Positions 1-64,000 of a stretch of 64,000 bases of DNA are shown here, one piece after another; positions within the stretch are counted from its first letter, which is position 1, and every line of letters starts with the position of its first letter. A model generated the notes under the pieces. The model searched no databases. It had not been told where the DNA came from and worked only from the letters and a program-made list of their open reading frames with translations. The translations under genes and the position numbers were made by a program. The DNA is from an uncultured virus (IMG/VR IMGVR_UViG_3300006920_000039) (lineage: Duplodnaviria > Heunggongvirae > Uroviricota > Caudoviricetes > Schitoviridae), in the IMG/VR virus record IMGVR_UViG_3300006920_000039, one strand, 5' to 3'.

Positions 1-31
1 AGAAGCGGGCCTTCATAAAGAGTAAACTGTA

Positions 32-241
32 ATGGTCGCAATCATCCAAAGCATCCTCGGGTTTATCTCGTCGCTATTCGGAGCACGAAAGCCCGAGCCA
101 ATAACATCGGCAACGAAGATCGGCAATATTGACCACATCACGAAGTGGGAAGGTTACCGTGGGGAGGCCTACAAGCCCACCAAAGAAGACAGAACAATCG
201 GAGCGGCGCATGGAAGTGTGCCGAGCCTGCCCCTCGTTTGA
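32..241 (+). pseudogene. Truncated N-terminal fragment of a phage lysozyme (GH24-like)
   Basis: Hydrophobic N-terminus followed by ITKWEGYRGEAYKPTKEDRTIG, resembling the EG-x-R-x-x-AY...TIG lysozyme start; ends after 69 aa. Confidence 0.5.
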
Positions 242-341
242 AGCAGTTTCGACGAAGTGTGCAGACTGCGGATGCTACCTGCCTCTCAAAACTGTGGCCC
301 CCTTCCTGAGTTGCCCCCAAGGGAAATGGGAAGACATCTAA
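190..341 (+). pseudogene. C-terminal part of a small Cys-rich protein (DUF6171-like), no clear start
   Basis: RRMEVCRACP...KCADCGCYLPLKT...SCPQGKW pattern in the frame of ORF 129..341. Confidence 0.5.
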
Positions 342-410
342 GACCTGAATTCAGGCCCTACATTCACGACATACTTCAGATTTCGGCTGGGCCGAAGGCA
401 GGGCTAACAC

Positions 411-656
411 ATGGAACTTATTAAAGATTACTGGGCTATTTTTGCGGGAACGATCGGCTTTGTTATCTGGTTGGCTCGGCTGGAATCCGGGATGATCGGT
501 AACAGGAAAGACATCAATCGCATGGAAGCTCAACGTAAAGAGGACGTACAGCACGCTGATCGTCAGCGGGACAAGATGGACGACAACCTCAAGGAAATGC
601 GCACTGACATAAAGCAGGTCCTGATCATCTTGAGCACCAAAGAGAACCAGCACTGA
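411..656 (+). CDS. Single-TM plus coiled-coil membrane protein, holin/antiholin-like
   Basis: N-terminal TM (YWAIFAGTIGFVIWLA) and charged tail; upstream of endolysin. Confidence 0.6.
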   Translation: MELIKDYWAIFAGTIGFVIWLARLESGMIGNRKDINRMEAQRKEDVQHADRQRDKMDDNLKEMRTDIKQVLIILSTKENQH

Positions 657-907
657 TGTCGGTTTCCCAGGAAAAAGAACAACGCGGAAAGCGCAAAGCA
701 GCAAACTGCATCCTGGTCATCTGGGTTGGCGTTTCTGTTCTGGTTCTGCTGGGAATTTTGCGGGGCTCGCTCGGTGAGCTAGAGCTCGAAGCGCTCGTCT
801 TGTTTTACAAGATCATCACCCTTTTCACCGGAACAACAGCGCTTGGCCTTTACGGGCTGGATGCCACTGGGATGCAAATCATCCCTGCGATGAAAGGTGG
901 CAAATGA
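656..907 (+). CDS. Two-TM membrane protein, putative holin
   Basis: Two hydrophobic segments; stop/start overlaps with both neighbours in the lysis cassette. Confidence 0.55.
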   Translation: MSVSQEKEQRGKRKAANCILVIWVGVSVLVLLGILRGSLGELELEALVLFYKIITLFTGTTALGLYGLDATGMQIIPAMKGGK

Positions 908-1122
908 TCAAAGCGCACAAAGACTGGAAGAAGGTGCTCACCAAGTCATGGTCCGTTCGGTTCATGGTTCTGGCGGCCATTCTTTCAGGGCTGGAGGTGG
1001 CACTGCCGTACCTCCCCTTGAACATCCATCCAGGCATCTTCGGAGTTCTGGTTCTCTTCACATCGGCAGGAGCTTTCGCAGCCAGGCTGATCGCACAGAA
1101 AGAATTCGTAGATGATAAGTAA
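904..1122 (+). CDS. Putative holin
   Basis: WKKVLTKSWSVRF followed by two TM segments; overlaps the endolysin start. Confidence 0.65.
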   Translation: MIKAHKDWKKVLTKSWSVRFMVLAAILSGLEVALPYLPLNIHPGIFGVLVLFTSAGAFAARLIAQKEFVDDK

Positions 1123-1630
1123 TTGGCTCAGGGCAGTGTTCAAACGCCGCCCCATGAAAAGACCTATAGCGACCATTGCAGCCGCCACAGCGATAACTGT
1201 TGCACTGCCCCTGGTGATGGTCAGCGAGGGACTGAGGACAGATGCGTACCTCGACCCAGTTGGCATTCCCACAATCTGCTTCGGGGAAACCCTCGGTGTG
1301 GAGCTGGGTCAGAGCAAAAGCAAAGCGGAATGCACGCAGATGCTGGCGCCCCGTCTTGAGGGCTTTCTCAAACAAATGAGGTCCTGCACCAAAGGGGACA
1401 TGCCAGTGAAAACTGAGGCTGCGTTCCTGTCGTTCACCTACAACTTGGGTCCCGGAATATATTGCCGGAATATTGCTTTAAAGCGCTGGAACATGGGCAA
1501 GAAGGTTCAGGCCTGTGAGGCAATGATGCTCTACACCAAAGCTGGCCGGCCGCTCCGAGTTCTACCCGGACTCGTAACTCGTCGATTGGAAGAGAGAGAT
1601 CTCTGCCTCGATGGACTTAGAGGGACATGA
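1112..1630 (+). CDS. Endolysin, GH24 lysozyme with SAR-like N-terminus
   Basis: Catalytic E-x8-D-x5-T (SEGLRTDAYLDPVGIPTIC), AFLSFTYNLG, GLVTRRLEERDLC; Ala-rich weak TM before the catalytic Glu. Confidence 0.9.
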   Translation: MISNWLRAVFKRRPMKRPIATIAAATAITVALPLVMVSEGLRTDAYLDPVGIPTICFGETLGVELGQSKSKAECTQMLAPRLEGFLKQMRSCTKGDMPVKTEAAFLSFTYNLGPGIYCRNIALKRWNMGKKVQACEAMMLYTKAGRPLRVLPGLVTRRLEERDLCLDGLRGT

Positions 1631-1634
1631 AGAA

Positions 1635-1961
1635 ATGTTTTCAACTATTAAGCTCTACTTGGGCATCGCGCTCATCAGTTTTGCCCTGGCTGCAACAGCA
1701 GTGGCAACGGTTCAGACGGTTCGCTTGGATAACGAGAGGAAAATATCTAGTGATCTTGAACAGACATTGGTAGATATTAAAGCAGCGATCATATTGACGG
1801 AACAGCTCGTAACAGATAATGCGACTCTTACGCAGGAACGAGATGATCTTAGAAAAGAGCTTCAGAATGCGGACGGCTACAACACACCTCTGTCTGGCGA
1901 TATTATTCGTGTCATTGACCGCCTGCACGGCGAAGCCGGAACCCCTATCGGGGCTCCCTAA
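1635..1961 (+). CDS. Inner-membrane spanin (Rz-like)
   Basis: N-terminal TM then coiled coil; follows the endolysin; ATG at 1635. Confidence 0.75.
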   Translation: MFSTIKLYLGIALISFALAATAVATVQTVRLDNERKISSDLEQTLVDIKAAIILTEQLVTDNATLTQERDDLRKELQNADGYNTPLSGDIIRVIDRLHGEAGTPIGAP

Positions 1962-2127
1962 TAGCGTTTTCGAGACAGAGCCAGAATTCTCAGGGCCGAT
2001 ACGCAATGTCGGCCAACTGACCGGAGCCTACGTGGAGAACACGATTGCGCTTCGAAAAGCTAACAACCGGATCACAACAGTTTGCATTGCGGCAGGCCGA
2101 TGCGAGGAAAATCCAAGCGATGTATGA
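1867..2127 (+). CDS. Outer-membrane lipoprotein spanin (Rz1-like)
   Basis: Signal peptide with lipobox LTA-C; overlaps the 3' end of the i-spanin in another frame. Confidence 0.8.
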   Translation: MRTATTHLCLAILFVSLTACTAKPEPLSGLPNSVFETEPEFSGPIRNVGQLTGAYVENTIALRKANNRITTVCIAAGRCEENPSDV

Positions 2128-4288
2128 TGATGATGAAACCGGCGTGCCAGGTGAGACGAAACTAACAGAATGGGAAAAAGAGCCCACTGTTATGGATCTG
2201 AAGAATGACTTGGAAGCATCGAAGCCTGCCCAAGACGCACACACTTTAAAGGTGCGGCAGTGGAATGATCTCCGAAACGTTACAGGAAGTGCGAAGCCGA
2301 AGACCAAGAAGGGTCGGTCGGAAGTCCAACCCAAGCTGGTGCGCCGTCAAGCTGAGTGGCGGTATTCAGCGTTGTCCGAGCCATTCCTGTCGAGCGAGAA
2401 GATGTACGATCTCGACGGTGTGACCTTTGAAGATGAGGCCTCCGCGAAACAGAACGAAATTGTCATTAACTGGCAGTTCCGCACGAAGCTGAACAAAGTT
2501 GCTTTCATTGACGAATATGTCCGAACTGCAGTGGATGAGGGTACTGTCGTTGTACGCCTCGGGTGGCAGCGTGAGACAAAGATGGTCGAAGTTGATGTGC
2601 CCATCTTCCAGTATGTCGAGCTGCAGACAGAAGACCAGCAGACAGAGCTGCAAGAAGCGATCGTTTTCAAGGATGTGAACCCCCGGGAATACCTGAATCT
2701 CCCTGAGGAAATCCGAGCCGCTGTTGATTATTACGCCGAAACACAAGTCCCCACTGTGGCTGTGATCATCGGCACCGAGAAAGTCCAAGAAGAAGAGATT
2801 CTTGTCAACAAGCCAACGGCTGAGATGGTCAATATTGAGAACTTCTTTCTCGACCCATCTTGCAACAGCGACGTGGACAAAGCGAACTTTGCGGTCATCA
2901 GTTTTGAGACCTCTAAAGCAGAGCTTCTGAAGGACGGTCGCTACAAGAACCTGAAGAAGGTGAACTGGAGCGGGAACTCACCCCTGGCTCAGCCAGACCA
3001 CGACACAGAGACCCCGAATGATTTCAACTTCAATGACGATCTGCGCAAACGGGTTGTCGCCTACGAATACTGGGGCTTTTACGATGTGAACGGGGATGAT
3101 GTTCTGGTTCCAATCGTGGCCACTTGGATTGGCGAGACGATGGTCCGGATGGAAGAGAACCCATTCCCGGATCAAAAGATCCCCTTTGTTGTGGTTCCAT
3201 ACCTACCGGTCAAACGTCAGGTCATGGGTGAACCTGATGCTGAGATCTTGGAAGATAACCAGAAGATCCTCGGCGCTGTGACACGGGGTATGATCGATCT
3301 TATGGGTCGTTCTGCCAATTCCCAGCAGGGCATGGCAAAAGGCTTCCTAGATACGACAAACCGCAGACGGTTTGAATCGGGTCAGGACTACGAGTTCAAC
3401 CCAGGCAACGGCAACCCAGATCAATCAATTCATCAGCACAAATACCCAGAGATCCCCAATTCAGCTCTGACGATGCTCAGCATCCAGAACAATGAAGCAG
3501 AGGCCATCTCAGGCGTGAAGAGCTACTCTGGGGGCATCTCAGGAGAGGCCTATGGGGAAGTCGCTGCAGGGATCAAAGGCGTGCTGGACGCTTCCTCGAA
3601 GCGGGAGATGAACATCCTGCGGCGTCTGGCCAAAGGCATTCAGCAAATCGGTGTGAAAATCATCTCGATGAACGGTGTGTTCCTGTCTGAAGAAGAAACG
3701 ATCCGGGTCACAAATGGAGCGTATGTGACGATCAAGCGGGAAGATCTCAAAGGTAACTTTGATCTGATCGTGGACATATCCACTGCTGAAGTCGACGAAG
3801 CGAAGTCCCAGGACCTTGGATTCATGCTGCAGACTATGGGCCCGAACATGGACCCAGAAATGTCGAAGATGATCTTGGCTGATATCGCCACGCTCAAGCG
3901 TATGCCTGCATTGGCCCAAAAGATAATGGCCTACACTCCAGAGCCTGATCCAGTCGAAGAAAAGATGAAAGAGCTGACCATCGCTAAGCTGGAAGCCGAC
4001 ATCGAAGAGATCAAAGCACAAGTACAGCTGAAGCGTGCTCAGGCTGCCAAAGCCCAAGCAGAAGCTGACCGGACTGACCTCGATTATGTCGAGCAGGAGA
4101 CGGGGACTGCGCATCAGAGAGATCTGCAAAAGCAGTCCGAACAAGCAAGATCAAACCAGGACCTGGCCGTCACAAAAGGCCTCCTGGCACAGAACGATCC
4201 GGCGAAAAGTGATCCGGATGTAGAAGCGGCCGTTGGATACAACGCGCTGACTGATGCCAACGCCAGCAACACTGGCGGCGCTCTCTAA
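2120..4288 (+). CDS. Portal protein (N4 gp59-like)
   Basis: KGRSEVQPKLVRRQAEWRYSALSEPFL and ILGAVTRGMIDLMGRSANSQQG are characteristic of N4-like portals; likely start ATG 2120. Confidence 0.92.
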   Translation: MYDDDETGVPGETKLTEWEKEPTVMDLKNDLEASKPAQDAHTLKVRQWNDLRNVTGSAKPKTKKGRSEVQPKLVRRQAEWRYSALSEPFLSSEKMYDLDGVTFEDEASAKQNEIVINWQFRTKLNKVAFIDEYVRTAVDEGTVVVRLGWQRETKMVEVDVPIFQYVELQTEDQQTELQEAIVFKDVNPREYLNLPEEIRAAVDYYAETQVPTVAVIIGTEKVQEEEILVNKPTAEMVNIENFFLDPSCNSDVDKANFAVISFETSKAELLKDGRYKNLKKVNWSGNSPLAQPDHDTETPNDFNFNDDLRKRVVAYEYWGFYDVNGDDVLVPIVATWIGETMVRMEENPFPDQKIPFVVVPYLPVKRQVMGEPDAEILEDNQKILGAVTRGMIDLMGRSANSQQGMAKGFLDTTNRRRFESGQDYEFNPGNGNPDQSIHQHKYPEIPNSALTMLSIQNNEAEAISGVKSYSGGISGEAYGEVAAGIKGVLDASSKREMNILRRLAKGIQQIGVKIISMNGVFLSEEETIRVTNGAYVTIKREDLKGNFDLIVDISTAEVDEAKSQDLGFMLQTMGPNMDPEMSKMILADIATLKRMPALAQKIMAYTPEPDPVEEKMKELTIAKLEADIEEIKAQVQLKRAQAAKAQAEADRTDLDYVEQETGTAHQRDLQKQSEQARSNQDLAVTKGLLAQNDPAKSDPDVEAAVGYNALTDANASNTGGAL

Positions 4289-4340
4289 AATCAAGGGTAA
4301 CTGGCAAGCCAGCCCCGCAAAGAAAGATCTGAGGAAACAC

Positions 4341-4682
4341 ATGTCTCAGCACGAAATCGAAGAGATTGAAGTTACGATCGATGAGGCCCGCAAGCTCGTC
4401 GAGAAAGGTGATATGGCCCTGAAACTGGCCGGCAACCGTGAATTCAAAAAGCTCGTCCTCGACGGCTATTTTGTAACCGAGGCAGCACGTCTGGCAATGC
4501 TTTCCTCAGAGCCCACACTTCCCGAAAATATCCGAGATGTAGTGATGCGTGACATCCACGGATTGGGGGGCTTCAAGCGGTATCTCAGCACACTCGTTCA
4601 ACGCGCTGACATGGCCCGTCGTGAGATCGAAGACTCCGAGGAAGTTCTGGAAGAGCTCCGTGAAGAGGGAGATGACGAATGA
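4341..4682 (+). CDS. N4 gp58-like protein
   Basis: LAGNREFKKLVLDGYF motif; between portal and gp57-like gene; GAGG RBS before 4341. Confidence 0.75.
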   Translation: MSQHEIEEIEVTIDEARKLVEKGDMALKLAGNREFKKLVLDGYFVTEAARLAMLSSEPTLPENIRDVVMRDIHGLGGFKRYLSTLVQRADMARREIEDSEEVLEELREEGDDE

Positions 4683-5908
4683 ACAAGCCCCTCACCGAAG
4701 ATGAAATGCTCAACATGTCTGATGACGAGTTCATGAGCATGGAATCTCATGTGCCGGAACCTGAGGCTGCTCCCGTAGTCGAAGAGGCAGCGGCGGTCGT
4801 TGAAGAAGAATCCGCGGTTGCTGCGGAAGAAGTGGTGGTTGCTGATGATGATGTTCCTGGATCACCTCCGGAGGAGCCTGTCGTCGATGAACCCAATCCT
4901 CTGGCTACTTCTGACGATGCCAAGTCAGGCGCCGAAGATCCAATGGCAGATGAACCTGCAGCTGATGCAAAGCCAGCCGAAGGGGGCAAAGCTAACAAGG
5001 ATGATCCTAAGGCCGAAGGTGCTGACGACCCCGAGAAAGATCCAAAAGAAGCTGCGGTAGAGACCGTCGCAGAAGCTATAGATTTCGAGGCCAGCTACAA
5101 AAAGATGATGTCTTTCAAGGCGAATGGCAAAGAGGTCTCGCTGAAATCCCCTGAAGAAGCTGTAAAGCTAATGCAGATGGGAGCTAACTATACGAAGAAA
5201 CTTCAGGCTTTGCAGCCGAATCTTAAGCTGCTAAAGATGCTGGAGAACAACGGACTACTAGACGAGGGCAAGCTAACTTATCTAATCGATATAGATAAGA
5301 AGAACCCTGCAGCGATCCAGAAGCTAATCCGGGAAAGCGGCGTTGATCCACTTGAGATCGATACATCCGTAGAACCAGATTACAAGCCTGGTAATCACCA
5401 AGTTTCGGATGAAGAGATAAGATTCAATTCCACGCTGGAGGAAGTTGCTTCCGACCCAGTGGGCAAACAGATGATTGTCGACATCAACCGGACATGGGAT
5501 GCGCAAAGCAAAGAGCTTCTTTGGTCCGATCCAGATGTGCTTCGTGTCATGACCGAGCAGAAGACAAATGGTCTTTATGACCAGATTCATTCTGAAGTCG
5601 AGCGACGCAAGATGCTGGGGCAACTCAGCAATACTCCTTTCCTTCACGCCTACAAATCTGTTGGCGAAGAGATGCACGCAAGTGGCGCGTTGAGCCAAAC
5701 CCAACCGGCAGCTGAAGTGGTCACACCCCAGCCAAGTCGCGTAGTGGAGACTCGCCCCGCACAGCGGAAACCGGTGGCCAATAACGCACAGGCCCGAGCT
5801 GCATCAACTCCTAAAGCCGCGGCGAAGAAAGTCGTGGCAGACTTTAATCCCCTCTCCATGTCGGATGAGGATTTCGAGAAAAACGCGGAGCTCGCAAGGC
5901 GAGTCTGA
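4679..5908 (+). CDS. N4 gp57-like protein (scaffold/tape-measure-like)
   Basis: Acidic N-terminus, FKANGKEV...LMQMGANYTKK motif; upstream of the capsid gene. Confidence 0.8.
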   Translation: MNKPLTEDEMLNMSDDEFMSMESHVPEPEAAPVVEEAAAVVEEESAVAAEEVVVADDDVPGSPPEEPVVDEPNPLATSDDAKSGAEDPMADEPAADAKPAEGGKANKDDPKAEGADDPEKDPKEAAVETVAEAIDFEASYKKMMSFKANGKEVSLKSPEEAVKLMQMGANYTKKLQALQPNLKLLKMLENNGLLDEGKLTYLIDIDKKNPAAIQKLIRESGVDPLEIDTSVEPDYKPGNHQVSDEEIRFNSTLEEVASDPVGKQMIVDINRTWDAQSKELLWSDPDVLRVMTEQKTNGLYDQIHSEVERRKMLGQLSNTPFLHAYKSVGEEMHASGALSQTQPAAEVVTPQPSRVVETRPAQRKPVANNAQARAASTPKAAAKKVVADFNPLSMSDEDFEKNAELARRV

Positions 5909-5930
5909 CGCACACACAGGAAGATAAACC

Positions 5931-7340
5931 ATGCAACAGTATAATGATCCAGCCGGGGGCTCGCCATCTAACATCGGCTCTCAGATGGAAGTTTTCGCCT
6001 GGCACAAGAAGGCCATCATCGACGCTAAAAAAGAGATGTATTTCACACCTCTTGCCGACGTGATGTCCATGCCAAAGCACTATGGCAAAGAGATGAAGGT
6101 GTATCAGTACATCCCACTCTTGGACGACCGCAACATCAACGATCAGGGTATCGACGCTGCTGGCGCCACGATCCTGAGCACTGAGTTCTTCGTAAGCTTC
6201 GACGATGTTGCTTATGAGTTCGCTGTTGAAGGCGACGCAGACGCAACTGTTGCTGCTGTCAATGCAATCGAAGCCGGCGTTGCTGTCAAAACGGGCGCAG
6301 GTCCTTGGACTGTAACTATGTCCAAAGGCACGCTTGTCGCTGGTACGGGAATCGAGACTGCCGCTGTTGCGGATGAGCTTCCACTCGTTACCATCGCCCA
6401 AGGTTCCGGAAATCTATACGGTTCCTCGCGTGATGTAGGCACGATCACTGGTCGTATGCCAACACTCACCGAAGTCGGCGGCCGTGTTAACCGTGTGGGC
6501 TTCACACGTATCGAGCGTTCTGGTTCCCTGGTCAAAGTCGGTTTCTTCACCGAGTTCACCCAGGAAAGCTTTGACTTTGACTCCGACGCTGATCTCTACC
6601 AGCACATGTCGCGGGAATTGGTTACAGGTGCTACGCAGCTGACCGAAGCAACACTCCAGATTGACCTGTTGGTCGCAGCTGGTGTTACGCTCTTCGCAGG
6701 TGCCGCAACTGCAGACGTCGAGATCACTGCTGAAGGTGGAGCAACTGCTTCCATCGTTGACTATGACGACTTCATGCGCCTCAACACGATTTTGAATGAC
6801 AACCGGACTCCACGTCAGACCAAAGTCATCACTGGTTCGCGCATGATCGATACGAAGACGATCAACTCTGGTCGTGTGATGTATATCGGTTCCGAGTTGG
6901 AATCGACTGTCAAAGTCATGTTGGACCCATTCTCCAACGCAGCCTTTGTTCCTGTGAACCAGTACGCTGACGCAGGCACGCTTCTGAACGGCGAAATCGG
7001 AACCATCGATCAGTTCCGCATTGTTGTTGTTCCTGAGATGCTCAACTGGGCCGGCGCTGGTGCACCTGTTGGCGAAAACCCTGGCTACCGTGCCACGGGC
7101 GGTGCTTACGACGTGTTCCCAATGTTGGTTGTTGGTGGCGATAGCTTCACAACCATCGGTTTCCAGACTGACGGGAAGTCGACGAAGTTCAAGATCACCA
7201 CGAAGATGCCTGGTGAGAAGACTGCGGATCGCGCTGATCCATACGGCGAAATGGGCTTCAGCTCGATCAAATGGTACTACGGTACACTGATCAAGCGCCC
7301 TGAGCGCCTTGCTGTCATCAAGACAGTAGCTCGCAACTAA
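5931..7340 (+). CDS. Major capsid protein (N4 gp56-like)
   Basis: [55 protein letters not shown]. Confidence 0.95.
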
Positions 7341-7351
7341 GCGAACCCGGG

Positions 7352-7371
7352 GGAGGAGAGAAATCTCCTCC
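7352..7371 (+). terminator. Hairpin after the capsid gene, probable terminator or processing site
   Basis: GGAGGAGA-GAAA-TCTCCTCC 8-bp stem; only a weak T tract. Confidence 0.5.
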
Positions 7372-7409
7372 TCCAACCTCTTTCCCCAATTAAAATCTAG
7401 GAACTCGAA

Positions 7410-8012
7410 ATGAACGAGCAACCCACCGATATCATCGAAGCCCCTGAAGTAGACAACGCTGCACTGGAGCTTTCCCTTCTCCGTGAACGCGCAAAGGCAA
7501 TGGGGATCAGCATCCCTGGAAACATCGGGGTCACCTCCCTGAAGAAGAAAATCTCCGACCAGCTTGAAGGCGTGAAGCCCGAACCAGCACCGATTGTTAA
7601 AAACGTGAAGGTCCCAAAGACAGAAAAGCAACTCGAGCAGGAAGTACGCGTCTCGGTTACTCAAAAAGCGTTGAAGCTTGTGCGTTGCCGGATCTACAAC
7701 CTGAACCCCAGCAAGCGGGATTTGCAGGGTGAGATCATCACTGTGGGTAACAAGTATGTCGGAACTGTACGGAAGTTCATCCCGTTCGGTGAAATGACTG
7801 ACGGTGGATACCACATCCCCAACATCGTCTTCACGGAGCTGTCCAACCGGAAGTTCCAGCAAGTCGCAACCAAGCGTGTGAATGGCAATATCTCGATCAG
7901 CACACGCCTCGTCCCTGAGTACAACATCGAAGTCCTGCCGAACTTGACGGCGTCCGAGCTTGCAGAGCTGGCGCTGAACCAAGAAGCCGCCAAGCGCGTA
8001 AACGTGGAGTAA
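7410..8012 (+). CDS. N4 gp55-like protein
   Basis: LKLVRCRIYNLNPSKRDLQGEIITVGN...VRKFIPFG. Confidence 0.8.
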   Translation: MNEQPTDIIEAPEVDNAALELSLLRERAKAMGISIPGNIGVTSLKKKISDQLEGVKPEPAPIVKNVKVPKTEKQLEQEVRVSVTQKALKLVRCRIYNLNPSKRDLQGEIITVGNKYVGTVRKFIPFGEMTDGGYHIPNIVFTELSNRKFQQVATKRVNGNISISTRLVPEYNIEVLPNLTASELAELALNQEAAKRVNVE

Positions 8013-8018
8013 CCCCAA

Positions 8019-8855
8019 ATGACCGTTGAAGCAGAAGCACCAGATCTGGCCGAAGCCATTATGACCCAATTGGGTCAGGACTTCACTCTGCCAGCGGTTG
8101 ACCTTACGGGCGCCGAATTCCAACTTCCCTCTGATGTTGGAAATGCGCTTTATTCCGATATCGTAGCCCCGACCATTGCCACTCTCACAGAGGCCTTGGT
8201 CGGTGGGACAGGAACCTACGATGTCATTATGACCTCGAACCGGGTTCACCTGAAAGATCAATATGACAAGGGGCTGATCACCGGAGACCAATACACCAAG
8301 GCGTACATCGAGCTTTCTGCGTCCGCATTGGCAGCCGGTCTGCAGATGGTCCTGACTGGAGAGCAGAACCACTGGGCTGCTGTCATGGCTCAGTTGCAGG
8401 CACGACGTGCTGAGATCGAATCCGTCACTGCTGCTGTTGCTCTTGAGACTGCCAAAGCTCAGCTGGCCACTGCGAACCGCCAGGCTGAACTGATCAACGC
8501 ACAATACGTTCAGACCGTCATGCAGCTCCCAGAGCAGCAGATGAAGTACGAGCTGGCTCACGCACAGGTCCATCTTGTGGAGTACCAAGCGCTCGCTGCA
8601 CGTGGGCAGACTTACGATGTGCAGGAAGACGACTTCACACCGATCGTCGGCTCTGTGGGCAAGCAGCGAGAGCTCTACACCCAGCAGATCTCTTCCTACC
8701 AGCGAGACACTGAGCAGAAGGTTGCCAAGATGTACCTTGATGCCTGGATCACTGGAAAGACATTGGATGAAAATCTGGCGACACCAGCTGAACTGGTGAA
8801 CGCCGAGATCGATGGTGTGATCGCCAATCTCCGAACAGCTGCAGGTCTTGATTAA
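8019..8855 (+). CDS. Virion structural protein (N4 gp54-like)
   Basis: VGGTGTYDVIM...HLKDQYDKGLITGDQY and GSVGKQRELYTQQI motifs; synteny. Confidence 0.8.
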   Translation: MTVEAEAPDLAEAIMTQLGQDFTLPAVDLTGAEFQLPSDVGNALYSDIVAPTIATLTEALVGGTGTYDVIMTSNRVHLKDQYDKGLITGDQYTKAYIELSASALAAGLQMVLTGEQNHWAAVMAQLQARRAEIESVTAAVALETAKAQLATANRQAELINAQYVQTVMQLPEQQMKYELAHAQVHLVEYQALAARGQTYDVQEDDFTPIVGSVGKQRELYTQQISSYQRDTEQKVAKMYLDAWITGKTLDENLATPAELVNAEIDGVIANLRTAAGLD

Positions 8856-8889
8856 TAGGAGGGGGGGTCTGAGGACCCCCCAATAAAGT

Positions 8890-11583
8890 ATGGGTTGGTT
8901 CTCTAGCAGCTACGCAACATATGTTTCCTCAACGGCCTACAACATGGCCGGTGAAGTTATTGAGCGTCCAGATTATTTGAAGAGCACTGTCGCACGGGGT
9001 GCTCTGATGTCAGGCCAAGGTCTGAGAACCAGATCACTTGGTGACGTCATCGTAAATGGTCAGCTTAGGGGCCCTCAACTAAAGCAGAGGGCGTTCTTTA
9101 GATGGGCAGAAAACAACCAAACTCCAGGAAGGTTGATCGGCGAGATCTCTACCCAGAGTGAAGTTGATCCCGCAGTCCTTGCCCCATTCATTTCGATACC
9201 AGCCGGAGATACTTTAGAAATAGACACGGCCATTCTCGATGATGGGGACATCATCTTCTGGGCCCAAAGGCACATTCTCAATAACTCCCCAGAGCTATAT
9301 ACCTCAGACTGGACTGTTGAGTGGCAGAGCAACCTGCAAAGGATGCTCATCACATACGAAGACACCAGCACCGAGAGTGTCATCTTAACTGATTTCAATT
9401 CCGCATCACGTTACATCATCGCCTATTACCGCGCCGTTGGGCCCACCACCTCTACCGTACCTGTCGAAGGTGAGGGTGGGGCAGATGTAGGTGCGAGACC
9501 GGACAGAACGGGATGGGACGTTGTATCGGAGACGAATGTCGCGTCGCTATATCCTGCTTACGTGTTCTACAGAACGACCGTTGATAACGGGGTCGATCCT
9601 CCTGTCGTGACCAACCCCCCCGAAACCACGTACAACATCGCCTACTTCCTGACCAATGCTGAGTATTACAAAGAGACCCCGCTTGGTGCTGTCGACACGG
9701 CAGGCGGAACCGGGCTGGAATTCTTTATTGAGACTGACACCCATAGTAACGCGATCAACGGCGTCTACGTCTGGGAGACGGTCTCAGACACCACTGATGA
9801 ATTTGGTGTGCGGACCATTGAGGAAGAGCGCAACCTTCAGTGGTATGAGGGGTGGACCTACCAAGTCTTTAACTTCATCCGGACTGAGTACCCGCAAGTA
9901 GCGGATGAGGCAGGGATCTTCCTATACGAGATTGGTTCAGGGAACGCGGTCCTGGATGCACTGCAGAATAGTGTGGCAGGATACGAGACCGAGTTTTACC
10001 CGGTCATACCTCTGCGCATAAACAACAAGCCGATCAGTCACCCTGATTTTGATGACGATTACGCTGACTATGCCAAAACCTACGAGAGGGTGTTCGGCGA
10101 CGACATATCTAACGTACTCGCACAGATCGAGGATAACCCGAATGTGGGGGATATCGATTATTCTTACGTGGTTCACGGGGTGGAGCTGAATACCCAAGAA
10201 AATCACGGGAAACGCTACCTCTACGAATTCTTCCGGAACCTGATTCAATTCCAGGAGACGTCTGCTGCAGAAGTAGATGAGTGGACTTCGGGCTGGATCG
10301 CCAGGATTATTGCCAGAGCTGCGATGCGGCAGTGGGAAATAGACAACGATGCTGGATTTGGTGATTATTTTAACGCGCCGAGGCCAACCCTACCGGACAC
10401 CTCAACTGCCAGACCGTATTCCACGCTTCGGGTAAGAACAACTTCAACCCTTGGGTATGATGTTCGCCTTAAGTGGCTGACGATTGATGAGAATATCTAC
10501 ACAGGTGTGCGGCCTGGAATGGTCAGCGGGGACTTTGAGTGGGAGACCCTGAGCGATATTGTCGTCCCTGGGGAGGTGATCTTTTTTGGACCTTTTATAA
10601 GATATACAGCACCCGATGTCAGAATTGCCCGGCACAACTTGTGGTGGCAAGATGGGGAGAACTCCTACCGGTCTTTGACCCTGATAGGGATGCAGCATTC
10701 TAACCACATCTATGATGGAACAGCTGTTTACATCTCTGTGGCTCAAGCCTTGGCCGATGCTGATGATAGCGGCTTTGTGGTGCCCCTACATTACCCATCT
10801 ATGCTGGAAATGTCCTTACGGACGGGCAATGAATTCGCCATCTCTAATCGGATTGTCGTCTTCAATTCCTACACGGTGGTGAAGACCAAGTGGTATGAGA
10901 AGGGGATTTTCAAAGTCATCATCTCCATCGTCGCCGCAGTCGTGGTGACGTTGGTCTTTGGGCCCGCAGCTGGTGCAGGTGTGTTGGGAACAAATGCCGC
11001 GGTAGGAGCAAGTCTGGGCTTCGCGGCTGGTACTATGACGGCCGTCGTCGTCGGTGCAGTGGTAAACGCAATTGCTGCCATGATCCTCCTGTCGGTAATC
11101 GAAGGGGTCGCAACCTCAATATTCGGAGATGAACTCGGCGCCATAATCGCAACTGTTGTGACGGTATTGGCCGGCAACGCAATCGGCAACTACCACGAGA
11201 CTGGTAGCATGGCTGTGAACTGGGGTGAGATTATGAAGGCGGATAACCTGACCAAACTCACCAGCGCCACAGCGAATATAGTTGCAGAAATGGCCCAGAT
11301 GCAGGTCGGGAGATACCAAGCTGATCTGGATGTAGCCACCGACGAGTATGAAAGAGAAGAAGAGAAGATCGAACGGATGACCGCTGATATACTTGGGTAT
11401 GGCGGTGGAGTAATAAATCCGCTACTGTTCAGAGAAATTCAGGACAGCTCCGCACCTAACGTGGAGACTGCTGACGCATTCCTTAAAAGAACACTCCTGA
11501 CGGGCACTGACATCGCTGAGATGAGTCTCAACATGATCGGTGGTTTCGCGGAACTCACCCTCAAATTAGATAGATCGATATAG
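8890..11583 (+). CDS. Virion/ejection protein (N4 gp53-like) with C-terminal hydrophobic segments
   Basis: MGWFSS...YVSSTAYNMAG start, FYPVIPLR, VVKTKWYEKG, long hydrophobic stretch. Confidence 0.8.
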   Translation: MGWFSSSYATYVSSTAYNMAGEVIERPDYLKSTVARGALMSGQGLRTRSLGDVIVNGQLRGPQLKQRAFFRWAENNQTPGRLIGEISTQSEVDPAVLAPFISIPAGDTLEIDTAILDDGDIIFWAQRHILNNSPELYTSDWTVEWQSNLQRMLITYEDTSTESVILTDFNSASRYIIAYYRAVGPTTSTVPVEGEGGADVGARPDRTGWDVVSETNVASLYPAYVFYRTTVDNGVDPPVVTNPPETTYNIAYFLTNAEYYKETPLGAVDTAGGTGLEFFIETDTHSNAINGVYVWETVSDTTDEFGVRTIEEERNLQWYEGWTYQVFNFIRTEYPQVADEAGIFLYEIGSGNAVLDALQNSVAGYETEFYPVIPLRINNKPISHPDFDDDYADYAKTYERVFGDDISNVLAQIEDNPNVGDIDYSYVVHGVELNTQENHGKRYLYEFFRNLIQFQETSAAEVDEWTSGWIARIIARAAMRQWEIDNDAGFGDYFNAPRPTLPDTSTARPYSTLRVRTTSTLGYDVRLKWLTIDENIYTGVRPGMVSGDFEWETLSDIVVPGEVIFFGPFIRYTAPDVRIARHNLWWQDGENSYRSLTLIGMQHSNHIYDGTAVYISVAQALADADDSGFVVPLHYPSMLEMSLRTGNEFAISNRIVVFNSYTVVKTKWYEKGIFKVIISIVAAVVVTLVFGPAAGAGVLGTNAAVGASLGFAAGTMTAVVVGAVVNAIAAMILLSVIEGVATSIFGDELGAIIATVVTVLAGNAIGNYHETGSMAVNWGEIMKADNLTKLTSATANIVAEMAQMQVGRYQADLDVATDEYEREEEKIERMTADILGYGGGVINPLLFREIQDSSAPNVETADAFLKRTLLTGTDIAEMSLNMIGGFAELTLKLDRSI

Positions 11584-11594
11584 ATAGGACCATC

Positions 11595-12032
11595 ATGCAA
11601 GATGCTCAACAACAACAAGGCTTTATGAAGAACTTGCTCGCATCCTTGTCCAGCTTTGGGCAAAATCAAACTCAGCAGATTGGCCAATCCCCATCGTCTC
11701 TCGGTGGGCTGTCGTTGGATGACAATGGTCTTGGTTCTTTGGGTGGCGATAACGAAATCGACGGGGGTCTCTTTGGGGACCTCGGTGGGCTGGACAAGTT
11801 TGAAGGTTTCGCCAAAGGGCTTGCTTCTCTGGGTCAAGTCTACGGTGCGATCAAAGGTGTTGGCCTGGCAAAGGATCAGCTGGCTTTCTCCAAGCAGTCC
11901 TATGCGACAAACCTGGCCAACCAAACCCAAACGTACAACACGTCGCTCGATGACAAGATCCGCAATCGGTACAACACCGAAGGCAAAACCTCAGGTCAAG
12001 CAGACGCCTACCTAGAAAAACATAGCTTGTAA
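11595..12032 (+). CDS. Virion protein (N4 gp52-like)
   Basis: LAKDQLAFSK...NLANQTQTYNTSLDDKIRNR motif; synteny. Confidence 0.75.
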   Translation: MQDAQQQQGFMKNLLASLSSFGQNQTQQIGQSPSSLGGLSLDDNGLGSLGGDNEIDGGLFGDLGGLDKFEGFAKGLASLGQVYGAIKGVGLAKDQLAFSKQSYATNLANQTQTYNTSLDDKIRNRYNTEGKTSGQADAYLEKHSL

Positions 12033-12043
12033 GGTTCAAACAG

Positions 12044-13837
12044 ATGGCACCATTGACATGGCGTAACGTTGACGGCCCCGATTTCAGCGCAGCTGGGAGA
12101 CTACTAAATGATGCCGTTGGCAACTTTGCTGGCGGCTTGAATGGTGTCGGGGACAACATCTCGACTTTGCGGGGTACGCAGAAATCGAACCGTAGCGCCA
12201 CTGCCACAGATATCCTTGCAGGAGTTGCGAATGCCAAGCAGGTTGACCCTGCTCTGGAGCGTATCTCCGCACAGATCAACTCGTCTGATATGACGCCAGA
12301 GCTGCAGGCAGCAATGCTGGCCTTACGTGGTCGGGGACTTGGGTACGACAAGACTAATGCAGAGACCCGGGGTATCAATGCCCGCACGGGTAAAACGAAT
12401 GCAGACAATGCTCGTTTATCGGCAAAGCAGGCTCGTGAGTTTGCAGAACAAGATGAAGCAGGTGCCTTGGCGTCGGAGATTGCCCGTATCCGAGAGCAGG
12501 CTAACACCGCAGGCGGAGGCTACTTGGCTCCAGAAGGAACTGGCATTGCGCCTCTCCCTGGTGGAGTGGTTGGTGGTGAGGCTCTCTTGCCTGGCTCCCC
12601 ACAGTCGGTGAATCCAGATACACGTCCTGATCGTATTTCCCAGCTATTGGCGAACGCTAACGGAGGGGAAGGAACGAGACTTCTGAGCCCTGAGCGCGTA
12701 AACGACCTCATCAACGGGAACGTGGAAACCTTCAACACTCAACGTGTTGCTGAGGATGCAGACAGAGGCCGGGACGATACGTTCGACCAGACTTTGGAAG
12801 GACGGGACCGGGCTACACGGGTCGAAGAGTTGGCCTATCAGGTTGCCGGCACAGCTACGAACCAACAAGACATCCCACGTCTTGTGGCGGATATGGATAT
12901 TCCGGCCCAGGATAAGACTGCTGTGTTGGCTCGCTTGACTGGTGAGGGGGCAATTGATGTTGCTGGAATTCAGACAGCACCAAACGACCCCAATGCAGCT
13001 CCACTACCTGGTGTTGCGACTGCCGAGGTGGCTCTGCAGCAGTTCGAAAGCGAGCAGAATCAGGCACTTGCACGGAACCAAGGTGTACGGATCAAGACCA
13101 ACGCAACAAGCACATACGCCACACCTGATCCGGCTTCGACATTAGCAGATCAAGCCCTGACCGACGATAGTCCTGGTCAGGTACAGGCGGCCATGAACCG
13201 AGTTGCGAAAGAAGCAGGTGTATCTCCTGCGGAAGCTGCTGCAGCTTTGGCTGAAACGGTCGGCCGTGGCCGTCGCTTCGTACCATTTGATGGACAAGAT
13301 GGCAGTCAGACACGCTTCGACCCAGACGAGGCAATTGCGCTCCTGGGTAACCTTGGTTCTGTTGAAAGTCAGCGTGCAGCCAATGAGGTTGAAACGCTTG
13401 GGAACCAGAACAAGGCTGGAGCAGAAAGTATCCGCGGTGAGATTGAAGACCTGAGCCGCCAGGTTCGATTGCAGGAGTCTCGTGGTAACGCAAGCGAGGC
13501 GGCTGCCCTGCGCAAAACGTTGGCACAGAAAGTCGACGCTGCAACAAACATCTATGCGAATAACCCGATCGTAGGTGGCCAAGCTGCTGCACCTGCGGCT
13601 GCAGGATCCCCTGCCCAGGCTGCAATTCAAAATGAAGCGCAGGCTGTTCAGAATGCTGCTCTGGAAATTGTCAGTGGTGTGACTGGAATTGCTCCCGGGG
13701 AGCTTGCTCAGCTGGATGCACAGCAGATGAATACTGTGGTTCAGCAATTGCTGGCGAGAGTGAGCACCCTGCCACGGACTGATGAAACCAGAATTCAGGC
13801 CGAGCAAGCAGCTCAGGTTCTTTCGGGGGGAAACTAA
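12044..13837 (+). CDS. Ejected virion protein (N4 gp51 position)
   Basis: MAPLTWRNVDGPDFS N-terminus typical of this locus; Ala/Gln-rich; directly upstream of vRNAP. Confidence 0.7.
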   Translation: MAPLTWRNVDGPDFSAAGRLLNDAVGNFAGGLNGVGDNISTLRGTQKSNRSATATDILAGVANAKQVDPALERISAQINSSDMTPELQAAMLALRGRGLGYDKTNAETRGINARTGKTNADNARLSAKQAREFAEQDEAGALASEIARIREQANTAGGGYLAPEGTGIAPLPGGVVGGEALLPGSPQSVNPDTRPDRISQLLANANGGEGTRLLSPERVNDLINGNVETFNTQRVAEDADRGRDDTFDQTLEGRDRATRVEELAYQVAGTATNQQDIPRLVADMDIPAQDKTAVLARLTGEGAIDVAGIQTAPNDPNAAPLPGVATAEVALQQFESEQNQALARNQGVRIKTNATSTYATPDPASTLADQALTDDSPGQVQAAMNRVAKEAGVSPAEAAAALAETVGRGRRFVPFDGQDGSQTRFDPDEAIALLGNLGSVESQRAANEVETLGNQNKAGAESIRGEIEDLSRQVRLQESRGNASEAAALRKTLAQKVDAATNIYANNPIVGGQAAAPAAAGSPAQAAIQNEAQAVQNAALEIVSGVTGIAPGELAQLDAQQMNTVVQQLLARVSTLPRTDETRIQAEQAAQVLSGGN

Positions 13838-13942
13838 GCAAAGATCAGATTGATATTTCTGCAATATCTGCGGAAAGTATTAACTAGAAGCGCCTAGATT
13901 ATCTGTGCTAGAAGGCTCCCATACCTAAAGGGGGAAACCTAA

Positions 13943-16900
13943 ATGGTTTCCCCCTATTTTTCTGCGAATCCTGTGAGGAATTCCATGGCCGAAGTACCAG
14001 GCGTAAACCCCATCAACTCCGCATTCGACAAGATACTGGGGGAAGCCGGAATTGCTCCTGCTCCAAATATCACACCTGTGGCCCCCAATCAGCCGGGTGA
14101 CCTCGCATCGGAGACGCTTCGTCGCTTAGGCGCAAAGCCATCGGACAAGCAGAACAAGGTCAACGAGGTCTCCCGGGCCAAGCAGATTGTACTGGGCGGG
14201 CCGGATGCCCAACGTGATATTGCCGCGGCAGAACGAGGTGGGAACACTCTTTCAGAAGATCCGGTTGTACGTGATTTGCAGGACATGGACTTCGGTTCTC
14301 TGGTTCAAAAGTACGGCGAAGATGTTGCCCGGAACCGTTACAAACTGATCGAGGAAAAGCAGCGCTTCAATTCAAGCCTGGATGCTGGACGAACTGCTGA
14401 ACAACGTATCGGAGATACCCTCCTTGATGTTGGTTCCGGAGCAGCGGCAGCTGTCGGTGGTGTTGCAGGACTTGCGGTCGGTGCTGTGAATGAAAACGCT
14501 GGTACAGCGATCTCCCAAGGTGCGTCTTCATTGAGCCAGAGCCTGAAAGGGTTTCAGTCCAGTGAATTGAGTGAGCGAAGAGAGTCTTTCGGACGCCTCC
14601 AGAACCAAGACTCGGTCGATTCAAACAAGATCTATGACGCAATAGATGAGCCCACCATGACTGACGTTCTGGGAAAGTTCGGTCGGGACGTGGGGAATAC
14701 CTTTGCAAATATGGCCCAAGATCCGGCAATGGCGGGATCACTGGTCGGTGAGTCTGCTGGCTCCTTTGCGGTGCCACTGGCTCTTGGAAAGCTGGGGAGC
14801 CGTGTGGCTCCGACACTCTCACAAGGTGCTGTAACGACTGGCGCCATTGGTCTGACTGAATCTGGGGGCGTGTACTCACAGGCTGTCAACGAAGTCATGG
14901 GCATGAGCGAAGATGAGCTGTCTGTTGCCAGCGAAGCCTACAAAGAGATGCGCCGGCAAGGGGACACTCACGAAGAGGCACAACGAGGTGTCGCCAACGA
15001 TGCTGGTTTGCTGGGTGCTGCAGTGCAACTCCCTCTCGCAATCGTGGCTGGTAAAGCGGTTTCCCGTTTCCAGGCAAATCCTCTCAAGACAACTTCCTTG
15101 ACCCGGAGTTTGCAGGACATCGGCAAAGAGACGTTGGAAGAAGGTTTCCAGTCTGGAACCGGTGAACTGACGACTGACCTTGGTGTAAAGACCCAAGCTG
15201 ATAAATTCCGCCAAGTCGGTGACACGGTTGGTGAAGCTGTGGCCATGGGTGCCGTCGGTGGTGCTGGTATGGCTGCCACTTTGCAAGCGCCGGGACTTCT
15301 TCGTGACGGTGTCGTGGCAGGGGCAAAAGGAACTGTCAGAGCAGCTGGACGAGCTATTGATGGCCGGGTCCAAAGCATTGCAGCTGCTCAGGATGCCGCT
15401 TCTCCAGTTGGATCAGTGGCTCGAACTGAAGCAGTTGAAACAGCCAAGACAAGCCTAGCAGCGGTTGTTCAGAGCGAACCTATAGTTGCTGAAAGTGTCG
15501 AGACTGTAGAGGCAGAGACTGCCCAGAAGTCTCCTATGCAACGTGCCAAGGAAGCTTTGGTCATGACCGGGCCCGAGGTGAACGAGACACCTGATGCCGT
15601 GAAGCGATTGATAGCAGGCGAGGGGGAAGTGATCCCTGATGACCTGCAGGTCGATCGATTGGATGTGCTGTCAGGACTGCTGACTGAGATCGAGTCTGGA
15701 AACCAGTCCGCACAAGACACCGAGGCTGCGTCTCTCTGGCTCTATGAGCAGGCAAAAGCATTTGAGGCCCTGCGCAACGAGGACATGTCCAGCCTGCCTG
15801 CAGAGATCCAGGAGATGGCTGCTGCAAGCCAGGCTGCCGTGGATACGATACTGGCGAACCCGACACTGCAAAAGGCTGTAGAGCAAGCACAGAGCGCATC
15901 TTTCGAACCTGGCTCCCTGCCGGAGATAACCGACAGGAACATCAACAGCCCTGAGGTCAAGGATGCCTTGGCCCGGACCATTCAGATAGCCCAGTCGAAC
16001 CCTGCCGGCATTGATCCGAAGTTCGTTGATTCCATTCTGGATCAGCGCAGCAAGGGCAAGATCCAGTTCTCAGACAAGGTCATGAAACGTCTGGAAGCAG
16101 CGGCCGCTATCGCCAAAGAAGCCAACGCAGCTTCTGAAAAGAAGGAAGCCATGGTCGCCGAGACCACAGCTGTGATCCAAGCCCAACCAACGGGTGCGGG
16201 TAAACAGGCCCGAAAGACTGTCGACATCGTGCGCCGCGAAATCCTCACTGAAGGTAAAGACGATGAGGCTGGACAGATCGGCTTGTCCCGCCACCTTTCA
16301 GGCATCGTGACATCGCTGAACAATGGCGATCAACTCATGGCACAGCTTGCACTGGATAACCTCCGGAACTTTGGCGAGCACATGCAGAACAAAGTGAAGG
16401 CAGCCAGAGAGTCGTTTGCGCTTGGGAAATCCAAGAACAACACTGTGCCTTATCGCACATGGACTGGAGTTGCCTGGATTGAGGCCAACAAGGACAATGC
16501 AGGCAAGATAGGGATCAACGCAAACTCCCCGAATTCGATTCAGCTGGGAAAAGAAGCAGCGATCGACGCAGAGACTGTGTCCAATCTCTACAACAATCTG
16601 ATCACGATCTACGGCAGTGAGTTGACTGGTCAGGCTTTGCCACCGTTGCGTGAAGCTACACCGGCCCCTGCAGTTCAGGAAAATACCGAGAATGTAGCGG
16701 ACCCTGTTGAGGTTACTCCAGTAGAGACAACCGAGGTTGTGGATCAGATTGAGCCTGAAACGATTGTCAACGAAGCCGAGCCTGATGCGCTGGAGCTGGC
16801 CGACAACGAGACACGGACACAAGCTGACTTCGATGCGATGACCGATGACCAGTTACTGACTTCGGTTAATGGCTGGGAAGCTGACGTTGAGAGCCTGCCA

Positions 16901-19900
16901 ATGATCCCTCAGAGGGTTCAACAGGTGCGGGACGTAGTGAACCCTATCCTCGAAAGGTTCAATCTCGCCCCCTCACTTATTCGTCGGATAGCCTGGCTCG
17001 AGTCGCCAGAAAAAGATCATCTGGGTCAAGCTTACTGGACCGAGCGGGTGCTCTCTTTGAAGCCGTCTGTCTTGAAGAAGATGATTGCGGGTGTCGACAA
17101 AGATGGGATTCACGTTGCGTATCACGAGCTGATGCACATGATTGATGCGGCGGCCTCAAAGACCTTCGGCCGCACAGCATCCATGGAACAAAACGAGCTG
17201 ATGGTGGGTGGCAAAATACACGCAGAAGTCCTGGGACTTGTTGAATCAGACCCGGAAATGGCCGAGTATTTTGAATACGCTCTGGGTCAGGAAGACCCTG
17301 CAATTCTGGCTTCGGAACTCTTCGCTGAGATCGGCGCCCTAATGTTGCTCATCGACGCTGATGTAGCAAAAACACTGATGCCTAAAGGAGTAGCTTACGT
17401 TGAAGAAACCATCGGACAAGCCGGAGGAAAAATCCCTGCCGTCGAAGAAGCTGATGCGGGAACCAGTGCACCCGTCATCGAAGATACCCAAGGGCTTCCT
17501 GGAGAGACTGAGGAAGCTGCCACCCAAGAAGTAGTCCAAACTCAGGAGCAGCAGAATGTCGCAGTATCTGTCGAAGTCGGAGCAGAAAGCGAACAAGAGG
17601 TTGTTTCTCAGGAAATTACAGGAGAACAAATTGCTGAGGAAAGCGTCACGGAGAGCGTGTCGCAAAGCACTCCGGACCAAGATGAAGCGGGAACTGAACC
17701 AGCAAGTGACTCTGTCATTGCTGAACCCGGAAGAAGCCTCAGCTTTGATAACCTAGCCAAGACAGCCAAAGGCGTCGTTCGTTTCGTGCGGGCCTACACA
17801 GTCGACACCAAGAAGTCTCTGTTGATGCAAAGTGATAACCCGGCCCGGGGTGTTCTAGAGCTCCTTGGTTCCTACGAGACGTACCGGGATCAGCTGGCGC
17901 TGAACTACCGGATGGACCAAGACCAAATCAAAGCCTGGAACACGCTCATCGAACGCCAAGTCGGTGGCTTGGTCAATCGCATGAATGCGTCTCTGAAAAC
18001 CAAGAAGAAAGCTCTCAGCAGTGGAAAGCTGACACCGCTGGAAGCTCTGGCGCAAGACAAGGACTACACAGGCTTCCGTGAAACACGGGCCCTCAACTTG
18101 GTTGATCCAGAAGCAGAGGTGTACGATCCACGTTTGATCCAGGCAGCAGCACTGGCCGCCTTGCATTGGACGATGAACACATCCGGCAGCCGGAACAACT
18201 CTGCGGAGGAGGTCGCCAAGATATTTGGTGTCGAAGAAGACGCCGTGACACCAGGAATGATGCACGCTGCCAACTCTGGTCTGGGTGCAAATACTGCTGC
18301 TGAATCTCTCGCCAGAACCATCCGGGAATTCTGGGGTGTAACCACCAACAAAGATGCCCCTATGTCGGATACTTTGGGGATATCTCAGGCAATCGCTGCT
18401 GAACTGCTATCAGTCATGGACGGGCACTTGGTGACCAAGTCCACCTTCGAGCTTGAAATAGCCGAAACAGGCGTCACAGCAGATGCTATTTTCATTCAGC
18501 TGACGAACGAAACTTCTGCAGAGGTCATCGAGCAGCTGAAGGGAACACGTATGTTCCTGCAGGATGCGTTTCTCCCAGAAGCTGAGCGTGCGTTCTACTT
18601 TGATCAGACACCGGACGCTGTTCGCAAGAGCCAGAAGAACAACCCACTCGGCAAGCTTGGTGCGAAGATGACCAAGGCTCTGAGGCGGCACCAGGATATC
18701 GCGTTCATGCGGAACACGCCGTATCTCAATATGATGCAGGCGATCGGCCGGGAGACCTTTGGTGAGCTGATGGGCAAGCGGGTAATTGAAGAGACCCGGA
18801 TGAACAAAGTCGACGTGGTTTCGATCCAAGGCAAGAATAACTCTGTCGACTATTCCTGGAATGGAGTGGAAAGCCATAATGCTCAGCTGGAGGGCTATGC
18901 CGACAGAGAAGGCAAGAACCCCGACGAGGTAGAGACACACTTCGATTGGTATGTGGTCTCAAACGAACGTATCCATGCTGATGGCTTTAACCCCCAGTCG
19001 GACAAGACAATGCGGGAAGCTTTCGTCGCCACGGTATCGACGCTTGATATGACGACGGAGAAGGGCAGGGAGCTGTTCTGGCTCACTGTGGCCCAGTCCT
19101 CTGATCTGGTGAAGACAGAGAAAGAAGCCCGGGCCGACGGTATCGACATTGTCCAGGAGAAGATCTTCGAGAAATTCGGTGACTCGATCACTGTGATGGA
19201 GGAGTTCCTGGAAGCCGGAGGCGAGTTGAGCCAAGCCCAAAAAGACGTCCTTCTGGGTGAACTTGGCGGCGAAGGCACACCGAAAATCCTGCACGCCATT
19301 CTTTCAGTTGCCCAATATAACCTGGCTGTAGCGGAAGGTGGAGAAGCCCTGACAAGCTTCAAGCACAACCTCTCCCTCGAGGCAGACGGTAAAACCGACG
19401 GCCCGATCAATGCGATGATCCACTTCCTGACTGGGAAGTTTGATGCGTCACAGCTTTTGAACATGGCTAAGGGCGGGTTTTACCCCAACGAGCAGGGCAA
19501 GACCCTGAACGAATACATCAAAGGCGACAGCGTCGATCTGTACGAGACAGCGGCTGTGCTGTTCCAGAACGAACTTGCTAAGGTCCAGAAAAGTGTCATG
19601 GGGACAAAAGCCCAAGGGCACATGACGGCCGTAAACAACATCATGAACTACCTGATCAAAGACGCCAGCTTCAACGAGAAGGGCGAGTTGGTCATTGGGC
19701 GGGGCATCCTGAAGAACCCACTGACGGTGACCGTTTATGGCTCTGGAGTCAAAGGCATAGCCAACAAAGTTACTTCTGCGGTAACAGAGGTCCTGTACCA
19801 GAAGATGACCGAGCTGGAGCAGATGCGTGTCGATCTGGCAGACCCAAGCCTGCAGTTGTCGGACGTCCCAAGCCTGCAGAATTATCCCACACTGGCTAAA

Positions 19901-22900
19901 GACCTGACGATGTTGACCACAACCCGTGTGGGCAAGTCTCGCAAAGGGGGCAAAACCGAATGGTATGTCACTGACAAGGACTTCGATAAGAAGCGCCACC
20001 CTCTGGGGGACATCAACGATGGCGTCAATTTTCAGCTGAGCCGTGGAAATATGGCGATGCTGTCGACGAACCTGCAGAACCTGTTTGTGTCACCAATGAA
20101 CGCGGCCATTAAACAGATGATGGGCGGGACCCAGTCCACACTTGAAGTCTTCCAGAAGGCTACACAGGCTCAGTCTTTGATCCTGATCACGCGCTTCGAC
20201 AATGCCGTGCAAGAAGTCCTCAAAGAGAAGCGGGAAAAGGGTGAGCTGGGCGGCGCCGACTTCATGAGTGAGAATGATTATCAAGCTGTGTTCGACAAGA
20301 TGGCCAAGTTCGGGGCCGTGATCGCTCCGATCCAGAATGATGAGCACCACCTGAACCTCTCGAACAAAGCAGCATCGAAGTCGCAAGATGAATTCTTCCG
20401 GAGCATGGATAACGAATATTCCGGAAATGCAACGATCCCACGTCCAGCAGAAGCAGGCGTAAAAGTCTCTGCTCTTCTGACGATCTCCCGGGGTGACGCA
20501 AAGATGATGGTGAATTACTTCGCCAAGGAATCTCTGGATCCAACAGCACTGAAAACTCTACCTGTCTTTGACGGTCTGGAGATGCCTGCCGACGGCATCG
20601 ACACACTTTCAGCGTTGATCAACGAAGCCGTCTCTGATGCTTGGCTGGAAAACCCAGCACAGGATATGTCCGACAGCTTCACTGACTTTATGCGCCAGGA
20701 AAAAGACGGGCCATTGAAAGGGCTCGAGAGAAACAGCGAACTCTTGGGGGCACTCGTCAAGCTTCTTGGTGTGGACATCGGGGTCGGGGATCCGATCTCA
20801 GATATTACTGAGGAAATGGCGGGCATAAACGAGCGCATCGCTATCATTGCCCAGTCCATCCAGGCTCGAAAGAACGTCTACAAGCGGATCGGTTACTCGA
20901 TCGATCACATGGCATCTGGTGAGAACCCATTCTCGAAAGAGGGTGAGGTCATTGAAGGTGATCTCGTCGAGGGAATGAACCTGATGTATGACGAGGAGCT
21001 GGCAAAACTTAAGTCCGAAAAAGACATACAAACTTCGGACAGCGCCATTGAAAAACCTCTCCGGAAGTTCCGGGACCGCATTCGTGAAGTCGGCACAGAG
21101 GTCGGCGATGACGGACCTGGTCTGGTCAAAATGGATGTCGAAGGTGTGCGTGTTCTGATGAACAGCGACCTGACCAGCAAAGATAATCTGGTCTTGGTCA
21201 AGGCTGTGGCAGACGCCATGCCGGGATTCACCTTCTTCTTTGGTTCCTCCAAGAAGTTGACGGCTTTTCGGAATAAGAATTTCCCTGAGCGCAAAGGCTC
21301 CGGCGACATTCAGAACGGTCAGATAGACCTGCTGAACGGGGTGATCTACATCTCGAACCAGGCAGGCGAAACTGTCCTGCATGAGATGCTGCACGCTGCT
21401 TTGAGCAAGCAACTGCTGCAGTTCTACGATGATCCTTCACAGATGACTGAGACACAGCGGGCTGCCATTCAGAATCTGGAAAGCCTGATGGCCCAGTTCC
21501 AGACGATGGATTTCGCTGTTGATGGTCTGGAGACCAAAGAAGCAGCAGAGCTGGTGCAGGCTGAGATCACCAAATACCAAGGACAAGGCGGTGTGATTGG
21601 GAACGCTTCAGCGATGAACGAGTTCATTGCTTGGACACTGACGAACCAGAACCTGATCAATGCACTCCGTACGGCGCGGGTCCGTACACCTTTGCAGAAA
21701 CTGGTGGATGCCAGCCTGAAAGGTCTGCGGAAGTTGCTCGGCCTGTCCCCACAACAGTCCTTGGATATCTTCTCGAACATCGCCTTCAATACTGGAGCAT
21801 TGCTGGTATCTAACGACGTATCGTCAGGGGAGACTGCGACACCCCCGGGATTACTCCTCAATCAGGTCTCGGGCAAAACCTCAGACAGTCGCTTAAGAGG
21901 AATGATGTATGCCTTTGATCGCAAGATCGCATCGCACCTGAAAACAAGGGACCCGCTGAAGGTTGATTCGGAAGAACTGAAGATCACTGATCTGGCCAAC
22001 CATGCAGCAAACACCTTCATGAGTGCCGGGTTTGATATGGATGCCGAGCAGCTCTCAGCTTTCCGGAACATTCAGGCTGCCATGGCGTCGACGATGGAGT
22101 TCGACAACAAAGCACTGGTGCGTATCCAGAAGATCTTCGCCCACGTCACCAAGCAGTTGACGGTCGAGAGCTTCATGGACGAGCCCGATCTGAATGGTCA
22201 GCAAGATCGTTATACGGCGCAGCAGAAGTTCAACGTGCTCACTGGTAAATACGGCGTGGAGACAGATCTCGAGGGCCGCTCGAACCTGCTGGCTTCTTTC
22301 CTGGCTCTGAGCCAGGTGGACCCGCAGTTCCGGGAGACTCTTCGGATTCTAGCATTGCCAAAAGACCGGAATGTCTCATTCGATTCAATGGACGAGTTCC
22401 TTGAGTCAGCAGCAGACAGCGTTCTGAATACTTTGGCAACGTCGATCGCCGGAGAGGGACTTGGAAACAAGAGCACCCTGCTTTCTCTGGATCGCCTGAC
22501 GGCAGTTCTTTCTAAGATCGAAGCTGATGATCACACATTGGTGGAGAAGAAGTCACAGGCCCTGCTGAGCCAGGGAGACGCAGCCGGAGCTGGTTTCCTA
22601 TCGACCATTGGTGAGCGCCTTGGGGATTTCGCAGATGCCAAGACCCTGAAGGACCGAGCTGAGGGTCGCAGCAAGAACCGGGAAGTTCTGTGGGGGAGTG
22701 CTAGAATTCTCGCCTCGGCGGTAAATGCCAACAAAGGCAAAGCAATGGCCAATGCGACGGTCAGCCTCTTGAACGAGACCAAGAACATTCCTCGTGTCGT
22801 GTTGGAATTGATCAACGAAACCATCGGACAAACCGACGAGAACAAAGTCGTCTACGAGATGATCAACCGGGTGAAGTACGCGGTTTCAGGAATGCGTCAG

Positions 22901-25228
22901 GATTTCAGGGAGACACTGCCGCGGATTCTCACGGAGCAGTTCAGCCGCAAACTCACGAAGACAGAGTGGAGCCAGCTTCATATGGCTCTGGGTAAAACCG
23001 ACATCGCTGCTTTGGGGGAGACGTACACTGCTGAGCAGATCCGCAAGATTATCAATGATCCAGCTTATATGACCGAGGAGATCGAGAAGGCTGAGACTGA
23101 GGTCAGAAGCCAAGCTCCTAAGGTTGCCGACGATTACATCAGAAAAGCCCAAGAGCTTGCGGAGTTCATGATCAGCGGCAAGATCGCCTCGAACAACAAC
23201 AATCTGCTGCGGAATGCGGAAGCAATCTCGCGTCTGTTGGGAGAGGACAAGAAGGGAATGGTCACGACCAAGGCATCCATTGATGCAATTGATCGCCTGA
23301 CCACTCTGTACGCTGTGGCCAATCTGGAAAATGATACTCTGGTGGCAGTCAATAAGCTGTCAGCGACCGAAGCTGCCGGCATGGATTTCGTGACATATTA
23401 TCTGGCTGACCTTCGCCGGAACGAAGTCAAGAAGCAGTCGACGGATGCCGCAAGGCTGAACGGCTACAAAGGATACATCCCAAGCGAGAGCCGTGAAGGT
23501 GCCACGATGATGGTTGCCGATGACACTGAGTTCAATCGTCTAAAGTCTCTGGGATATACCCGTCTCGGCGATTACCAGGGATCGGGCTTTGAAGCAGGCA
23601 AGAAGGGCTATTACTTCTCCACCGTAGCGGGCAACAATCAGTACATGCAGGGAGCTCTCCAGACTGTGCAGATCTCGGCCATGGGTGTTGATCCAAGGAC
23701 CGGCCGCACTGTGACGGGTAAAACTGCAGGTCGTTTGGCAAATTCGGAAGTCGGGAATGTAAAACGGCGCCTGAAAGCAGGCCAGGGAGCTCGCAGGAGC
23801 TTCGGTGAGGCATTGATGCCAATCTATGACTCAACGGGCGAGGTCGTAGGCTACGAGCGTTCCATGGACCCAGATAAGATTGCCAGCCTTGATCCAAACA
23901 CCAGAGCCGATGAGATGATCGGTGCCTGGGCAGGACGTCAGGCTGAGGAAGAGCTTGCGCAAGAGTTCAACTTCATGCTGATCGACCGGGTCAAGGAGGT
24001 CTACGACCGTGACAGACGTCAGGGCCGCAAAGACGAATTCGTAAACCTGGCTGACCAGCAGAACTCAGACCCCGTTATCCGGGATGCCTGGAAGCTGGTT
24101 CCAATCGAAAGTCGTGAGTACATCGAGGATATTTTTGGCGAGGGTAATTTCCCTGTGCGCCGTGACATGCTGAACAATACAATCGGCTATCGTGAAGCCT
24201 CTATTGGGGATGCCTGGGTTGGGTTGTCTCGTCTGGATCCAAAGTCTCAGAAGCTGTTGACCGATACCATGACAGCTATCCTAGGACAGAACGCTTACAA
24301 GTACCTGAAAACAGCAGAGACCGCATGGCAAGCCGGTGTCTCGGTGGCAAAGAACACCATCGTGATCCGATCGGTGATTGTGCCTATCTCGAACATGGGC
24401 TCGAACTTCATGCAGCTCTTGGTGAATGGGGTTTCTCCTCGGGACATCCACAAGGGGATGACCACAAAGCTGGTGGAGATTGACCAGCATCTGAAGAACC
24501 TTAGCCGGGGTGTTGAGATCAAAGCCAACCTGGCTCGCTTCAGGGGCAACGACACCGAGACGCGGAAGCTGAAGACAGAGCTAAAATCACTGGAGGATTC
24601 CAGCAGGCGTATGTCTATCTGGCCTCTCATTGAAGCTGGTGAGTTCTCGACTATCTCCGAGGGCCTGACGGAAGCTGACGCTGCCATTGGCCAAGGTAAA
24701 TGGGTCGAGTGGATCCAAGAGAAAGCAGACAAGCTGCCGTCTAAATTGGGCACTGCCGGCCGCTATGCTGTCATCTCCCGGGACACAGCCTTGTTCAAGG
24801 GAATGGCTCGTGCAGTCCAGTATGGTGACTTCCTGGGCAAAGCAGTTTTGTACGATCATGTTAAGAAAAATGGAAAAGCCTCACATGAACAGGCGCTGGA
24901 GAAGATCACTGAGGAATTTGTGAACTACAACCTGCTGCCGGGTCGGACCCGCTCATATGCTGAGAGCATGGGCCTGACGTGGTTCTGGGCGTATAAGATC
25001 AGATCGATCAAGATTGCCCATCGTCATATTGTGAACAACCCATTGAGGGCTCTTCTGACGACATTGGGCGCTCCGATGTTGCCCGACATGCCAGGCATGT
25101 CTATGGGCTCTCCGATCACGGATAACGCATTGTCTGTGATAGCTGATGACCGTCTTGGGTATTCCGTCGGTCCTGGAATGTTGTTCAATGCGCCAGGTTT
25201 GAACCCTTGGGTCAACCTGACGAACTGA
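13943..25228 (+). CDS. Virion-encapsidated RNA polymerase (N4 gp50-like), 3761 aa
   Basis: T7-like motifs FNPQSDKTMRE, LEADGKTDGPINA (A), RGILKNPLTVTVYGSG (B), TLPVFDG (C); size and position. Confidence 0.97.
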   Translation: MVSPYFSANPVRNSMAEVPGVNPINSAFDKILGEAGIAPAPNITPVAPNQPGDLASETLRRLGAKPSDKQNKVNEVSRAKQIVLGGPDAQRDIAAAERGGNTLSEDPVVRDLQDMDFGSLVQKYGEDVARNRYKLIEEKQRFNSSLDAGRTAEQRIGDTLLDVGSGAAAAVGGVAGLAVGAVNENAGTAISQGASSLSQSLKGFQSSELSERRESFGRLQNQDSVDSNKIYDAIDEPTMTDVLGKFGRDVGNTFANMAQDPAMAGSLVGESAGSFAVPLALGKLGSRVAPTLSQGAVTTGAIGLTESGGVYSQAVNEVMGMSEDELSVASEAYKEMRRQGDTHEEAQRGVANDAGLLGAAVQLPLAIVAGKAVSRFQANPLKTTSLTRSLQDIGKETLEEGFQSGTGELTTDLGVKTQADKFRQVGDTVGEAVAMGAVGGAGMAATLQAPGLLRDGVVAGAKGTVRAAGRAIDGRVQSIAAAQDAASPVGSVARTEAVETAKTSLAAVVQSEPIVAESVETVEAETAQKSPMQRAKEALVMTGPEVNETPDAVKRLIAGEGEVIPDDLQVDRLDVLSGLLTEIESGNQSAQDTEAASLWLYEQAKAFEALRNEDMSSLPAEIQEMAAASQAAVDTILANPTLQKAVEQAQSASFEPGSLPEITDRNINSPEVKDALARTIQIAQSNPAGIDPKFVDSILDQRSKGKIQFSDKVMKRLEAAAAIAKEANAASEKKEAMVAETTAVIQAQPTGAGKQARKTVDIVRREILTEGKDDEAGQIGLSRHLSGIVTSLNNGDQLMAQLALDNLRNFGEHMQNKVKAARESFALGKSKNNTVPYRTWTGVAWIEANKDNAGKIGINANSPNSIQLGKEAAIDAETVSNLYNNLITIYGSELTGQALPPLREATPAPAVQENTENVADPVEVTPVETTEVVDQIEPETIVNEAEPDALELADNETRTQADFDAMTDDQLLTSVNGWEADVESLPMIPQRVQQVRDVVNPILERFNLAPSLIRRIAWLESPEKDHLGQAYWTERVLSLKPSVLKKMIAGVDKDGIHVAYHELMHMIDAAASKTFGRTASMEQNELMVGGKIHAEVLGLVESDPEMAEYFEYALGQEDPAILASELFAEIGALMLLIDADVAKTLMPKGVAYVEETIGQAGGKIPAVEEADAGTSAPVIEDTQGLPGETEEAATQEVVQTQEQQNVAVSVEVGAESEQEVVSQEITGEQIAEESVTESVSQSTPDQDEAGTEPASDSVIAEPGRSLSFDNLAKTAKGVVRFVRAYTVDTKKSLLMQSDNPARGVLELLGSYETYRDQLALNYRMDQDQIKAWNTLIERQVGGLVNRMNASLKTKKKALSSGKLTPLEALAQDKDYTGFRETRALNLVDPEAEVYDPRLIQAAALAALHWTMNTSGSRNNSAEEVAKIFGVEEDAVTPGMMHAANSGLGANTAAESLARTIREFWGVTTNKDAPMSDTLGISQAIAAELLSVMDGHLVTKSTFELEIAETGVTADAIFIQLTNETSAEVIEQLKGTRMFLQDAFLPEAERAFYFDQTPDAVRKSQKNNPLGKLGAKMTKALRRHQDIAFMRNTPYLNMMQAIGRETFGELMGKRVIEETRMNKVDVVSIQGKNNSVDYSWNGVESHNAQLEGYADREGKNPDEVETHFDWYVVSNERIHADGFNPQSDKTMREAFVATVSTLDMTTEKGRELFWLTVAQSSDLVKTEKEARADGIDIVQEKIFEKFGDSITVMEEFLEAGGELSQAQKDVLLGELGGEGTPKILHAILSVAQYNLAVAEGGEALTSFKHNLSLEADGKTDGPINAMIHFLTGKFDASQLLNMAKGGFYPNEQGKTLNEYIKGDSVDLYETAAVLFQNELAKVQKSVMGTKAQGHMTAVNNIMNYLIKDASFNEKGELVIGRGILKNPLTVTVYGSGVKGIANKVTSAVTEVLYQKMTELEQMRVDLADPSLQLSDVPSLQNYPTLAKDLTMLTTTRVGKSRKGGKTEWYVTDKDFDKKRHPLGDINDGVNFQLSRGNMAMLSTNLQNLFVSPMNAAIKQMMGGTQSTLEVFQKATQAQSLILITRFDNAVQEVLKEKREKGELGGADFMSENDYQAVFDKMAKFGAVIAPIQNDEHHLNLSNKAASKSQDEFFRSMDNEYSGNATIPRPAEAGVKVSALLTISRGDAKMMVNYFAKESLDPTALKTLPVFDGLEMPADGIDTLSALINEAVSDAWLENPAQDMSDSFTDFMRQEKDGPLKGLERNSELLGALVKLLGVDIGVGDPISDITEEMAGINERIAIIAQSIQARKNVYKRIGYSIDHMASGENPFSKEGEVIEGDLVEGMNLMYDEELAKLKSEKDIQTSDSAIEKPLRKFRDRIREVGTEVGDDGPGLVKMDVEGVRVLMNSDLTSKDNLVLVKAVADAMPGFTFFFGSSKKLTAFRNKNFPERKGSGDIQNGQIDLLNGVIYISNQAGETVLHEMLHAALSKQLLQFYDDPSQMTETQRAAIQNLESLMAQFQTMDFAVDGLETKEAAELVQAEITKYQGQGGVIGNASAMNEFIAWTLTNQNLINALRTARVRTPLQKLVDASLKGLRKLLGLSPQQSLDIFSNIAFNTGALLVSNDVSSGETATPPGLLLNQVSGKTSDSRLRGMMYAFDRKIASHLKTRDPLKVDSEELKITDLANHAANTFMSAGFDMDAEQLSAFRNIQAAMASTMEFDNKALVRIQKIFAHVTKQLTVESFMDEPDLNGQQDRYTAQQKFNVLTGKYGVETDLEGRSNLLASFLALSQVDPQFRETLRILALPKDRNVSFDSMDEFLESAADSVLNTLATSIAGEGLGNKSTLLSLDRLTAVLSKIEADDHTLVEKKSQALLSQGDAAGAGFLSTIGERLGDFADAKTLKDRAEGRSKNREVLWGSARILASAVNANKGKAMANATVSLLNETKNIPRVVLELINETIGQTDENKVVYEMINRVKYAVSGMRQDFRETLPRILTEQFSRKLTKTEWSQLHMALGKTDIAALGETYTAEQIRKIINDPAYMTEEIEKAETEVRSQAPKVADDYIRKAQELAEFMISGKIASNNNNLLRNAEAISRLLGEDKKGMVTTKASIDAIDRLTTLYAVANLENDTLVAVNKLSATEAAGMDFVTYYLADLRRNEVKKQSTDAARLNGYKGYIPSESREGATMMVADDTEFNRLKSLGYTRLGDYQGSGFEAGKKGYYFSTVAGNNQYMQGALQTVQISAMGVDPRTGRTVTGKTAGRLANSEVGNVKRRLKAGQGARRSFGEALMPIYDSTGEVVGYERSMDPDKIASLDPNTRADEMIGAWAGRQAEEELAQEFNFMLIDRVKEVYDRDRRQGRKDEFVNLADQQNSDPVIRDAWKLVPIESREYIEDIFGEGNFPVRRDMLNNTIGYREASIGDAWVGLSRLDPKSQKLLTDTMTAILGQNAYKYLKTAETAWQAGVSVAKNTIVIRSVIVPISNMGSNFMQLLVNGVSPRDIHKGMTTKLVEIDQHLKNLSRGVEIKANLARFRGNDTETRKLKTELKSLEDSSRRMSIWPLIEAGEFSTISEGLTEADAAIGQGKWVEWIQEKADKLPSKLGTAGRYAVISRDTALFKGMARAVQYGDFLGKAVLYDHVKKNGKASHEQALEKITEEFVNYNLLPGRTRSYAESMGLTWFWAYKIRSIKIAHRHIVNNPLRALLTTLGAPMLPDMPGMSMGSPITDNALSVIADDRLGYSVGPGMLFNAPGLNPWVNLTN

Positions 25229-25229
25229 G

Positions 25230-25493
25230 TTAGAGGTAGAGAGATGGAATTTCTTTGCCGTTTCCTGTGTAGACCCAGGTGTCGGTAACATTATCCGGAT
25301 TGTTCCATCTAATGTGGGCTCGCATCTCGTTGTGAGCATCAAGCGTATTGCGGAACGTGCCCAACTCTCTAATTTCGTGGCGCCAGGGATTATACGTCGA
25401 CGGGCGCCATATTGAGAATGGCTCACAGGTGGCAATTTTCAGTAGAACCTTATCAGACATGGTTTGCTCAATGATGTACCGAAGGATTGTCAT
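25230..25493 (-). CDS. Hypothetical protein
   Basis: 87-aa ORF, ATGA-coupled to the upstream ORF, convergent with vRNAP. Confidence 0.5.
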   Translation of the reverse strand: MTILRYIIEQTMSDKVLLKIATCEPFSIWRPSTYNPWRHEIRELGTFRNTLDAHNEMRAHIRWNNPDNVTDTWVYTGNGKEIPSLYL

Positions 25494-25861
25494 GATTTTT
25501 TCTCTGTGATGCCCAGATCGAGGAACTCTGCTTCGAGCTGTGTCGTGGTGACGAAAATCACATCCATGAGATCCTGAGGGGATTTGCCCTTGAGGAAGTC
25601 ATTGATGCTTCTGTTGTTGGTTGGCGTCAGCTTAGGACCCGACGGCACAGGAATTGGCTCAGGAGTGACCTTTGGCTCTGGGGTGGAACCAGCAGGCGTG
25701 AATGCTTGCACAAGCTCCTCAGTGGCCTGGAGCATGGGAGCCAGTAGCTCGAGGACCTCAGGCAGCGTTGCCTTGTTGGACTTGGCGCTCTTGAAGATCG
25801 ACAGGAGGATCTGGTTGATCTTATGGATGCGGCTGAGATTGGTTGGGTTATCAATCGGCAT
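25490..25861 (-). CDS. Hypothetical protein
   Basis: 123-aa ORF with AGGA RBS and Pro-rich linker. Confidence 0.65.
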   Translation of the reverse strand: MPIDNPTNLSRIHKINQILLSIFKSAKSNKATLPEVLELLAPMLQATEELVQAFTPAGSTPEPKVTPEPIPVPSGPKLTPTNNRSINDFLKGKSPQDLMDVIFVTTTQLEAEFLDLGITEKKS

Positions 25862-26133
25862 TGGTTTGTCCTACTTTGACTTATCCTGAGAAGGTGCACT
25901 CAGGGTGCACAAGATACGGCAGTGCCGTACACGCTGGAGCGCAAATTCTGGGTTTATACGCTATGTCGTAAATTTTGGATTTTTGCGACGTATGGTAACA
26001 CATATGTTCTAATAACCCGGTTTACAGAACACACGTATTGCTCACCCGGGTTGTGTGTATTCCTCAAACAGTAAACCGATCTGTCCGAGGAAACCTAACA
26101 ACTCCGTTCTTCACGTATTTCATATGCGTGAAG

Positions 26134-26230
26134 TTTCAATCGGTCGGGCCCTCACTTTCAATCGGTCGGATATGGCCGGATATGACCAGTTAATTGAACC
26201 AACCGGCCGTATATGACCAGTTAGTTGAAC
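26134..26230. repeat. Two pairs of direct repeats in a non-coding region
   Basis: TTTCAATCGGTCGG at 26134-26147 and 26156-26169; a 26-mer matching at 24/26 positions at 26174-26199 and 26205-26230. Confidence 0.85.
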
Positions 26231-26339
26231 TGTATTACACCACTATGGTGTTTGATCGCGATCGTGGTCATTGCCCGAAAATGCGTCAGGATTTCTGGCA
26301 AAGCGTGGGAACGCGATCATTTTACCGCTTTCTAAAAGT

Positions 26340-26369
26340 GGGCCCATCAGGTTTGATCCTGATGGGCCC
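26340..26369. repeat. Perfect 12-bp inverted repeat
   Basis: GGGCCCATCAGG-TTTGAT-CCTGATGGGCCC. Confidence 0.85.
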
Positions 26370-26497
26370 TAGTTACATGCGAGACCTGGGAGGGTAGCCA
26401 TCAGCACGATAACCGAGGGGGGGAGGAAACCTCGGCTATTCCGGTATTATGTAGGATTTGTAGGAGGCCCCGGGTGTGGGTGCAGGGCCCCCTACTT

Positions 26498-26659
26498 TCA
26501 CTGCTTGTCGTCCTTGACGATCTGAAGGAGGAACCAGATCAGAAAGACGATTGCAGCAACTGTTAGAACGGTGCTCAAAACCACGAAGAGTAGAGGAGCA
26601 CCGAAGAATCCCATTGCCAGGATCACGGCGAACGCTACGGCTTTGAACCAGTCGCTCAT
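26498..26659 (-). CDS. Small membrane protein (53 aa, below the ORF-track cutoff)
   Basis: MSDWFKAVAFAVILAMGFFGAPLLFVVLSTVLTVAAIVFLIWFLLQIVKDDKQ; ATGA overlap with the upstream gene. Confidence 0.7.
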   Translation of the reverse strand: MSDWFKAVAFAVILAMGFFGAPLLFVVLSTVLTVAAIVFLIWFLLQIVKDDKQ

Positions 26660-27096
26660 TTTGAGAAGTTGAAGATGGACACAGGAGCTGCAGCAGCGGG
26701 TGCTGCTTCTACTGGTTCAGCGGCAGCCTCTTCGACAATCTCAGCCTCTTGGATTTCATTGGCTTCGGTAAACGGGTTGGCCACAGATTCAACAGGAGCA
26801 GCGACTTCCTCTTGAGGCGTTTCGACGACCAATTCAGGTTTCTTTGTCTTGACTGCCTTGCGAGGTTTCGGCGGGGCTTTTGCTGCTTTTGGTTCACCGT
26901 GAGCAGCAATGAGGATGATCTCGTCCTCAACTTCGTCTGAGATCGTCTTGTCAGAGGAGATGCTCAGGACAGCTGATAAGGGGGAGGTATGGTCAAAACC
27001 GACAGTGATGTTCATCCCCGGGTTGATGTTGATCTGGCTCGACACATAGGCCTTGATGGCTTCTGTGATCTCGACTTGGTTCATGGTGATTTGCAT
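26656..27096 (-). CDS. Hypothetical protein, N4-like middle region
   Basis: MQITMNQVEITEAIKAYV N-terminus and acidic Ala/Pro tail. Confidence 0.7.
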   Translation of the reverse strand: MQITMNQVEITEAIKAYVSSQININPGMNITVGFDHTSPLSAVLSISSDKTISDEVEDEIILIAAHGEPKAAKAPPKPRKAVKTKKPELVVETPQEEVAAPVESVANPFTEANEIQEAEIVEEAAAEPVEAAPAAAAPVSIFNFSK

Positions 27097-27099
27097 GGG

Positions 27100-27579
27100 T
27101 TATGCTTTCAATCTGTTGAGGGTCTCAAGACCGTAAAGAGCGATGAGAGAAGCTTCGGCTCGACCGTCATCTTTGACTCGGCCGTAGCTCTCTGAGTTCG
27201 CAGGAAATCTGCGGGAAGCGAGACCTCTGCTGACCCCTTTGTCCTTTGAAAGCTTGAAATGCTTTTTCCAGAGTTGGGGCGTGACGTAGTGGACTTCGTA
27301 GCCATGGCCAGCGAGGGCCATTTGAACTGTGCCGTAGTGCTGACCGAACCGGAACATGGAGGCTACCCCTTGTCCTGGACGGGCAGCGACGAACTCCAGC
27401 ATGGCAATTGAGCGCCCTTCCCAAGTTGGGGCGAGGAGCCTGGCAAGACCATGTAGATCGGTTTCATTTCGACCCTTCGGGTTAGGGGCAGTTGGCATAT
27501 CATGGACAGCCAGCTTCCCGGTAACCGGGTCCAGCAAGGCGATTGCCCCACTGAACCCTGGATCGATACCTACGAGCAT
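27100..27579 (-). CDS. RuvC-like Holliday junction resolvase
   Basis: GIDPGFSGAIA, LEFV, PQLWKK, DGRAEASLIA acidic motifs. Confidence 0.85.
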   Translation of the reverse strand: MLVGIDPGFSGAIALLDPVTGKLAVHDMPTAPNPKGRNETDLHGLARLLAPTWEGRSIAMLEFVAARPGQGVASMFRFGQHYGTVQMALAGHGYEVHYVTPQLWKKHFKLSKDKGVSRGLASRRFPANSESYGRVKDDGRAEASLIALYGLETLNRLKA

Positions 27580-27586
27580 CTGTTGC

Positions 27587-28321
27587 TTAGACCGCGAACA
27601 GAGACTTAGCAGGAGCCGGTGCGGCACCTGGTGCAGCTGCTGGACGCCCTGGAGCGCCAGTGTTGCCTTCAGCACCCTTGGCACGCATACGAGTTTTGCC
27701 TTCGTTCTTGGCTACCCACTTTTGGTAGAAGGCAGCTTCCTCGATGCCAGCTTTGACTTCGGAGACAGTCCGCAAGCTCGGATCGTGATAGAACTTGTCG
27801 ATCGTGTTCTCGTCACGAGTTTCACCGGTTGGTGCGTAGGAGCCATCAGGCTGCTTTGCAGTCTTGTCCACGTTCTGTTTGACGAGACCAACAGTGACCT
27901 GCTTGCCGATGAGATCGATCAAGACAGGGACATTCTGCGGAAGATCCTTTCTTGCTTCGAAGTCATAGAGCGAAACGATCTTCTCTTCGATGTTGGTAGA
28001 AGAGAGAGGTTGGCCAGTGATCAACAAGCACAGGTCATCTGCAGTTGTGAAGCCAGGGAGAGGCTGACGTTTGGTTGCGTCATTCTTGTCCTGGTAGAAG
28101 TTCTGGCCATTTTTGTTCATGACCCAGAGGGATTCACGGACTTCCATGCCACCGATATCCAAGTGCACAACGACAGACTGCGCGTTGGAGCTGTTGGATT
28201 TACCAGCATAGGCCAGTTTGACCGTTGCAGGGTATCCGCCTGTTTCCAGGACACCACCACCACCGAGACGGTCTACTGCATCTTCGAGACCGTCAGAGGT
28301 CACATTTGCAAACATATTCAT
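27587..28321 (-). CDS. Single-stranded DNA-binding protein (N4 gp45-like)
   Basis: DRLGGGG, LPGFTTADDLCL, TGETRDENTIDKF, C-terminal KSLF. Confidence 0.85.
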   Translation of the reverse strand: MNMFANVTSDGLEDAVDRLGGGGVLETGGYPATVKLAYAGKSNSSNAQSVVVHLDIGGMEVRESLWVMNKNGQNFYQDKNDATKRQPLPGFTTADDLCLLITGQPLSSTNIEEKIVSLYDFEARKDLPQNVPVLIDLIGKQVTVGLVKQNVDKTAKQPDGSYAPTGETRDENTIDKFYHDPSLRTVSEVKAGIEEAAFYQKWVAKNEGKTRMRAKGAEGNTGAPGRPAAAPGAAPAPAKSLFAV

Positions 28322-28349
28322 GTTTATTCCTTCACTTTTTGAGGACGCT

Positions 28350-29078
28350 TTAAGCGTAATATTCGTTGAGGCGCTTCAGGAGCAGTCCTGCATCGTTGTT
28401 CATGAATGTCTCAGCCGTCGTGAACATACCCATGGGAGAGCGAAGTCGTTCTCCAATCGTGGCCTTGGTCAGTCCGGTCTGAAAGACGTGCTTGAATCCA
28501 AGCAGATGATCTTGCTCTGTCAGGGTGAGCAGACCAGAAGAGTAGCCTTCGAGGTCCTTGAGTGAGACCTTCTTTGTTGCAACAACAGTTGAGAAGTACG
28601 CTTCAATGCCGTTGTTTTTCAGTGCGCCTTTGACAGGCACAGCTGTTTTCATCTCCATTGCTTTTTCATCAAGCTCGGAGCGTGTGTGGCCAAGGATAAT
28701 CACCGACTTGTCAGAGGCGGCGACTTTCTCCTGCATCAGGACTTTGAAGAACTGACCGTACTGGCCCCATGCCTGCATTCCATTGGTGGAGGGCAGCACA
28801 TACTGAGTCTCGAACATGTCCATGAGGAACGTCAGAGTGTCGACCACGATGATATCGAAATCGGGGCTGTTGAGAGCATGATCAAATGCTTCATGGACCT
28901 GGTATGGGTCCGTGATGACGAATGTCTTGAACTTGTTTTTGAACGGCAGTTTCTTGCCGGACTCGCAGTTCAGGTACATCACCCGTTCGTGGTTAGGGAG
29001 GTCGATCAAGCTGGCTGACTTGCCAGTACCGGATTCCCCCGCAATCAAGACGAGTTGATCATTAAAATTTTGAGACAT
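28350..29078 (-). CDS. AAA ATPase (N4 gp44, Sak4-like)
   Basis: Walker A GESGTGKS, YLNCESGKKLPF, VPVKGALKNNGIEAYFS. Confidence 0.85.
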   Translation of the reverse strand: MSQNFNDQLVLIAGESGTGKSASLIDLPNHERVMYLNCESGKKLPFKNKFKTFVITDPYQVHEAFDHALNSPDFDIIVVDTLTFLMDMFETQYVLPSTNGMQAWGQYGQFFKVLMQEKVAASDKSVIILGHTRSELDEKAMEMKTAVPVKGALKNNGIEAYFSTVVATKKVSLKDLEGYSSGLLTLTEQDHLLGFKHVFQTGLTKATIGERLRSPMGMFTTAETFMNNDAGLLLKRLNEYYA

Positions 29079-29197
29079 AGTGCGTCCTTTCGATCTGGCG
29101 GATTGAACCAACCAGAAAAAACAATCAATTGGATATTTGGGAAATATCCGTGGATTATATCGCGGGGATTAAGGTGTCACATATCCTAGATAATATA

Positions 29198-31345
29198 TCA
29201 AGGAGACGAGTAGATCTTTTTCGCTACGGTGACGAGAATCGTAGATCTGATCTCATCTTCCGTAAGAGGTGAGTTCATACGAGCGTTGAAGCTGAGAACA
29301 GATTGCTCGACTTGGGTCAGATCCATACCGCCATCAACCAGAGCCAAGGCGTACTTGATCATCTGGTTGTTTCGGTTGCCTGACGCCATCCGCTGAGCGA
29401 ACCAGCGCTCGAGATTATCGAGAGACTCCAGTTCACTCATAGAGTTGCGGTACTGTTCGTTCTTCGTGGTCTTTGGGATGAACTTCAAAGAGTCGAGGAG
29501 GTCCCCGTCATTGTAATGATGGGTGCCACCATCGAATGTCATCCACTTGCGGGCACGCTGGTTTGCTTGCTCGTCAGCTTTGAATGGCAGCCAATCCATG
29601 ACGTTGTTCATGAACTCTTTGTAGTCGTCCTGATCCAGTGTCAGGACATAGTTGATCGGCAAGATGACCCGGAAGCGGTTCACTTCAGGTGTGTGACGCT
29701 TCGTGGTGTGGGTCATGAACTGGTAGTCTTTCAGGAGGTCGTGAACTGTTGCCAGTTGCACATCCCCATCAAAGTCGATGACGACCATGTTGAAGCCCTC
29801 GATCACATTCTCCTCGGCACGGTGGCCTTTGGTGAAGTGGTGATTTGCCCAGTGCATGTCCTTTGCTTGGGTCAACAGGTGCAGCTGCTTGAAGGCAGCT
29901 TTCTCGGGTTGATAGTTGTAAGCAAAGTGGTCCGAGTACGACAGACGCATCTCGTCTAGGTTGGTCTCCTCAAGCGTGTCACCTGAGAAGAATTCAATAC
30001 CATCCACGAAAGTTTTCCGAATGAGGATGTGCTGCTTGTAGCCCCAGGCAGTCGCCAGGGTCATCATCTCGTTGCGTGCAGCCTGGCCCGACTTATAGAA
30101 CGGAAGGGCTTCGTGCAGATCAGCGTGGGTCAACTCAGTGTCGTTGGCCGCAATGTACTTGGCCAGCTTCACGTAGGTCTTCTCACGGTTCATCAGCTTC
30201 TGGAACGCAACGCCACTTTCCTCGACCAGTTTCATGGAAGAGTGCAGGTGGGACATTGTGATTTCGGAAGACTCATCGACAAATGCCAATGCGCCGGCCA
30301 GTTTGATGCACTTGAAGTACCGGTGAGACATCTCCGCTTTGCGGATATCCTCATGATCGGCCATGCGATCGGCAAGGTCCTCACACTCAATCTTGTAGGT
30401 GAGCAGCTCGATTGCTACGTCGTCCTGGACTTCCATCTCCCAGCCATACTTTGCTGGGTCAGCGAGAAGCGCGAACTGATTGGTCCATGCGTTTGTAGTG
30501 GCAGTGTTTCTGCTCTGTGTAAGCCGCTTGTAGATCTCGGCAGGCGACAGAGAGGCGGAAGCACGTTCATGCTCACCCCATGCAAACAGGCAGCGACGAG
30601 CGTAGCCTATCTCCAGGAAGGAGTAGAAGTGATCCTCAGTGATGCCTCCGTCGAGAAGCTTTAACGGTGTGCCAAACAACAGAGCGTTGGTTGGGGTCTT
30701 GCCCTCAAGCTCTTCGCCCCGGGTGTTCTCCGCGGTATTCTTGATGAGCTTCTGCTTGACCTGTCCTTGATCGTAAAGCTCGAGGAAGACGTTGAGAACA
30801 TCTGTGGAGCCAACAAGATTGGAACCAATCTCATCGATCTGGAGATTGATGGCGCCGCACTTTGCCAGGAGAAGCTTCTGGCGCATCTGCTTGACGGCTG
30901 CTGGAGTGCCTGAATCGAAGGTGAAAGCGAGTGCGCCTGCATCCATGAATTCCCGGTCAAGCTTCTGCTTTTCTTCCTCTTCGGTCTTGCCTGACATGGC
31001 TGCACGTTCGAGAGCCAGACGGGCGAGGTGGCCTTCAGAGATTACCGGAAATGTGTCTTCCATGAAGCGTTTGCGGAAGCCAGCCATGAAGTCAGTTTCC
31101 ATAATACTTATGGAATGGCCTTTTCCAAAGCCGGACGTTGCCAGGGCCAGTGCATAAACATTCACTGGGATCTCTCCCCGGTCCTTTGTCTGGATCGTGG
31201 CACGCATTGAAGCGGCCATCTTGGAGAGGAAATAGGCAACCTCAACACGGAAGAAACCACGGTCGGTTTTCTGGGCTTTATTGCAGAGGATTTCGACAAT
31301 TTCCTCGATCGCAGGGTGGTGGTCTACAGTGTTAAGATCGATCAT
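29198..31345 (-). CDS. DNA primase (N4 gp43-like) with C-terminal PriCT-like domain
   Basis: SGFGKGHS, FDSGTPAAVKQMR, IDEIGSNL, GNRNNQMIKYA; likely start MIDLNTV. Confidence 0.88.
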   Translation of the reverse strand: MIDLNTVDHHPAIEEIVEILCNKAQKTDRGFFRVEVAYFLSKMAASMRATIQTKDRGEIPVNVYALALATSGFGKGHSISIMETDFMAGFRKRFMEDTFPVISEGHLARLALERAAMSGKTEEEEKQKLDREFMDAGALAFTFDSGTPAAVKQMRQKLLLAKCGAINLQIDEIGSNLVGSTDVLNVFLELYDQGQVKQKLIKNTAENTRGEELEGKTPTNALLFGTPLKLLDGGITEDHFYSFLEIGYARRCLFAWGEHERASASLSPAEIYKRLTQSRNTATTNAWTNQFALLADPAKYGWEMEVQDDVAIELLTYKIECEDLADRMADHEDIRKAEMSHRYFKCIKLAGALAFVDESSEITMSHLHSSMKLVEESGVAFQKLMNREKTYVKLAKYIAANDTELTHADLHEALPFYKSGQAARNEMMTLATAWGYKQHILIRKTFVDGIEFFSGDTLEETNLDEMRLSYSDHFAYNYQPEKAAFKQLHLLTQAKDMHWANHHFTKGHRAEENVIEGFNMVVIDFDGDVQLATVHDLLKDYQFMTHTTKRHTPEVNRFRVILPINYVLTLDQDDYKEFMNNVMDWLPFKADEQANQRARKWMTFDGGTHHYNDGDLLDSLKFIPKTTKNEQYRNSMSELESLDNLERWFAQRMASGNRNNQMIKYALALVDGGMDLTQVEQSVLSFNARMNSPLTEDEIRSTILVTVAKKIYSSP

Positions 31346-32330
31346 TTTCAGGGTACTCGTCTTTCTGAGTGCATTCGGTAAAGCCAGGGCAGTAGCCACA
31401 GGCTTTCACCTGGCCGGGAACTGTTATGACAACGCCTTTTCCCGCCTTGTTGCGGTGGGCTGCAGCTGCGGGGTAATTGGCGAAGTTCTTTGTAGATCTT
31501 CCACCTTGTGTGGCTTTTGCGGGGTCAGCGTAGAACTTGTATTGCGGGTCAGATTTCCAGAGATCTTTGTCAGAGCACCGGATCACTTCTGGTTCTGGGA
31601 GGTTCTGGTTGGCAATGATTTCCCGGACCTTGAGACGCATCCAATTCTCGGTCTCTTTGATGTTCATCATCTCCACTTTGAATTCGACAACCCGCTCTTG
31701 GGGGTAATCTCTGCTGGCTCGGGCCATGGACCTTTGCCAGTCGGTGAAGACGTGCTGGATACGCATGATGTCAGAGGTCACCTTGTCTTGGCTGATCCAA
31801 CGATAGATCGAGCCCTGAATTCGGTAGTCCTCTTCCTTCGAGCGATTGATGTAGGCGTAGACGGATGTGGTCTTGGTGTCGTTCAATTCGCCCATGATAA
31901 TCTGGTCGAATTTGCCCGATATGATGATTTCCACACCATCAACTGTGATGGATTTGAAAAACCGTTGCTCGAGATAGACGGGAAGGTCCCCGTCTTCGAC
32001 GGTCTCAGGGTTGATCCTGACACGGTCGATGACTTTCTGGGTGTACCCCAGCTTGAGCATGGCCTCTTGGTAGCCATGGGTCCAGGCTCCCTCGATGCTG
32101 TCATGGATAGCGCGGCCCAATTGGGAGGGGATCATGTCAGATACGTCGACAGTCCGCTCCTTCATGGGCACACGATTTCCCAGGACAAGCTGGCGGGTAG
32201 GCTTCAGCAACGAGGTGGCCGATATCACGTTCTTCCCAGGGAACTGGTCTGCGCCATTGGCGTAGTCGTCATGGGCAAGCCAGACGGACATGCAGAGAGA
32301 CAGATCGGAGTTGTTGGTCATTACGTTCAT
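31332..32330 (-). CDS. PD-(D/E)XK exonuclease (N4 gp42-like)
   Basis: ISATSLLKP, GRAIHDSIE, ISGKFD...DTKTTS, C-terminal CxYC...C. Confidence 0.82.
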   Translation of the reverse strand: MNVMTNNSDLSLCMSVWLAHDDYANGADQFPGKNVISATSLLKPTRQLVLGNRVPMKERTVDVSDMIPSQLGRAIHDSIEGAWTHGYQEAMLKLGYTQKVIDRVRINPETVEDGDLPVYLEQRFFKSITVDGVEIIISGKFDQIIMGELNDTKTTSVYAYINRSKEEDYRIQGSIYRWISQDKVTSDIMRIQHVFTDWQRSMARASRDYPQERVVEFKVEMMNIKETENWMRLKVREIIANQNLPEPEVIRCSDKDLWKSDPQYKFYADPAKATQGGRSTKNFANYPAAAAHRNKAGKGVVITVPGQVKACGYCPGFTECTQKDEYPENDRS

Positions 32331-32379
32331 GGATCACCTCTTGGTGTTGCAGAAGGAGGCTTCAGCCCCAAAAAAAGAC

Positions 32380-32682
32380 TCAGGAGTCTAAAGATTCTGG
32401 CTGCATGTCGTGGAAAGCCCGGCGAGGCATGTGACCCAGGTAGCTGATGTTCAGGAACACCAGGTCTTTGGTGGACTCACGGTCGACACCCATCTCTTCA
32501 AAGAGACGTTGTGTGATGGCGAGCTGAGCGTTGTTCAGGGCCGCAGCTGTGATCTTCCGTTCCTGGAGTTCCAACACGATATTCATCGTGCGTCGACGGA
32601 TTGCACCGTCACGCTCAAAGTTGGCTTCGACCGAGGCGATGTAGAAATACATGGCACGGCTTTGGACTTCAGACTTAGACAT
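32380..32682 (-). CDS. Hypothetical protein conserved in N4-like replication regions
   Basis: DLVFLNISYLGHM motif; synteny. Confidence 0.65.
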   Translation of the reverse strand: MSKSEVQSRAMYFYIASVEANFERDGAIRRRTMNIVLELQERKITAAALNNAQLAITQRLFEEMGVDRESTKDLVFLNISYLGHMPRRAFHDMQPESLDS

Positions 32683-32718
32683 TGGGGAATCTTTCTAGTT
32701 GATTATCGGGGGATAATA

Positions 32719-35322
32719 TCAAGCGGTTTCAGCACAGTATTTCAAGTGATGTTTATAAGCAAGATCGTTGATAGTTTCACTTGATGCTTCGATTGGGAGT
32801 GTCATCTCCGCTGACCAATCAGGGTAAAAGACCCCTAATTGCCCGCTGAGTTTGACGGCATCATGTTGGATATCTGGGTGATCTTGCCACTGCACAGCCT
32901 CGACTAAATGCTTGTTTACATAGCGTAAAACAGGCATCGCATCAGGGATGACGTAGTAGCCTGCGTCATGGATTTGAGCGCAGGGCCGTATATCCAGGCG
33001 ATATTCACCAGATCTAACGACCTTCATGAACTCTTTGTGGGCCCGGCTATTGAGGAGACACCAAGACTGTCCCAAAGCATTGCCCGCTGAGCGACCTTCG
33101 GCCTCTGCTTCATAGGGTGTGCCTCGGTTTCCGAGGATGGTCTGCTTCAGCAGAGGGGTCCGGACTTTGAGACCAAAGGCACCCGTGATGAAACCGGTCT
33201 TTGAGGCTTCATGGATGCGGGCAGCAACCCACTCGTCTGAGACCCGGTACAGCTCGTGGTACTGGTTCTCGATGTGGCGTGCCAAGGGCTCGGTGAACCC
33301 TGAGTTGTTGATCAGGGTGATGTAGGTCCCTTGGTAAGTGAGGGCAAAAGTCGGAGCTTTAGAATCCTGCCGTTCATTGGGGTATTTCTTGCCGATCGAG
33401 TTGATGCTGGCCACTGAGTCTGGATCAATGTCAGACATCCGCTCGGTGAAATACGAGTAGGCCCTCAAAGAGTGCCCGTCATACCCATCCGTGTAGACCT
33501 TCAGCTTATTGGGATCGTTTGTTGTGAGAGCTGAAATCTTGTCCTCAAGGGAGTCGAAATCCAGACCAATAAACAGAAAACCAGGAGGGGCTTTGAAACA
33601 CTTCTTGACCAGCTTAGCCCATTTGCCTTTGGCCGGTAGGTTCTGCAGGTTGGGTCCCGATGAGGACAGGCGACCGGACAGAGTTCCACCAAGGTTGAAG
33701 TTGCCAAAGAGCCAGTGCCAACCATTGTCATCCGGCGCCGCTTTGAGGAACGCAGGAATGAAGCTGGTGAGGAGCTTATCGACGCCTTTGAACTCCAGCA
33801 AAGCTTGCAGAAACTCCAGTATCTCTGGATCCTCTGTGTGGTTCAGAAGCTTCTCGAGAGTTTCCCCTCCAGTGGCCGGCTGCTTTGTATCGGTGAGATC
33901 CAGAACAGGCAGGTCAAGCTGCTCAAAGAGGAACCGCTGAAGCTGCGGGCCCGAGTTGGGATTGAAGGGTACATCGACATCAGCAAGCGTGATGCGCTTG
34001 ACCTTGTATTCTGCGTTCTTCTTGAGAACTAAGGCCTCATTCTCCGTGTAGAGGAACTCCTGCAGGAGAATGTTGTTGTTCATCTCAGCGACAGCTTTGT
34101 CGGAATGAGTTTGCAACTCGATCTCGAGACGCTTTACCTCTTCCATATCAATGGGAAGGCCAGTGAGCTGCATCTGGATTATGTCCCAAATGCAGGGCTG
34201 GAACAGCTCGTTATAGATCTCGAGCTGCTCGTCCTGGACCATGGTGGGCCAGTGCTTGTTGAAGACGAACCAGGTGGAAAGGGTATCCACCAGATTGTAC
34301 CGCAACAGGACGTCCAAAGGTATCATGGTGATATCTTTGATGTCACCCACAGCGTAGTTGCCTGCGAACTCCTGGGCCTGGTCTTTCAGACCTAGTTTGT
34401 TACCGGCACACGAGTTGGTGGCGAGGTATGTGATGAGCTTGGTGCAGTGCCAGTTGTTGAGAAGAACTGCTTGGCCATCTAGGAGACCTTTCGTGTCGAG
34501 GAGGTCATCCATAAAGAGTTGATAAACAAGCACATAGACATCAAAGCTGATGTTGTGCCAGATCATCTTATGTTTGAAGGCGCGGAAGAACTCCTTCAGC
34601 AACTCTCGCACAGGCCCATTGACTACGGCTCTGCCGTAGGGGGCTGATGTGGCACCGGGGATTGGCTCATAGTCAACTGCGAAGGAAACACCTTCGCTCT
34701 CATTCCATGCAAAGCTGATGGTGCCTATGCCGGCTTCATGATGCTTCAGAGAGAATGTCTCGATGTCTGCCGATAGAGCGCAGTTCATATCCAACAAAAG
34801 CTGGAGCCAGGATCTGATGTCAGCCGTGGTTGAAGGGTAGGAGCCAGACTTGATGATCTCGTAGCCCGGGGGAAGGTAGGTATCCTGCCGGTGCATTGCG
34901 AGAGCACGCAGGGCAGCACTGATATTCGTTTTGATACGGTCTGGATCGTAAAAGATCGTCTTGTAATTTGGGCAGTAGATGACCTTGAAGCGGCCACAGA
35001 CACTATCCAGAACGTATCCTAGAGCAGCATCTGCTTTGGGGGATTTGGTGAGGGTTTTGAAATACTCTGCATCACAGGTGACGAGGTATTTGACATGCAG
35101 ATCCTCCAGAATTGGGAGGAGCTGCTCGAGGTACTCCCGTTGGAGTTTCACTGGGGTCTTCTTGCCCTGTTGGAACAGGTCATAGGCCAGCAGGTGTTCA
35201 CGCTCATTATCGAGAAACGGCTCGACATAGTGTCGGTCGATATCTGCCATATGTAGCGAGGGGACAAGGAAGCATATCTCGTAAGAGTTGCGCTCTTGCT
35301 TCGTAAAGGTGAGATATTTCAT
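32719..35322 (-). CDS. Family A DNA polymerase (N4 gp39-like)
   Basis: 3'-5' exo DIET and HNISFD; GRLSSSGPNLQNLP; motif A DFDSLE, B RQDSKAPTFALTYQG, C QIHDA. Confidence 0.96.
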   Translation of the reverse strand: MKYLTFTKQERNSYEICFLVPSLHMADIDRHYVEPFLDNEREHLLAYDLFQQGKKTPVKLQREYLEQLLPILEDLHVKYLVTCDAEYFKTLTKSPKADAALGYVLDSVCGRFKVIYCPNYKTIFYDPDRIKTNISAALRALAMHRQDTYLPPGYEIIKSGSYPSTTADIRSWLQLLLDMNCALSADIETFSLKHHEAGIGTISFAWNESEGVSFAVDYEPIPGATSAPYGRAVVNGPVRELLKEFFRAFKHKMIWHNISFDVYVLVYQLFMDDLLDTKGLLDGQAVLLNNWHCTKLITYLATNSCAGNKLGLKDQAQEFAGNYAVGDIKDITMIPLDVLLRYNLVDTLSTWFVFNKHWPTMVQDEQLEIYNELFQPCIWDIIQMQLTGLPIDMEEVKRLEIELQTHSDKAVAEMNNNILLQEFLYTENEALVLKKNAEYKVKRITLADVDVPFNPNSGPQLQRFLFEQLDLPVLDLTDTKQPATGGETLEKLLNHTEDPEILEFLQALLEFKGVDKLLTSFIPAFLKAAPDDNGWHWLFGNFNLGGTLSGRLSSSGPNLQNLPAKGKWAKLVKKCFKAPPGFLFIGLDFDSLEDKISALTTNDPNKLKVYTDGYDGHSLRAYSYFTERMSDIDPDSVASINSIGKKYPNERQDSKAPTFALTYQGTYITLINNSGFTEPLARHIENQYHELYRVSDEWVAARIHEASKTGFITGAFGLKVRTPLLKQTILGNRGTPYEAEAEGRSAGNALGQSWCLLNSRAHKEFMKVVRSGEYRLDIRPCAQIHDAGYYVIPDAMPVLRYVNKHLVEAVQWQDHPDIQHDAVKLSGQLGVFYPDWSAEMTLPIEASSETINDLAYKHHLKYCAETA

Positions 35323-35846
35323 TAATATATCAACTGGTTGGCTGTGTAAGCGAGGGCTATTTTCACAGCTTGTTCAAATTGGCGGTGCAGCACAGGAGTG
35401 GACTCCAGGAGGTGTCCTTCTTCTCTGGATCTTGCCAGCGACTGCAGCTCGGGGATGTATCTGATCAAGACTTCAGGGAATGCGTCCCGTAGATCCTGCT
35501 TGTCGCGGCATCGAGGGAGAACCACAGTCAGTGACTGACGGAGTTTCTTGATGTCGCGTTTCAAGTCATCACGACACTGCCGATAGAATTCTGCATCATC
35601 AAAGAGCGAGAAATGGATGGGGGAGATTTGCGCACCACGCAGATAGAATGGCTTCTTGAGGCAGTAGGTTTCGCCCCCATGGAGGAAGCCATCTTCGTGG
35701 CCACCAGCGGTGAAATTCTTGAGGATCAATGCCTTTAGGATAGCATCCAGGCGACGCCATTCAGGCATGATCAGACCAGAGACCACTGGGTCCAGGAGTT
35801 CCATGACAGGGTTGACGTATATGGGATTGCGATATTGGGCAGACAT
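35322..35846 (-). CDS. Hypothetical protein (N4 gp38 position)
   Basis: QDLRDAFPE motif; TAATG coupling to the polymerase; GGAG RBS. Confidence 0.7.
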   Translation of the reverse strand: MSAQYRNPIYVNPVMELLDPVVSGLIMPEWRRLDAILKALILKNFTAGGHEDGFLHGGETYCLKKPFYLRGAQISPIHFSLFDDAEFYRQCRDDLKRDIKKLRQSLTVVLPRCRDKQDLRDAFPEVLIRYIPELQSLARSREEGHLLESTPVLHRQFEQAVKIALAYTANQLIY

Positions 35847-35872
35847 TGGGAAACTCCTCAATGGAGGTGGGT

Positions 35873-36142
35873 TTAAGTGAAGTCGTCGTCCTCCCAGTCA
35901 GGGTGAACCCAAGCAGGAGGACCGAACTCACCAAGGGGATTATGCTGAGCGGCAAACTCGATATCGTCAGCAAGGATCAGGGCGTAATCGGAGGAGATCG
36001 TCAGCGTGATCTGGTCGTAGTCATCAAGTGCGAGAGCTCGCAAGATGTCTGGAAACTCTGACCGGACAGCGAGGCAGTCCCGTTCAATTTGGGACAAATC
36101 GGCTATCTGATCGAGGCCGAACAACTTCTCGAGGTTGGTCAT
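35873..36142 (-). CDS. Hypothetical acidic protein
   Basis: GGAG RBS before MTNLEKLFG; 89 aa. Confidence 0.55.
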   Translation of the reverse strand: MTNLEKLFGLDQIADLSQIERDCLAVRSEFPDILRALALDDYDQITLTISSDYALILADDIEFAAQHNPLGEFGPPAWVHPDWEDDDFT

Positions 36143-36152
36143 AACTTCTCCA

Positions 36153-37460
36153 TTAAAAGAGGCGATCTGGAAGCTGGCCAAACAAGAACAGACGTGTGGT
36201 TGCACGAGAGGCACCGACGTAGAGCATCCGTGCCAGCTGATCTTCCTTGGTGCATTTGCCGATGTTGCCGAGATCCAGGAACACGGACTTGTAGGTGCTG
36301 CCCTGGGCCTTGTAGACGGTGGCCGCATCCTTCTGACGAAGGTCAGGGAAGTTGTTCTTGAGGAAGTAGAATTTCGTCCAGTCTTTGATCCTGGCGAAGT
36401 GCTTCATCATCGCTTTGTAGTGATCCGTATTGGACGGGATCATCACGGAGATGGGGGAACCACCAGGTGTGCTAAGTTCGACCCGATAGACATCGATCGT
36501 GGCGTTAGGGTCTGTGGCATCGAGAGAATGGGGTGCAGGCGTAGAGAGAACCTTGTTGACTGTGAGTTCCTGCTCAACACGCAGAAAGGTTTTGCCGAGC
36601 TGGATGCCGGAGTTGTTGATCAGGACTTCACCCTCGGTGAACAGATCAGGGTAACCCCTTAGATTTCGGACATAGTCGTTATACTCTTGGACCCGGGCAT
36701 TGGTGTAACAGAGCATCCGGCAGCCAGGGTTCTCGACTTTGAATGTGGTGTCGATGAACTGCTGAGCGGACGGGCCGTCGAGATAATCGATGACACCAGG
36801 AACCGATGGGAGCTGGAAGAACTTCCCAGTTTCGACGGTGTTGCGGAGACGTGCGCACAGATCAACGAGGGCAGGCTGGCCCGCATTCCTCATTGGTTCC
36901 GTCAGATTGACGAAGTTCTTGGGGTGCTTGTAGACCGGGGAGATGGTCTCAAAGACCGGTGCCATCTGGCAGTGGTCACCCAGATAGATGATTTTGCAGC
37001 TGGAATCTGTGCCGAGCAAGATGAAGTCATGCAGCTTGGTGTCGATCATCGAGGCTTCGTCAACGAAGATGAGCTGGTTCTTATGCACTTTCCAGGAGTT
37101 GGTCCGGGTGATCGAAGAGACACCTGTGGTGTAGTTGTCCACGACCTTCAGGTTCATGAAGCTGTGGACTGTCGTGGCAGGGAAGCCCGTAGCTACGCTG
37201 AGGACTTCGACTGCTTTGTTAGTCGTGGCAGTGAGAGCTACCTCATAGTCGATGGGCGTTTGCCCAAGAAGCTTGGAGGCGTTTGTGTACTCCTGGATCA
37301 CGGTTTTCATGATGTGGTTCATCAAGAAGGTTTTGCCGGTGCCAGCAGGACCGGAGACAATGAACTCTTTGTCGTCTGAGAACAGGAACTGGAATATGCC
37401 AGCGACGGCTTTTTGTTGATCTGAGTTCAGACTTGGGACGATTGGGGCAGAATGTAGCAT
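36153..37460 (-). CDS. Dda/RecD-like SF1B DNA helicase (N4 gp37-like)
   Basis: GPAGTGKT, DEASM, LGDHCQMAPV, TVYKAQGSTY, YVGASRA. Confidence 0.93.
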   Translation of the reverse strand: MLHSAPIVPSLNSDQQKAVAGIFQFLFSDDKEFIVSGPAGTGKTFLMNHIMKTVIQEYTNASKLLGQTPIDYEVALTATTNKAVEVLSVATGFPATTVHSFMNLKVVDNYTTGVSSITRTNSWKVHKNQLIFVDEASMIDTKLHDFILLGTDSSCKIIYLGDHCQMAPVFETISPVYKHPKNFVNLTEPMRNAGQPALVDLCARLRNTVETGKFFQLPSVPGVIDYLDGPSAQQFIDTTFKVENPGCRMLCYTNARVQEYNDYVRNLRGYPDLFTEGEVLINNSGIQLGKTFLRVEQELTVNKVLSTPAPHSLDATDPNATIDVYRVELSTPGGSPISVMIPSNTDHYKAMMKHFARIKDWTKFYFLKNNFPDLRQKDAATVYKAQGSTYKSVFLDLGNIGKCTKEDQLARMLYVGASRATTRLFLFGQLPDRLF

Positions 37461-37494
37461 AAGATTTGAGCTTTCTATGGGGGGAGCGGCCCCA

Positions 37495-37707
37495 TCAAAT
37501 TGTGGTTCGGCTGGCTCCGGCTGAGGATTTCATCTTGAGTTCGTGGTCTTCCCGGCAGACAGAATCGCAGTAGCGACGTTCACTGACGGGTTCGCCGCAG
37601 GAGAGGCACGACCCAGAAAAGGGAATGGAGAGGGTTTTGCGATTATGCAGAGAGAGGCTGATATGCTTCTCTGTGATGTCTTGGGCTATGTCGCCAAAGT
37701 CTGCCAT
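37495..37707 (-). CDS. TraR/DksA-like C4 zinc-finger protein
   Basis: N-terminal DxxDxA (MADFGDIA), CLSC...YCDSVC; 70 aa; AAGGA RBS. Confidence 0.7.
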   Translation of the reverse strand: MADFGDIAQDITEKHISLSLHNRKTLSIPFSGSCLSCGEPVSERRYCDSVCREDHELKMKSSAGASRTTI

Positions 37708-37821
37708 GGATTTATCCTTGTTAATTCTGCTTGATCTTTGGCAGATAACAAGATGATCCGAAGAAAAGATAGTCCTAATCAACCAATTCTATTTATCTAG
37801 ATTGGGATCAGTGTGTTTCAC

Positions 37822-37853
37822 AAAAAAAGACCCCCGAGAGAAACTCTCGGAGG
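37822..37853 (-). terminator. Rho-independent terminator after the H-NS-like gene
   Basis: CCGAGAG/CTCTCGG stem with a T7 run on the minus strand. Confidence 0.75.
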
Positions 37854-37881
37854 CCGACCTTGCACAAAGTGCGGTCGAAAA

Positions 37882-38199
37882 TTAAGCGCCTGGGATACGA
37901 AGCTTTTCGGGGTCGTTAGCTTCTGTGAACCAGGTAGGAGCGTCGCCTTTGCCAGACCAGGTCTGACGAGGGTTCGCTGGGTTGCGGTAGATGGCGGGGG
38001 CCTTACCGCGTTTAGCTGTAACACGAATTGCTGCAACGACTTCATCGAAGCCGAGCTCAAATTCAGTAACGAGACTCTGTATTTTATTCAGAGCATCACG
38101 CTTTTTGGCATCCAAGCGTTTGTCAACGAATGACTTCAGCTTGGACTGCATATTAACAAGTTCCTCGAGGGATAAATCTTTAAAATCATTGGGTTGCAT
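37882..38199 (-). CDS. hns: H-NS family protein (HvrA/Spb-like), variant DNA-binding motif
   Basis: N-terminal coiled coil (DLSLEEL), C-terminal YRNPANPRQTWSGKGDAPTW. Confidence 0.88.
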   Translation of the reverse strand: MQPNDFKDLSLEELVNMQSKLKSFVDKRLDAKKRDALNKIQSLVTEFELGFDEVVAAIRVTAKRGKAPAIYRNPANPRQTWSGKGDAPTWFTEANDPEKLRIPGA

Positions 38200-38200
38200 C

Positions 38201-38695
38201 TTAAATCCTTCCCGTAAATTTAGCCAAGTCCGGTGGGTAGTAACCCGGGCCCTTCATGATCTTCATCTGATCGTTGAAAATTGGTTTGCCGTTTGCACCA
38301 AACTTAGAATCATTTGAGCAAGCGACCTCATTTAGCGCACCTTCGATGTCCATGCCAAGCATGTGAGCTACGCCCACAGACGTGACAATTTGATCGGCGA
38401 GTGCATCGAGTAGCGCAGTGCGGTCGAGATCCTGTAGGGCGATCTCTGCACCTCCGGTGTAGGCTTTGAGTTGGCGTTGGGTGAAGTCGACAACATCGAC
38501 ACACAGACCAAGCTGTTCTCGTACAGGAAATGTAGATCCTGCATCACGAAGAGTTTCTAGCATCTCTCCGACTTCTTCCATATGCACACCAAGCTGGGCG
38601 TGAATATTCTTCGCGTTTGGTTTTGGAACCGCAGATTCAAACCAAGACTTGATCTGGCGGATAGTGGATAATGATTGGGACTGATTAACGCTCAT
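38201..38695 (-). CDS. MazG-like nucleoside triphosphate pyrophosphohydrolase
   Basis: EEVGEM...LLDALAD...EVACSNDSKF...KIMKGPGY. Confidence 0.85.
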   Translation of the reverse strand: MSVNQSQSLSTIRQIKSWFESAVPKPNAKNIHAQLGVHMEEVGEMLETLRDAGSTFPVREQLGLCVDVVDFTQRQLKAYTGGAEIALQDLDRTALLDALADQIVTSVGVAHMLGMDIEGALNEVACSNDSKFGANGKPIFNDQMKIMKGPGYYPPDLAKFTGRI

Positions 38696-38839
38696 AAAAT
38701 CACCGGTCGGTTGTTCATTATTTTGTACGATCAATGGATCAGGTTCGAAACAATGCAAAGGTTTGAATGTGGTTGTCAAGTAGGAGTTACAAAGAAATAT
38801 CAAATTGATAATGGGGGAAGAGGAGCCAAAAAGATCGCG

Positions 38840-38863
38840 GGGACCCGATTGGGACCCGCTTCG
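38840..38863. repeat. Left arm-type integrase binding repeats
   Basis: GGGACCCG at 38840 and 38851. Confidence 0.7.
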
Positions 38864-38940
38864 AGTGTTTTGGGGTGTTTTGGGCGTGCACTAAATGGCA
38901 CTTTATAACTGTAAAGTATGCCATATGTAGCACTGGCATA

Positions 38941-38988
38941 GCCCTCCGAAGGCAGAGGCCGGGCGTTCGAATCGCCCCGGGTGCACCA
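38941..38988 (+). mobile_element. attP core: 3' portion of tRNA-Arg(CCG)
   Basis: GCCCT-CCG-AAGGCAGAGGCCGGGCGTTCGAATCGCCCCGGGTGCACCA contains the anticodon loop, T arm, acceptor 3' strand and CCA; no 5' half upstream; 63 bp from the integrase stop. Confidence 0.9.
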
Positions 38989-39024
38989 ACAAAATAAGGC
39001 TTTTGAGAGACACCAGAGTTTCTG

Positions 39025-39044
39025 GGGACCCGCTTCGGGACCCG
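39025..39044. repeat. Right arm-type integrase binding repeats
   Basis: GGGACCCG at 39025 and 39037; GGGACCCGCTTCG is identical to 38851-38863. Confidence 0.7.
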
Positions 39045-39051
39045 GTTCAGC

Positions 39052-40149
39052 TCATTTTCGCCTGTTCAGGGCCGCTACAGCGGTCTTCTGATGGTCTGGA
39101 GAGTGGTGTCCGTAGACCTTTTGTATCGTCTCAATGGATGTGGAAAAGTAACCAGCTGTGTCCCAAGTGGTGGCGCCATTCTGGAGAGCCCAGGTGATTG
39201 CTGTGTGCTTGAGAGTGTGTGGAGTAACACCATCGAAGTTGATTTTGATGCCTTTGGCGGCCGCTAATTCAATAGCTATTTGGGTAGCGTTGGCCCATCC
39301 TTTTCGGATGTCACCGATCTGATGACCCTTGTGATCTTGGACGATCATTCGGCGATTGTTCTTAGATTGTATGCGTAAATAAGAGAGATACCTTGGGGGA
39401 AGACGTGCCGGTCTCTGCCGCTTTGCGGTCTCGAGTTTGCCCTGCGGCTTTCGATAGAGAACTCCGGTCTTTGTGTCGACATGCCCTCCGCTTTTGCTGG
39501 GGGTGTCTATGCGCATGGAGAGAATCGTCTGTTTTCGGCTGCCAGTATAGAGACCATGCAGGATGAACTGGGCCAGGTGCCGGCCGTCCGCCCTGAGATT
39601 CCTGGCTCCCTTCAGAAGCCATGCCGCCTCTTGACGAGTTAGCCAGCGCTCTTTGGGAGAAGGCGACGCAGGGAGTGTGACTTTGGGTGGTGTTACGAGA
39701 TAGCCCTCAGCGTGGCAGTAATTGAGAGCAGCCTGGAGAACATTCAGCTCTCGTCTGGTGGTGCCGGGTGAGGCGACAACACCGAAACGGGTCTTTCTAG
39801 AGCTGGAATACTTCCGGCATGTAGCACCAGTGATTATGGAAACTGGCTGGTCTCCCCAGAAACTATCCAAAGCATCAATTGCATACCCGATCCGTGCGGG
39901 ATCAGCGACATGAACTGCATGTTCTTTGGCGTAGATATCTAGGGCCCGGGAGATGGTGAGTTCTTGTGGGCCAACCGGAGTATTCGGTTGGTATTTCAGG
40001 TCGAGATACCTTGCTAGAGCTTCTTCAGCATCTTCGCGGATGTGCGTACCTGTCGATACTCGGGTCGTTCCGTCACGTATCTGCCAGTAGGGCTGCCGCC
40101 CTGAAACGGCTCTCCAAACGAGACGGGCGCTTTTTCTTTTTGCCGGCAT
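39052..40149 (-). CDS. int: Tyrosine recombinase (phage integrase)
   Basis: LYTGSRK (box I Arg), TPHTLKHTAITW (box II), VYGH (catalytic Tyr); adjacent to a tRNA-derived att site. Confidence 0.93.
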   Translation of the reverse strand: MPAKRKSARLVWRAVSGRQPYWQIRDGTTRVSTGTHIREDAEEALARYLDLKYQPNTPVGPQELTISRALDIYAKEHAVHVADPARIGYAIDALDSFWGDQPVSIITGATCRKYSSSRKTRFGVVASPGTTRRELNVLQAALNYCHAEGYLVTPPKVTLPASPSPKERWLTRQEAAWLLKGARNLRADGRHLAQFILHGLYTGSRKQTILSMRIDTPSKSGGHVDTKTGVLYRKPQGKLETAKRQRPARLPPRYLSYLRIQSKNNRRMIVQDHKGHQIGDIRKGWANATQIAIELAAAKGIKINFDGVTPHTLKHTAITWALQNGATTWDTAGYFSTSIETIQKVYGHHSPDHQKTAVAALNRRK

Positions 40150-40307
40150 AATTCCATCAGCTTTTGAACATCACTCTCGAGCAGACGGAAGTTCCGCCCA
40201 ATTCGTATGGTGAAGCCGTGTTCATCCGCTACCTTACGGAGGCTGTCAACGGAAACACCGAGATGCCTGGCCACAGATGTGAACTTGTGAACGACTGGAA
40301 GTGCCAT
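40014..40307 (-). CDS. xis: Excisionase-like HTH protein
   Basis: SVARHLGVSVDSLRK HTH plus IRIGRNFRL wing; AGGAG RBS; overlaps the int 5' end. Confidence 0.7.
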   Translation of the reverse strand: MALPVVHKFTSVARHLGVSVDSLRKVADEHGFTIRIGRNFRLLESDVQKLMELCRQKEKAPVSFGEPFQGGSPTGRYVTERPEYRQVRTSAKMLKKL

Positions 40308-40311
40308 CAGA

Positions 40312-40599
40312 TCAGCTCCTTGCCTGGGCTTTTTCGTGAGCAGCCCATGCAGCATCCCGGTTGTTTTCCGGTGTTACTTTCTGGTTCTCAATGTGGCTGC
40401 GAGAAGCCGCACCACGGATGTTGTTAACCTCGACACGGGATTTCTCTGCGATGTCATGGATCAAACCAATCTCATCACGTCGAATCCACAGCCGGGGCAG
40501 TGGGATGTACCCAGCCTTACGCAGAGCGTAAGCAACTGGGTTCTTTGCTTGCATTTCAGAATCGATCACGGTGGGTTCCTCGTTAAATGTAGGGAGCAA
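40312..40599 (-). CDS. Hypothetical protein
   Basis: 95-aa ORF filling the gap upstream of xis; start uncertain. Confidence 0.55.
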   Translation of the reverse strand: MLPTFNEEPTVIDSEMQAKNPVAYALRKAGYIPLPRLWIRRDEIGLIHDIAEKSRVEVNNIRGAASRSHIENQKVTPENNRDAAWAAHEKAQARS

Positions 40600-40617
40600 T
40601 GCAATTGCATTACCTAG

Positions 40618-40917
40618 TCAGGCAGCTAGTGGGACCAAGGTGTTAGGTGTGGCCATGTAACCAAGACGGTTGAAATCGAGAGTGGGAAGGTCGGTGCTAC
40701 GCCAGAAGATCTTGTCGTTGCTGGTGGTGCCACCCTTGCGCATTCGCACAAAGCCCACGCCACTTTTGGCGTAAACTTCCTGGTCACGCGAATAGAGCGG
40801 CACCTCAAAGTAGGTGCCGTTCCTGCTGAGAACAGCTTTGCGCTGCAGAGGGGTGAAAAATTTGTAGGTCATGAGGTCCTCCAAGAAAATGTTGTCGGGG
40901 ATTGTGATTTTGGCCAT
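40618..40917 (-). CDS. Hypothetical protein
   Basis: TGATG coupling to the thyX stop. Confidence 0.6.
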   Translation of the reverse strand: MAKITIPDNIFLEDLMTYKFFTPLQRKAVLSRNGTYFEVPLYSRDQEVYAKSGVGFVRMRKGGTTSNDKIFWRSTDLPTLDFNRLGYMATPNTLVPLAA

Positions 40918-41924
40918 CAGGGTTTCCACTCGTTGGGAACCAACTTGCGAAACTGAATCCAACCATCGAGATTGCCGTGGAGATCAGGGCTGTTCCATTT
41001 TTCAGCGGTGCCCAGTTCTTCGATCGTCTCACCTTCTTCGTCGACCATTACACCGTCGATCAGGATAAGGTGATCAGGTGTGGCCTGATGCTCCAGAGGA
41101 GAGGCATGGACACGGTCTGAGGAGACCAGCATGTCGTAACGGGCAAGTTCCTTCGTATAGCTGGCGTCGCCATCGAAGGGCCTGTACGAGATGCGGGCAC
41201 AGCGAGCTGCTGAGACGCGCTGAAGGAACTCAAGGTTGCCTACGTCGTGCACGTTGTCTTCAGACATGAGGAAAGCAGTATCTTCCTGGGAGATGTACGG
41301 CAGATGCCATTCACCTGGTTCCAGGAGATTGGGAGTGGAGTTTGTCATGGCAGCTTCGACCAACCGGGCAAGATCCTGCAGATGGGGCTCAGCGTCTTTG
41401 TGATCCCGGAGCCACAGGAAGTTGTTCCAGTCCGTTGAGGTGATCAGAACATCGATCCACATGAAGGGCTCGAGGAGACGGTTGACCACCTGCTTGTGGT
41501 AGCCAGCATTCATGAAAGCAGTGGCAATATGGTAGGCGTGAGAGGAGGCGAATTTCCAAGCAGTCTCTCTGCTGATGTGACTTCCCCTCCGGTATTTGTA
41601 GGCGTCGTCGAGGAAGACGTCGGCGGTGTTCTCTTCGTCAGCCTGCATACCCGATTGGTTCAGGCCCCAGTGCCAAGGCACAAATGGGGCGTCCATGATC
41701 TCGCAGAGCATAGTTTTGATAGGGACGGCACGAGAGCTGCGGGCGTTCCGTCCAAAGACACGGTGTGTCATGACCTCAGCGTGGATGATCCGAGGATACC
41801 GCATCCGTATGGTGAAGATATCCGGGACCCAGTCTGCGCCGCAGGAATGCTCGATGACCTCAACTTCCATCTCGGTGCCGTCGAGCCGGTATTTTTCTCC
41901 GACTTCAATGATTTCTTTTCTCAT
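40917..41924 (-). CDS. thyX: Flavin-dependent thymidylate synthase
   Basis: HAEVMTHRVFGRNARSSRAVP, HKQVVNRLLEPF, SAARCARISY, HASPLEHQA. Confidence 0.9.
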   Translation of the reverse strand: MRKEIIEVGEKYRLDGTEMEVEVIEHSCGADWVPDIFTIRMRYPRIIHAEVMTHRVFGRNARSSRAVPIKTMLCEIMDAPFVPWHWGLNQSGMQADEENTADVFLDDAYKYRRGSHISRETAWKFASSHAYHIATAFMNAGYHKQVVNRLLEPFMWIDVLITSTDWNNFLWLRDHKDAEPHLQDLARLVEAAMTNSTPNLLEPGEWHLPYISQEDTAFLMSEDNVHDVGNLEFLQRVSAARCARISYRPFDGDASYTKELARYDMLVSSDRVHASPLEHQATPDHLILIDGVMVDEEGETIEELGTAEKWNSPDLHGNLDGWIQFRKLVPNEWKP

Positions 41925-43036
41925 GCTGCTTCTGCTTCCATGTGTATGAGGGTCCCAAAGGGGACCTCTGCTTTGGGGTTATTCATGCAGATCCAGAGCA
42001 AAGGGATCTCTGGATTGTCTGGGATGGAGACATGGAGATCCGTGAAGATAACGATTGCCGTCGGAGCCTGGTCGATGGCGTGGTTGAAGACCTCTACGAG
42101 ATCAGTTCCACCGCGGCCTGTGACTGTGATCTTCTCAAACGGGTCGTCTTTCTCGAAGTCCATTACGTCTTTGATCTCTGTGTCAAACGTGACCAGAGTG
42201 AGGCGCTCAGGCGTGAGCTCCTCTTGGATGTATTTGACTTCAGAGTTGAACCTGAGGATTTCCTGATCAGAGATAGATCCGGAAATATCCAGGTAATATA
42301 TCAGATGCTCGAGACCATTGCGGCCACTGCGTCCGCGCAGGAGTGGGTCTGTATAGCGACGGTTTGGGCGTGCGTAGGAATACTCTTCAGAGGTCAACTC
42401 ATTCATGTAATTTAGCAGCAATGTATCCCAAGGGAGCTTGGGATTTAGGAAGGAGTCCATGGTGAGAGAGACCTCACCAGGGATGTCTCCGGCTCCTCCA
42501 GTAATTCGGGCTGTCGCCATTGCGCCCACCACGTTGGCGACAGCCTTAGACTTCTGGTCGGGGTCAATCGGGAGAATGTCCCCGCCCAAGGAGTTCGGCA
42601 GTGGTTGCCCACCGTCTTCGCGCTCTTTGGCCAGAATGTCGTAAACTTGTTCTGTGTTCATATCCGTAAAACGGTGGTCCATCAGGAATGGAAAACCACC
42701 CATGTAATACCCATGCGCTTCCAGCATGAGATTGATTACGTGGTCGGCCGCCTCGTTCCACAGTTCCGGACACCGTCCTTGAAGACGAAGCCCGTGCAGA
42801 AATGCGTTGTGCCAGAGTTCATGCGCCAGAACAGTGACGCGAGTGTCTTTGCACAGGGTGAGATAAAACTCAGGATTCCAATAAAGTACGCTGTCACTGA
42901 TGGCAGCTGTGGGCATCGTAGAGTCCCACTTGAATTTGACCTTGGCGAGCAATGTACCCAGGAAACCGGCGCCCTTCTTGAAGAAGAGGTTACCTACAGT
43001 TTTGTCGAAAAGTACGTCGATGGTTTCCTGGGTCAT
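41921..43036 (-). CDS. Metallopeptidase-like plus vWA domain protein (N4 gp25-like)
   Basis: LAHELWH, DISGS MIDAS motif, GRGGTD, IFTD. Confidence 0.88.
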   Translation of the reverse strand: MTQETIDVLFDKTVGNLFFKKGAGFLGTLLAKVKFKWDSTMPTAAISDSVLYWNPEFYLTLCKDTRVTVLAHELWHNAFLHGLRLQGRCPELWNEAADHVINLMLEAHGYYMGGFPFLMDHRFTDMNTEQVYDILAKEREDGGQPLPNSLGGDILPIDPDQKSKAVANVVGAMATARITGGAGDIPGEVSLTMDSFLNPKLPWDTLLLNYMNELTSEEYSYARPNRRYTDPLLRGRSGRNGLEHLIYYLDISGSISDQEILRFNSEVKYIQEELTPERLTLVTFDTEIKDVMDFEKDDPFEKITVTGRGGTDLVEVFNHAIDQAPTAIVIFTDLHVSIPDNPEIPLLWICMNNPKAEVPFGTLIHMEAEAA

Positions 43037-43056
43037 AGATCTATGCCTTGGTTCAA

Positions 43057-44082
43057 TTACGTGAGGTAGGTGGTCATTTTCAGCAGGAACGCTGAGAACG
43101 CCTCATGTTCTTTGGTGAGACGTGGAAAGCGAGTTGCCATGCCACGAGAGAAGATGATCTGAATCTCCATCGAGAACTTGGTGATGTATTTCAGAACATG
43201 TTCGAGGTTCTCCTCATCAGAGTTTCCGATGAGCATCGACATCGTGGCGTACTTGGTGCTGGACTCAGGCGGAACGGGTGTTCCGATTGGATCAGCGATG
43301 ATGTCAGCGAACTTAGGAAGCCGATCGTACTCTTCAGCAAAGGTCATGAACTCGACTGCATTGCCTTGACCGATGGTGCCTGCAATCCGCGGTGCCATTT
43401 GGGGAGTGATCTCTTTGCCTTTGATCAGGCGAGAGAGGAACTCCAAGGTCCGGGGACAGGTGAAGGTTTTGTCGTTGTGGTCTGGTTTGAAGTCCATCAG
43501 CTTGAGGGGCAGGTAGGACACGAAGCCAGTGACACGGCGATCGAAGTCTGCTTCGATAGCGTGCTCAAGAAAGTCCGGTAGATTCACTTCCACATCGTAA
43601 TGGATCATGCGGGATTGGAGTGCTGTGGACATCTGGTTCACAACTGCTTTGTCCCCGACACGGTTGCCGGCAGCGACAATGATCACACGCTCGTGGAGCT
43701 TGTGGGAGCCGATCATCTTGTCATAGATCAGCTTGTACGCAGCGGCCTGGACAGGCTTTGTGGCTGAGGTGGCCTCGTCGAGAAAGACGCACCAACCGTC
43801 ATACCCTTCAGGAATTTCATCTCCCTCGATGGGGAACATATCAAAAGGGGTGAAGGTGGCTTTGTTTCCAACACGCATGGGGAAGCCGTTAAGGTCTTCC
43901 GGCATACACTGGGAGAGACGGACGTCGATCATCTTGAGACGGAAGTCTTTGGCGAATTTCCAGACTGCCGCAGATTTACCGACGCCAGGTGCAGAGGTGA
44001 AAAGAGGAACCAGAGAGGCTGCAGCGCATTCGCTGATTTCTTCGTAGATCATCTTTGGGCTGATGGTGAACATCATAGACAT
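43057..44082 (-). CDS. MoxR-like AAA ATPase (N4 gp24-like)
   Basis: SAPGVGKS, FLDE, AAGNR, TALQSR, CPRT. Confidence 0.88.
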   Translation of the reverse strand: MSMMFTISPKMIYEEISECAAASLVPLFTSAPGVGKSAAVWKFAKDFRLKMIDVRLSQCMPEDLNGFPMRVGNKATFTPFDMFPIEGDEIPEGYDGWCVFLDEATSATKPVQAAAYKLIYDKMIGSHKLHERVIIVAAGNRVGDKAVVNQMSTALQSRMIHYDVEVNLPDFLEHAIEADFDRRVTGFVSYLPLKLMDFKPDHNDKTFTCPRTLEFLSRLIKGKEITPQMAPRIAGTIGQGNAVEFMTFAEEYDRLPKFADIIADPIGTPVPPESSTKYATMSMLIGNSDEENLEHVLKYITKFSMEIQIIFSRGMATRFPRLTKEHEAFSAFLLKMTTYLT

Positions 44083-44114
44083 TTGGGGTAATCCTTATCT
44101 GGATTGTGAACGGG

Positions 44115-44477
44115 TCATACTTCGATCGATGACATCAGTTGGCGTTGATAGGAGGGAGAAGGGTTCATCCAAGGCTCTTGAGGGAGCTTTCCAAGCCAGT
44201 CATGCACGGTTGGAATGAAGCCAGAAAAATCCTCACGAATATGCTGTTCGCCAATCACCCGGACGGGAATTTCTTTCCCTTCCGCAGTGGTAATGAACAA
44301 GCCGAAGACACGCTCACACTCGAAGATACCGTGTGTGTGGTGACGGAGGGCTCGGTGGCGAAAGGAAGGCTCAAGTTCTTTGGTGCAGTCGAACCAGTCA
44401 TGAATGGCCTGATAGTCTGCTGGCTCTCCACCAAACTTTCGAGCTGAGGATTTGGCGTGGTGATAGGCATGGGCCAT
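44115..44477 (-). CDS. His-rich protein (DUF6915-like)
   Basis: MAHAYHHAKSSARKFGG...IHDWFD...RHRALRHH...IGEQHIRED. Confidence 0.75.
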   Translation of the reverse strand: MAHAYHHAKSSARKFGGEPADYQAIHDWFDCTKELEPSFRHRALRHHTHGIFECERVFGLFITTAEGKEIPVRVIGEQHIREDFSGFIPTVHDWLGKLPQEPWMNPSPSYQRQLMSSIEV

Positions 44478-44478
44478 G

Positions 44479-44826
44479 TCACACCACCTCATCGAGGAGG
44501 ACGTGTTCGGTCAAGGTGGTGTGATAATACCCATTTAAAGTGAGGGTATCTGTGACGAGGTTCCACGTAATGTCCCCGCCGCCACCCTCGTTGTTCCACC
44601 AATCGAACTGACAATAGTGATCCACCACCTCCGCAAAGAACTCGTCAAGTGGGGTGTTCCCGGTTGCGTCAATATCCCCGCTGTCACCACCACCACCGTA
44701 TTGAACTTGGATGACGCCCTCTTTTTCCATGATCAGAACGTCTACGAGGAGTTCTGCGCGGAGGTTTGCACGAATTGGGTCCAACACAGGGTGAGGAGTA
44801 CGGCTGGATTCTACAGGTTCGGTCAT
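44479..44826 (-). CDS. DUF6878-like protein
   Basis: YGGGGDSGDI and WWNNEGGGG motifs. Confidence 0.65.
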   Translation of the reverse strand: MTEPVESSRTPHPVLDPIRANLRAELLVDVLIMEKEGVIQVQYGGGGDSGDIDATGNTPLDEFFAEVVDHYCQFDWWNNEGGGGDITWNLVTDTLTLNGYYHTTLTEHVLLDEVV

Positions 44827-44867
44827 TTGATTAATCCTTATCTGGATTGCTGGTTAGGGAAGGGTGT

Positions 44868-45251
44868 TCAGCGGACCTCTTGAAGGAGGGCTGATTTGAG
44901 GAGCTGCTTGGCAGCATCCAGGTGACCTGCATCGATGTGCCCAATGGCCTTGGCGATATCGACTTCATCGATCCTGCCAGCTTTGGCTGATGTGGTGACC
45001 AGGTGTTTGCTTGCAGCTGCACGTTGGGCTGCGGCGCCAATGGCAGTCGAGTAAGGGATCTCGAATTTCTTGGCGATATCGTGGACGGAAGCATCGAGGT
45101 GTTTGACGACTTCTTCTGCTTCGGTCGGGTTGTTTTCATAGTTGTCCGAAGAGAGCTGACCAACAAGGCGGGCTTCTTCGAGGGTGCGTCCGAGGCGCTT
45201 CTGCATAAGACGCAGGAATCTCTCGTGCTTTGATTCTTTGATGTCGGGCAT
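44868..45251 (-). CDS. Hypothetical protein
   Basis: ERFLRLMQKR...GQLSSDNY helical motif; GGAG RBS. Confidence 0.7.
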   Translation of the reverse strand: MPDIKESKHERFLRLMQKRLGRTLEEARLVGQLSSDNYENNPTEAEEVVKHLDASVHDIAKKFEIPYSTAIGAAAQRAAASKHLVTTSAKAGRIDEVDIAKAIGHIDAGHLDAAKQLLKSALLQEVR

Positions 45252-45286
45252 AACTATCTCCGCGTCTTACAATGAGATGTAGATAT

Positions 45287-45315
45287 AAAAACGGGCGATC
45301 CATGAGGACCGCCCG
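45287..45315 (-). terminator. Rho-independent terminator
   Basis: CGGGCG/CGCCCG stem with a T run on the minus strand. Confidence 0.6.
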
Positions 45316-45378
45316 ATTGATTGTTAGAGATACATTTAGCAGATAGCCAGCAAATATTAGCTGGATGTATCAGAAAGA

Positions 45379-45753
45379 TCAGGCCTTTTTATCTTCGGCT
45401 GTTTCCTGAGCATCGCTCTCTTTGTCTGCACGGTCATGGTCGTTGCCACCACGCCCATTGGCATCGGAGTTGTCCGACTTTTCCTCTCCTTCGACTGTGC
45501 ACTCTTCGGATTCGTGCTCTGTGACAGTTGTCGTCGAGGTCGAGGTCGAGGTGCTGTCCTCTTTGCGCTCACGTGGTGTCCAATCGGAACCAGTAGAGCA
45601 TGAACGCCAGCGGAGACCGAGAATGCCATAAAGTGGGCACTGAGCGGCTATGACTTCTGGTTCAACGCGAGGTTCAGCAACGCCACCAGCAAAGGCTGGA
45701 ACAGCAAGCATCAGCAATGGGAGACACAAAAGTGCCTTGGGGAAACGTCTCAT
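45379..45753 (-). CDS. Secreted protein with signal peptide and acidic low-complexity tail
   Basis: MRRFPKALLCLPLLMLAVPAFA|GGVAEPRVEPEV. Confidence 0.65.
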   Translation of the reverse strand: MRRFPKALLCLPLLMLAVPAFAGGVAEPRVEPEVIAAQCPLYGILGLRWRSCSTGSDWTPRERKEDSTSTSTSTTTVTEHESEECTVEGEEKSDNSDANGRGGNDHDRADKESDAQETAEDKKA

Positions 45754-45788
45754 TTTACAAAACTTTCGGTTGGTGGGTTTGTTTTTCC

Positions 45789-45938
45789 TTAGAAAAACGA
45801 GGCGATGAGTTGGTATGCTTGGTGCGCACACCAGGCCATGCCGATCAGGGCGTAGAAACCGAATACGGCGACGATGGCACCTCCTCCGGACCCATAGTCA
45901 TCAGGGTCGTCGTAGGGATCGTTGGGCTGGTTATTCAT
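45789..45938 (-). CDS. Small membrane protein (49 aa)
   Basis: MNNQPNDPYDDPDDYGSGGGAIVAVFGFYALIGMAW...; ATGA-coupled. Confidence 0.5.
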   Translation of the reverse strand: MNNQPNDPYDDPDDYGSGGGAIVAVFGFYALIGMAWCAHQAYQLIASFF

Positions 45939-46123
45939 GAGGGAACGCAAGACATGTTTGCATCGATAGCAGCATCGAAGGCGTGCGCATAAGAAGCACG
46001 CTGGTTTGGGGAGAAGTGTGCAGGAGGCGCAAATGGCTTACCTGGTTCAGCACCGTGTGTGCGGCCGAGACCGGCAGCAGTGGTGTGGGCATGAATGCAG
46101 TGGGCGGTAAGATTCTTAAACAT
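45935..46123 (-). CDS. Hypothetical protein
   Basis: 62 aa; AAAGGA RBS. Confidence 0.5.
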   Translation of the reverse strand: MFKNLTAHCIHAHTTAAGLGRTHGAEPGKPFAPPAHFSPNQRASYAHAFDAAIDANMSCVPS

Positions 46124-46186
46124 CTGAACGTCCTTTCGTTGGAGTTAGAGAAATAGGGTATGAACCCCCAAAAAAAGAATGGGGGT

Positions 46187-46390
46187 TCAAAGCAAAATAG
46201 GAGCAATGAGGTAAGCGCAGAGACCAATACTTGCACAGATGATTGCGCAAGATACGAACTCAGGGGAGCCAATTGCTCGGCGACCCTGAAGATACCCACG
46301 GGTAGAGCCATCGAGGTATCCAGCGTGGTAGGACTTAGAGATGAGCTCTTGGGTTTGGTCGTCTGGGGTAGGCTTGAGGCCACTTATCAT
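46187..46390 (-). CDS. Hypothetical membrane protein
   Basis: C-terminal TM segment. Confidence 0.45.
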   Translation of the reverse strand: MISGLKPTPDDQTQELISKSYHAGYLDGSTRGYLQGRRAIGSPEFVSCAIICASIGLCAYLIAPILL

Positions 46391-46477
46391 CTGATATGAT
46401 TCCGCTGATATTTACTGTGAAGCTACTCTTCACGCTAAACTATCAGATTGCAAGATCAGATTGATAAATAACCTAGA

Positions 46478-46768
46478 TCAAATTGTTTCTAGTGTCGCAT
46501 CAGTCTTACTCTCGATTGCATCAGTGATGATATTGAGAGCGGCGAGGGCAACATCCAATTCGCATTTGTCGTTCTGTTGCCGCTCGACGGCCGCAAACTG
46601 ATCAGGGGCGGAGATGCTGTCTGCCAGCTTGATGAGCATGAAGGTAAGAAGACCATCATTGATGCAGGACAGGTCCTCACAGCAGAGGATGTCTTTTTCA
46701 ACCAGGTAGAGATGCTTGCCGCTTTCGTAGGATGTCAGAACTGCTCGCTGTAGTTTATTGATTTTCAT
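46478..46768 (-). CDS. Hypothetical protein
   Basis: 96-aa ORF in the minus-strand gene run. Confidence 0.55.
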   Translation of the reverse strand: MKINKLQRAVLTSYESGKHLYLVEKDILCCEDLSCINDGLLTFMLIKLADSISAPDQFAAVERQQNDKCELDVALAALNIITDAIESKTDATLETI

Positions 46769-46780
46769 TAAATTGGTGCC

Positions 46781-47029
46781 TTACCAAGTTTTGTCTTTGA
46801 CGCGCTCACCGATGGACCAGCCCGATGACCCGGCCCACATTGATTGGAAATACGCTTTGAAGTCTGCACCCATGGCTGATTTTACATTGGGTGGTATCTG
46901 GTCTGCTGGGATACGCTGAAGTCCCTGTTTCCCTTTAGCGTAGACGAGCCAGGTCTGGTGCTGCTTTGATGCACCAAGAGGCCGTTGGACTTTGACCTGG
47001 TATTTTCCGTGGTGCATGATGTCGGTCAT
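46781..47029 (-). CDS. Hypothetical protein
   Basis: 82 aa; ATGA-coupled. Confidence 0.6.
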   Translation of the reverse strand: MTDIMHHGKYQVKVQRPLGASKQHQTWLVYAKGKQGLQRIPADQIPPNVKSAMGADFKAYFQSMWAGSSGWSIGERVKDKTW

Positions 47030-47262
47030 GCCCAGGTCACCTCTGATGCGAGTTCGAAGCAGGCGTGCTGAAGATCCTTAGGAAGGTCTTTCAATGCACA
47101 CCCGACTCCGAGGATCTCGATGCCGGTGACCGTGATGTTCGTGGGCTCGTCCCATACAGGGGAGCCAGGAACGCCGTAGTCAGCTTTTTCCATGGTGCAG
47201 GTGAAGTCGACGGAAACCTCCTCACCTGAGTAGGTGGCCGATGGTTCGTTGGGGTAGCACAT
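47026..47262 (-). CDS. Hypothetical protein
   Basis: 78 aa; AAGGAG RBS. Confidence 0.6.
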   Translation of the reverse strand: MCYPNEPSATYSGEEVSVDFTCTMEKADYGVPGSPVWDEPTNITVTGIEILGVGCALKDLPKDLQHACFELASEVTWA

Positions 47263-47668
47263 AGTGTTCTCCTTCGGCCGGCCCGGATCAGTTCGATATT
47301 ATCAAATGAAATTTTCCGGTGATCAGGGAATAGCCGTTTTTGGGATTTTTGGGCAAGCGGTGAAACTAGAATGATTCCAACACCCAAAAAAACTATCTAA
47401 CTATATGCTGATGTTATGGGGGTTGACGGTTCTGCGAACAACGATATGCTGGCGCTCTTCCTGCCTTCCAAACCCCCAACCCCCCCAACTCTTTAATAAC
47501 TATAGAGTCCTATTAAAGGGGGGAGAGATCCCGGGGATACATACCAAATGTAGTGTATCAATGAAGGGGGTTGTAAATACCATATAAACACAGGCAGCCG
47601 GTATATGCCGGAAATGTAGGTGTATAGGAAATCAATAAATAACGGGTATGTAAGCGCTCACACACCAT

Positions 47669-47721
47669 AAAAAAAAAGACCCCCCCTGCAATTGGCACGA
47701 GGCCAACGACAGAGAGGGTCT
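47669..47721 (-). terminator. Terminator after the second RNAP II subunit gene
   Basis: AGACCC...CTG/CAG...GGGTCT stem with a T9 run on the minus strand. Confidence 0.7.
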
Positions 47722-47726
47722 GATAT

Positions 47727-48938
47727 TTAGGATAGGGCGTAGTCCGCTTTGCGCACCTTTGAGGCGATGTCGCCTGCTTTCACAATAGGTAGATAATTAC
47801 CTAGAATCTGAGAAGCGATGTAAGAAAGCAACTCTGATGCAGCGATGTCTGCCAGTATCTCATTATACTGTTGACGCAAATCGTTGCCCTTATTCGGGGA
47901 AACCCGGAAGCAGTCATGGATAGAAATGACCGGGAAGGGTGTGTCAGGGAGAGATTTGATCAAATCCTTGATTGCCGTAGGGTCAACGTGACCCATATTC
48001 TCAGCATCCAGGTGGTCAAGGATACGAGCTGAAAGGAAGCCCGAAGTCTTGTAGCGAGCCCAGATAGTCTGGACCATGGTGTCTTGCTTGCGTCCTGTTC
48101 TGGTTCCCCATTCCCAACCATGCTTTTCCTGCTTGAGGATGGACATGATAAGAATCTGAAGAGTGTCTTGGTTGTAGGAACAACGACGGTGCATTTCACG
48201 GACGATCATTCCATCGATCGAGTGGACGATGTTCGGAGAGATGCTTTTGCCTTCCTTGGTTCCGATGTTCTCATTGGTCGTGACTGCCACCGGCTCGTTC
48301 AGAAACTGAACATACTTGGTGACAGGAGTGAGGACTGGGATGTGGACGTTGAAGTTGTCCGGCATCACCCAGTCATGGGAGAGGGCATCAGCCTGCCATA
48401 GCTGCTGCAGCGCATGGTTAAGAGCCCATGCACCTGGCGCCATTTTCTCCATGGTCTCGTAGAAGACCTTGAGCAATTCACCCTCACCGAAGACCTGCTT
48501 TGGCACAGCAGTGGATGAGTAGAGGGACGTCATAATGGCCTGCTTGGTGTCGTCGTGGCTGATCTTGGCAGTGTCGCCAATCTCATCGCACATAGCCTTG
48601 TAGATAAGCTTGTAGGCGTCTTCACGGTTGCCCGAGTTGACGACGTTGCAGAGCCGTGCGCTGTCCTCACAGCCTGTCAGGCAGGAGAGGAGCTGCAAAC
48701 CTGAAGCAGTGGCGTCGAGAGAGATGGCATAGCCAGTTGCTTGGCCCTTCTGAGCTTTGCGGTAGGCTTGAACACCTGCGAAATACATCGCTGGTTCTTC
48801 AGCCTGGCTCACGAGAGTTTCGAGGTCTGCTTCATTGCTGTCAGCCCAAGCGAGACGCTCGTCCCATGTGGATTTGCCAAGGCCAAAGTTAGAAGCAATA
48901 TCGATCTTGAGGTATTCGATTCCAGTGAAAGTTTGCAT
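47727..48938 (-). CDS. RNA polymerase II subunit 2 (N4 gp16-like)
   Basis: EYLKIDIASNFG, LDATASGLQ (motif A), KQAIMTSLY (B), NIVHSIDG, IHDCF (C). Confidence 0.93.
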   Translation of the reverse strand: MQTFTGIEYLKIDIASNFGLGKSTWDERLAWADSNEADLETLVSQAEEPAMYFAGVQAYRKAQKGQATGYAISLDATASGLQLLSCLTGCEDSARLCNVVNSGNREDAYKLIYKAMCDEIGDTAKISHDDTKQAIMTSLYSSTAVPKQVFGEGELLKVFYETMEKMAPGAWALNHALQQLWQADALSHDWVMPDNFNVHIPVLTPVTKYVQFLNEPVAVTTNENIGTKEGKSISPNIVHSIDGMIVREMHRRCSYNQDTLQILIMSILKQEKHGWEWGTRTGRKQDTMVQTIWARYKTSGFLSARILDHLDAENMGHVDPTAIKDLIKSLPDTPFPVISIHDCFRVSPNKGNDLRQQYNEILADIAASELLSYIASQILGNYLPIVKAGDIASKVRKADYALS

Positions 48939-49074
48939 GATAATGCTCCTAGATTTGAGGTTGATTAGAGGTTGCGTATGCACACCGATGGGATGCTGGA
49001 CAGCTGTCGCACCCGGTCACGACCACCATCGTCCCAGTTTACATCCTGAACGGTGACGGCGTGATACGTGATGG

Positions 49075-49914
49075 TCATGCTGCGATCTCTTTCTTGAGTT
49101 CGACACCTGTGATGATTTCTTCATCAGCAAACTCGATCACTGCTTTGTTCCAGTCGTTCCCTTGTGTGTTCACATGGTAACCCTGGGCATAGCAGCGGCC
49201 GCGCTTGTCGTATCGGTGTGTGAGGTGAAACTCGTTACCCGCCATGAAGAGATGCTCCATGACGTCACGAGATGTACGATCGTATTTCTGGAAGTTCCGG
49301 ACTTTGAGCGACCACTCCTTGTTGGTCTCGTTTGGTCCTTGTTGGTAGATGCCGGCCCATTCGTTCTGGATCATGCGAGCAGTTTCAGGATTGATGCACA
49401 GCTTCACCTGGTTCGCTCTGTTGATGTGATCGAGGCAGACGTCATCGTCGTGGTGGTTGTTCTTCAGCAAGATGGAGGCCTTGGAGGTGATGTAACCGGT
49501 GTCACGGTTGGTCTTCACTTCACGGGGCTCAATGACCATCGGGAGAGGATACTGGTATCTCTCGAGGTCGGCGTGTGTCTCTGCGGAGACGTCGATCAGC
49601 ATGATGAACTGTCTGGCCATCTCATCCCAGCGGATCAGATTTACTTCTGATGCTTTGACGAGCATGTCGGCGCAGTCCTGGAAGGCAGACTCTCCCGTCC
49701 CGAAGTGACGGTTGAGGATACCAACCAACATGCCCACAGTGGCCCGCTTGTGCAGGACCATCTGTGACAGGAGGTCGAGTGCGAAATCCAGCGGGATGCC
49801 AGATTCTACACAATGGTCGACGATGATAGGATCACGGAACTCAGACTTGAGCCGTGGCATTGTCTCATTCTTGTTGAAGAGCTTTTCAAGCTCGATCTGG
49901 TTCTGGATGTCCAT
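49075..49914 (-). CDS. RNA polymerase II subunit 1 (N4 gp15-like)
   Basis: YQYPLPMVIEP, HDDDVCLDHIN, THRYDKRGRCYAQGYHVNTQG. Confidence 0.93.
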   Translation of the reverse strand: MDIQNQIELEKLFNKNETMPRLKSEFRDPIIVDHCVESGIPLDFALDLLSQMVLHKRATVGMLVGILNRHFGTGESAFQDCADMLVKASEVNLIRWDEMARQFIMLIDVSAETHADLERYQYPLPMVIEPREVKTNRDTGYITSKASILLKNNHHDDDVCLDHINRANQVKLCINPETARMIQNEWAGIYQQGPNETNKEWSLKVRNFQKYDRTSRDVMEHLFMAGNEFHLTHRYDKRGRCYAQGYHVNTQGNDWNKAVIEFADEEIITGVELKKEIAA

Positions 49915-49932
49915 GATAATGGCTCCTGTGTT

Positions 49933-50301
49933 TTAGGGTTTCGACATTGGAAGATCGGTGACTGGCATGTTGAGCTTGGCTGCGACCCTCCTGACCATCT
50001 CACTTTTGGTGTTTTGCTTGGCCTTGAGGTTCATCATTGCGTTGTGAACGAGCTTGTCGCTCTGGTTTAAGGAGTTGGCGATATCGACAGGGAGAGCATC
50101 GAGGAAGAGATCGAACTCAGCGTGATTACCAATGTGAGGCACAGGGTAATCGGTGTATCTGTAGACGCTGCCCACCTCGTAAATGATGGCTATGTCCATG
50201 GCGTAGCGAAGCCATGTGCGGAACTCACAGGTGTCCATCTGGGTCTCACCAGTGGTGCGCATCCAGTTACGGACACGTGGGTTGTCATAGATTGAAGCCA
50301 T
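49933..50301 (-). CDS. Early hypothetical protein
   Basis: 122 aa; AAGGAG RBS. Confidence 0.65.
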   Translation of the reverse strand: MASIYDNPRVRNWMRTTGETQMDTCEFRTWLRYAMDIAIIYEVGSVYRYTDYPVPHIGNHAEFDLFLDALPVDIANSLNQSDKLVHNAMMNLKAKQNTKSEMVRRVAAKLNMPVTDLPMSKP

Positions 50302-50324
50302 GACTTTCTCCTTAGATTTGAGGA

Positions 50325-50564
50325 TTATGTTTCAACTGGAACGAGATCACGGGAGAGCCATTTGCCCGTCAGGGCTACAGAGACGAGCAGCCAAATTGGA
50401 TTGCCTGCTATCCAGTGGATCTCTTGTGAAGAGTATCCGAAGCCCAGCTCGATGATGATTGACACGACGGCTATCGCTGCGAAGAGGACCAGAGGTCCTA
50501 CGACGCAGCAGAGCACGACAAAATTATACAGGTCCCGCCGAGTGGCAGGGAGATGATAGTCCAT
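50325..50564 (-). CDS. Early membrane protein
   Basis: Two hydrophobic segments. Confidence 0.55.
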   Translation of the reverse strand: MDYHLPATRRDLYNFVVLCCVVGPLVLFAAIAVVSIIIELGFGYSSQEIHWIAGNPIWLLVSVALTGKWLSRDLVPVET

Positions 50565-50582
50565 AATTTATGTGCTTTCTGG

Positions 50583-50804
50583 TTAGAGCCGGTCGTTGAT
50601 GCGAACGGCTTGCTCTTTGACTTGCTTGAGGGTGAGAGTTTCGGTCTTCAAAATACCGTTTACAAAATTGACAGCCAGGACAGCTCCTCGGAGCTGTTCA
50701 TAGCTGATGGTGACGGATCCCTGGTCAAGGAGCAGGGCCATGGTCTCGTCATCTATCAAGCCGTTTGAGAACGCCTCGGCCTTGAAAGGTATTTGCCGCC
50801 TCAT
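50583..50804 (-). CDS. Early hypothetical protein
   Basis: ATGA-coupled chain of small ORFs. Confidence 0.55.
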   Translation of the reverse strand: MRRQIPFKAEAFSNGLIDDETMALLLDQGSVTISYEQLRGAVLAVNFVNGILKTETLTLKQVKEQAVRINDRL

Positions 50805-50992
50805 GAGTCTTTGAGCGGATACAGCTTCTCCAGGGCGCTGAGGCTTTTGTTGCTATCACTCGCCAGGACTTCTTGGATATCCCGGATTTTGACTTTGCCG
50901 CCTTCGGCTCTTTTGGTTGAAGGACGTTCAGGTGCAGAGGCGATAGCCCATCCACCATATTGAGTGCATTGGTAATAAACGAAGAGGTTCAT
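50801..50992 (-). CDS. Early hypothetical protein
   Basis: ATGA-coupled chain of small ORFs. Confidence 0.55.
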   Translation of the reverse strand: MNLFVYYQCTQYGGWAIASAPERPSTKRAEGGKVKIRDIQEVLASDSNKSLSALEKLYPLKDS

Positions 50993-51222
50993 GATTTTGG
51001 TTCCTGTTGATGGGCAGCGATACGCTGAGCTAAACGCTCAGATTTGAGAGTTTTTGTGCGGCCAATGATGGAGAGGACGATGACTGCCGGCAGCACGCCG
51101 AAGAGGGCGAAGAAGCCCCATAGAAACTTGTTTCTTCCCCAGTTGTTTGCCCAGTTCCCAACGACGAGAACGAGCATGAGGTTGATGAAGATTTGGATGA
51201 AAAGAACGGGATCGAAGTCCAT
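50989..51222 (-). CDS. Early membrane protein
   Basis: Two TM segments, GRNKFLWG. Confidence 0.6.
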   Translation of the reverse strand: MDFDPVLFIQIFINLMLVLVVGNWANNWGRNKFLWGFFALFGVLPAVIVLSIIGRTKTLKSERLAQRIAAHQQEPKS

Positions 51223-51234
51223 GATAATGGCCCC

Positions 51235-51750
51235 TTAGAGTTTTGAGAGGATTTCACCGATGCCACCTGCGAAGTCGTCAGGTGACATGGCGCCGAGATC
51301 GAACACAGGGATGCCTGCGTCTTTAGCGATGCGAATAGCTTGCCCTGTGCCACCTCCGGCTTTGCCTTCCGGTGTCCAACAGGCCACGAAGAGCGCAGGA
51401 TCGTTCAGGGTTGGGCCCAGGAGCTGGTGAGCATTCCTGGCCATGAGAAGGCGTGAACCGTCTGAGAGGCGTGTCCAGCCTGGGTGGTAGTTCTCCGAGA
51501 GACGAAGAGCCTCTTGTGTTGGTGTGAAGTATTGGCTTGGGTGATCGTTGAAACCTTTCCAAGGCAGGAAGATCTCTTTGTTTCTTGGATCAGTGATGTC
51601 ACAGCCACGCTCGAAAGCTGCGTCTGCTCCTGCTGCTGCCCCTGATCTCAAAGTGAGACCGATTTCACAGAGCTGACGGCCAGCGTCTGCCATCATCACG
51701 AGAATGTCGTTGGGTGTGGCTCGAGCGCCTATCCCTGCATAAAATGGCAT
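51235..51750 (-). CDS. SLOG/DprA-like protein
   Basis: YAGIGAR, LRSGAAAGADAAFE, ARNAHQ, GGTGQAIRIA...IPVF. Confidence 0.8.
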   Translation of the reverse strand: MPFYAGIGARATPNDILVMMADAGRQLCEIGLTLRSGAAAGADAAFERGCDITDPRNKEIFLPWKGFNDHPSQYFTPTQEALRLSENYHPGWTRLSDGSRLLMARNAHQLLGPTLNDPALFVACWTPEGKAGGGTGQAIRIAKDAGIPVFDLGAMSPDDFAGGIGEILSKL

Positions 51751-51784
51751 GATTTGGTCCTTAGATTTGGGAAATACGGCCCAG

Positions 51785-51795
51785 CCGCGGAGCGG
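51785..51795 (-). promoter_or_regulatory. N4-type vRNAP hairpin promoter (4-bp stem)
   Basis: CCGC-GGA-GCGG on the template (+) strand upstream of an early gene. Confidence 0.55.
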
Positions 51796-51931
51796 GCATA
51801 TCAACGGGAGTTAGGGCATAGGGTGTCTTTAGTAGATTCGATCGATGTATCGGTGGTCTGGCCTTTAGGTTGTGGAACTATCTGGTGAATGTATCAAGCG
51901 GATAATTGAGAACTATCCTCTAGATGTTTTA

Positions 51932-51959
51932 AGGCCCAAGGGAGAAATCCCTTGAGCCT
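51932..51959 (-). terminator. Hairpin downstream of the gp2-like gene
   Basis: CAAGGGA-GAAA-TCCCTTG with extended AGGC/GCCT pairing. Confidence 0.5.
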
Positions 51960-51998
51960 CAAACCTAGGTACTGGTTAACAAACAGAGTTAGCTTGGA

Positions 51999-52421
51999 TC
52001 AGCTTCCGAACTTGGCGTTCATAGCTGCAAGCAGTGGGTTGTCAGCAGGTGCAATAGCCGGTGCAGAGCCGACGCGCTTCAGCTGGATTTCCAGACCTGC
52101 AACGACTTGCTCGCCTCCGGACTCAAGGCCATTGCCAGCGTCCTTCAGCTTGGCCAACAGTGCGTTCTTCACTGCAACCATGTTCAACCAATCGGCATTT
52201 TTGCCTTTGGCGACCATGTCTTCCATCGTGTCGAGCGGAAGGCCAAATGGCAGTGCAACAAACGTGTCTTGCGTCGTGCCGTCTGCCTGCACGATTGGCA
52301 GTGTGATACCAACGTTCAGCCATACTTCGGCCTTTGGCTTATTGGCGTAATCGTTTACAGGCGTTGCTGCTGGAGCTGCTGCCTGGGCACCGAGAGCTGC
52401 GAAGTTGAGAGTAGATGTCAT
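51999..52421 (-). CDS. N4 gp2-like ssDNA-binding activator of RNAP II
   Basis: KPKAEVWLNVG...FVALPFGLPLDTM; early position behind a hairpin promoter. Confidence 0.78.
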   Translation of the reverse strand: MTSTLNFAALGAQAAAPAATPVNDYANKPKAEVWLNVGITLPIVQADGTTQDTFVALPFGLPLDTMEDMVAKGKNADWLNMVAVKNALLAKLKDAGNGLESGGEQVVAGLEIQLKRVGSAPAIAPADNPLLAAMNAKFGS

Positions 52422-52490
52422 AGTGAATCCTCCTTAAGGATTTATGGTATTAAAGGTTGAGCCGTCCGATCCCACACCGGACAGCCTCTT

Positions 52491-52505
52491 AGACGCGGAG
52501 CGTCT
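52491..52505 (-). promoter_or_regulatory. N4-type vRNAP hairpin promoter
   Basis: AGACGC-GGA-GCGTCT perfect 6-bp stem with 3-nt loop. Confidence 0.8.
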
Positions 52506-52526
52506 TCTTCTCTTGGTTCCAAGAGG

Positions 52527-52700
52527 TTAGCTAATATCGGGGAAGATCTGATCGAGGATGAAGGCGTCGAAGTCTTCAGAGATGAAGTCGGTGTCGTTCT
52601 CACTGGTGATGCCAGCGGACATGTGAAGATCGAAGGGTGAGATCTGGTCCAGCTCTGCGCTGACACGAGGTGACAGGACGCTGTCTGTTGGGTGGTACAT
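52527..52700 (-). CDS. Early acidic hypothetical protein
   Basis: GGAG RBS before MYHPTDS; 57 aa. Confidence 0.5.
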   Translation of the reverse strand: MYHPTDSVLSPRVSAELDQISPFDLHMSAGITSENDTDFISEDFDAFILDQIFPDIS

Positions 52701-52717
52701 TAGAATTTTACTCCAGT

Positions 52718-52942
52718 TTAACGGTTGCGGATGTTTGCAAAGCGACCAAGCTGAGTTGCAGCTTTTTGTTCTTGCTTTGCTTGGACGAGTTCGTTGATGC
52801 CACCCAACAAGAGCTGGGTTGCGAAGTAGATCCCGAACAGCGTGAATGCGATCACGAGAACTCCGGTTTGGTGTTCCTGGATCATCAACAGAGTTGTCAC
52901 GCAGACGAGAATGGGGACGAGATAGTTGGTGAAGGTTCTCAT
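52718..52942 (-). CDS. Early membrane protein
   Basis: Two TM segments; AGGAG RBS. Confidence 0.6.
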   Translation of the reverse strand: MRTFTNYLVPILVCVTTLLMIQEHQTGVLVIAFTLFGIYFATQLLLGGINELVQAKQEQKAATQLGRFANIRNR

Positions 52943-52995
52943 GAGAGATAACTCCTAGTTCACGGTTTGTTCCTGAGGGTATTCCCAAGAGCCGC

Positions 52996-53013
52996 CAGCC
53001 GCGGAGTCGGCTG
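52996..53013 (-). promoter_or_regulatory. N4-type vRNAP hairpin promoter (bulged)
   Basis: CAGCCGC-GGA-G(T)CGGCTG. Confidence 0.55.
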
Positions 53014-53136
53014 TCCAACAGTAGCAAGCAGTACAGTTGGGGAATGAAGGAGAGCAGAAGCTATCTTGTGCTATCTTCTGGTGTTCTCTTCCCTTGCCCC
53101 GAGGCTTGCGCCTCAGGGTATAGGGAGAGTTTAGGT

Positions 53137-53472
53137 TTAGGCGGCTTCTACGGCAGCGGTGATTTTAGCGAGAGCTGTGGTGAAGAATTGTTCGCGGTCA
53201 AATGGCTTGCCCGGAAAGTTACGTGCATGGGTTTCTGCCATGAGATCAGTGTGTTCGGTGGTGGCCCGCATGATTTCGTCGTCTTGGACAATGACGAGTT
53301 GGGCAGCGGTGTTAAGGGTTACGCGCTTGTGCATAAGGGATGCTTTGGAGTCGAGCATATCTACTCCACGAGCGGCAGTGGTGATGAGTTGGGTGGATAC
53401 GTCTGCGACTTTGGTTACTACGTCAAAGACAGATGAGGTGGAACGGCGAGCGGATTGGATGACGGATGTCAT
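53137..53472 (-). CDS. First early gene, hypothetical protein
   Basis: AGGAG RBS; directly behind the outermost hairpin promoter. Confidence 0.7.
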   Translation of the reverse strand: MTSVIQSARRSTSSVFDVVTKVADVSTQLITTAARGVDMLDSKASLMHKRVTLNTAAQLVIVQDDEIMRATTEHTDLMAETHARNFPGKPFDREQFFTTALAKITAAVEAA

Positions 53473-53507
53473 ATGGGTTAACTCCTAGGTTATGGGATTG
53501 CTACGCA

Positions 53508-53520
53508 GACGCGGAGCGTC
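53508..53520 (-). promoter_or_regulatory. N4-type vRNAP hairpin promoter
   Basis: GACGC-GGA-GCGTC 5-bp stem; same core as 52491. Confidence 0.78.
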
Positions 53521-53756
53521 GAGGAACTAGGGAGAGGTGGTTGAGTGGGAGAGGGAGATACCGGGGGGGTATGTTGTGTTTTATCTGTGTGTACCTACAA
53601 CCCTACCTCAAAACACCTCCACCAAAAAATATGAATTCGCAAAATATCCATAAGTACATTTCCCAGATGTATCATTCCCATATTTAGTGGCAATCGGCTT
53701 GATCTGGTGGTAGATGAGGTCATCTTTTATCCACAATTTATGAAGGGCCTAGAATT

Positions 53757-54041
53757 ATGCCAAAGAATGCGATCACTGATGTAGCCCAAGGTGTCTGGAC
53801 AGAGCTGACTGATGCAGATGTGACGAATGTCTCTTTCCAGAACACCGGGTTAGCACCTGTTTATGTTGTGGCCACTGTGGGCGCTGTAGCCCCTGTGAGC
53901 ATTCATGGGGCGTACCGGTACGTGGCTGGCAAAGGAGAGGCGAACGCTGCCCTGGTTGACCTGTGGCCCGGTGTAGATGGAGGCAATCGGATATGGGGAT
54001 GGGCTAAATCTCCTGGTTCCATGTCTGTGAGCCATGCCTAG
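53757..54041 (+). CDS. Hypothetical beta-rich protein
   Basis: 94-aa ORF, first + strand gene after the divergence. Confidence 0.65.
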   Translation: MPKNAITDVAQGVWTELTDADVTNVSFQNTGLAPVYVVATVGAVAPVSIHGAYRYVAGKGEANAALVDLWPGVDGGNRIWGWAKSPGSMSVSHA

Positions 54042-54174
54042 CAAGTTGTGAATATGAGAGGCATATCTAGCTGGTATGCCTCTTTGATCTAGCTGTGATC
54101 TAAGTTGACACCCGGTTGATATTTTCCTATTAGGATCGGAGATCCTAACCAGAGAATGCCCGGGAGGAAGTCAT

Positions 54175-54528
54175 GTGACCAGCTTGATAATTGCGAAGGA
54201 AATCACCCAAGGGGATACCTTCAAAGCCGGGATTACGGTGACCCGCACTGTGAGTGATGTGGTGGGGCCGGTTGATCTGACAGGTGTGACGATCACTTCT
54301 AAGGCCAAAACACTGAATGGGGTTCTTGTTGCAGTCATGGACATTATTGTCGTGGATCTGGTCAATGGGAAGTTCCAGGTGCGGAGTGAGAGCTCTGTGT
54401 CAGATGCTGAGAGCGGTGGCGGTGCGTGGCCCCGTGGGAAGCTGAAGTGGGATATCCAGTTCATAGAGGCCGGGGATACTTGGTCTATGCCTGTACGGGG
54501 TATTCTGGTGGGTGAGGATAATACCTAA
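54175..54528 (+). CDS. Putative virion adaptor protein (BppU-N-like)
   Basis: ITQGDTF...VDLTGVTITS...WDIQF pattern; GGAGG RBS. Confidence 0.6.
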   Translation: MTSLIIAKEITQGDTFKAGITVTRTVSDVVGPVDLTGVTITSKAKTLNGVLVAVMDIIVVDLVNGKFQVRSESSVSDAESGGGAWPRGKLKWDIQFIEAGDTWSMPVRGILVGEDNT

Positions 54529-54998
54529 TGGCCGCCGGTGTCCTGATTGAACCAGAGGTGACCCAGGTTACCATTGACGGTGGGGACACGCAGGTTGCTG
54601 TGGATGTGGGGCTGACGGCCTTTTTGATTGAGTTTGAGGAGACCGATCCTGTTGTTGAGGTGACCATAGGTGGGTTCACAACGACAGTGGAGGTGGCCCC
54701 GGCTGACCCAGTTAGCCTGGTGGTGGAGCACGAGGAGATCACTGTGCTGATCTCAAGTGACATTGCGGTGTCCGAGGGGGGAAGCGGCGGTTCCTCGTTT
54801 CTAGCCGCGCCCGAGGAGTTGGATGACTCTGATGATGTGTATTTCTATTTTGGCTGGGCAGTTGTGAATGGCAACTGGCTGGTGCGCCGGCAGACGAGGC
54901 TTACAGCGGCGTATATGGATGCCGTGATTGCCACTAATGCGGGTGAAGCGGACCTGGCAGCCGCATGGGCCCTTAGGGCAAGTCTCTCTTATACCTGA
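54528..54998 (+). CDS. Putative structural protein
   Basis: Val/Glu-rich N-terminus; C-terminal AWALRASLSY. Confidence 0.6.
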   Translation: MAAGVLIEPEVTQVTIDGGDTQVAVDVGLTAFLIEFEETDPVVEVTIGGFTTTVEVAPADPVSLVVEHEEITVLISSDIAVSEGGSGGSSFLAAPEELDDSDDVYFYFGWAVVNGNWLVRRQTRLTAAYMDAVIATNAGEADLAAAWALRASLSYT

Positions 54999-55013
54999 AT
55001 TTGGAGTTTTCTG

Positions 55014-56579
55014 ATGACCACTGTGACATTCAACGGCGTCAGGGTAACCGATTCAAACGCCTCCACTGGTTGGGGGAACAATGGTGGTGGTGGCCCTTCA
55101 CCAGCTGCAGAGCCTCAGCTGGCGTATCAAAAGCCAAACGCTGTTAACCGGAAAGTGACCACGACGGCGAGTTTGACCGGTGTGGAGTACAATGGGGGCT
55201 CTAATAATATGGTGGCGTCCCACCCTTTGTTCATTTTCAAGGGAAAAGTGGCTGACGCTGGAGACTTGAACACCACTTATGGGCTGCAAGCTATATTCGG
55301 GTCTGCTGCAGGCGCGGCCTACCAGTATAATTTGTCCGGCAGCGGCGCGAACAACGATCAGTTTGTCGGTGGGTATAATTCCCAAGGTGGTCTGGCCGAG
55401 GGCTATGTGATTGCCGCGATAAACCCTTCGATTGCCCAGTGGCGAGAGGGCACAGTCGGGTCTCCGACTCTCACTGCAGTTGCGTATTATGCAATTGGGG
55501 CCCAGTTTGTGGTTGGCGGCGCCAAATCTGAGAACGTCGGAATGGACGCAATCGATTTGGCTACAGGTCTGGATTATTCCGGAACTCTATTCGACTTCCT
55601 AGATGCGGTCCTCCTAGACCAAGACATCGATACAAACCGGTGGGGGCTTGCCTGCCGGAACGGCTCTGTCATCAGTTTGCGTGGCCTTCAGCGACTTGGC
55701 ACTGCTGCCATGTCAGGGACTGACGTGAGCACGGTAATTTTCCCGGATGGGTATCACGGCACGGGCGACTGCGGATTTGAGCTGAATACGGGCGCGGCGC
55801 GCACCTATGGTCTTGCTGGTTCATACCGAGGGTTGGGCCGGATTTACGGGGCCGACGACACTCGACCCAATATCACCGTAATCGGTGACGCCTCTGGTAG
55901 CGTGCCCATCACAGGTGCCCTTGAGAACTTCAACTCGATCACACTGAATGCCGGGACCCCGGTAACAGGCGCGATCCTGGGCTTCACAACCCTGGTTCCC
56001 GGTGCAGCCGCTATTTCTGGTTCCCAGCTGAAAACAAACGCGGCCGTAAACGTGGCGGCCATCGTCGATCCTGATTTCACGAAACTCAGCCAGAACCTCT
56101 TTAGCCAAGTAGGCCTGGGTCATGCGATAGAGATCACTTCTCCCGGCACGTACATCTCAGTGGGCAACGACTTCGGCGGCTACGGTGCGACTGGTTCAGG
56201 CGATGCCGTGATCTATAACAACTCAGGCGGCCTGGTAACAATTCTCGTGACCTCTGGTGGCCAGTCTCCAACGTACCGTAACGGGGCAGGGGCCTCGACT
56301 GTTGTCAGCAACCCAGCAACGGTGACCTTCACCGGGATTCCAAATGGTCTGGAAGGCCGGGTGCGTAAAGGCGCGTTCTCAATCTTCTTTGAGGCCAGCA
56401 TCACCGGGAACCAGTTCGTCCATAGTTATACATACGGGGTTGATGAAGAAGTCACGATAACGATCGGGGGAGTCGCAGATGATTCCATCTCTTATGAGCG
56501 CCAGATCTTCAAGATAACCTTGACAGGTGGGGACGCAAGAATCCCTCTTTCATTTTCCCCTAATCCGTCATACATATGA
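55014..56579 (+). CDS. Putative virion appendage protein
   Basis: 521 aa, Gly/Thr/Asn-rich beta composition; GGAG RBS. Confidence 0.6.
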   Translation: MTTVTFNGVRVTDSNASTGWGNNGGGGPSPAAEPQLAYQKPNAVNRKVTTTASLTGVEYNGGSNNMVASHPLFIFKGKVADAGDLNTTYGLQAIFGSAAGAAYQYNLSGSGANNDQFVGGYNSQGGLAEGYVIAAINPSIAQWREGTVGSPTLTAVAYYAIGAQFVVGGAKSENVGMDAIDLATGLDYSGTLFDFLDAVLLDQDIDTNRWGLACRNGSVISLRGLQRLGTAAMSGTDVSTVIFPDGYHGTGDCGFELNTGAARTYGLAGSYRGLGRIYGADDTRPNITVIGDASGSVPITGALENFNSITLNAGTPVTGAILGFTTLVPGAAAISGSQLKTNAAVNVAAIVDPDFTKLSQNLFSQVGLGHAIEITSPGTYISVGNDFGGYGATGSGDAVIYNNSGGLVTILVTSGGQSPTYRNGAGASTVVSNPATVTFTGIPNGLEGRVRKGAFSIFFEASITGNQFVHSYTYGVDEEVTITIGGVADDSISYERQIFKITLTGGDARIPLSFSPNPSYI

Positions 56580-56675
56580 TCGAAATTATCTAGCATTTTC
56601 CATTTGATCCTACTTGGGATGATTGGGGCAATTATCTAGAGATTTGCACAATCCCCAATCATCATAGGTAGAGAA

Positions 56676-58277
56676 ATGGCCAAAATTGATACTAAAGCCG
56701 CCCTCGTTTTGGGCACGAACTATGAGTTTCACCTTGTCGATTTCCAGGGCACGGATATCCAAATCGACGCGACGGGCGCAACGATAATCTCAAGCAGCAC
56801 AGACTTCACTGCTGCATCCGCTGCTGGCGGACTAAACAAACGCGCCATTGTCATTGGCGATGTTCTGAAGTTCTCGAACACGCTGAACGCTGCCAACGAA
56901 GGCTTCACCGTCACGGTCGACACTGTTGCTGCCAACCTCATCGAGTACACGCTCGCCAGTGGCACGCCTTCAAATGAAGCTGCAGGAAACGACATCAACG
57001 TCACTGCATTCAAGAAGACCTTCCAGTTCCTTGAAGCCGGTGGCCTTTCGTTTGTTGACGGCGTTGCTGCGATCACATGGGCTTCCGAAGTGGTTGACCA
57101 GTGGGACAGCGGCGATCTTGATATCTACGACAAGATGTTCACCTCGATCGAACCTCGTGCGAAATCGCTTGCAGCCCTGAACGGCTGGGAACCACATGAC
57201 AATGATACGCTCTTGTCCTTGCGTGACATGGCGATGGAAGTCCGGGACAACGCGACAAGCGCTGCTCGCCGGGTCTATTACTGCGGTCGCTCAGGCGCTT
57301 TGGACGAAGCAACCGACCAGTTTGCATTCTGGCCAGACACGGACGCTGCGCTGGATGCACCGGCTCTTGCTGTGACGACAGGCTATATCAACCAGTTGAT
57401 TTTGCTCGTGGACACCGACAACGCAATCGACAACCGTGGTAACTGGACGTTCCGTTGCCTGGAGCCAGGTAAGACACACCTGCAGGAAACGATCGACATT
57501 CAGGAAGCGGAAATTATCCCTGTTGCGTCGAACAACTCACTCGATCCAAAACTCGCTGACGGTGCTGGCACATTGCTGGTAGCTGATGGGGTCGTTAGCG
57601 CTGGTGGCATCTATGCCAACATCCTGCTGAACGTTGACGTTGACAGTCTTTATGATGGCGACGTGGACAGTGTCCTTTATAGCTTTACAGGTTTCGTCGA
57701 TGCCGACAGCCAGACCAACGAGAACGCGCATTTCAAAATTCACTATCTCTTGCGTCAAGCAATCAACATCAACGCCGACGGAACAGGTCCGGTACTTCGG
57801 GGCGACAAGCAGCCTCCGATCACATCGTTCTTGGGCGAAGTCTTCTTCCTTCAAGACTTCTATCTGTTGAACTACAACTCGGCACAGCGAAACGAACTTC
57901 GCCTTGTTGACTTGATCCCAGTAACCCGTGCATGGCCTTCGATCTTTACGCTGGTCGTCACTGCACCGGCTATTGCTCAAGGTGGTACGTTCTCGATCAT
58001 CCACGAAGACACGTTTGGTGCCTCGGCTCCGACATACCTTCAGGATGAAACACCGACTAATCAGCAGGACATCGCCACCTCTTCGTCCGTGTCGATCATC
58101 ATCGCCTACTCGACCTACAACGTGGACAGCCACCCATCGAACACGCCAATCCCTCTGCGCCTCACATTTAACCGTCCCGGTTTCATTGAGCCAGACAGCG
58201 TGTCCTTCACGATGGCTGCTGCCAACCAAACGGTCAACATTGCGCCCACAGCCGATCCTTCCTACGTGGCCGTATAA
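56676..58277 (+). CDS. Putative virion structural protein
   Basis: 533 aa, acidic beta-rich; ends DPSY like the NPSY end of the previous gene. Confidence 0.6.
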   Translation: MAKIDTKAALVLGTNYEFHLVDFQGTDIQIDATGATIISSSTDFTAASAAGGLNKRAIVIGDVLKFSNTLNAANEGFTVTVDTVAANLIEYTLASGTPSNEAAGNDINVTAFKKTFQFLEAGGLSFVDGVAAITWASEVVDQWDSGDLDIYDKMFTSIEPRAKSLAALNGWEPHDNDTLLSLRDMAMEVRDNATSAARRVYYCGRSGALDEATDQFAFWPDTDAALDAPALAVTTGYINQLILLVDTDNAIDNRGNWTFRCLEPGKTHLQETIDIQEAEIIPVASNNSLDPKLADGAGTLLVADGVVSAGGIYANILLNVDVDSLYDGDVDSVLYSFTGFVDADSQTNENAHFKIHYLLRQAININADGTGPVLRGDKQPPITSFLGEVFFLQDFYLLNYNSAQRNELRLVDLIPVTRAWPSIFTLVVTAPAIAQGGTFSIIHEDTFGASAPTYLQDETPTNQQDIATSSSVSIIIAYSTYNVDSHPSNTPIPLRLTFNRPGFIEPDSVSFTMAAANQTVNIAPTADPSYVAV

Positions 58278-58292
58278 TAGAAAGTCAGGCAC

Positions 58293-58835
58293 ATGGCCTC
58301 TCTTGAGTTCGATGAAGACTTGCGCCGGATTTACGAAGTCCCGACCGATCCACAAAATACCGTGGATGGGTCGGGGTATAAAATCTATACCTCCCTGGGG
58401 CTCAACGAACTGAACGTGCGCTTCACAGCCACGTTTTGTTGGAGCCGCTGGGTGGATTTCCACAACACGAATAAATGGTCGACGGAGGCTTTCTCCAAGT
58501 CTGGCGGGGCACTCCGGGGGCAGAACGATCTTGGTGATGATATCTTTGCTACGTTCGATCTGCGTCTGACCAATGACTGGCTGTTTGTCCCTGCAAATTA
58601 CCCCCACAACCTATTTTTGGATGGCAACATCTTCCCGAACCTCTTGAGTGGAGAGGATGCTGACTACAACAGGATGAGTGCAGCAGGTGTCTCATTCAGA
58701 ATCAACTCTTCCGACAGCCTACAGGTGGTCCGTCAGGCGTCTGTAGCAGGACCTCTGACCACCATCCAAGAAGAGGCGCTCTATGGCGCCAGAGATCATG
58801 CACGGGCTGCAAATTCGCAGACCCAACCCACTTAG
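58293..58835 (+). CDS. Putative structural protein
   Basis: 180-aa ORF in the same operon. Confidence 0.55.
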   Translation: MASLEFDEDLRRIYEVPTDPQNTVDGSGYKIYTSLGLNELNVRFTATFCWSRWVDFHNTNKWSTEAFSKSGGALRGQNDLGDDIFATFDLRLTNDWLFVPANYPHNLFLDGNIFPNLLSGEDADYNRMSAAGVSFRINSSDSLQVVRQASVAGPLTTIQEEALYGARDHARAANSQTQPT

Positions 58836-58880
58836 GTTCTCAAATATTGCTGAAATGAATGACTGAGAGAGGCCCCTAAT

Positions 58881-59432
58881 ATGGCACCAATTGACAGCCC
58901 AATGACCGGATACCCTATGTTAAAGGGGCTGGCTCGCAGGGGGATTATAGGAGCTGCTCCTTCTGGCCCTTCGGGTGGATGGGCTACTAGCAGGTACTTC
59001 CGTCTCGACAACTTCTCCTTCGGAGGCGGCGCCCCTGAAATCATGGACATCGCCTTTCAGGATGGAAATGGAGTGGATATACCGGTTTCCTCTATTAATA
59101 CCGCCGCTGGTAACCGAACTGCCGCACTCACAGAAAGCGGTAACTTCACGGCTATCGGGTCGGACAACTTCATGAACTTCACCTACTCCTCCGACAGGAC
59201 ACCCGGTCGTCTTCGCATCAAGTATCGGGAGCATGACATAGACTTCATCGACACCTTGAACATACACGTCTCAGCCGACTCTGGTTTCGCCTCTCTCACG
59301 CAGATCGGTAGCGTTGACTCGACAAACGTGATGCACCCCGGTGCTCTTACCGACCAGCAACAAGTGTACTGGGACCTCGGTGTTCCTGTCGGGATTGCTA
59401 TGCAACCCACCACTTATGTCATCACAGTTTGA
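58881..59432 (+). CDS. Hypothetical protein, possible carbohydrate-binding fold
   Basis: RYFRL motif after a Gly/Pro linker; start uncertain. Confidence 0.5.
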   Translation: MAPIDSPMTGYPMLKGLARRGIIGAAPSGPSGGWATSRYFRLDNFSFGGGAPEIMDIAFQDGNGVDIPVSSINTAAGNRTAALTESGNFTAIGSDNFMNFTYSSDRTPGRLRIKYREHDIDFIDTLNIHVSADSGFASLTQIGSVDSTNVMHPGALTDQQQVYWDLGVPVGIAMQPTTYVITV

Positions 59433-59444
59433 GGGTAAAATAAA

Positions 59445-60443
59445 ATGACTGTCGCATTCTGCACAAATGACCACAAAGACTGTAACGGCGCTCTTCGGGG
59501 GACGACCGGCGGTAAGTATGACCCAGCCTACGTCAGCGATTATCTTTACATTACGACTCAGACCGCGGGCTCTAGTACAGGATTACTCTTTACTCACGAA
59601 GTAGATGTGAGTTCTGCTGCTGAAGTCTGGCTCCACTTTGATGCTTACCTGCCCAACTCCAATAACGGTGTTGCAGATGGTGAGTGGTTTAGGTGGGTAG
59701 CACCCGATGGCACTCTCATGGCTTACGGTGACTACACGAACGGTACTCTTGTCATCCGAGTCTACAACGCAGCCGGTGGATTCTCTAACGCTGCCGCTTT
59801 TACTTTGAATGTAGATACACTGGATACTTACGATTTCCAGTACGAGGACGATGGAGCTAACTGCTACCTGCGGATGTACGAAAACGATACCCTGCAACGC
59901 ACGGCAACAGTCGCTGCATCCGGTGCTGCAAAGATGCCTACCGCATTTTACATGGGGCACAATGATATGTTTGTGGCCTCTAACCAAGCTGCTTACAGCC
60001 AGATCATCCATGCGTACGATGAGTCCACCGTCGGGATGAAGCTAGAGAAGTTAGAAGGATCAGCCGCTGGCACCCACCAAGATATCTCGGAAACTGTCGG
60101 TGAGATTAACGATGGGGATAGAACTACGGGATGGGCCAGTGCTGCAAACGGTGAGAAGCAATCGTACACACTCCCTGCGTACGCCGTGCCTGGTGGTAGA
60201 GCGATACACTCCGTGAATGCCTCAGCGCGTCTGAGGACGGGTGCTGCGGGAACAGACCCACTTAACGTACGACAGTTCATTCGATCTGGGAGCACTGACT
60301 ACAACGCCATCGCAGATCGGACACCCGCCAGACACCAGTACGGTCGCGTGACCGACTCGTGGATTACTGACCCAGACACGGCAGTTACGTGGACAGCTGC
60401 GGGAGTATCTGCCGCGGAAGTCGGTTTCGAAGTCAAGACGTAA
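59445..60443 (+). CDS. Putative virion protein with lectin-like beta domains
   Basis: 332 aa; C-terminal DPDTAVTWTAAGVSAAEVG. Confidence 0.55.
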   Translation: MTVAFCTNDHKDCNGALRGTTGGKYDPAYVSDYLYITTQTAGSSTGLLFTHEVDVSSAAEVWLHFDAYLPNSNNGVADGEWFRWVAPDGTLMAYGDYTNGTLVIRVYNAAGGFSNAAAFTLNVDTLDTYDFQYEDDGANCYLRMYENDTLQRTATVAASGAAKMPTAFYMGHNDMFVASNQAAYSQIIHAYDESTVGMKLEKLEGSAAGTHQDISETVGEINDGDRTTGWASAANGEKQSYTLPAYAVPGGRAIHSVNASARLRTGAAGTDPLNVRQFIRSGSTDYNAIADRTPARHQYGRVTDSWITDPDTAVTWTAAGVSAAEVGFEVKT

Positions 60444-60453
60444 GGGGTTATGG

Positions 60454-60611
60454 TCGAGCGGGCACTTCCAGAGCCCCGCAGTCTGGTCAGTCGACGCGCC
60501 TAAGGTGAAAGGAGCCCTTCGGACATCGTAGCCACGCTCGAGAAGTCCATCATGAAACTAGGGGCACTAGCCTGCTCCACGGCCCAGGGGGAGAGGGGCG
60601 CATGATGGACT
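60454..60611. ncRNA. Candidate structured non-coding RNA
   Basis: GC-rich intergenic segment with two long-range stems (60454-63/60531-41 and 60544-54/60601-11). Confidence 0.35.
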
Positions 60612-60753
60612 ACTAGAACAAAGATTATCTAGATCTTATGTTTGTTCTCCGGAAATAAACAGTTAGTGTCAATCGGTTTTTCTTGTATCTTATCAAGAAG
60701 ATTAATAAACGGGATCTATTACAAAGATCAGTTGATATGATCTGGAGTATCCC

Positions 60754-61443
60754 GTGCTAACATCTGCCGAAATTACAGCAGCCCTTCCGCCACACCTGAA
60801 GACATCTGTCTCCCAGGAATTGGTCACTATGGTTAATTCCATCTCGTCGGACCCAGAACAGGCTCGTGTGATTAGGGAAAACTTCATCGGGTATTCCTCA
60901 TGCCTGTTGAAGGGACGCTTCAAGAGTGAGGATTACGTCCATGCAGTAGCCTACGTGAGCTACAAGCTGATGGGCTACAACAACCAGGAATCCTATGCGC
61001 GAACCTTCCCGGCACGATACCGGGGACTGGTCGCCAAGGGCACATCCTCAAAAGACATCTCTTCGTATGTCCACGCCTATAACAAGAACAAACTCGTCAA
61101 TCTAATCCTCGAGCAGTCGGTCATCCCTTCCTGGGTTCTCAATCAGGACGTCTACCAGAAAGCGATCAACACCCAGCTGGAGCTGATGGTTACCGCCAAG
61201 AGCGAGAAGGTCCGCAGCGATGCTGCAAACTCAATTCTGACCCATCTCAAAAAGCCTGAAAAGGCTGAGATCGAGTTGAACATCGGGGTCCAAGAGACCT
61301 CAGGAATGAAAGAGCTGAAAGACGCTCTGACTTCTATGGCTGAGAAGCAGCGAGAACTCATCACATCAGGCGCAACCACCCGCGAAGTTGCACATCAACC
61401 TCTTATCGAGGGCACCGCGAAAGACATTACGCCAGACAAGTAG
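60754..61443 (+). CDS. N4 gp69-like protein (putative small terminase)
   Basis: ALPPHLK, YVHAVAYVSYKLMG, AYNKNKLVNLI, SEKVRSDAANSILTHLK. Confidence 0.85.
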   Translation: MLTSAEITAALPPHLKTSVSQELVTMVNSISSDPEQARVIRENFIGYSSCLLKGRFKSEDYVHAVAYVSYKLMGYNNQESYARTFPARYRGLVAKGTSSKDISSYVHAYNKNKLVNLILEQSVIPSWVLNQDVYQKAINTQLELMVTAKSEKVRSDAANSILTHLKKPEKAEIELNIGVQETSGMKELKDALTSMAEKQRELITSGATTREVAHQPLIEGTAKDITPDK

Positions 61444-61453
61444 GTACGCCCAT

Positions 61454-62608
61454 ATGATCCCCAAGACAGATAAAGAACGCATATTTTCTGAGCAAGACCA
61501 GGCCCTTGTTCTGAGAAACACCGGAATGAGCATGGATCAGATAGGCGAAAAACTAGGCTTATCAAAAGATGCAGTGTTCCGTCGGCTCAAAGGGGCAGAA
61601 AAGCGGGCAAGGCTCGATCCAATATTAGCAAATAGGCTGGCAGATCAGGGCCTGACGGATCTCGCAGGTCTGCACTCTGGTTGGCTGATCGACAAGGATG
61701 ACGCCGGCGCCGGGTCTAGCCTGTATTTCTACATGGGCCCGGACGAAGAAAAGATCAGCTTTGCAGACGCAATGAGGGATATCCTGAGCGATATTCCAAA
61801 GCTGAAACCGATTGAGCAGCTACGCCTGGAAACACCCCCGGCAAACATCAAAGACGTTGCCACCTGGGTTGCACTGGCGGATCTCCATGTCGGTGGTGAT
61901 TATGGGGACACACTCCTCGAAGACGACTTCATCAAAGCGATCGACGACATTGTGGTGCGCTTGCCTCCTGCAAGCCATGCTGTGTTCCTGGAGCTGGGTG
62001 ATGTCCTCGAGGCGAATGACCACAAAGGGATAACACCCAATTCCGGCAACCTCTTGGAGGTGAAGCGAGAGAACCACCTCCAGAACACCATGACAGCCGT
62101 CAGCCTTATTCGTAGGGCCCTGTACCGGTTGCTTGAGACACACGACACCGTCGAAGCACACTTCATCAAAGGCAACCATGATCCCTCAGCCTATGTGGCT
62201 GTGATGCTCGCTCTGGCTGAGCATTTCGGAGATAATCCGAGAATAGAGATCACCATCAACGATGCAGAATTCAGGGTTATTTCCTGGGGCCTCTGTGCGG
62301 CGTTTCCACATCACGGAGACACCCTCAAATGGGCAGCGCTTAAAGACGTATTCGCAGATCAGTTCGCCGACCAATGGGCCGAGGCAAAGATGCACCGCCT
62401 GATTATGACAGCGCACTTCCACCATGACCGCAAACAAGATCTTGTTGGCGCAGTCGCAGAGCAATTCCGGACGATCCACCGGCCAAATGGTTGGGCGAAA
62501 TCCAAAGGACTGCTCTCACGAGGCACACTCACCGCAATGACGGTTCACAAAACCCAAGGTGAGACCGGCCGAACCACATCAAACATCACACCCCACTTCG
62601 GTGGATAA
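61454..62608 (+). CDS. HTH plus calcineurin-like metallophosphoesterase
   Basis: N-terminal HTH (MDQIGEKLGLSKDAV); DLHVG, LGD, GNHD, HGD, HFHH metal motifs. Confidence 0.8.
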   Translation: MIPKTDKERIFSEQDQALVLRNTGMSMDQIGEKLGLSKDAVFRRLKGAEKRARLDPILANRLADQGLTDLAGLHSGWLIDKDDAGAGSSLYFYMGPDEEKISFADAMRDILSDIPKLKPIEQLRLETPPANIKDVATWVALADLHVGGDYGDTLLEDDFIKAIDDIVVRLPPASHAVFLELGDVLEANDHKGITPNSGNLLEVKRENHLQNTMTAVSLIRRALYRLLETHDTVEAHFIKGNHDPSAYVAVMLALAEHFGDNPRIEITINDAEFRVISWGLCAAFPHHGDTLKWAALKDVFADQFADQWAEAKMHRLIMTAHFHHDRKQDLVGAVAEQFRTIHRPNGWAKSKGLLSRGTLTAMTVHKTQGETGRTTSNITPHFGG

Positions 62609-62622
62609 AAGGAGCACCCGCA

Positions 62623-63111
62623 GTGCTTAAACCTATTCTAGAAGCATGGTCCTCAATGATCGTCCGTCGTTGGCACGCGCACGATGTCATGAGCAACACC
62701 ACTGATCTGACTGGAGCACACGCCTCACGGGTCTGTGTTCTGGCTCTACGGCTAAATCCAAAGCTGTCACGACGGGGGATAATCTACGCACTCACCCACG
62801 ACATCGGTGAGAAGAGAGCAGGGGATTTCCCCTACACATTCAAGCGGGACAACCCAGAAACAGCTGCCAAGTTGGGTGTCTATGAAGAGCAAGTCGCAGC
62901 TGAACTAGGGTTTGGCTGGGGCGATCTGGATCCGACAGAGAAGCAGCTGGTGGGCATGTGTGACTGGATCGATTCCTACCTATGGGCGGCGCTCCACTAC
63001 CCCCACATCGTGAACGAGGAGGCTTGGATAAACCAACGGGCAGTCTGCCAACTCACAGCGTCAAAGCTGGGTTTGCGTGATGAAATCAAGACCCTGATGA
63101 GGCGCCCATGA
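62623..63111 (+). CDS. HD-domain (YfbR-like) deoxynucleotide phosphohydrolase
   Basis: VRRWH, GAHASRV, LTHDIGE...GDFP, CDWID. Confidence 0.8.
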   Translation: MLKPILEAWSSMIVRRWHAHDVMSNTTDLTGAHASRVCVLALRLNPKLSRRGIIYALTHDIGEKRAGDFPYTFKRDNPETAAKLGVYEEQVAAELGFGWGDLDPTEKQLVGMCDWIDSYLWAALHYPHIVNEEAWINQRAVCQLTASKLGLRDEIKTLMRRP

Positions 63112-63473
63112 AAGACCTTCCAGACATGAACGTTGAAGGCGCCAAGCTGGATAACGGCAAGGTCCGGATGGATCTACTCCCACCTGAACTCCTGTTCGCC
63201 GTGAGCGAGATCCTGACATTCGGAGCCGAAAAATACAGCGACCGGAACTGGGAACTCGGCATGAAGTGGGGCCGGGTATTCGGCGCCATGATGCGACACA
63301 TGTGGGCTTGGTGGGGAGGCAAGAACCCTACAACCCGCAGCTTCCTATTCGGGTCTTATGACAACGAAACCGAATGCTCGCACCTGTGGCACGCTGGCTG
63401 CTGCCTCGCATTTCTCATTGCTTACGAAGAGCGCGGTGTCGGTGAAGACGACCGCATGAAAGGCCCACAATGA
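63108..63473 (+). CDS. dATP/dGTP diphosphohydrolase-like protein (DUF5664)
   Basis: GAKLDNGKVRMDLLP, FGAEKYSDRNW, AMMRH, HLWHAGCCLAFL. Confidence 0.85.
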   Translation: MKDLPDMNVEGAKLDNGKVRMDLLPPELLFAVSEILTFGAEKYSDRNWELGMKWGRVFGAMMRHMWAWWGGKNPTTRSFLFGSYDNETECSHLWHAGCCLAFLIAYEERGVGEDDRMKGPQ

Positions 63474-63823
63474 TGATCCCGACAAGTCAGATCGCAGAAG
63501 TCGCCCATGAAGTTAATCGGGCCTTCTGTGTAACGATTGGCGACATGAGCCAGCCAGCTTGGGCAGATGCTCCAGAGTGGCAAAAGGTCAGCGCCATTTT
63601 GGGTGTTGAGGCGATTATCAACAAGCCGGAAATGACGCCAAAAGATAGCCATCTGAGCTGGCTTGCCCACAAACTGAAAGAGGGTTGGCGCATGGGTAAA
63701 TCCAAAGACCCATACAAAAAGGAGCACCCTTGTATGGTCCCATACGAGATGCTGCCGGACGACCAGAAGCACAAAGATCTGCTTTATACACGGGTCGTCA
63801 ACACCATGTTGGCAATGCAGTAA
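63470..63823 (+). CDS. RyR-domain-like phage protein
   Basis: IAEVAHEVNRA, HLSWLAHKLKEGW, KEHPCMVPYEMLP...KD. Confidence 0.75.
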   Translation: MMIPTSQIAEVAHEVNRAFCVTIGDMSQPAWADAPEWQKVSAILGVEAIINKPEMTPKDSHLSWLAHKLKEGWRMGKSKDPYKKEHPCMVPYEMLPDDQKHKDLLYTRVVNTMLAMQ

Positions 63824-64000
63824 TGCCACCCCTCCCCAAGAGAGAAGTCGATGAGTGGCTAGATCTCGTAAACTATGACGAATTGAACTCTGGGCATTAT
63901 CTCCCAGGAACGTTCGCCCTAAAGTTCATGAACTTCATCAAGCTCGTGAACGGCGGGGAGGGGGAGCAAAACCTAACTCCAGTTGTGCATCTCGCAATGC
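63823..64000 (+). CDS. Terminase large subunit (N4 gp68-like), 5' part, runs off the window
   Basis: Translates MPPLPKREVDEWLDLVNY...FALKFMNFIKLVNGGEGEQNLTPVVHLAM, matching the N4 terminase N-terminus. Confidence 0.85.
   Translation, partial: MPPLPKREVDEWLDLVNYDELNSGHYLPGTFALKFMNFIKLVNGGEGEQNLTPVVHLAM

Follow-up and report, generated by a model that had tools for sequence, protein, structure and literature searches.

What does an H-NS protein do once the arginine that its relatives insert into the minor groove has given way to an acid? The gene that raises this question lies at 37882..38199 on the minus strand of a 64,000-nt stretch of DNA from an uncultured virus; we refer to this whole stretch as the window. 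A first-pass annotation had read its product as a phage H-NS homologue with the core motif TWSGKGDAPTW, which may act as a dominant-negative antagonist of host H-NS or else have altered specificity. The homology was borne out: the 105-aa ORF scores 34.3 bits against Pfam PF00816 (cut-off 25.6) and aligns over its whole length with canonical short H-NS proteins (profile-profile probability 99.9%, 105 columns). The AlphaFold2 model (mean pLDDT 88.9) has a long helix at residues ~11-46, a short one at ~51-61, a linker and a small C-terminal domain. Thus the N-terminal oligomerisation helix was rightly described as retained, on the strength of the predicted model and the profile match, and it is followed by a basic linker of net charge +4. 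The closest sequence match in the PDB was 2L92 (E = 0.046). Fold searches with the full model against pdb and pdb_via_wide gave no significant match (in pdb_via_wide, generic helices only, residues 1-51), nor did a search of pdb with a single-sequence model of the small C-terminal domain (pLDDT 65.7). An ESM Atlas search returned H-NS clusters only, with scores below 0.9.

The hook codons K84-G85-D86 occupy 37942..37950 on the minus strand, and the Asp codon is GAC at 37942-37944, as first described. The identical protein was found on 7 contigs. One IMG/VR locus (L005), whose source sample is possibly shared with the window, encodes the identical protein and is 99.96% identical over 20,315 nt, and a contig from sequencing run X7 (study P5, not flagged as a possible source) covers 37870-38093 at depth 2.7 with 0 differences. 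A sequencing error at this codon, raised earlier as a way in which the idea could fail, is therefore ruled out.

The window protein thus carries KGD in place of the Q/R-G-R AT-hook-like motif. A first homologue search returned 82 proteins, of which 47 had KGE, 20 had KGD and 0 had Arg at hook position 3. Because this search shares words with its query, two controls were used. In a word-free phmmer search, a sharp step separated 10 clusters at E < 1e-15 from canonical proteins; nine of these belong to what we call the KG(E/D) clade, and the tenth (P0089) is a canonical three-domain protein that was excluded from both the clade and the outside tallies. In a hook-blind search, the queries were the N-terminal domains alone of 15 clade genes; the 33 proteins obtained (18 of them new) had an acidic hook in 28 cases, Lys in 1 and Arg in 0. 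A search with the N-terminal region of P0001 alone matched nothing besides P0001. When the sets are pooled, an acidic residue occupies hook position 3 in 90 of 108 clade proteins, compared with 1 of 157 motifs among 140 proteins outside the clade, so that the acidic hook is the mark of a clade and not a one-off. The acid is held in 83% of the clade across divergent sequences, and the 18 exceptions carry P, V, A, Q, K, N, T, H or R, with Arg in a single protein. The Arg-to-Asp change of the first-pass annotation therefore stands in that the groove-inserting arginine is gone, and needs amending in that the change is neither private to the window protein nor confined to one residue.

In a quick tree of 90 rows and 109 columns, which included 41 of 121 canonical candidates and resolved the clade but not its inner order, the 40 clade rows grouped together (SH-aLRT 93), separate from host H-NS and from an RGKE group of other N4-like phages. 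An RGR-bearing protein (P0091) was placed inside the clade. Outside it, P0097 also has an acidic hook (EGD), so the change arose at least twice. Judged by its motif, the clade protein would not be classed as a canonical xenogeneic silencer in the functional sense. In the literature covered, which lay largely outside subscription papers and supplements, nothing was found on H-NS proteins with an acidic hook or on H-NS genes of temperate N4-like phages; the supplements of PMC10654107 and PMC8476142 could include such genes or motifs. The clade is thus a real variant of the H-NS family that appears not to have been described before and that is associated with temperate N4-like phages.

Loss of the hook arginine might simply have left a dead DNA-binding domain, so the rest of the surface matters. 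We compared 84 clade proteins with 110 canonical ones. Three canonical basic positions are lost: position 70, K or R in 90/110 canonical proteins, is I, L, V or M in the clade; hook position 3, R or K in 97/110, is E in 50 and D in 21 of the 84; and position 87, canonically K, R or Q, is A or P. Four basic residues are fixed, R59 in 82/84 and R64, K66 and R78 in 84/84 each. In the hook-blind set all four are kept in 33/33 proteins, and position 70 is basic in 0/33. The codons for R59 to K66 (38002..38025, minus strand; R59, R64 and K66 clade-fixed) together with that for R78 (37966-37968, minus strand) would encode a candidate replacement DNA contact. We provisionally equate R64 and K66 with H-NS R90 or MvaT R80, by residue numbering and not by structural overlay. 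A single linker length is shared by 80 of 81 clade proteins; in the canonical set lengths are spread. Net charge of the core falls from +3.39 in canonical proteins to +1.75 in the clade, and that of the whole protein is +3.75 (n = 84) against +3.18 (n = 110).

Constraint is greatest in the C-terminal domain, where 16 of 34 positions are at least 95% conserved within the clade, against 3 of 50 in the N-terminal domain. For 15 clade genes pN/pS was 0.18 in the C-terminal core and 0.51 in the N-terminal domain; only this ranking counts, because pS is saturated (~0.73-0.76) and the genes were retrieved with C-terminal patterns. With R59, R64, K66 and R78 kept, no change in overall charge and the strongest conservation in the core, the C-terminal domain appears rebuilt and not dead. 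At position 86 the acid is preferred and not required, because 18 of 108 proteins differ and the arginines stay fixed there. For the same reason, pairing of the acid with the fixed arginines is not favoured.

The N-terminal domain bears on whether the protein meets host H-NS. Each of the 4 host genomes checked has one or more PF00816 proteins of its own, with the canonical RGR hook in those that were translated. Identity of the clade N-terminal domain to host H-NS is 19-29% (21-28% for pairs from the same genome), against 47-75% among the host paralogues themselves. A predicted complex between the clade N-terminal domain A4, from the prophage of a Rhodobacterales MAG (G002), and the co-resident host protein A3 scored 0.00 against a mark of 0.32, with the controls unfolded, and so speaks neither for nor against pairing.

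The element that carries the gene is a temperate N4-like phage. The window encodes a 3761-aa virion RNA polymerase (13943..25228, plus strand), the marker of N4-like phages, together with RNAP II subunits, DNA polymerase, primase, SSB, portal and capsid. It also encodes a tyrosine integrase (39052..40149, minus strand) and an HTH_17/excisionase-like protein with weak scores (40014..40355, minus strand). An attP-like core formed by the 3' half of tRNA-Arg(CCG) (38941..38988, plus strand) lies between the integrase and a MazG-like gene and is surrounded by GGGACCC repeats at 38840, 38851, 39025 and 39037. Along the minus strand the order is xis-like HTH gene, integrase, tRNA-Arg half, MazG-like gene, hns, terminator, DksA-like gene and Dda helicase, with 740 bp between hns and the tRNA-Arg half. 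No integration joint was seen in 4 runs, so the window copy is the unintegrated (free) form. The earlier statement that the gene would lie near a prophage end is thus correct for the window by inference from the position of the tRNA half. Among 301 genomes of the order of the Rhodobacterales MAG, the att core had 1 match, an intact tRNA-Arg with 2 mismatches in G028, and no PF00816 match was found in that genome (2.9 Mb, possibly incomplete). The window has a GC content of 52.6%, against 61.5% around this best-matching host tRNA locus. Apart from this, GATC occurs 482 times in window positions 1-64000 (~250 expected from length alone) and GANTC 129 times, and no methyltransferase was found among the window ORFs scanned. 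Near the window end, a dATP/dGTP diphosphohydrolase gene (63108-63473) is followed by a RyR-domain gene (63470-63823). Diphosphohydrolases of this kind can go with modified-base systems.

A relative shows the integrated arrangement directly. Contig C39 of a Gemmobacter MAG (G003; loci L002 and L143) holds a complete N4-like prophage of ~77 kb in tRNA-Trp with both att ends (912-77728): a tRNA-Trp half at 912-944, the clade gene at 3471-3803, virion RNA polymerase near 31 kb, and the integrase and intact tRNA-Trp at the far end, at 77 kb. The clade gene lies ~2.5 kb inside one att end, which demonstrates its position close to a prophage end in this relative. The prophage also carries a DUF3800 gene as extra cargo (L002:997-2331), placed between att and the MazG-hns unit.

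Clade loci are rare. We found 4 in 185,579 species genomes, 2 among IMG/VR contigs and 14 among metagenome contigs. With 4 loci in 185,579 species genomes, and the seed genome standing alone among 401 of its class, a chromosomal core-gene origin is ruled out. N4-type MazG and/or DksA-Dda neighbours were present at 15 of the 20 loci, some of which are near-duplicates. An integrase lies within the available stretch at 5/20 (the window phage, L004, L015, L018 and L021), and a tRNA half marks the boundary at four more (L001, L002, L006 and L008); most of the remaining loci are shorter than 4.5 kb. The clade thus occurs mainly in integrase- or att-bearing N4-like phages and prophages. The integrases beside clade genes are unrelated to each other, and the MazG-like gene is missing at L003, L014 and L021. 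A search of 50,697 named phage records gave no clade-level match, only three hits at 28-29%. Among 12 MazG-anchored viral loci, hns was nearby in the window phage only. Loci sought with one protein at a time (Dda, DksA-like protein or integrase) were almost entirely those of the same phage or of unrelated contexts.

Some loci depart from this layout. In L006 (9968-10168) the 3' half of a tRNA-Arg abuts the C-terminal half of a KGE-type hns. This locus lacks the MazG-like gene as well as the N-terminal half of hns, and the 73.9-kb record yielded no integrase. A deletion between attP and a similar site within hns seems to have produced this structure. In L004 and L021, clade members with KGK and KGH hooks sit in non-N4 integrative islands with an Arm-DNA-bind_3 integrase, and L004 further has a divergent MazG-like gene immediately upstream, a UvrD-PDDEXK fusion and a DNA methylase. 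The KGK island form is present in a cultured bacterium, Albidovulum sediminicola WL0075. A viral contig (L007:7688-10261) encodes an 857-aa ParB fused to a C-terminal H-NS domain with the hook KGL.

The gene's surroundings suggest when it is expressed. The MazG-like nucleotide pyrophosphohydrolase gene (38201..38695, minus strand; presumed ATG start, longest ORF from 38803) ends 1 nt ahead of the hns ATG, and the two are probably co-transcribed. Upstream is a candidate host sigma-70-type promoter (38750..38779, minus strand), with a -35 box TTGACA at 38779-38774, a weak -10 after 18 nt and AT-rich DNA upstream. A strict consensus promoter scan found no promoter, and the call is inferred from positional conservation: a TTGAC box precedes the MazG-like gene in 11/11 N4-type loci, mostly 82-90 nt before the start, and in 0/2 divergent loci. 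Only the spacing is persuasive, because the chance rate of TTGAC is 3-17% per 130-nt segment and 390 nt were searched; these sets also hold near-duplicate loci (L001/L002 and L010/L011).

Directly downstream of the candidate promoter lies an operator-like, near-perfect 12-bp palindrome (38729..38740). It recurs 39-41 nt after the -35 start in 6/11 loci, with 0-1 mismatch in the window, L009, L010, L011 and L013 and 2 in L018, and is missing in L001, L002, L008, L015 and L017. No other site in the 64-kb window matches it with fewer than 2 mismatches; when up to 2 are allowed, the window has 4 sites against 4.4 by chance. Its sequence differs from the GGGACCC repeats that flank the att core. Among the 102 window ORFs, Pfam showed no CI-type repressor family; a repressor could sit in the ~11 kb of the 75-kb genome outside the window, or belong to a family missing from Pfam.

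At the other end of the unit, the claim that hns has its own terminator was upheld. An intrinsic terminator with a 12-bp stem and T7 lies at 37829..37855 (minus strand), and the 66-nt region 3' of hns folds at z = -4.85; a second small hairpin (37856-37880) sits between the hns stop and the terminator stem. By eye, a similar hairpin and T-run follow the gene in 9 of 11 aligned loci and are missing in L004 and L021. The terminator would insulate the downstream genes for a DksA/TraR-like zinc-finger protein (37495..37782, minus strand, its true start probably later than that of the longest ORF), Dda-like helicase (36153..37460, minus strand) and DNA polymerase.

The Dda-like helicase is the synteny anchor of the hns slot in N4-like phages, and H-NS genes in this slot are not confined to the clade. 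They were present at 8 of 80 Dda-anchored loci (the window phage, the phage of L006, L071, L075, L079 and L088-L090). Agrobacterium phage OLIVR1 has gp040, annotated "H-NS histone family protein", between NTP pyrophosphohydrolase and helicase, and Ochrobactrum phage ZX86 has an unannotated H-NS gene immediately upstream of the helicase. Hooks in these other phages are RGK (OLIVR1), RGR (ZX86), KGR (L071) and RGK (L075, L079 and L089, in each followed by Glu). One of four unnamed N4-like records with non-clade H-NS had a Phage_integrase match. Apparently lytic N4-like phages also have an H-NS gene at this position, so lysogeny was not what the gene arose for. A second kind of N4-like phage H-NS carries a long acidic low-complexity N-terminal extension (L075:5261-5860, L079:5365-5850, L089:5217-5777, L137:2806-3357 and L138:2162-2800), which could serve as a DNA mimic or an autoinhibitory tail.

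Our preferred reading, held tentatively and at somewhat less than even chances, is that the clade protein is a self-oligomerising regulator expressed in the lysogen, which would bind DNA through the K84-G85 loop and the fixed linker Arg/Lys and act on phage promoters. The promoter-MazG-hns-terminator unit beside att would be read by host RNA polymerase and therefore be on in the lysogen, where it would form the first operon at one prophage end. The protein would oligomerise through its own N-terminal helices, mostly with itself. The loop and linker residues would replace the RGR hook in a manner resembling the MvaT pincer, with lower affinity than host H-NS or a different site preference. The acid at position 86, which immediately precedes the short C-terminal helix, may be a consequence of this side chain leaving the groove. 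The likeliest job would be that of an element-private silencer or modulator of phage promoters used by host polymerase, its own promoter possibly among the targets, at the palindrome; the N4-like prophage would be kept quiet without takeover of the host H-NS regulon. The clade H-NS may in this way help to run the dormant prophage state. Against this reading, the lost hook Arg is an essential contact in Ler, and an acid beside the loop should repel phosphate. A stronger proposal appears improbable to us, namely that linker and loop, with no need for host H-NS, recognise the palindromic operator and sites like it and make the protein a site-selective lysogeny regulator that replaces a CI-type repressor.

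The chief alternative to a lysogen-expressed regulator is the dominant-negative one, which we regard as unlikely yet as the most serious rival. The protein would join host H-NS filaments by its N-terminal helices and, with a weak or non-binding C-terminal domain, act as a spacer that loosens silencing of the AT-richer phage DNA. Several observations suit it: the loss of three basic positions including the groove arginine, the retained N-terminal architecture, the phage-borne gene beside att, the RGR proteins of the hosts and the lower GC content of the phage. The available text of PMC3219716 reports that Ler R90Q/G abolishes DNA binding and R90K binds poorly, and that H-NS R114G loses much of its DNA binding; PMC8476142 likewise gives Q/RGR to AGA as abolishing binding. 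Precedents in the accessible portions of other papers are truncated H-NST, which antagonises H-NS (PMC7074111, PMC6936261), and phages that attack H-NS/MvaT (PMC6936261). However, conservation is higher in the C-terminal core and linker than in the N-terminal domain, where a decoy should show the opposite pattern; there are four fixed basic residues and no change in net charge, and N-terminal identity to co-resident host H-NS is far below that among host proteins. H-NST, as described in the text available, simply lacks the DNA-binding domain. Counter-silencing is described as inducing the CgpS prophage (PMC5137423, PMC7074111, in part), which is awkward for a gene placed for expression in the lysogen. 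Of the two branches proposed at the outset, altered specificity therefore fits the evidence best and the H-NST-like branch is less supported; a new way of binding DNA is more likely for the clade protein than the part of a broken decoy.

It is rather doubtful that the protein is a near-ordinary, weakened H-NS, in which non-specific binding through the basic linker compacts or protects phage DNA and KG(E/D) is a minor founder change. H-NS R114G retains residual binding (PMC3219716) and linker charges drive H-NS binding (PMC7544231, PMC6936261), according to the portions of these papers available; position 86 tolerates other residues, and other N4-like phages have basic-hook H-NS in the same slot. 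Yet non-specific linker binding needs neither invariant residues nor a fixed length, and canonical linkers vary in both, while the clade has kept its acid across divergent sequences. Least probable is that the C-terminal domain is now a protein- or RNA-binding module with DNA binding secondary or lost (example partners being a protein of phage replication or recombination, the RNA polymerase of the host, or anti-H-NS proteins made by superinfecting phages): a near-invariant surface stripped of its known DNA contacts is the expected product of a new fixed partner, and hns shows tight linkage to the MazG-like gene and to att, but the newly fixed residues are all basic, which suits nucleic acid, and no partner is indicated, with unrelated integrases alongside and some loci without the MazG-like gene.

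To our knowledge, the third hook arginine is regarded as near-universal in H-NS proteins. A natural clade without it, in which other basic residues are fixed, is a ready test of how the H-NS fold reads DNA. We found no account in the literature of how N4-like lysogeny is controlled, and the promoter-MazG-hns-terminator unit at a prophage end is a concrete candidate, with the Gemmobacter prophage displaying the arrangement in the integrated state. Were the protein a site-selective regulator, it would add a third DNA-reading mode to the hook and pincer of the H-NS fold, and would give a mechanism by which a phage dependent on a virion-packaged RNA polymerase maintains and leaves lysogeny. A dominant-negative role would make it a conserved, full-length anti-silencer from a phage, directed at alphaproteobacterial H-NS; were it merely a weakened H-NS, the finding would be minor.

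Among known systems, the clade is closest in build to the short H-NS proteins of the Bv3F/HvrA type (PF00816, RGR hook; PDB 2L92), HvrA being, as we assume, the name for the rhodobacterial proteins. Size, long and short N-terminal helices, basic linker and the TWxGxG.xPxW core are common to both. Unlike these proteins, the clade has E or D as third hook residue, has lost the K before the conserved Tyr and the K/R/Q after the hook, and has an invariant fixed-length linker and a fixed R78. MvaT is the precedent for an H-NS-like fold that binds DNA without Q/RGR: in the available text of PMC8476142 this AT-pincer uses a KG-GN loop and the upstream R80, which gives a groove contact. The analogy is loose, because the MvaT loop, as defined there, is one residue shorter and has Asn; KG-GN is absent from the window protein (SGKGD), and the clade loop SGKG(E/D) has the canonical H-NS length. 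For H-NS itself, simulations described in the accessible part of PMC11796372 place linker R90 in the minor groove.

Other mobile elements encode H-NS-like proteins of their own. On IncX plasmids, Sfx represses transfer genes of its own element through an altered hook and linker (PMC11796372) and HppX belongs to a plasmid H-NS clade with a divergent hook (PMC7544231); like the clade they are element-encoded, with divergent hook and linker serving control of the element's own genes, as far as these papers were available. Prophage-encoded CgpS silences its own prophage (PMC5137423, available text), and shares with the clade a prophage location that serves control of the element's own genes. Unlike the clade, Sfx keeps an RGR hook and CgpS is an actinobacterial, Lsr2-like protein, and the accessible descriptions of Sfx/HppX and CgpS mention no acidic hook. 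H-NST of E. coli islands resembles the clade in being on a mobile element and in keeping N-terminal helices without a canonical DNA-binding hook; in the clade the DNA-binding domain that H-NST wholly lacks is present and is the most conserved part. Phage-encoded H-NS is already known, including H-NS genes in N4-like phages such as that annotated in OLIVR1. The EPV1 H-NS was likewise found in metagenomes (PMC3097231, Skennerton 2011, text available), where its function was proposed but untested; it is closest to the H-NS of its host and was proposed to repress host defence genes, whereas clade proteins show little similarity to host H-NS. A 2023 report describes lysogenic N4-like genomes, with lysogeny inferred from the genomes; its main text, supplements apart, has 0 mentions of H-NS in the portion available (PMC10654107). 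The nearest relatives by context are the H-NS genes of other N4-like phages (OLIVR1, ZX86, L071, L075, L079 and L089), which share the slot between NTP pyrophosphohydrolase, where present, and Dda helicase and, in OLIVR1, a terminator-like hairpin 3' of the gene; unlike the clade, they have basic hooks and mostly long acidic N-terminal extensions, and their RGKE group forms a separate branch.

What the first reader, a model, noticed from the sequence alone, without database searches (positions are those of the whole stretch)
38840..40307. Complete lysogeny module (xis-int-attP) in an N4-like phage with a virion RNA polymerase
Seen: an uninterrupted tyrosine integrase, an upstream HTH/xis-like gene and an att site, embedded among N4-type middle genes (thyX on one side; MazG-like and helicase on the other). 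Known: N4-like phages are regarded as essentially lytic, with early transcription depending on injected vRNAP. Inference: this is a temperate N4-like phage, seen in excised or virion form because attP is intact and phage genes flank both sides.
Basis: partly seen in the sequence, partly recalled or inferred. Interest (0 to 1): 0.92.

Follow-up and report, generated by a model that had tools for sequence, protein, structure and literature searches.

The report
N4-like phage with integration module
A freshwater N4-like phage carries an intact integrase, a small partner gene and a complete attachment site copied from a tRNA-Arg gene, so it can probably insert into its host's chromosome, although no inserted copy was found and such phages were already described in 2023.

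Summary
Window 38840-40307 contains an uninterrupted 365-aa tyrosine integrase (39052-40149, minus strand). A helix-turn-helix gene (40014-40307) overlaps its start. The attachment site consists of the last 48 nt of an alphaproteobacterial tRNA-Arg(CCG) (38942-38989) between two tandem pairs of GGGACCCG repeats. All of it lies inside the replication genes of an N4-like phage with a 3761-aa virion RNA polymerase.

The same tRNA/int/HTH layout sits at tRNA genes in Rhodobacterales chromosomes, with tRNA-Arg(CCG) next to int in 25 of 80 loci. The integrase is 34% identical over its full length to that of the temperate Rhizobium phage 16-3. Contigs from several metagenome runs, at least one from an independent study, bridge the module into phage genes on both sides, so it is not a chimera.

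Lysogeny itself is not shown:
- None of the 80 integrase loci is N4-like.
- None of 401 Rhodobacteraceae genomes holds a full vRNAP.
- No attL/attR junction contig and no repressor were found.

Integrase-bearing N4-like genomes and proviruses were published in 2023 (PMC10654107), and this scan noted a similar case on other DNA. Verdict: a real, well-formed new member of a known kind, of moderate interest.

The parts
38840..38863 (+). P arm: tandem pair of arm-type repeats (GGGACCCGATTGG / GGGACCCGCTTCG), 79-102 nt left of the core
   Evidence: Searches place the repeats. The same layout, a tandem 8-mer pair 85-105 nt left of the distal 46-nt repeat, occurs in three complete 10-11 kb islands of the integrase family (L079, L082, L085).
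38942..38989 (+). attP core / identity block: 3' 48 nt of tRNA-Arg(CCG), running from the anticodon stem through the anticodon loop CTCCGAA and the T arm to the acceptor 3' strand and CCA
   Evidence: Read directly and compared with 30 tRNA-Arg(CCG) genes from the bacterial loci. The Rfam tRNA model gives 24.9 bits, below the gathering score of 29. ARAGORN finds no complete tRNA.
39025..39049 (+). P' arm: second tandem pair of the same repeat (GGGACCCGCTTCG / GGGACCCGGTTCA), 36-60 nt after the tRNA 3' end and abutting the int stop codon
   Evidence: Searches place the repeats. Analogous paired 8-mers lie between tRNA and int in the bacterial loci.
39052..40149 (-). Tyrosine integrase, 365 aa, of the phage 16-3 type. 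It has an N-terminal three-strand-plus-helix domain (a candidate arm-binding domain), a core-binding domain and a catalytic domain. Residues R205, K243, H311, K314 (in place of Arg II) and Y346 are invariant in the family.
40014..40307 (-). HTH_17 / excisionase-family gene, 97 aa, a candidate recombination directionality factor. The HTH lies at aa 12-52. A basic tail is encoded in an alternative frame over the first 136 nt of int.
   Evidence: Searches give the domain matches. A homolog lies directly upstream of int in 42 of 80 bacterial loci. The tail frame stays open for 42-72 codons in 42 of 43 homologs.
13943..25228 (+). Virion RNA polymerase (3761 aa), the N4-like hallmark gene that gives the context
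   Evidence: phrog_2206 at 2259.8 bits.
47727..49914 (-). Two subunits of the N4-type RNA polymerase II. They are the probable transcriber of the minus-strand block that contains HTH and int; this is inferred.
   Evidence: phrog_2051 at 1.2e-156 and phrog_2166 at 2.9e-91.

Best explanation
The window is most of an uncultured N4-like (Schitoviridae-type) phage of about 75 kb from fresh water. Its host is probably an alphaproteobacterium, most likely one of the Rhodobacterales. Between its thymidylate-synthase and NTP-pyrophosphatase genes it carries a complete site-specific integration module of the Rhizobium phage 16-3 type.

Proposed mechanism:
1. The injected linear genome circularises.
2. 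Int, expressed with the middle (replication) genes, binds the four arm-type repeats with its N-terminal domain and the tRNA-like core with its core-binding and catalytic domains.
3. Int recombines attP with the 3' half of the host tRNA-Arg(CCG) gene. The phage-borne 48 nt rebuild an intact tRNA.
4. The overlapping HTH_17 protein acts as excisionase and directs the reverse reaction.

What is shown: the anatomy, the homology and the excised configuration. What is inferred: recombination activity, circularisation, RDF function, and any stable prophage state. How a prophage would silence or restart a programme that normally starts from an injected RNA polymerase is unknown.
For: 1. The int and HTH ORFs are intact. 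The family's invariant residues R205, K243, H311, K314 and Y346 are all present (invariant in 23 of 23 aligned sequences).
2. Int is 34% identical over its full length to 16-3 Int (E 5e-53). In the 16-3 record, xis overlaps int and an annotated functional attP with a tRNA 3' fragment follows int on the opposite strand, the same geometry as here.
3. In 80 bacterial loci with Int relatives, a tRNA gene lies within 600 nt of the int 3' end, on the opposite strand, in 40: Arg(CCG) 25, Thr(GGT) 10, Pro(CGG) 5. This includes 10 of the 17 closest loci (L007-L023; 54-65% identity), which carry tRNA-Arg(CCG).
4. The 48-nt fragment keeps a perfectly paired T stem (GGGCG/CGCCC) and the acceptor strand CGGGTGC, which complements the common 5' strand GCACCCG. 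It would therefore rebuild a working tRNA.
5. Both arms carry tandem repeat pairs at the same distances as in three complete islands bounded by 46-nt direct repeats. A P arm next to the core is expected only in an excised attP.
6. Contigs bridge MazG-attP-int-HTH-orf95 in run X4, from a study other than the possible source runs (37974-40694, one difference). They also bridge in X1 and X2.
7. int has GC 53.7% and GC3 53.8%, close to the phage average of 52.6% GC. The 17 closest bacterial homologs have GC 58-70% and GC3 63-87%, which argues against a very recent capture.
8. Circumstantial: three further metagenome contigs probably carry an Int of this family together with N4-type helicase or H-NS-like genes. 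The link rests on identical source, contig count and contig length, with congruent pairwise identities.
Against: - No integrated N4-like copy was found. 0 of 80 Int loci shares any other window gene apart from a 141-215-aa piece resembling the vRNAP C-terminus in two of them.
- phrog_2206 gives only partial hits in 9 of 401 Rhodobacteraceae genomes, and four of these have no other N4 genes within about 20 kb.
- 0 of 79 other IMG/VR N4-like loci has this Int within 10 kb of the helicase.
- The JGI metagenome scan returned only the same phage.
- No attL/attR contig was seen. Only short bacterial tRNA unitigs match 38941-38986. Contigs cannot show rare forms.
- No repressor-like protein was detected among the window ORFs scanned: 14 and 40 proteins with Pfam, 10 and 57 with PHROGs.
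- Arg II of the catalytic set is Lys (HTLKHT), where 16-3 Int has Arg.
- The Pfam, HTH_17 and TIGR01764 matches are all below their curated cut-offs.
- The exact 48-nt core is not present in the 401 genomes searched; the best two differ at 2 positions.
- The Int tree does not place the putative phage-borne integrases in one exclusive clade.
Confidence: 0.55

Rival explanations
1. The cassette is captured but idle. The phage picked up a ready-made attP-int-HTH module by recombination with an excised island or prophage of its host. The genes are carried and may be expressed, but the phage stays obligately lytic because it has no way to shut down the vRNAP-driven programme.
For: - The module is a shared cassette among unlike elements. 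Of the 51 ORFs scanned (out of 99 ORFs of at least 100 aa listed from 8 loci), some neighbours are prophage-like (L020, L011, L017) and others have no phage hits at all (L014, L008).
- No N4-like prophage was found.
- No repressor was found.
- It sits in a variable slot, where phage ort11 has rIIA/rIIB instead.
Against: Both ORFs, all four arm repeats and a base-paired tRNA fragment are intact. The composition of int matches the phage rather than Rhodobacterales. Related integrases probably occur in other members of the same N4-like clade.
Confidence: 0.3
2. The module acts on the host tRNA-Arg(CCG) site without founding a classical prophage. Examples would be transient integration in a carrier state, or competition with resident islands that use the same attB.
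For: The same attB class is heavily used by islands in Rhodobacterales: 25 of 80 loci. HTH and int lie inside the lytic middle-gene block on the same strand with almost no intergenic space, and no sigma-70-like promoter was found in 38100-41000.
Against: This is pure inference and nothing in the sequence points to it specifically. The simple promoter scan has low power.
Confidence: 0.1
3. The module is an assembly chimera, or an independent element inserted into the phage with boundaries of its own.
For: GC3 is lower across 37495-40599 than in the flanking core genes.
Against: - Contigs from at least two studies run through both boundaries.
- Identical arrangements occur in two IMG/VR records and one JGI contig.
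- Only one copy of the tRNA fragment exists in 37800-41200, so there is no attL/attR pair inside the phage.
- ORFs are packed end to end on the HTH side.
Confidence: 0.03

Closest known systems
Integration module of the temperate Rhizobium phage 16-3 (int, xis, attP; record DQ500118.1)
   Same: The integrases are homologous over their full length (34% identity, E 5e-53). An upstream gene overlaps the int start. attP lies directly after the int stop, with a tRNA 3' fragment on the opposite strand. Five bacterial relatives in the same family sit at tRNA-Pro(CGG). From memory, not from a call, that is the 16-3 target.
   Different: The target here is tRNA-Arg(CCG). Arg II is Lys (HTLKH against HTLRH in 16-3). 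The upstream gene is an HTH_17 protein with no detectable similarity to 16-3 Xis. The carrier is an N4-like podovirus, whereas 16-3 is not filed under Schitoviridae in its record.
Integrase-bearing N4-like uncultured genomes and integrated N4-like proviruses (mSystems 2023, PMC10654107; passages read)
   Same: An N4-like backbone with a vRNAP plus an integrase. Freshwater members are mentioned. The paper already draws the conclusion that some N4-like viruses may be lysogenic.
   Different: In the passages I read, that paper catalogues marker genes and proviral regions (mostly in Moraxella) and describes no att site. 'tRNA' occurs once in the main text, in the context of host matching. Here the attP, its arms, the tRNA target and the integrase family are defined. 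I could not establish whether this phage is among their 54 genomes: Table S4 is hosted elsewhere and not held, and the record number of the near-identical IMG/VR contig is absent from the 4 held supplement files.
Sinorhizobium phage ort11 (Huelvavirus, Schitoviridae), the nearest cultured backbone
   Same: The gene order is the same: VWA/metallopeptidase, thymidylate synthase, NTP-PPase, helicase, DNA polymerase. The helicase is 51% identical.
   Different: Where the window has orf114, orf95, HTH, int and attP, ort11 has rIIA and rIIB. No integrase is annotated in the 19 kb of ort11 that I examined.
Rhodobacterales genomic islands and prophages at tRNA-Arg(CCG), tRNA-Thr(GGT) and tRNA-Pro(CGG)
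   Same: The same Int family (36-65% identity). A homolog of the HTH gene lies directly upstream of int in 42 of 80 loci. The tRNA geometry matches. Identity blocks of 46-48 nt start at the anticodon stem-loop, and tandem arm repeats lie on both arms.
   Different: These elements are integrated, their cargo is not N4-like, and their GC content is much higher.
Another temperate-looking N4-like phage noted earlier in this scan (e1-5848082)
   Same: An N4-like phage with an integrase, an excisionase and an attP-like site at a tRNA gene.
   Different: It is on other DNA and targets tRNA-Leu. No sequence similarity to this integrase is indexed. Its follow-up reported inserted relatives, which I did not find for this phage.

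Membership tests
Tyrosine recombinase / phage integrase superfamily | Tyrosine nucleophile and Arg I, in a catalytic domain with the recombinase fold | tested here: met
   Y346 and R205 are invariant in 23 of 23 sequences. The model (mean pLDDT 83.5) matches XerA, lambda Int, Tn1549 Int, HP1 Int and P2 Int; 37 chains score E <= 0.001. PHROG_1 integrase scores E 2.3e-31.
Tyrosine recombinase / phage integrase superfamily | Canonical box II H-x-x-R (Arg II) and a His/Trp III about 22-23 residues later | tested here: not met
   The box II motif is H311-T-L-K314, and the Lys is invariant in 23 of 23 sequences. The position aligned to His III is T337, from the phmmer alignment to a XerC-like chain. 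16-3 Int has Arg II but Met at the His III position. Which residues form the canonical set is recalled knowledge.
Tyrosine recombinase / phage integrase superfamily | Passes the curated Pfam PF00589 threshold | tested here: not met
   19.4 bits against a cut-off of 27.1. In the precomputed annotation, only a minority of the homologs carry PF00589.
Heterobivalent (lambda-type) integrases with arm-type sites | A separate N-terminal arm-binding domain, plus repeated arm sites on both sides of the core | tested here: inconclusive
   The model has strands at 9-13, 21-26 and 29-32 followed by a helix at 38-52, ahead of the core-binding helices. Full-length lambda Int aligns over 365 columns. Tandem repeats lie on both arms. 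Binding was not tested.
Phage 16-3-type integration module | Int homologous to 16-3 Int, with an attP carrying a tRNA 3' fragment directly downstream of int | tested here: met
Phage 16-3-type integration module | Xis homologous to 16-3 Xis | tested here: not met
   No BLASTP alignment at E <= 100. Only the position and the overlap with int are shared.
Excisionase-family HTH (Pfam HTH_17 / TIGR01764) | A profile match above the curated threshold | tested here: inconclusive
   The window protein scores 22.2 bits (cut-off 27) and 20.2 bits (cut-off 28.8). 12 of 20 aligned family members hit HTH_17 at E <= 0.01, the best at 1.5e-6. The best PDB match by profile is 4j2n Gp37 at E 0.1.
N4-like phages (Schitoviridae) | A giant virion RNA polymerase, a two-subunit RNAP II, and N4-type DNA polymerase, primase, SSB, portal and capsid genes | tested here: met
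   The nearest cultured relatives are Schitoviridae.
Temperate phage | Integrated copies (prophages) in host genomes | tested here: not met
   0 of 80 Int loci is N4-like. 0 of 401 sampled Rhodobacteraceae genomes has a full vRNAP. No junction contigs were seen. These searches cover samples only, so absence is not shown.
Temperate phage | An immunity repressor or lysis-lysogeny switch | tested here: not met
   No repressor or anti-repressor family was found among the ORFs scanned with Pfam and PHROGs. Novel repressors cannot be excluded.
Temperate phage | Inducible lysogens | not testable with these tools
   The phage is uncultured.

The most novel reading that the evidence does not exclude
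A subclade of freshwater N4-like phages may stably keep tRNA-targeting integration modules of the 16-3 type and swap their tRNA specificity: Arg(CCG) here, and a Thr(GGT)-associated integrase clade in the probable 72-kb, 17-kb and 15-kb relatives. If so, genuine lysogeny exists in a phage type whose infection normally starts from an injected RNA polymerase. With a defined attP, attB and Int, the question of how such a prophage is silenced and restarted would become directly testable.
Probability: 0.35. Interest if true: 0.6.

Novelty: new member of a known kind. Interest (0 to 1): 0.4.

Why it matters
N4-like phages begin infection with a polymerase carried in the virion. A prophage of this kind would therefore need an unknown route both to stay silent and to restart. 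This phage offers a compact, fully delimited module for testing the first step, integration, in laboratory alphaproteobacteria: about 1.5 kb comprising attP with four arm sites, Int and an overlapping HTH gene.

It also shows that one integration cassette is shared between Rhodobacterales islands, prophages and an N4-like phage. The integrase family conserves Lys in place of the second catalytic Arg.

The general claim that some N4-like phages carry integrases has been in print since 2023, so the gain here is in detail, not in concept.

Tried and rejected
**Close relatives in phage collections**
- Megablast and blastn of the region against 50,697 phage records found no match.
- The window's own assembly is not held. 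I used the near-identical virus record G001 instead.
- An IMG/VR scan with Int gave 5 loci. Only the same phage is N4-like.
- An IMG/VR scan with the helicase alone gave 3 loci, two of them the same phage.
- A JGI metagenome scan with Int gave 11 loci. One is the same phage and the rest are not N4-like.

**Search for an N4-like prophage**
- A vRNAP profile run over 401 Rhodobacteraceae genomes gave only pieces, in 9 genomes.
- The surroundings of four of these (up to 40 kb each) hold no other window gene.

**Host attB**
- The exact 48-nt core is not in 401 genomes. Two match with 2 mismatches.

**Read laying**
- All four runs are kept as contigs, so starts, ends and rare junctions cannot be seen.
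- Run X5 has no cover at 39005-39171, and its contig ends inside the tRNA fragment. A gap of this kind proves nothing.
- A loose end in X4 before 38941 (more than 255 nt, unlike a tRNA 5' half) does not continue past the tRNA-like core, judging by depth in the next bin. I read it as another element or tRNA, not as attL of this phage.

**Other dead ends**
- The sigma-70 promoter scan of 38100-41000 found none. Three terminator-like sites were found, no more than in shuffles.
- Cluster look-up gave no accession numbers that could confirm that Int and helicase share contigs.
- The careful IQ-TREE run did not finish, so the quick tree was used.
- A search for PurZ next to the MazZ-like gene found nothing in the window.
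- The idea that the vRNAP-like pieces next to Int in L007 and L014 are relics of N4-like prophages was considered and left open. Orientation fits, but nothing else from the phage is there.
Full report
**What is there**

The window is an N4-like phage.
- A 3761-aa ORF (13943-25228, +) matches the virion RNA polymerase family phrog_2206 at 2259.8 bits.
- The two subunits of an N4-type RNA polymerase II lie at 47727-49914.
- DNA polymerase, primase, SSB, portal and major head protein are all present.
- The nearest cultured relatives by helicase are Sinorhizobium phage ort11 and other Schitoviridae of Alphaproteobacteria, at 48-51% identity.
- The window's own assembly is not held. A 46.7-kb IMG/VR record (G001) carries an identical integrase.

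The finding's interval sits inside the minus-strand replication block. Its contents, left to right:

| Coordinates | Feature |
|---|---|
| 36153-37460 | helicase |
| 37495-37782 | DksA/TraR-like zinc finger |
| 37882-38199 | H-NS-like gene |
| 38201-38803 | MazG-like pyrophosphatase |
| 38804-39051 | 248-nt gap holding attP |
| 39052-40149 | int |
| 40014-40307 | HTH gene |
| up to 40962 | two small ORFs |
| 40917-41924 | thyX |

**The integrase**

The ORF is uninterrupted.
- Its Pfam PF00589 match is below threshold (19.4 against 27.1 bits).
- PHROG_1 'integrase' scores E 2.3e-31.
- 902 homologs were found. The named ones among the 120 listed are almost all Rhodobacterales, at 52-70% identity.
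- An AlphaFold model built from 23 sequences (mean pLDDT 83.5) matches XerA, full-length lambda integrase (365 aligned columns) and Tn1549 integrase at E about 1e-7.
- The model has a small N-terminal sheet-plus-helix domain ahead of the core-binding helices. That is the layout of integrases that also bind arm sites. The comparison with lambda's N domain rests on recalled knowledge.

In the 23-sequence alignment, R205, K243, H311, K314 and Y346 are invariant. The box II motif reads HTLKHT, so Lys replaces the second catalytic Arg. The temperate Rhizobium phage 16-3 integrase, 34% identical over the full length (E 5e-53), has HTLRHT. The substitution defines the family rather than marking decay.

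**The partner gene**

The HTH domain (aa 12-52) matches HTH_17 and the TIGR01764 excisionase domain, both below their cut-offs. Of 20 aligned relatives, 12 hit HTH_17 at E <= 0.01.

A homolog lies directly upstream of int in 42 of 80 bacterial loci.

The ORF does not stop at the int start codon. It runs 44 further codons in another frame over the first 136 nt of int. The equivalent tail is open for 42-72 codons in 42 of 43 homologs, and in one locus (L046) the HTH is fused in frame to Int.

In phage 16-3 the annotated xis also overlaps int. The two proteins show no sequence similarity. I read the gene as a candidate recombination directionality factor. This is inferred.

**The attachment site**

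ARAGORN finds no tRNA gene in the window. The Rfam tRNA model scores 38921-38985 just below its gathering score (24.9 against 29 bits).

Read against 30 tRNA-Arg(CCG) genes from the bacterial loci, 38942-38989 is the last 48 nt of that tRNA. It covers three bases of the anticodon stem, the loop CTCCGAA, the variable region, a perfectly paired T arm, the acceptor 3' strand and CCA.

GGGACCCG occurs five times in the 64 kb, against 1.85 expected by shuffling. Four of the copies form two tandem pairs 11-12 nt apart, at 38840/38851 and 39025/39037, one pair on each side of the tRNA fragment.

**Comparison with integrated elements**

A scan of one genome per prokaryotic species returned 80 loci with relatives of the integrase.
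- In 40 of them a tRNA gene lies within 600 nt of the int 3' end on the opposite strand: tRNA-Arg(CCG) 25, tRNA-Thr(GGT) 10, tRNA-Pro(CGG) 5. This is the geometry seen in the window.
- Between tRNA and int these loci carry paired 8-mers of the same kind as the window's.
- In three tRNA-Thr islands the whole element is in view (L079, L082, L085). Each is 10-11 kb and bounded by a 46-nt direct repeat of the tRNA 3' part.
- In all three, a tandem CCGCACAG-type pair lies about 30-50 nt after the tRNA and another 85-105 nt to the left of the distal repeat.

The window has both pairs next to a single core. That is what the excised, circular-form attP of such an element should look like. Only one copy of the tRNA fragment exists in 37800-41200, so the module is not itself an element integrated into the phage.

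**Not an artefact**

Nine freshwater metagenome runs from six studies hold the stretch.
- Laid contigs run through the module into phage genes on both sides in X2 (36500-41106) and X1 (36500-39693). Either of these may be the source sample.
- The same is true in X4, from another study (37974-40694, one difference).
- int has the phage's composition (GC 53.7%, GC3 53.8%). Its 17 closest bacterial homologs have GC 58-70% and GC3 63-87%.

**What is missing for 'temperate'**

- None of the 80 loci shares any other of 73 window ORFs at E <= 1e-5. The exception is a 141-215-aa gene resembling vRNAP residues 3380-3591 in L007 and L014.
- The vRNAP profile found only fragments in 9 of 401 sampled Rhodobacteraceae genomes. 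Nothing N4-like lies around the four I examined.
- None of 79 other IMG/VR N4-like loci has this integrase within 10 kb of the helicase.
- The JGI metagenome scan gave only the same phage.
- No junction contig appeared, though contigs drop rare forms.
- No repressor family was detected.
- The exact attB core was not found in the 401 genomes.

**A possible wider lineage (inference)**

Three integrase homologs share source, contig count and longest-contig length with N4-type genes found in separate searches:

| Integrase | Partner gene | Contigs | Length (bp) | Source |
|---|---|---|---|---|
| P0017 | helicase P0217 | 3 | 72,454 | Logan |
| P0011 | helicase P0185 | 1 | 16,995 | ENA |
| P0067 | H-NS-like P0164 | 1 | 14,724 | Logan |

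Pairwise identities are congruent. The Int pair P0011/P0017 is 72% identical, and each is 64% identical to the window. The helicase pair is 77% identical, and 61% and 56% to the window.

I built a quick IQ-TREE of 95 integrases. These were the 94 of the 120 listed sequences with lengths of 340-400 aa, plus P0067. The careful run did not finish. The tree places those three integrases in a well-supported 17-row clade that also contains a chromosomal Tabrizicola integrase next to tRNA-Thr. The window's integrase falls in an unresolved neighbouring group. If the links are real, N4-like phages of this clade carry integrases of more than one tRNA specificity. The contigs could not be fetched.

**Donors**

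I scanned 51 of 99 ORFs of at least 100 aa upstream of int in eight loci. Some neighbours are phage-like: a DnaB-type helicase, exonuclease VIII, a tail completion protein and a DarB-like protein. Others have no phage hits. The cassette therefore travels between unlike elements.

**What is known already**

PMC10654107 (mSystems 2023; passages read) reports:
- 54 N4-like uncultured genomes and proviruses with integrase, transposase or DGR;
- 40 integrated proviral regions, mostly in Moraxella;
- lysogenic members from marine, freshwater and other habitats.

In the passages I read it describes no att site. Its Table S4 is hosted externally and could not be seen. The record number of the near-identical IMG/VR contig is not in the four held supplement files, so I cannot say whether this phage is in their set.

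Literature searches for N4-like or Schitoviridae with integrase, lysogeny or prophage terms turned up no other paper describing a temperate N4-like phage among the listings I saw.

**Verdict**

The module is real, complete and of a known, experimentally studied type, and it is carried by an N4-like phage in the excised form.

I put integration competence at about 0.55-0.6 and a true temperate life cycle somewhat lower. It is a new member of a known kind, of moderate interest.

Noticed in passing
window 24080-24715 (vRNAP aa 3380-3591); L007 2490-3122; L014 8409-8831: A stand-alone gene of 141-215 aa is 55-65% identical to a C-terminal stretch of the window's vRNAP. In two Rhodobacterales islands it lies 1.2-1.4 kb from integrases of the same family, at tRNA-Arg(CCG). 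Nine of 401 Rhodobacteraceae genomes hold only pieces of the vRNAP profile. This could be a relic of N4-like prophages or a module shared by giant virion proteins; the question is unresolved. No Pfam domain was found.
   Followed up: partly
window 39052-40149 (Int residue K314): The whole integrase family has Lys in place of the second catalytic Arg (HTLKHT, invariant in 23 of 23 sequences). The related phage 16-3 integrase has Arg at that position.
   Followed up: partly
window 40014-40149; loci L005-L076: The HTH gene continues in an alternative frame over the 5' end of int. That frame is open for 42-72 codons in 42 of 43 homologs, with a conserved basic motif. In L046 the HTH is fused in frame to the integrase.
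   Followed up: partly
window 37882-38199 (-): A phage-encoded protein carries an H-NS C-terminal DNA-binding domain (PF00816, 34.3 bits, above the cut-off). Its homologs share contig lengths with N4-type helicase homologs in at least 11 cases, so it appears to be a backbone gene of this N4-like clade.
   Followed up: partly
window 37495-37782 (-): A DksA/TraR-like C4 zinc-finger protein (phrog_54, E 3e-10) lies between the H-NS-like gene and the helicase.
   Followed up: no
window 62623-63470 (+): An HD-domain protein with a weak YfbR-like match is followed by a dATP/dGTP diphosphohydrolase N-terminal domain protein (PF18909, E 5.6e-31). By recalled knowledge, such a pair accompanies PurZ in phages that replace adenine with 2-aminoadenine. 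No PurZ-like gene was found in the ORFs I scanned. The window ends at 64000, with an ORF still open.
   Followed up: partly
window 63470-63820 (+): A small protein with a RyR domain (PF02026, E 4.6e-12).
   Followed up: no
window 37495-40599: A block of genes (DksA-like, H-NS-like, MazG-like, int, HTH, orf95) has GC3 of 0.46-0.56. The flanking core replication genes have 0.61-0.69.
   Followed up: no
window 38941, run X4: One low-depth contig matches only the tRNA-like core and continues to the left for more than 255 nt with sequence unlike a tRNA 5' half. It is probably another element with a similar att core.
   Followed up: no
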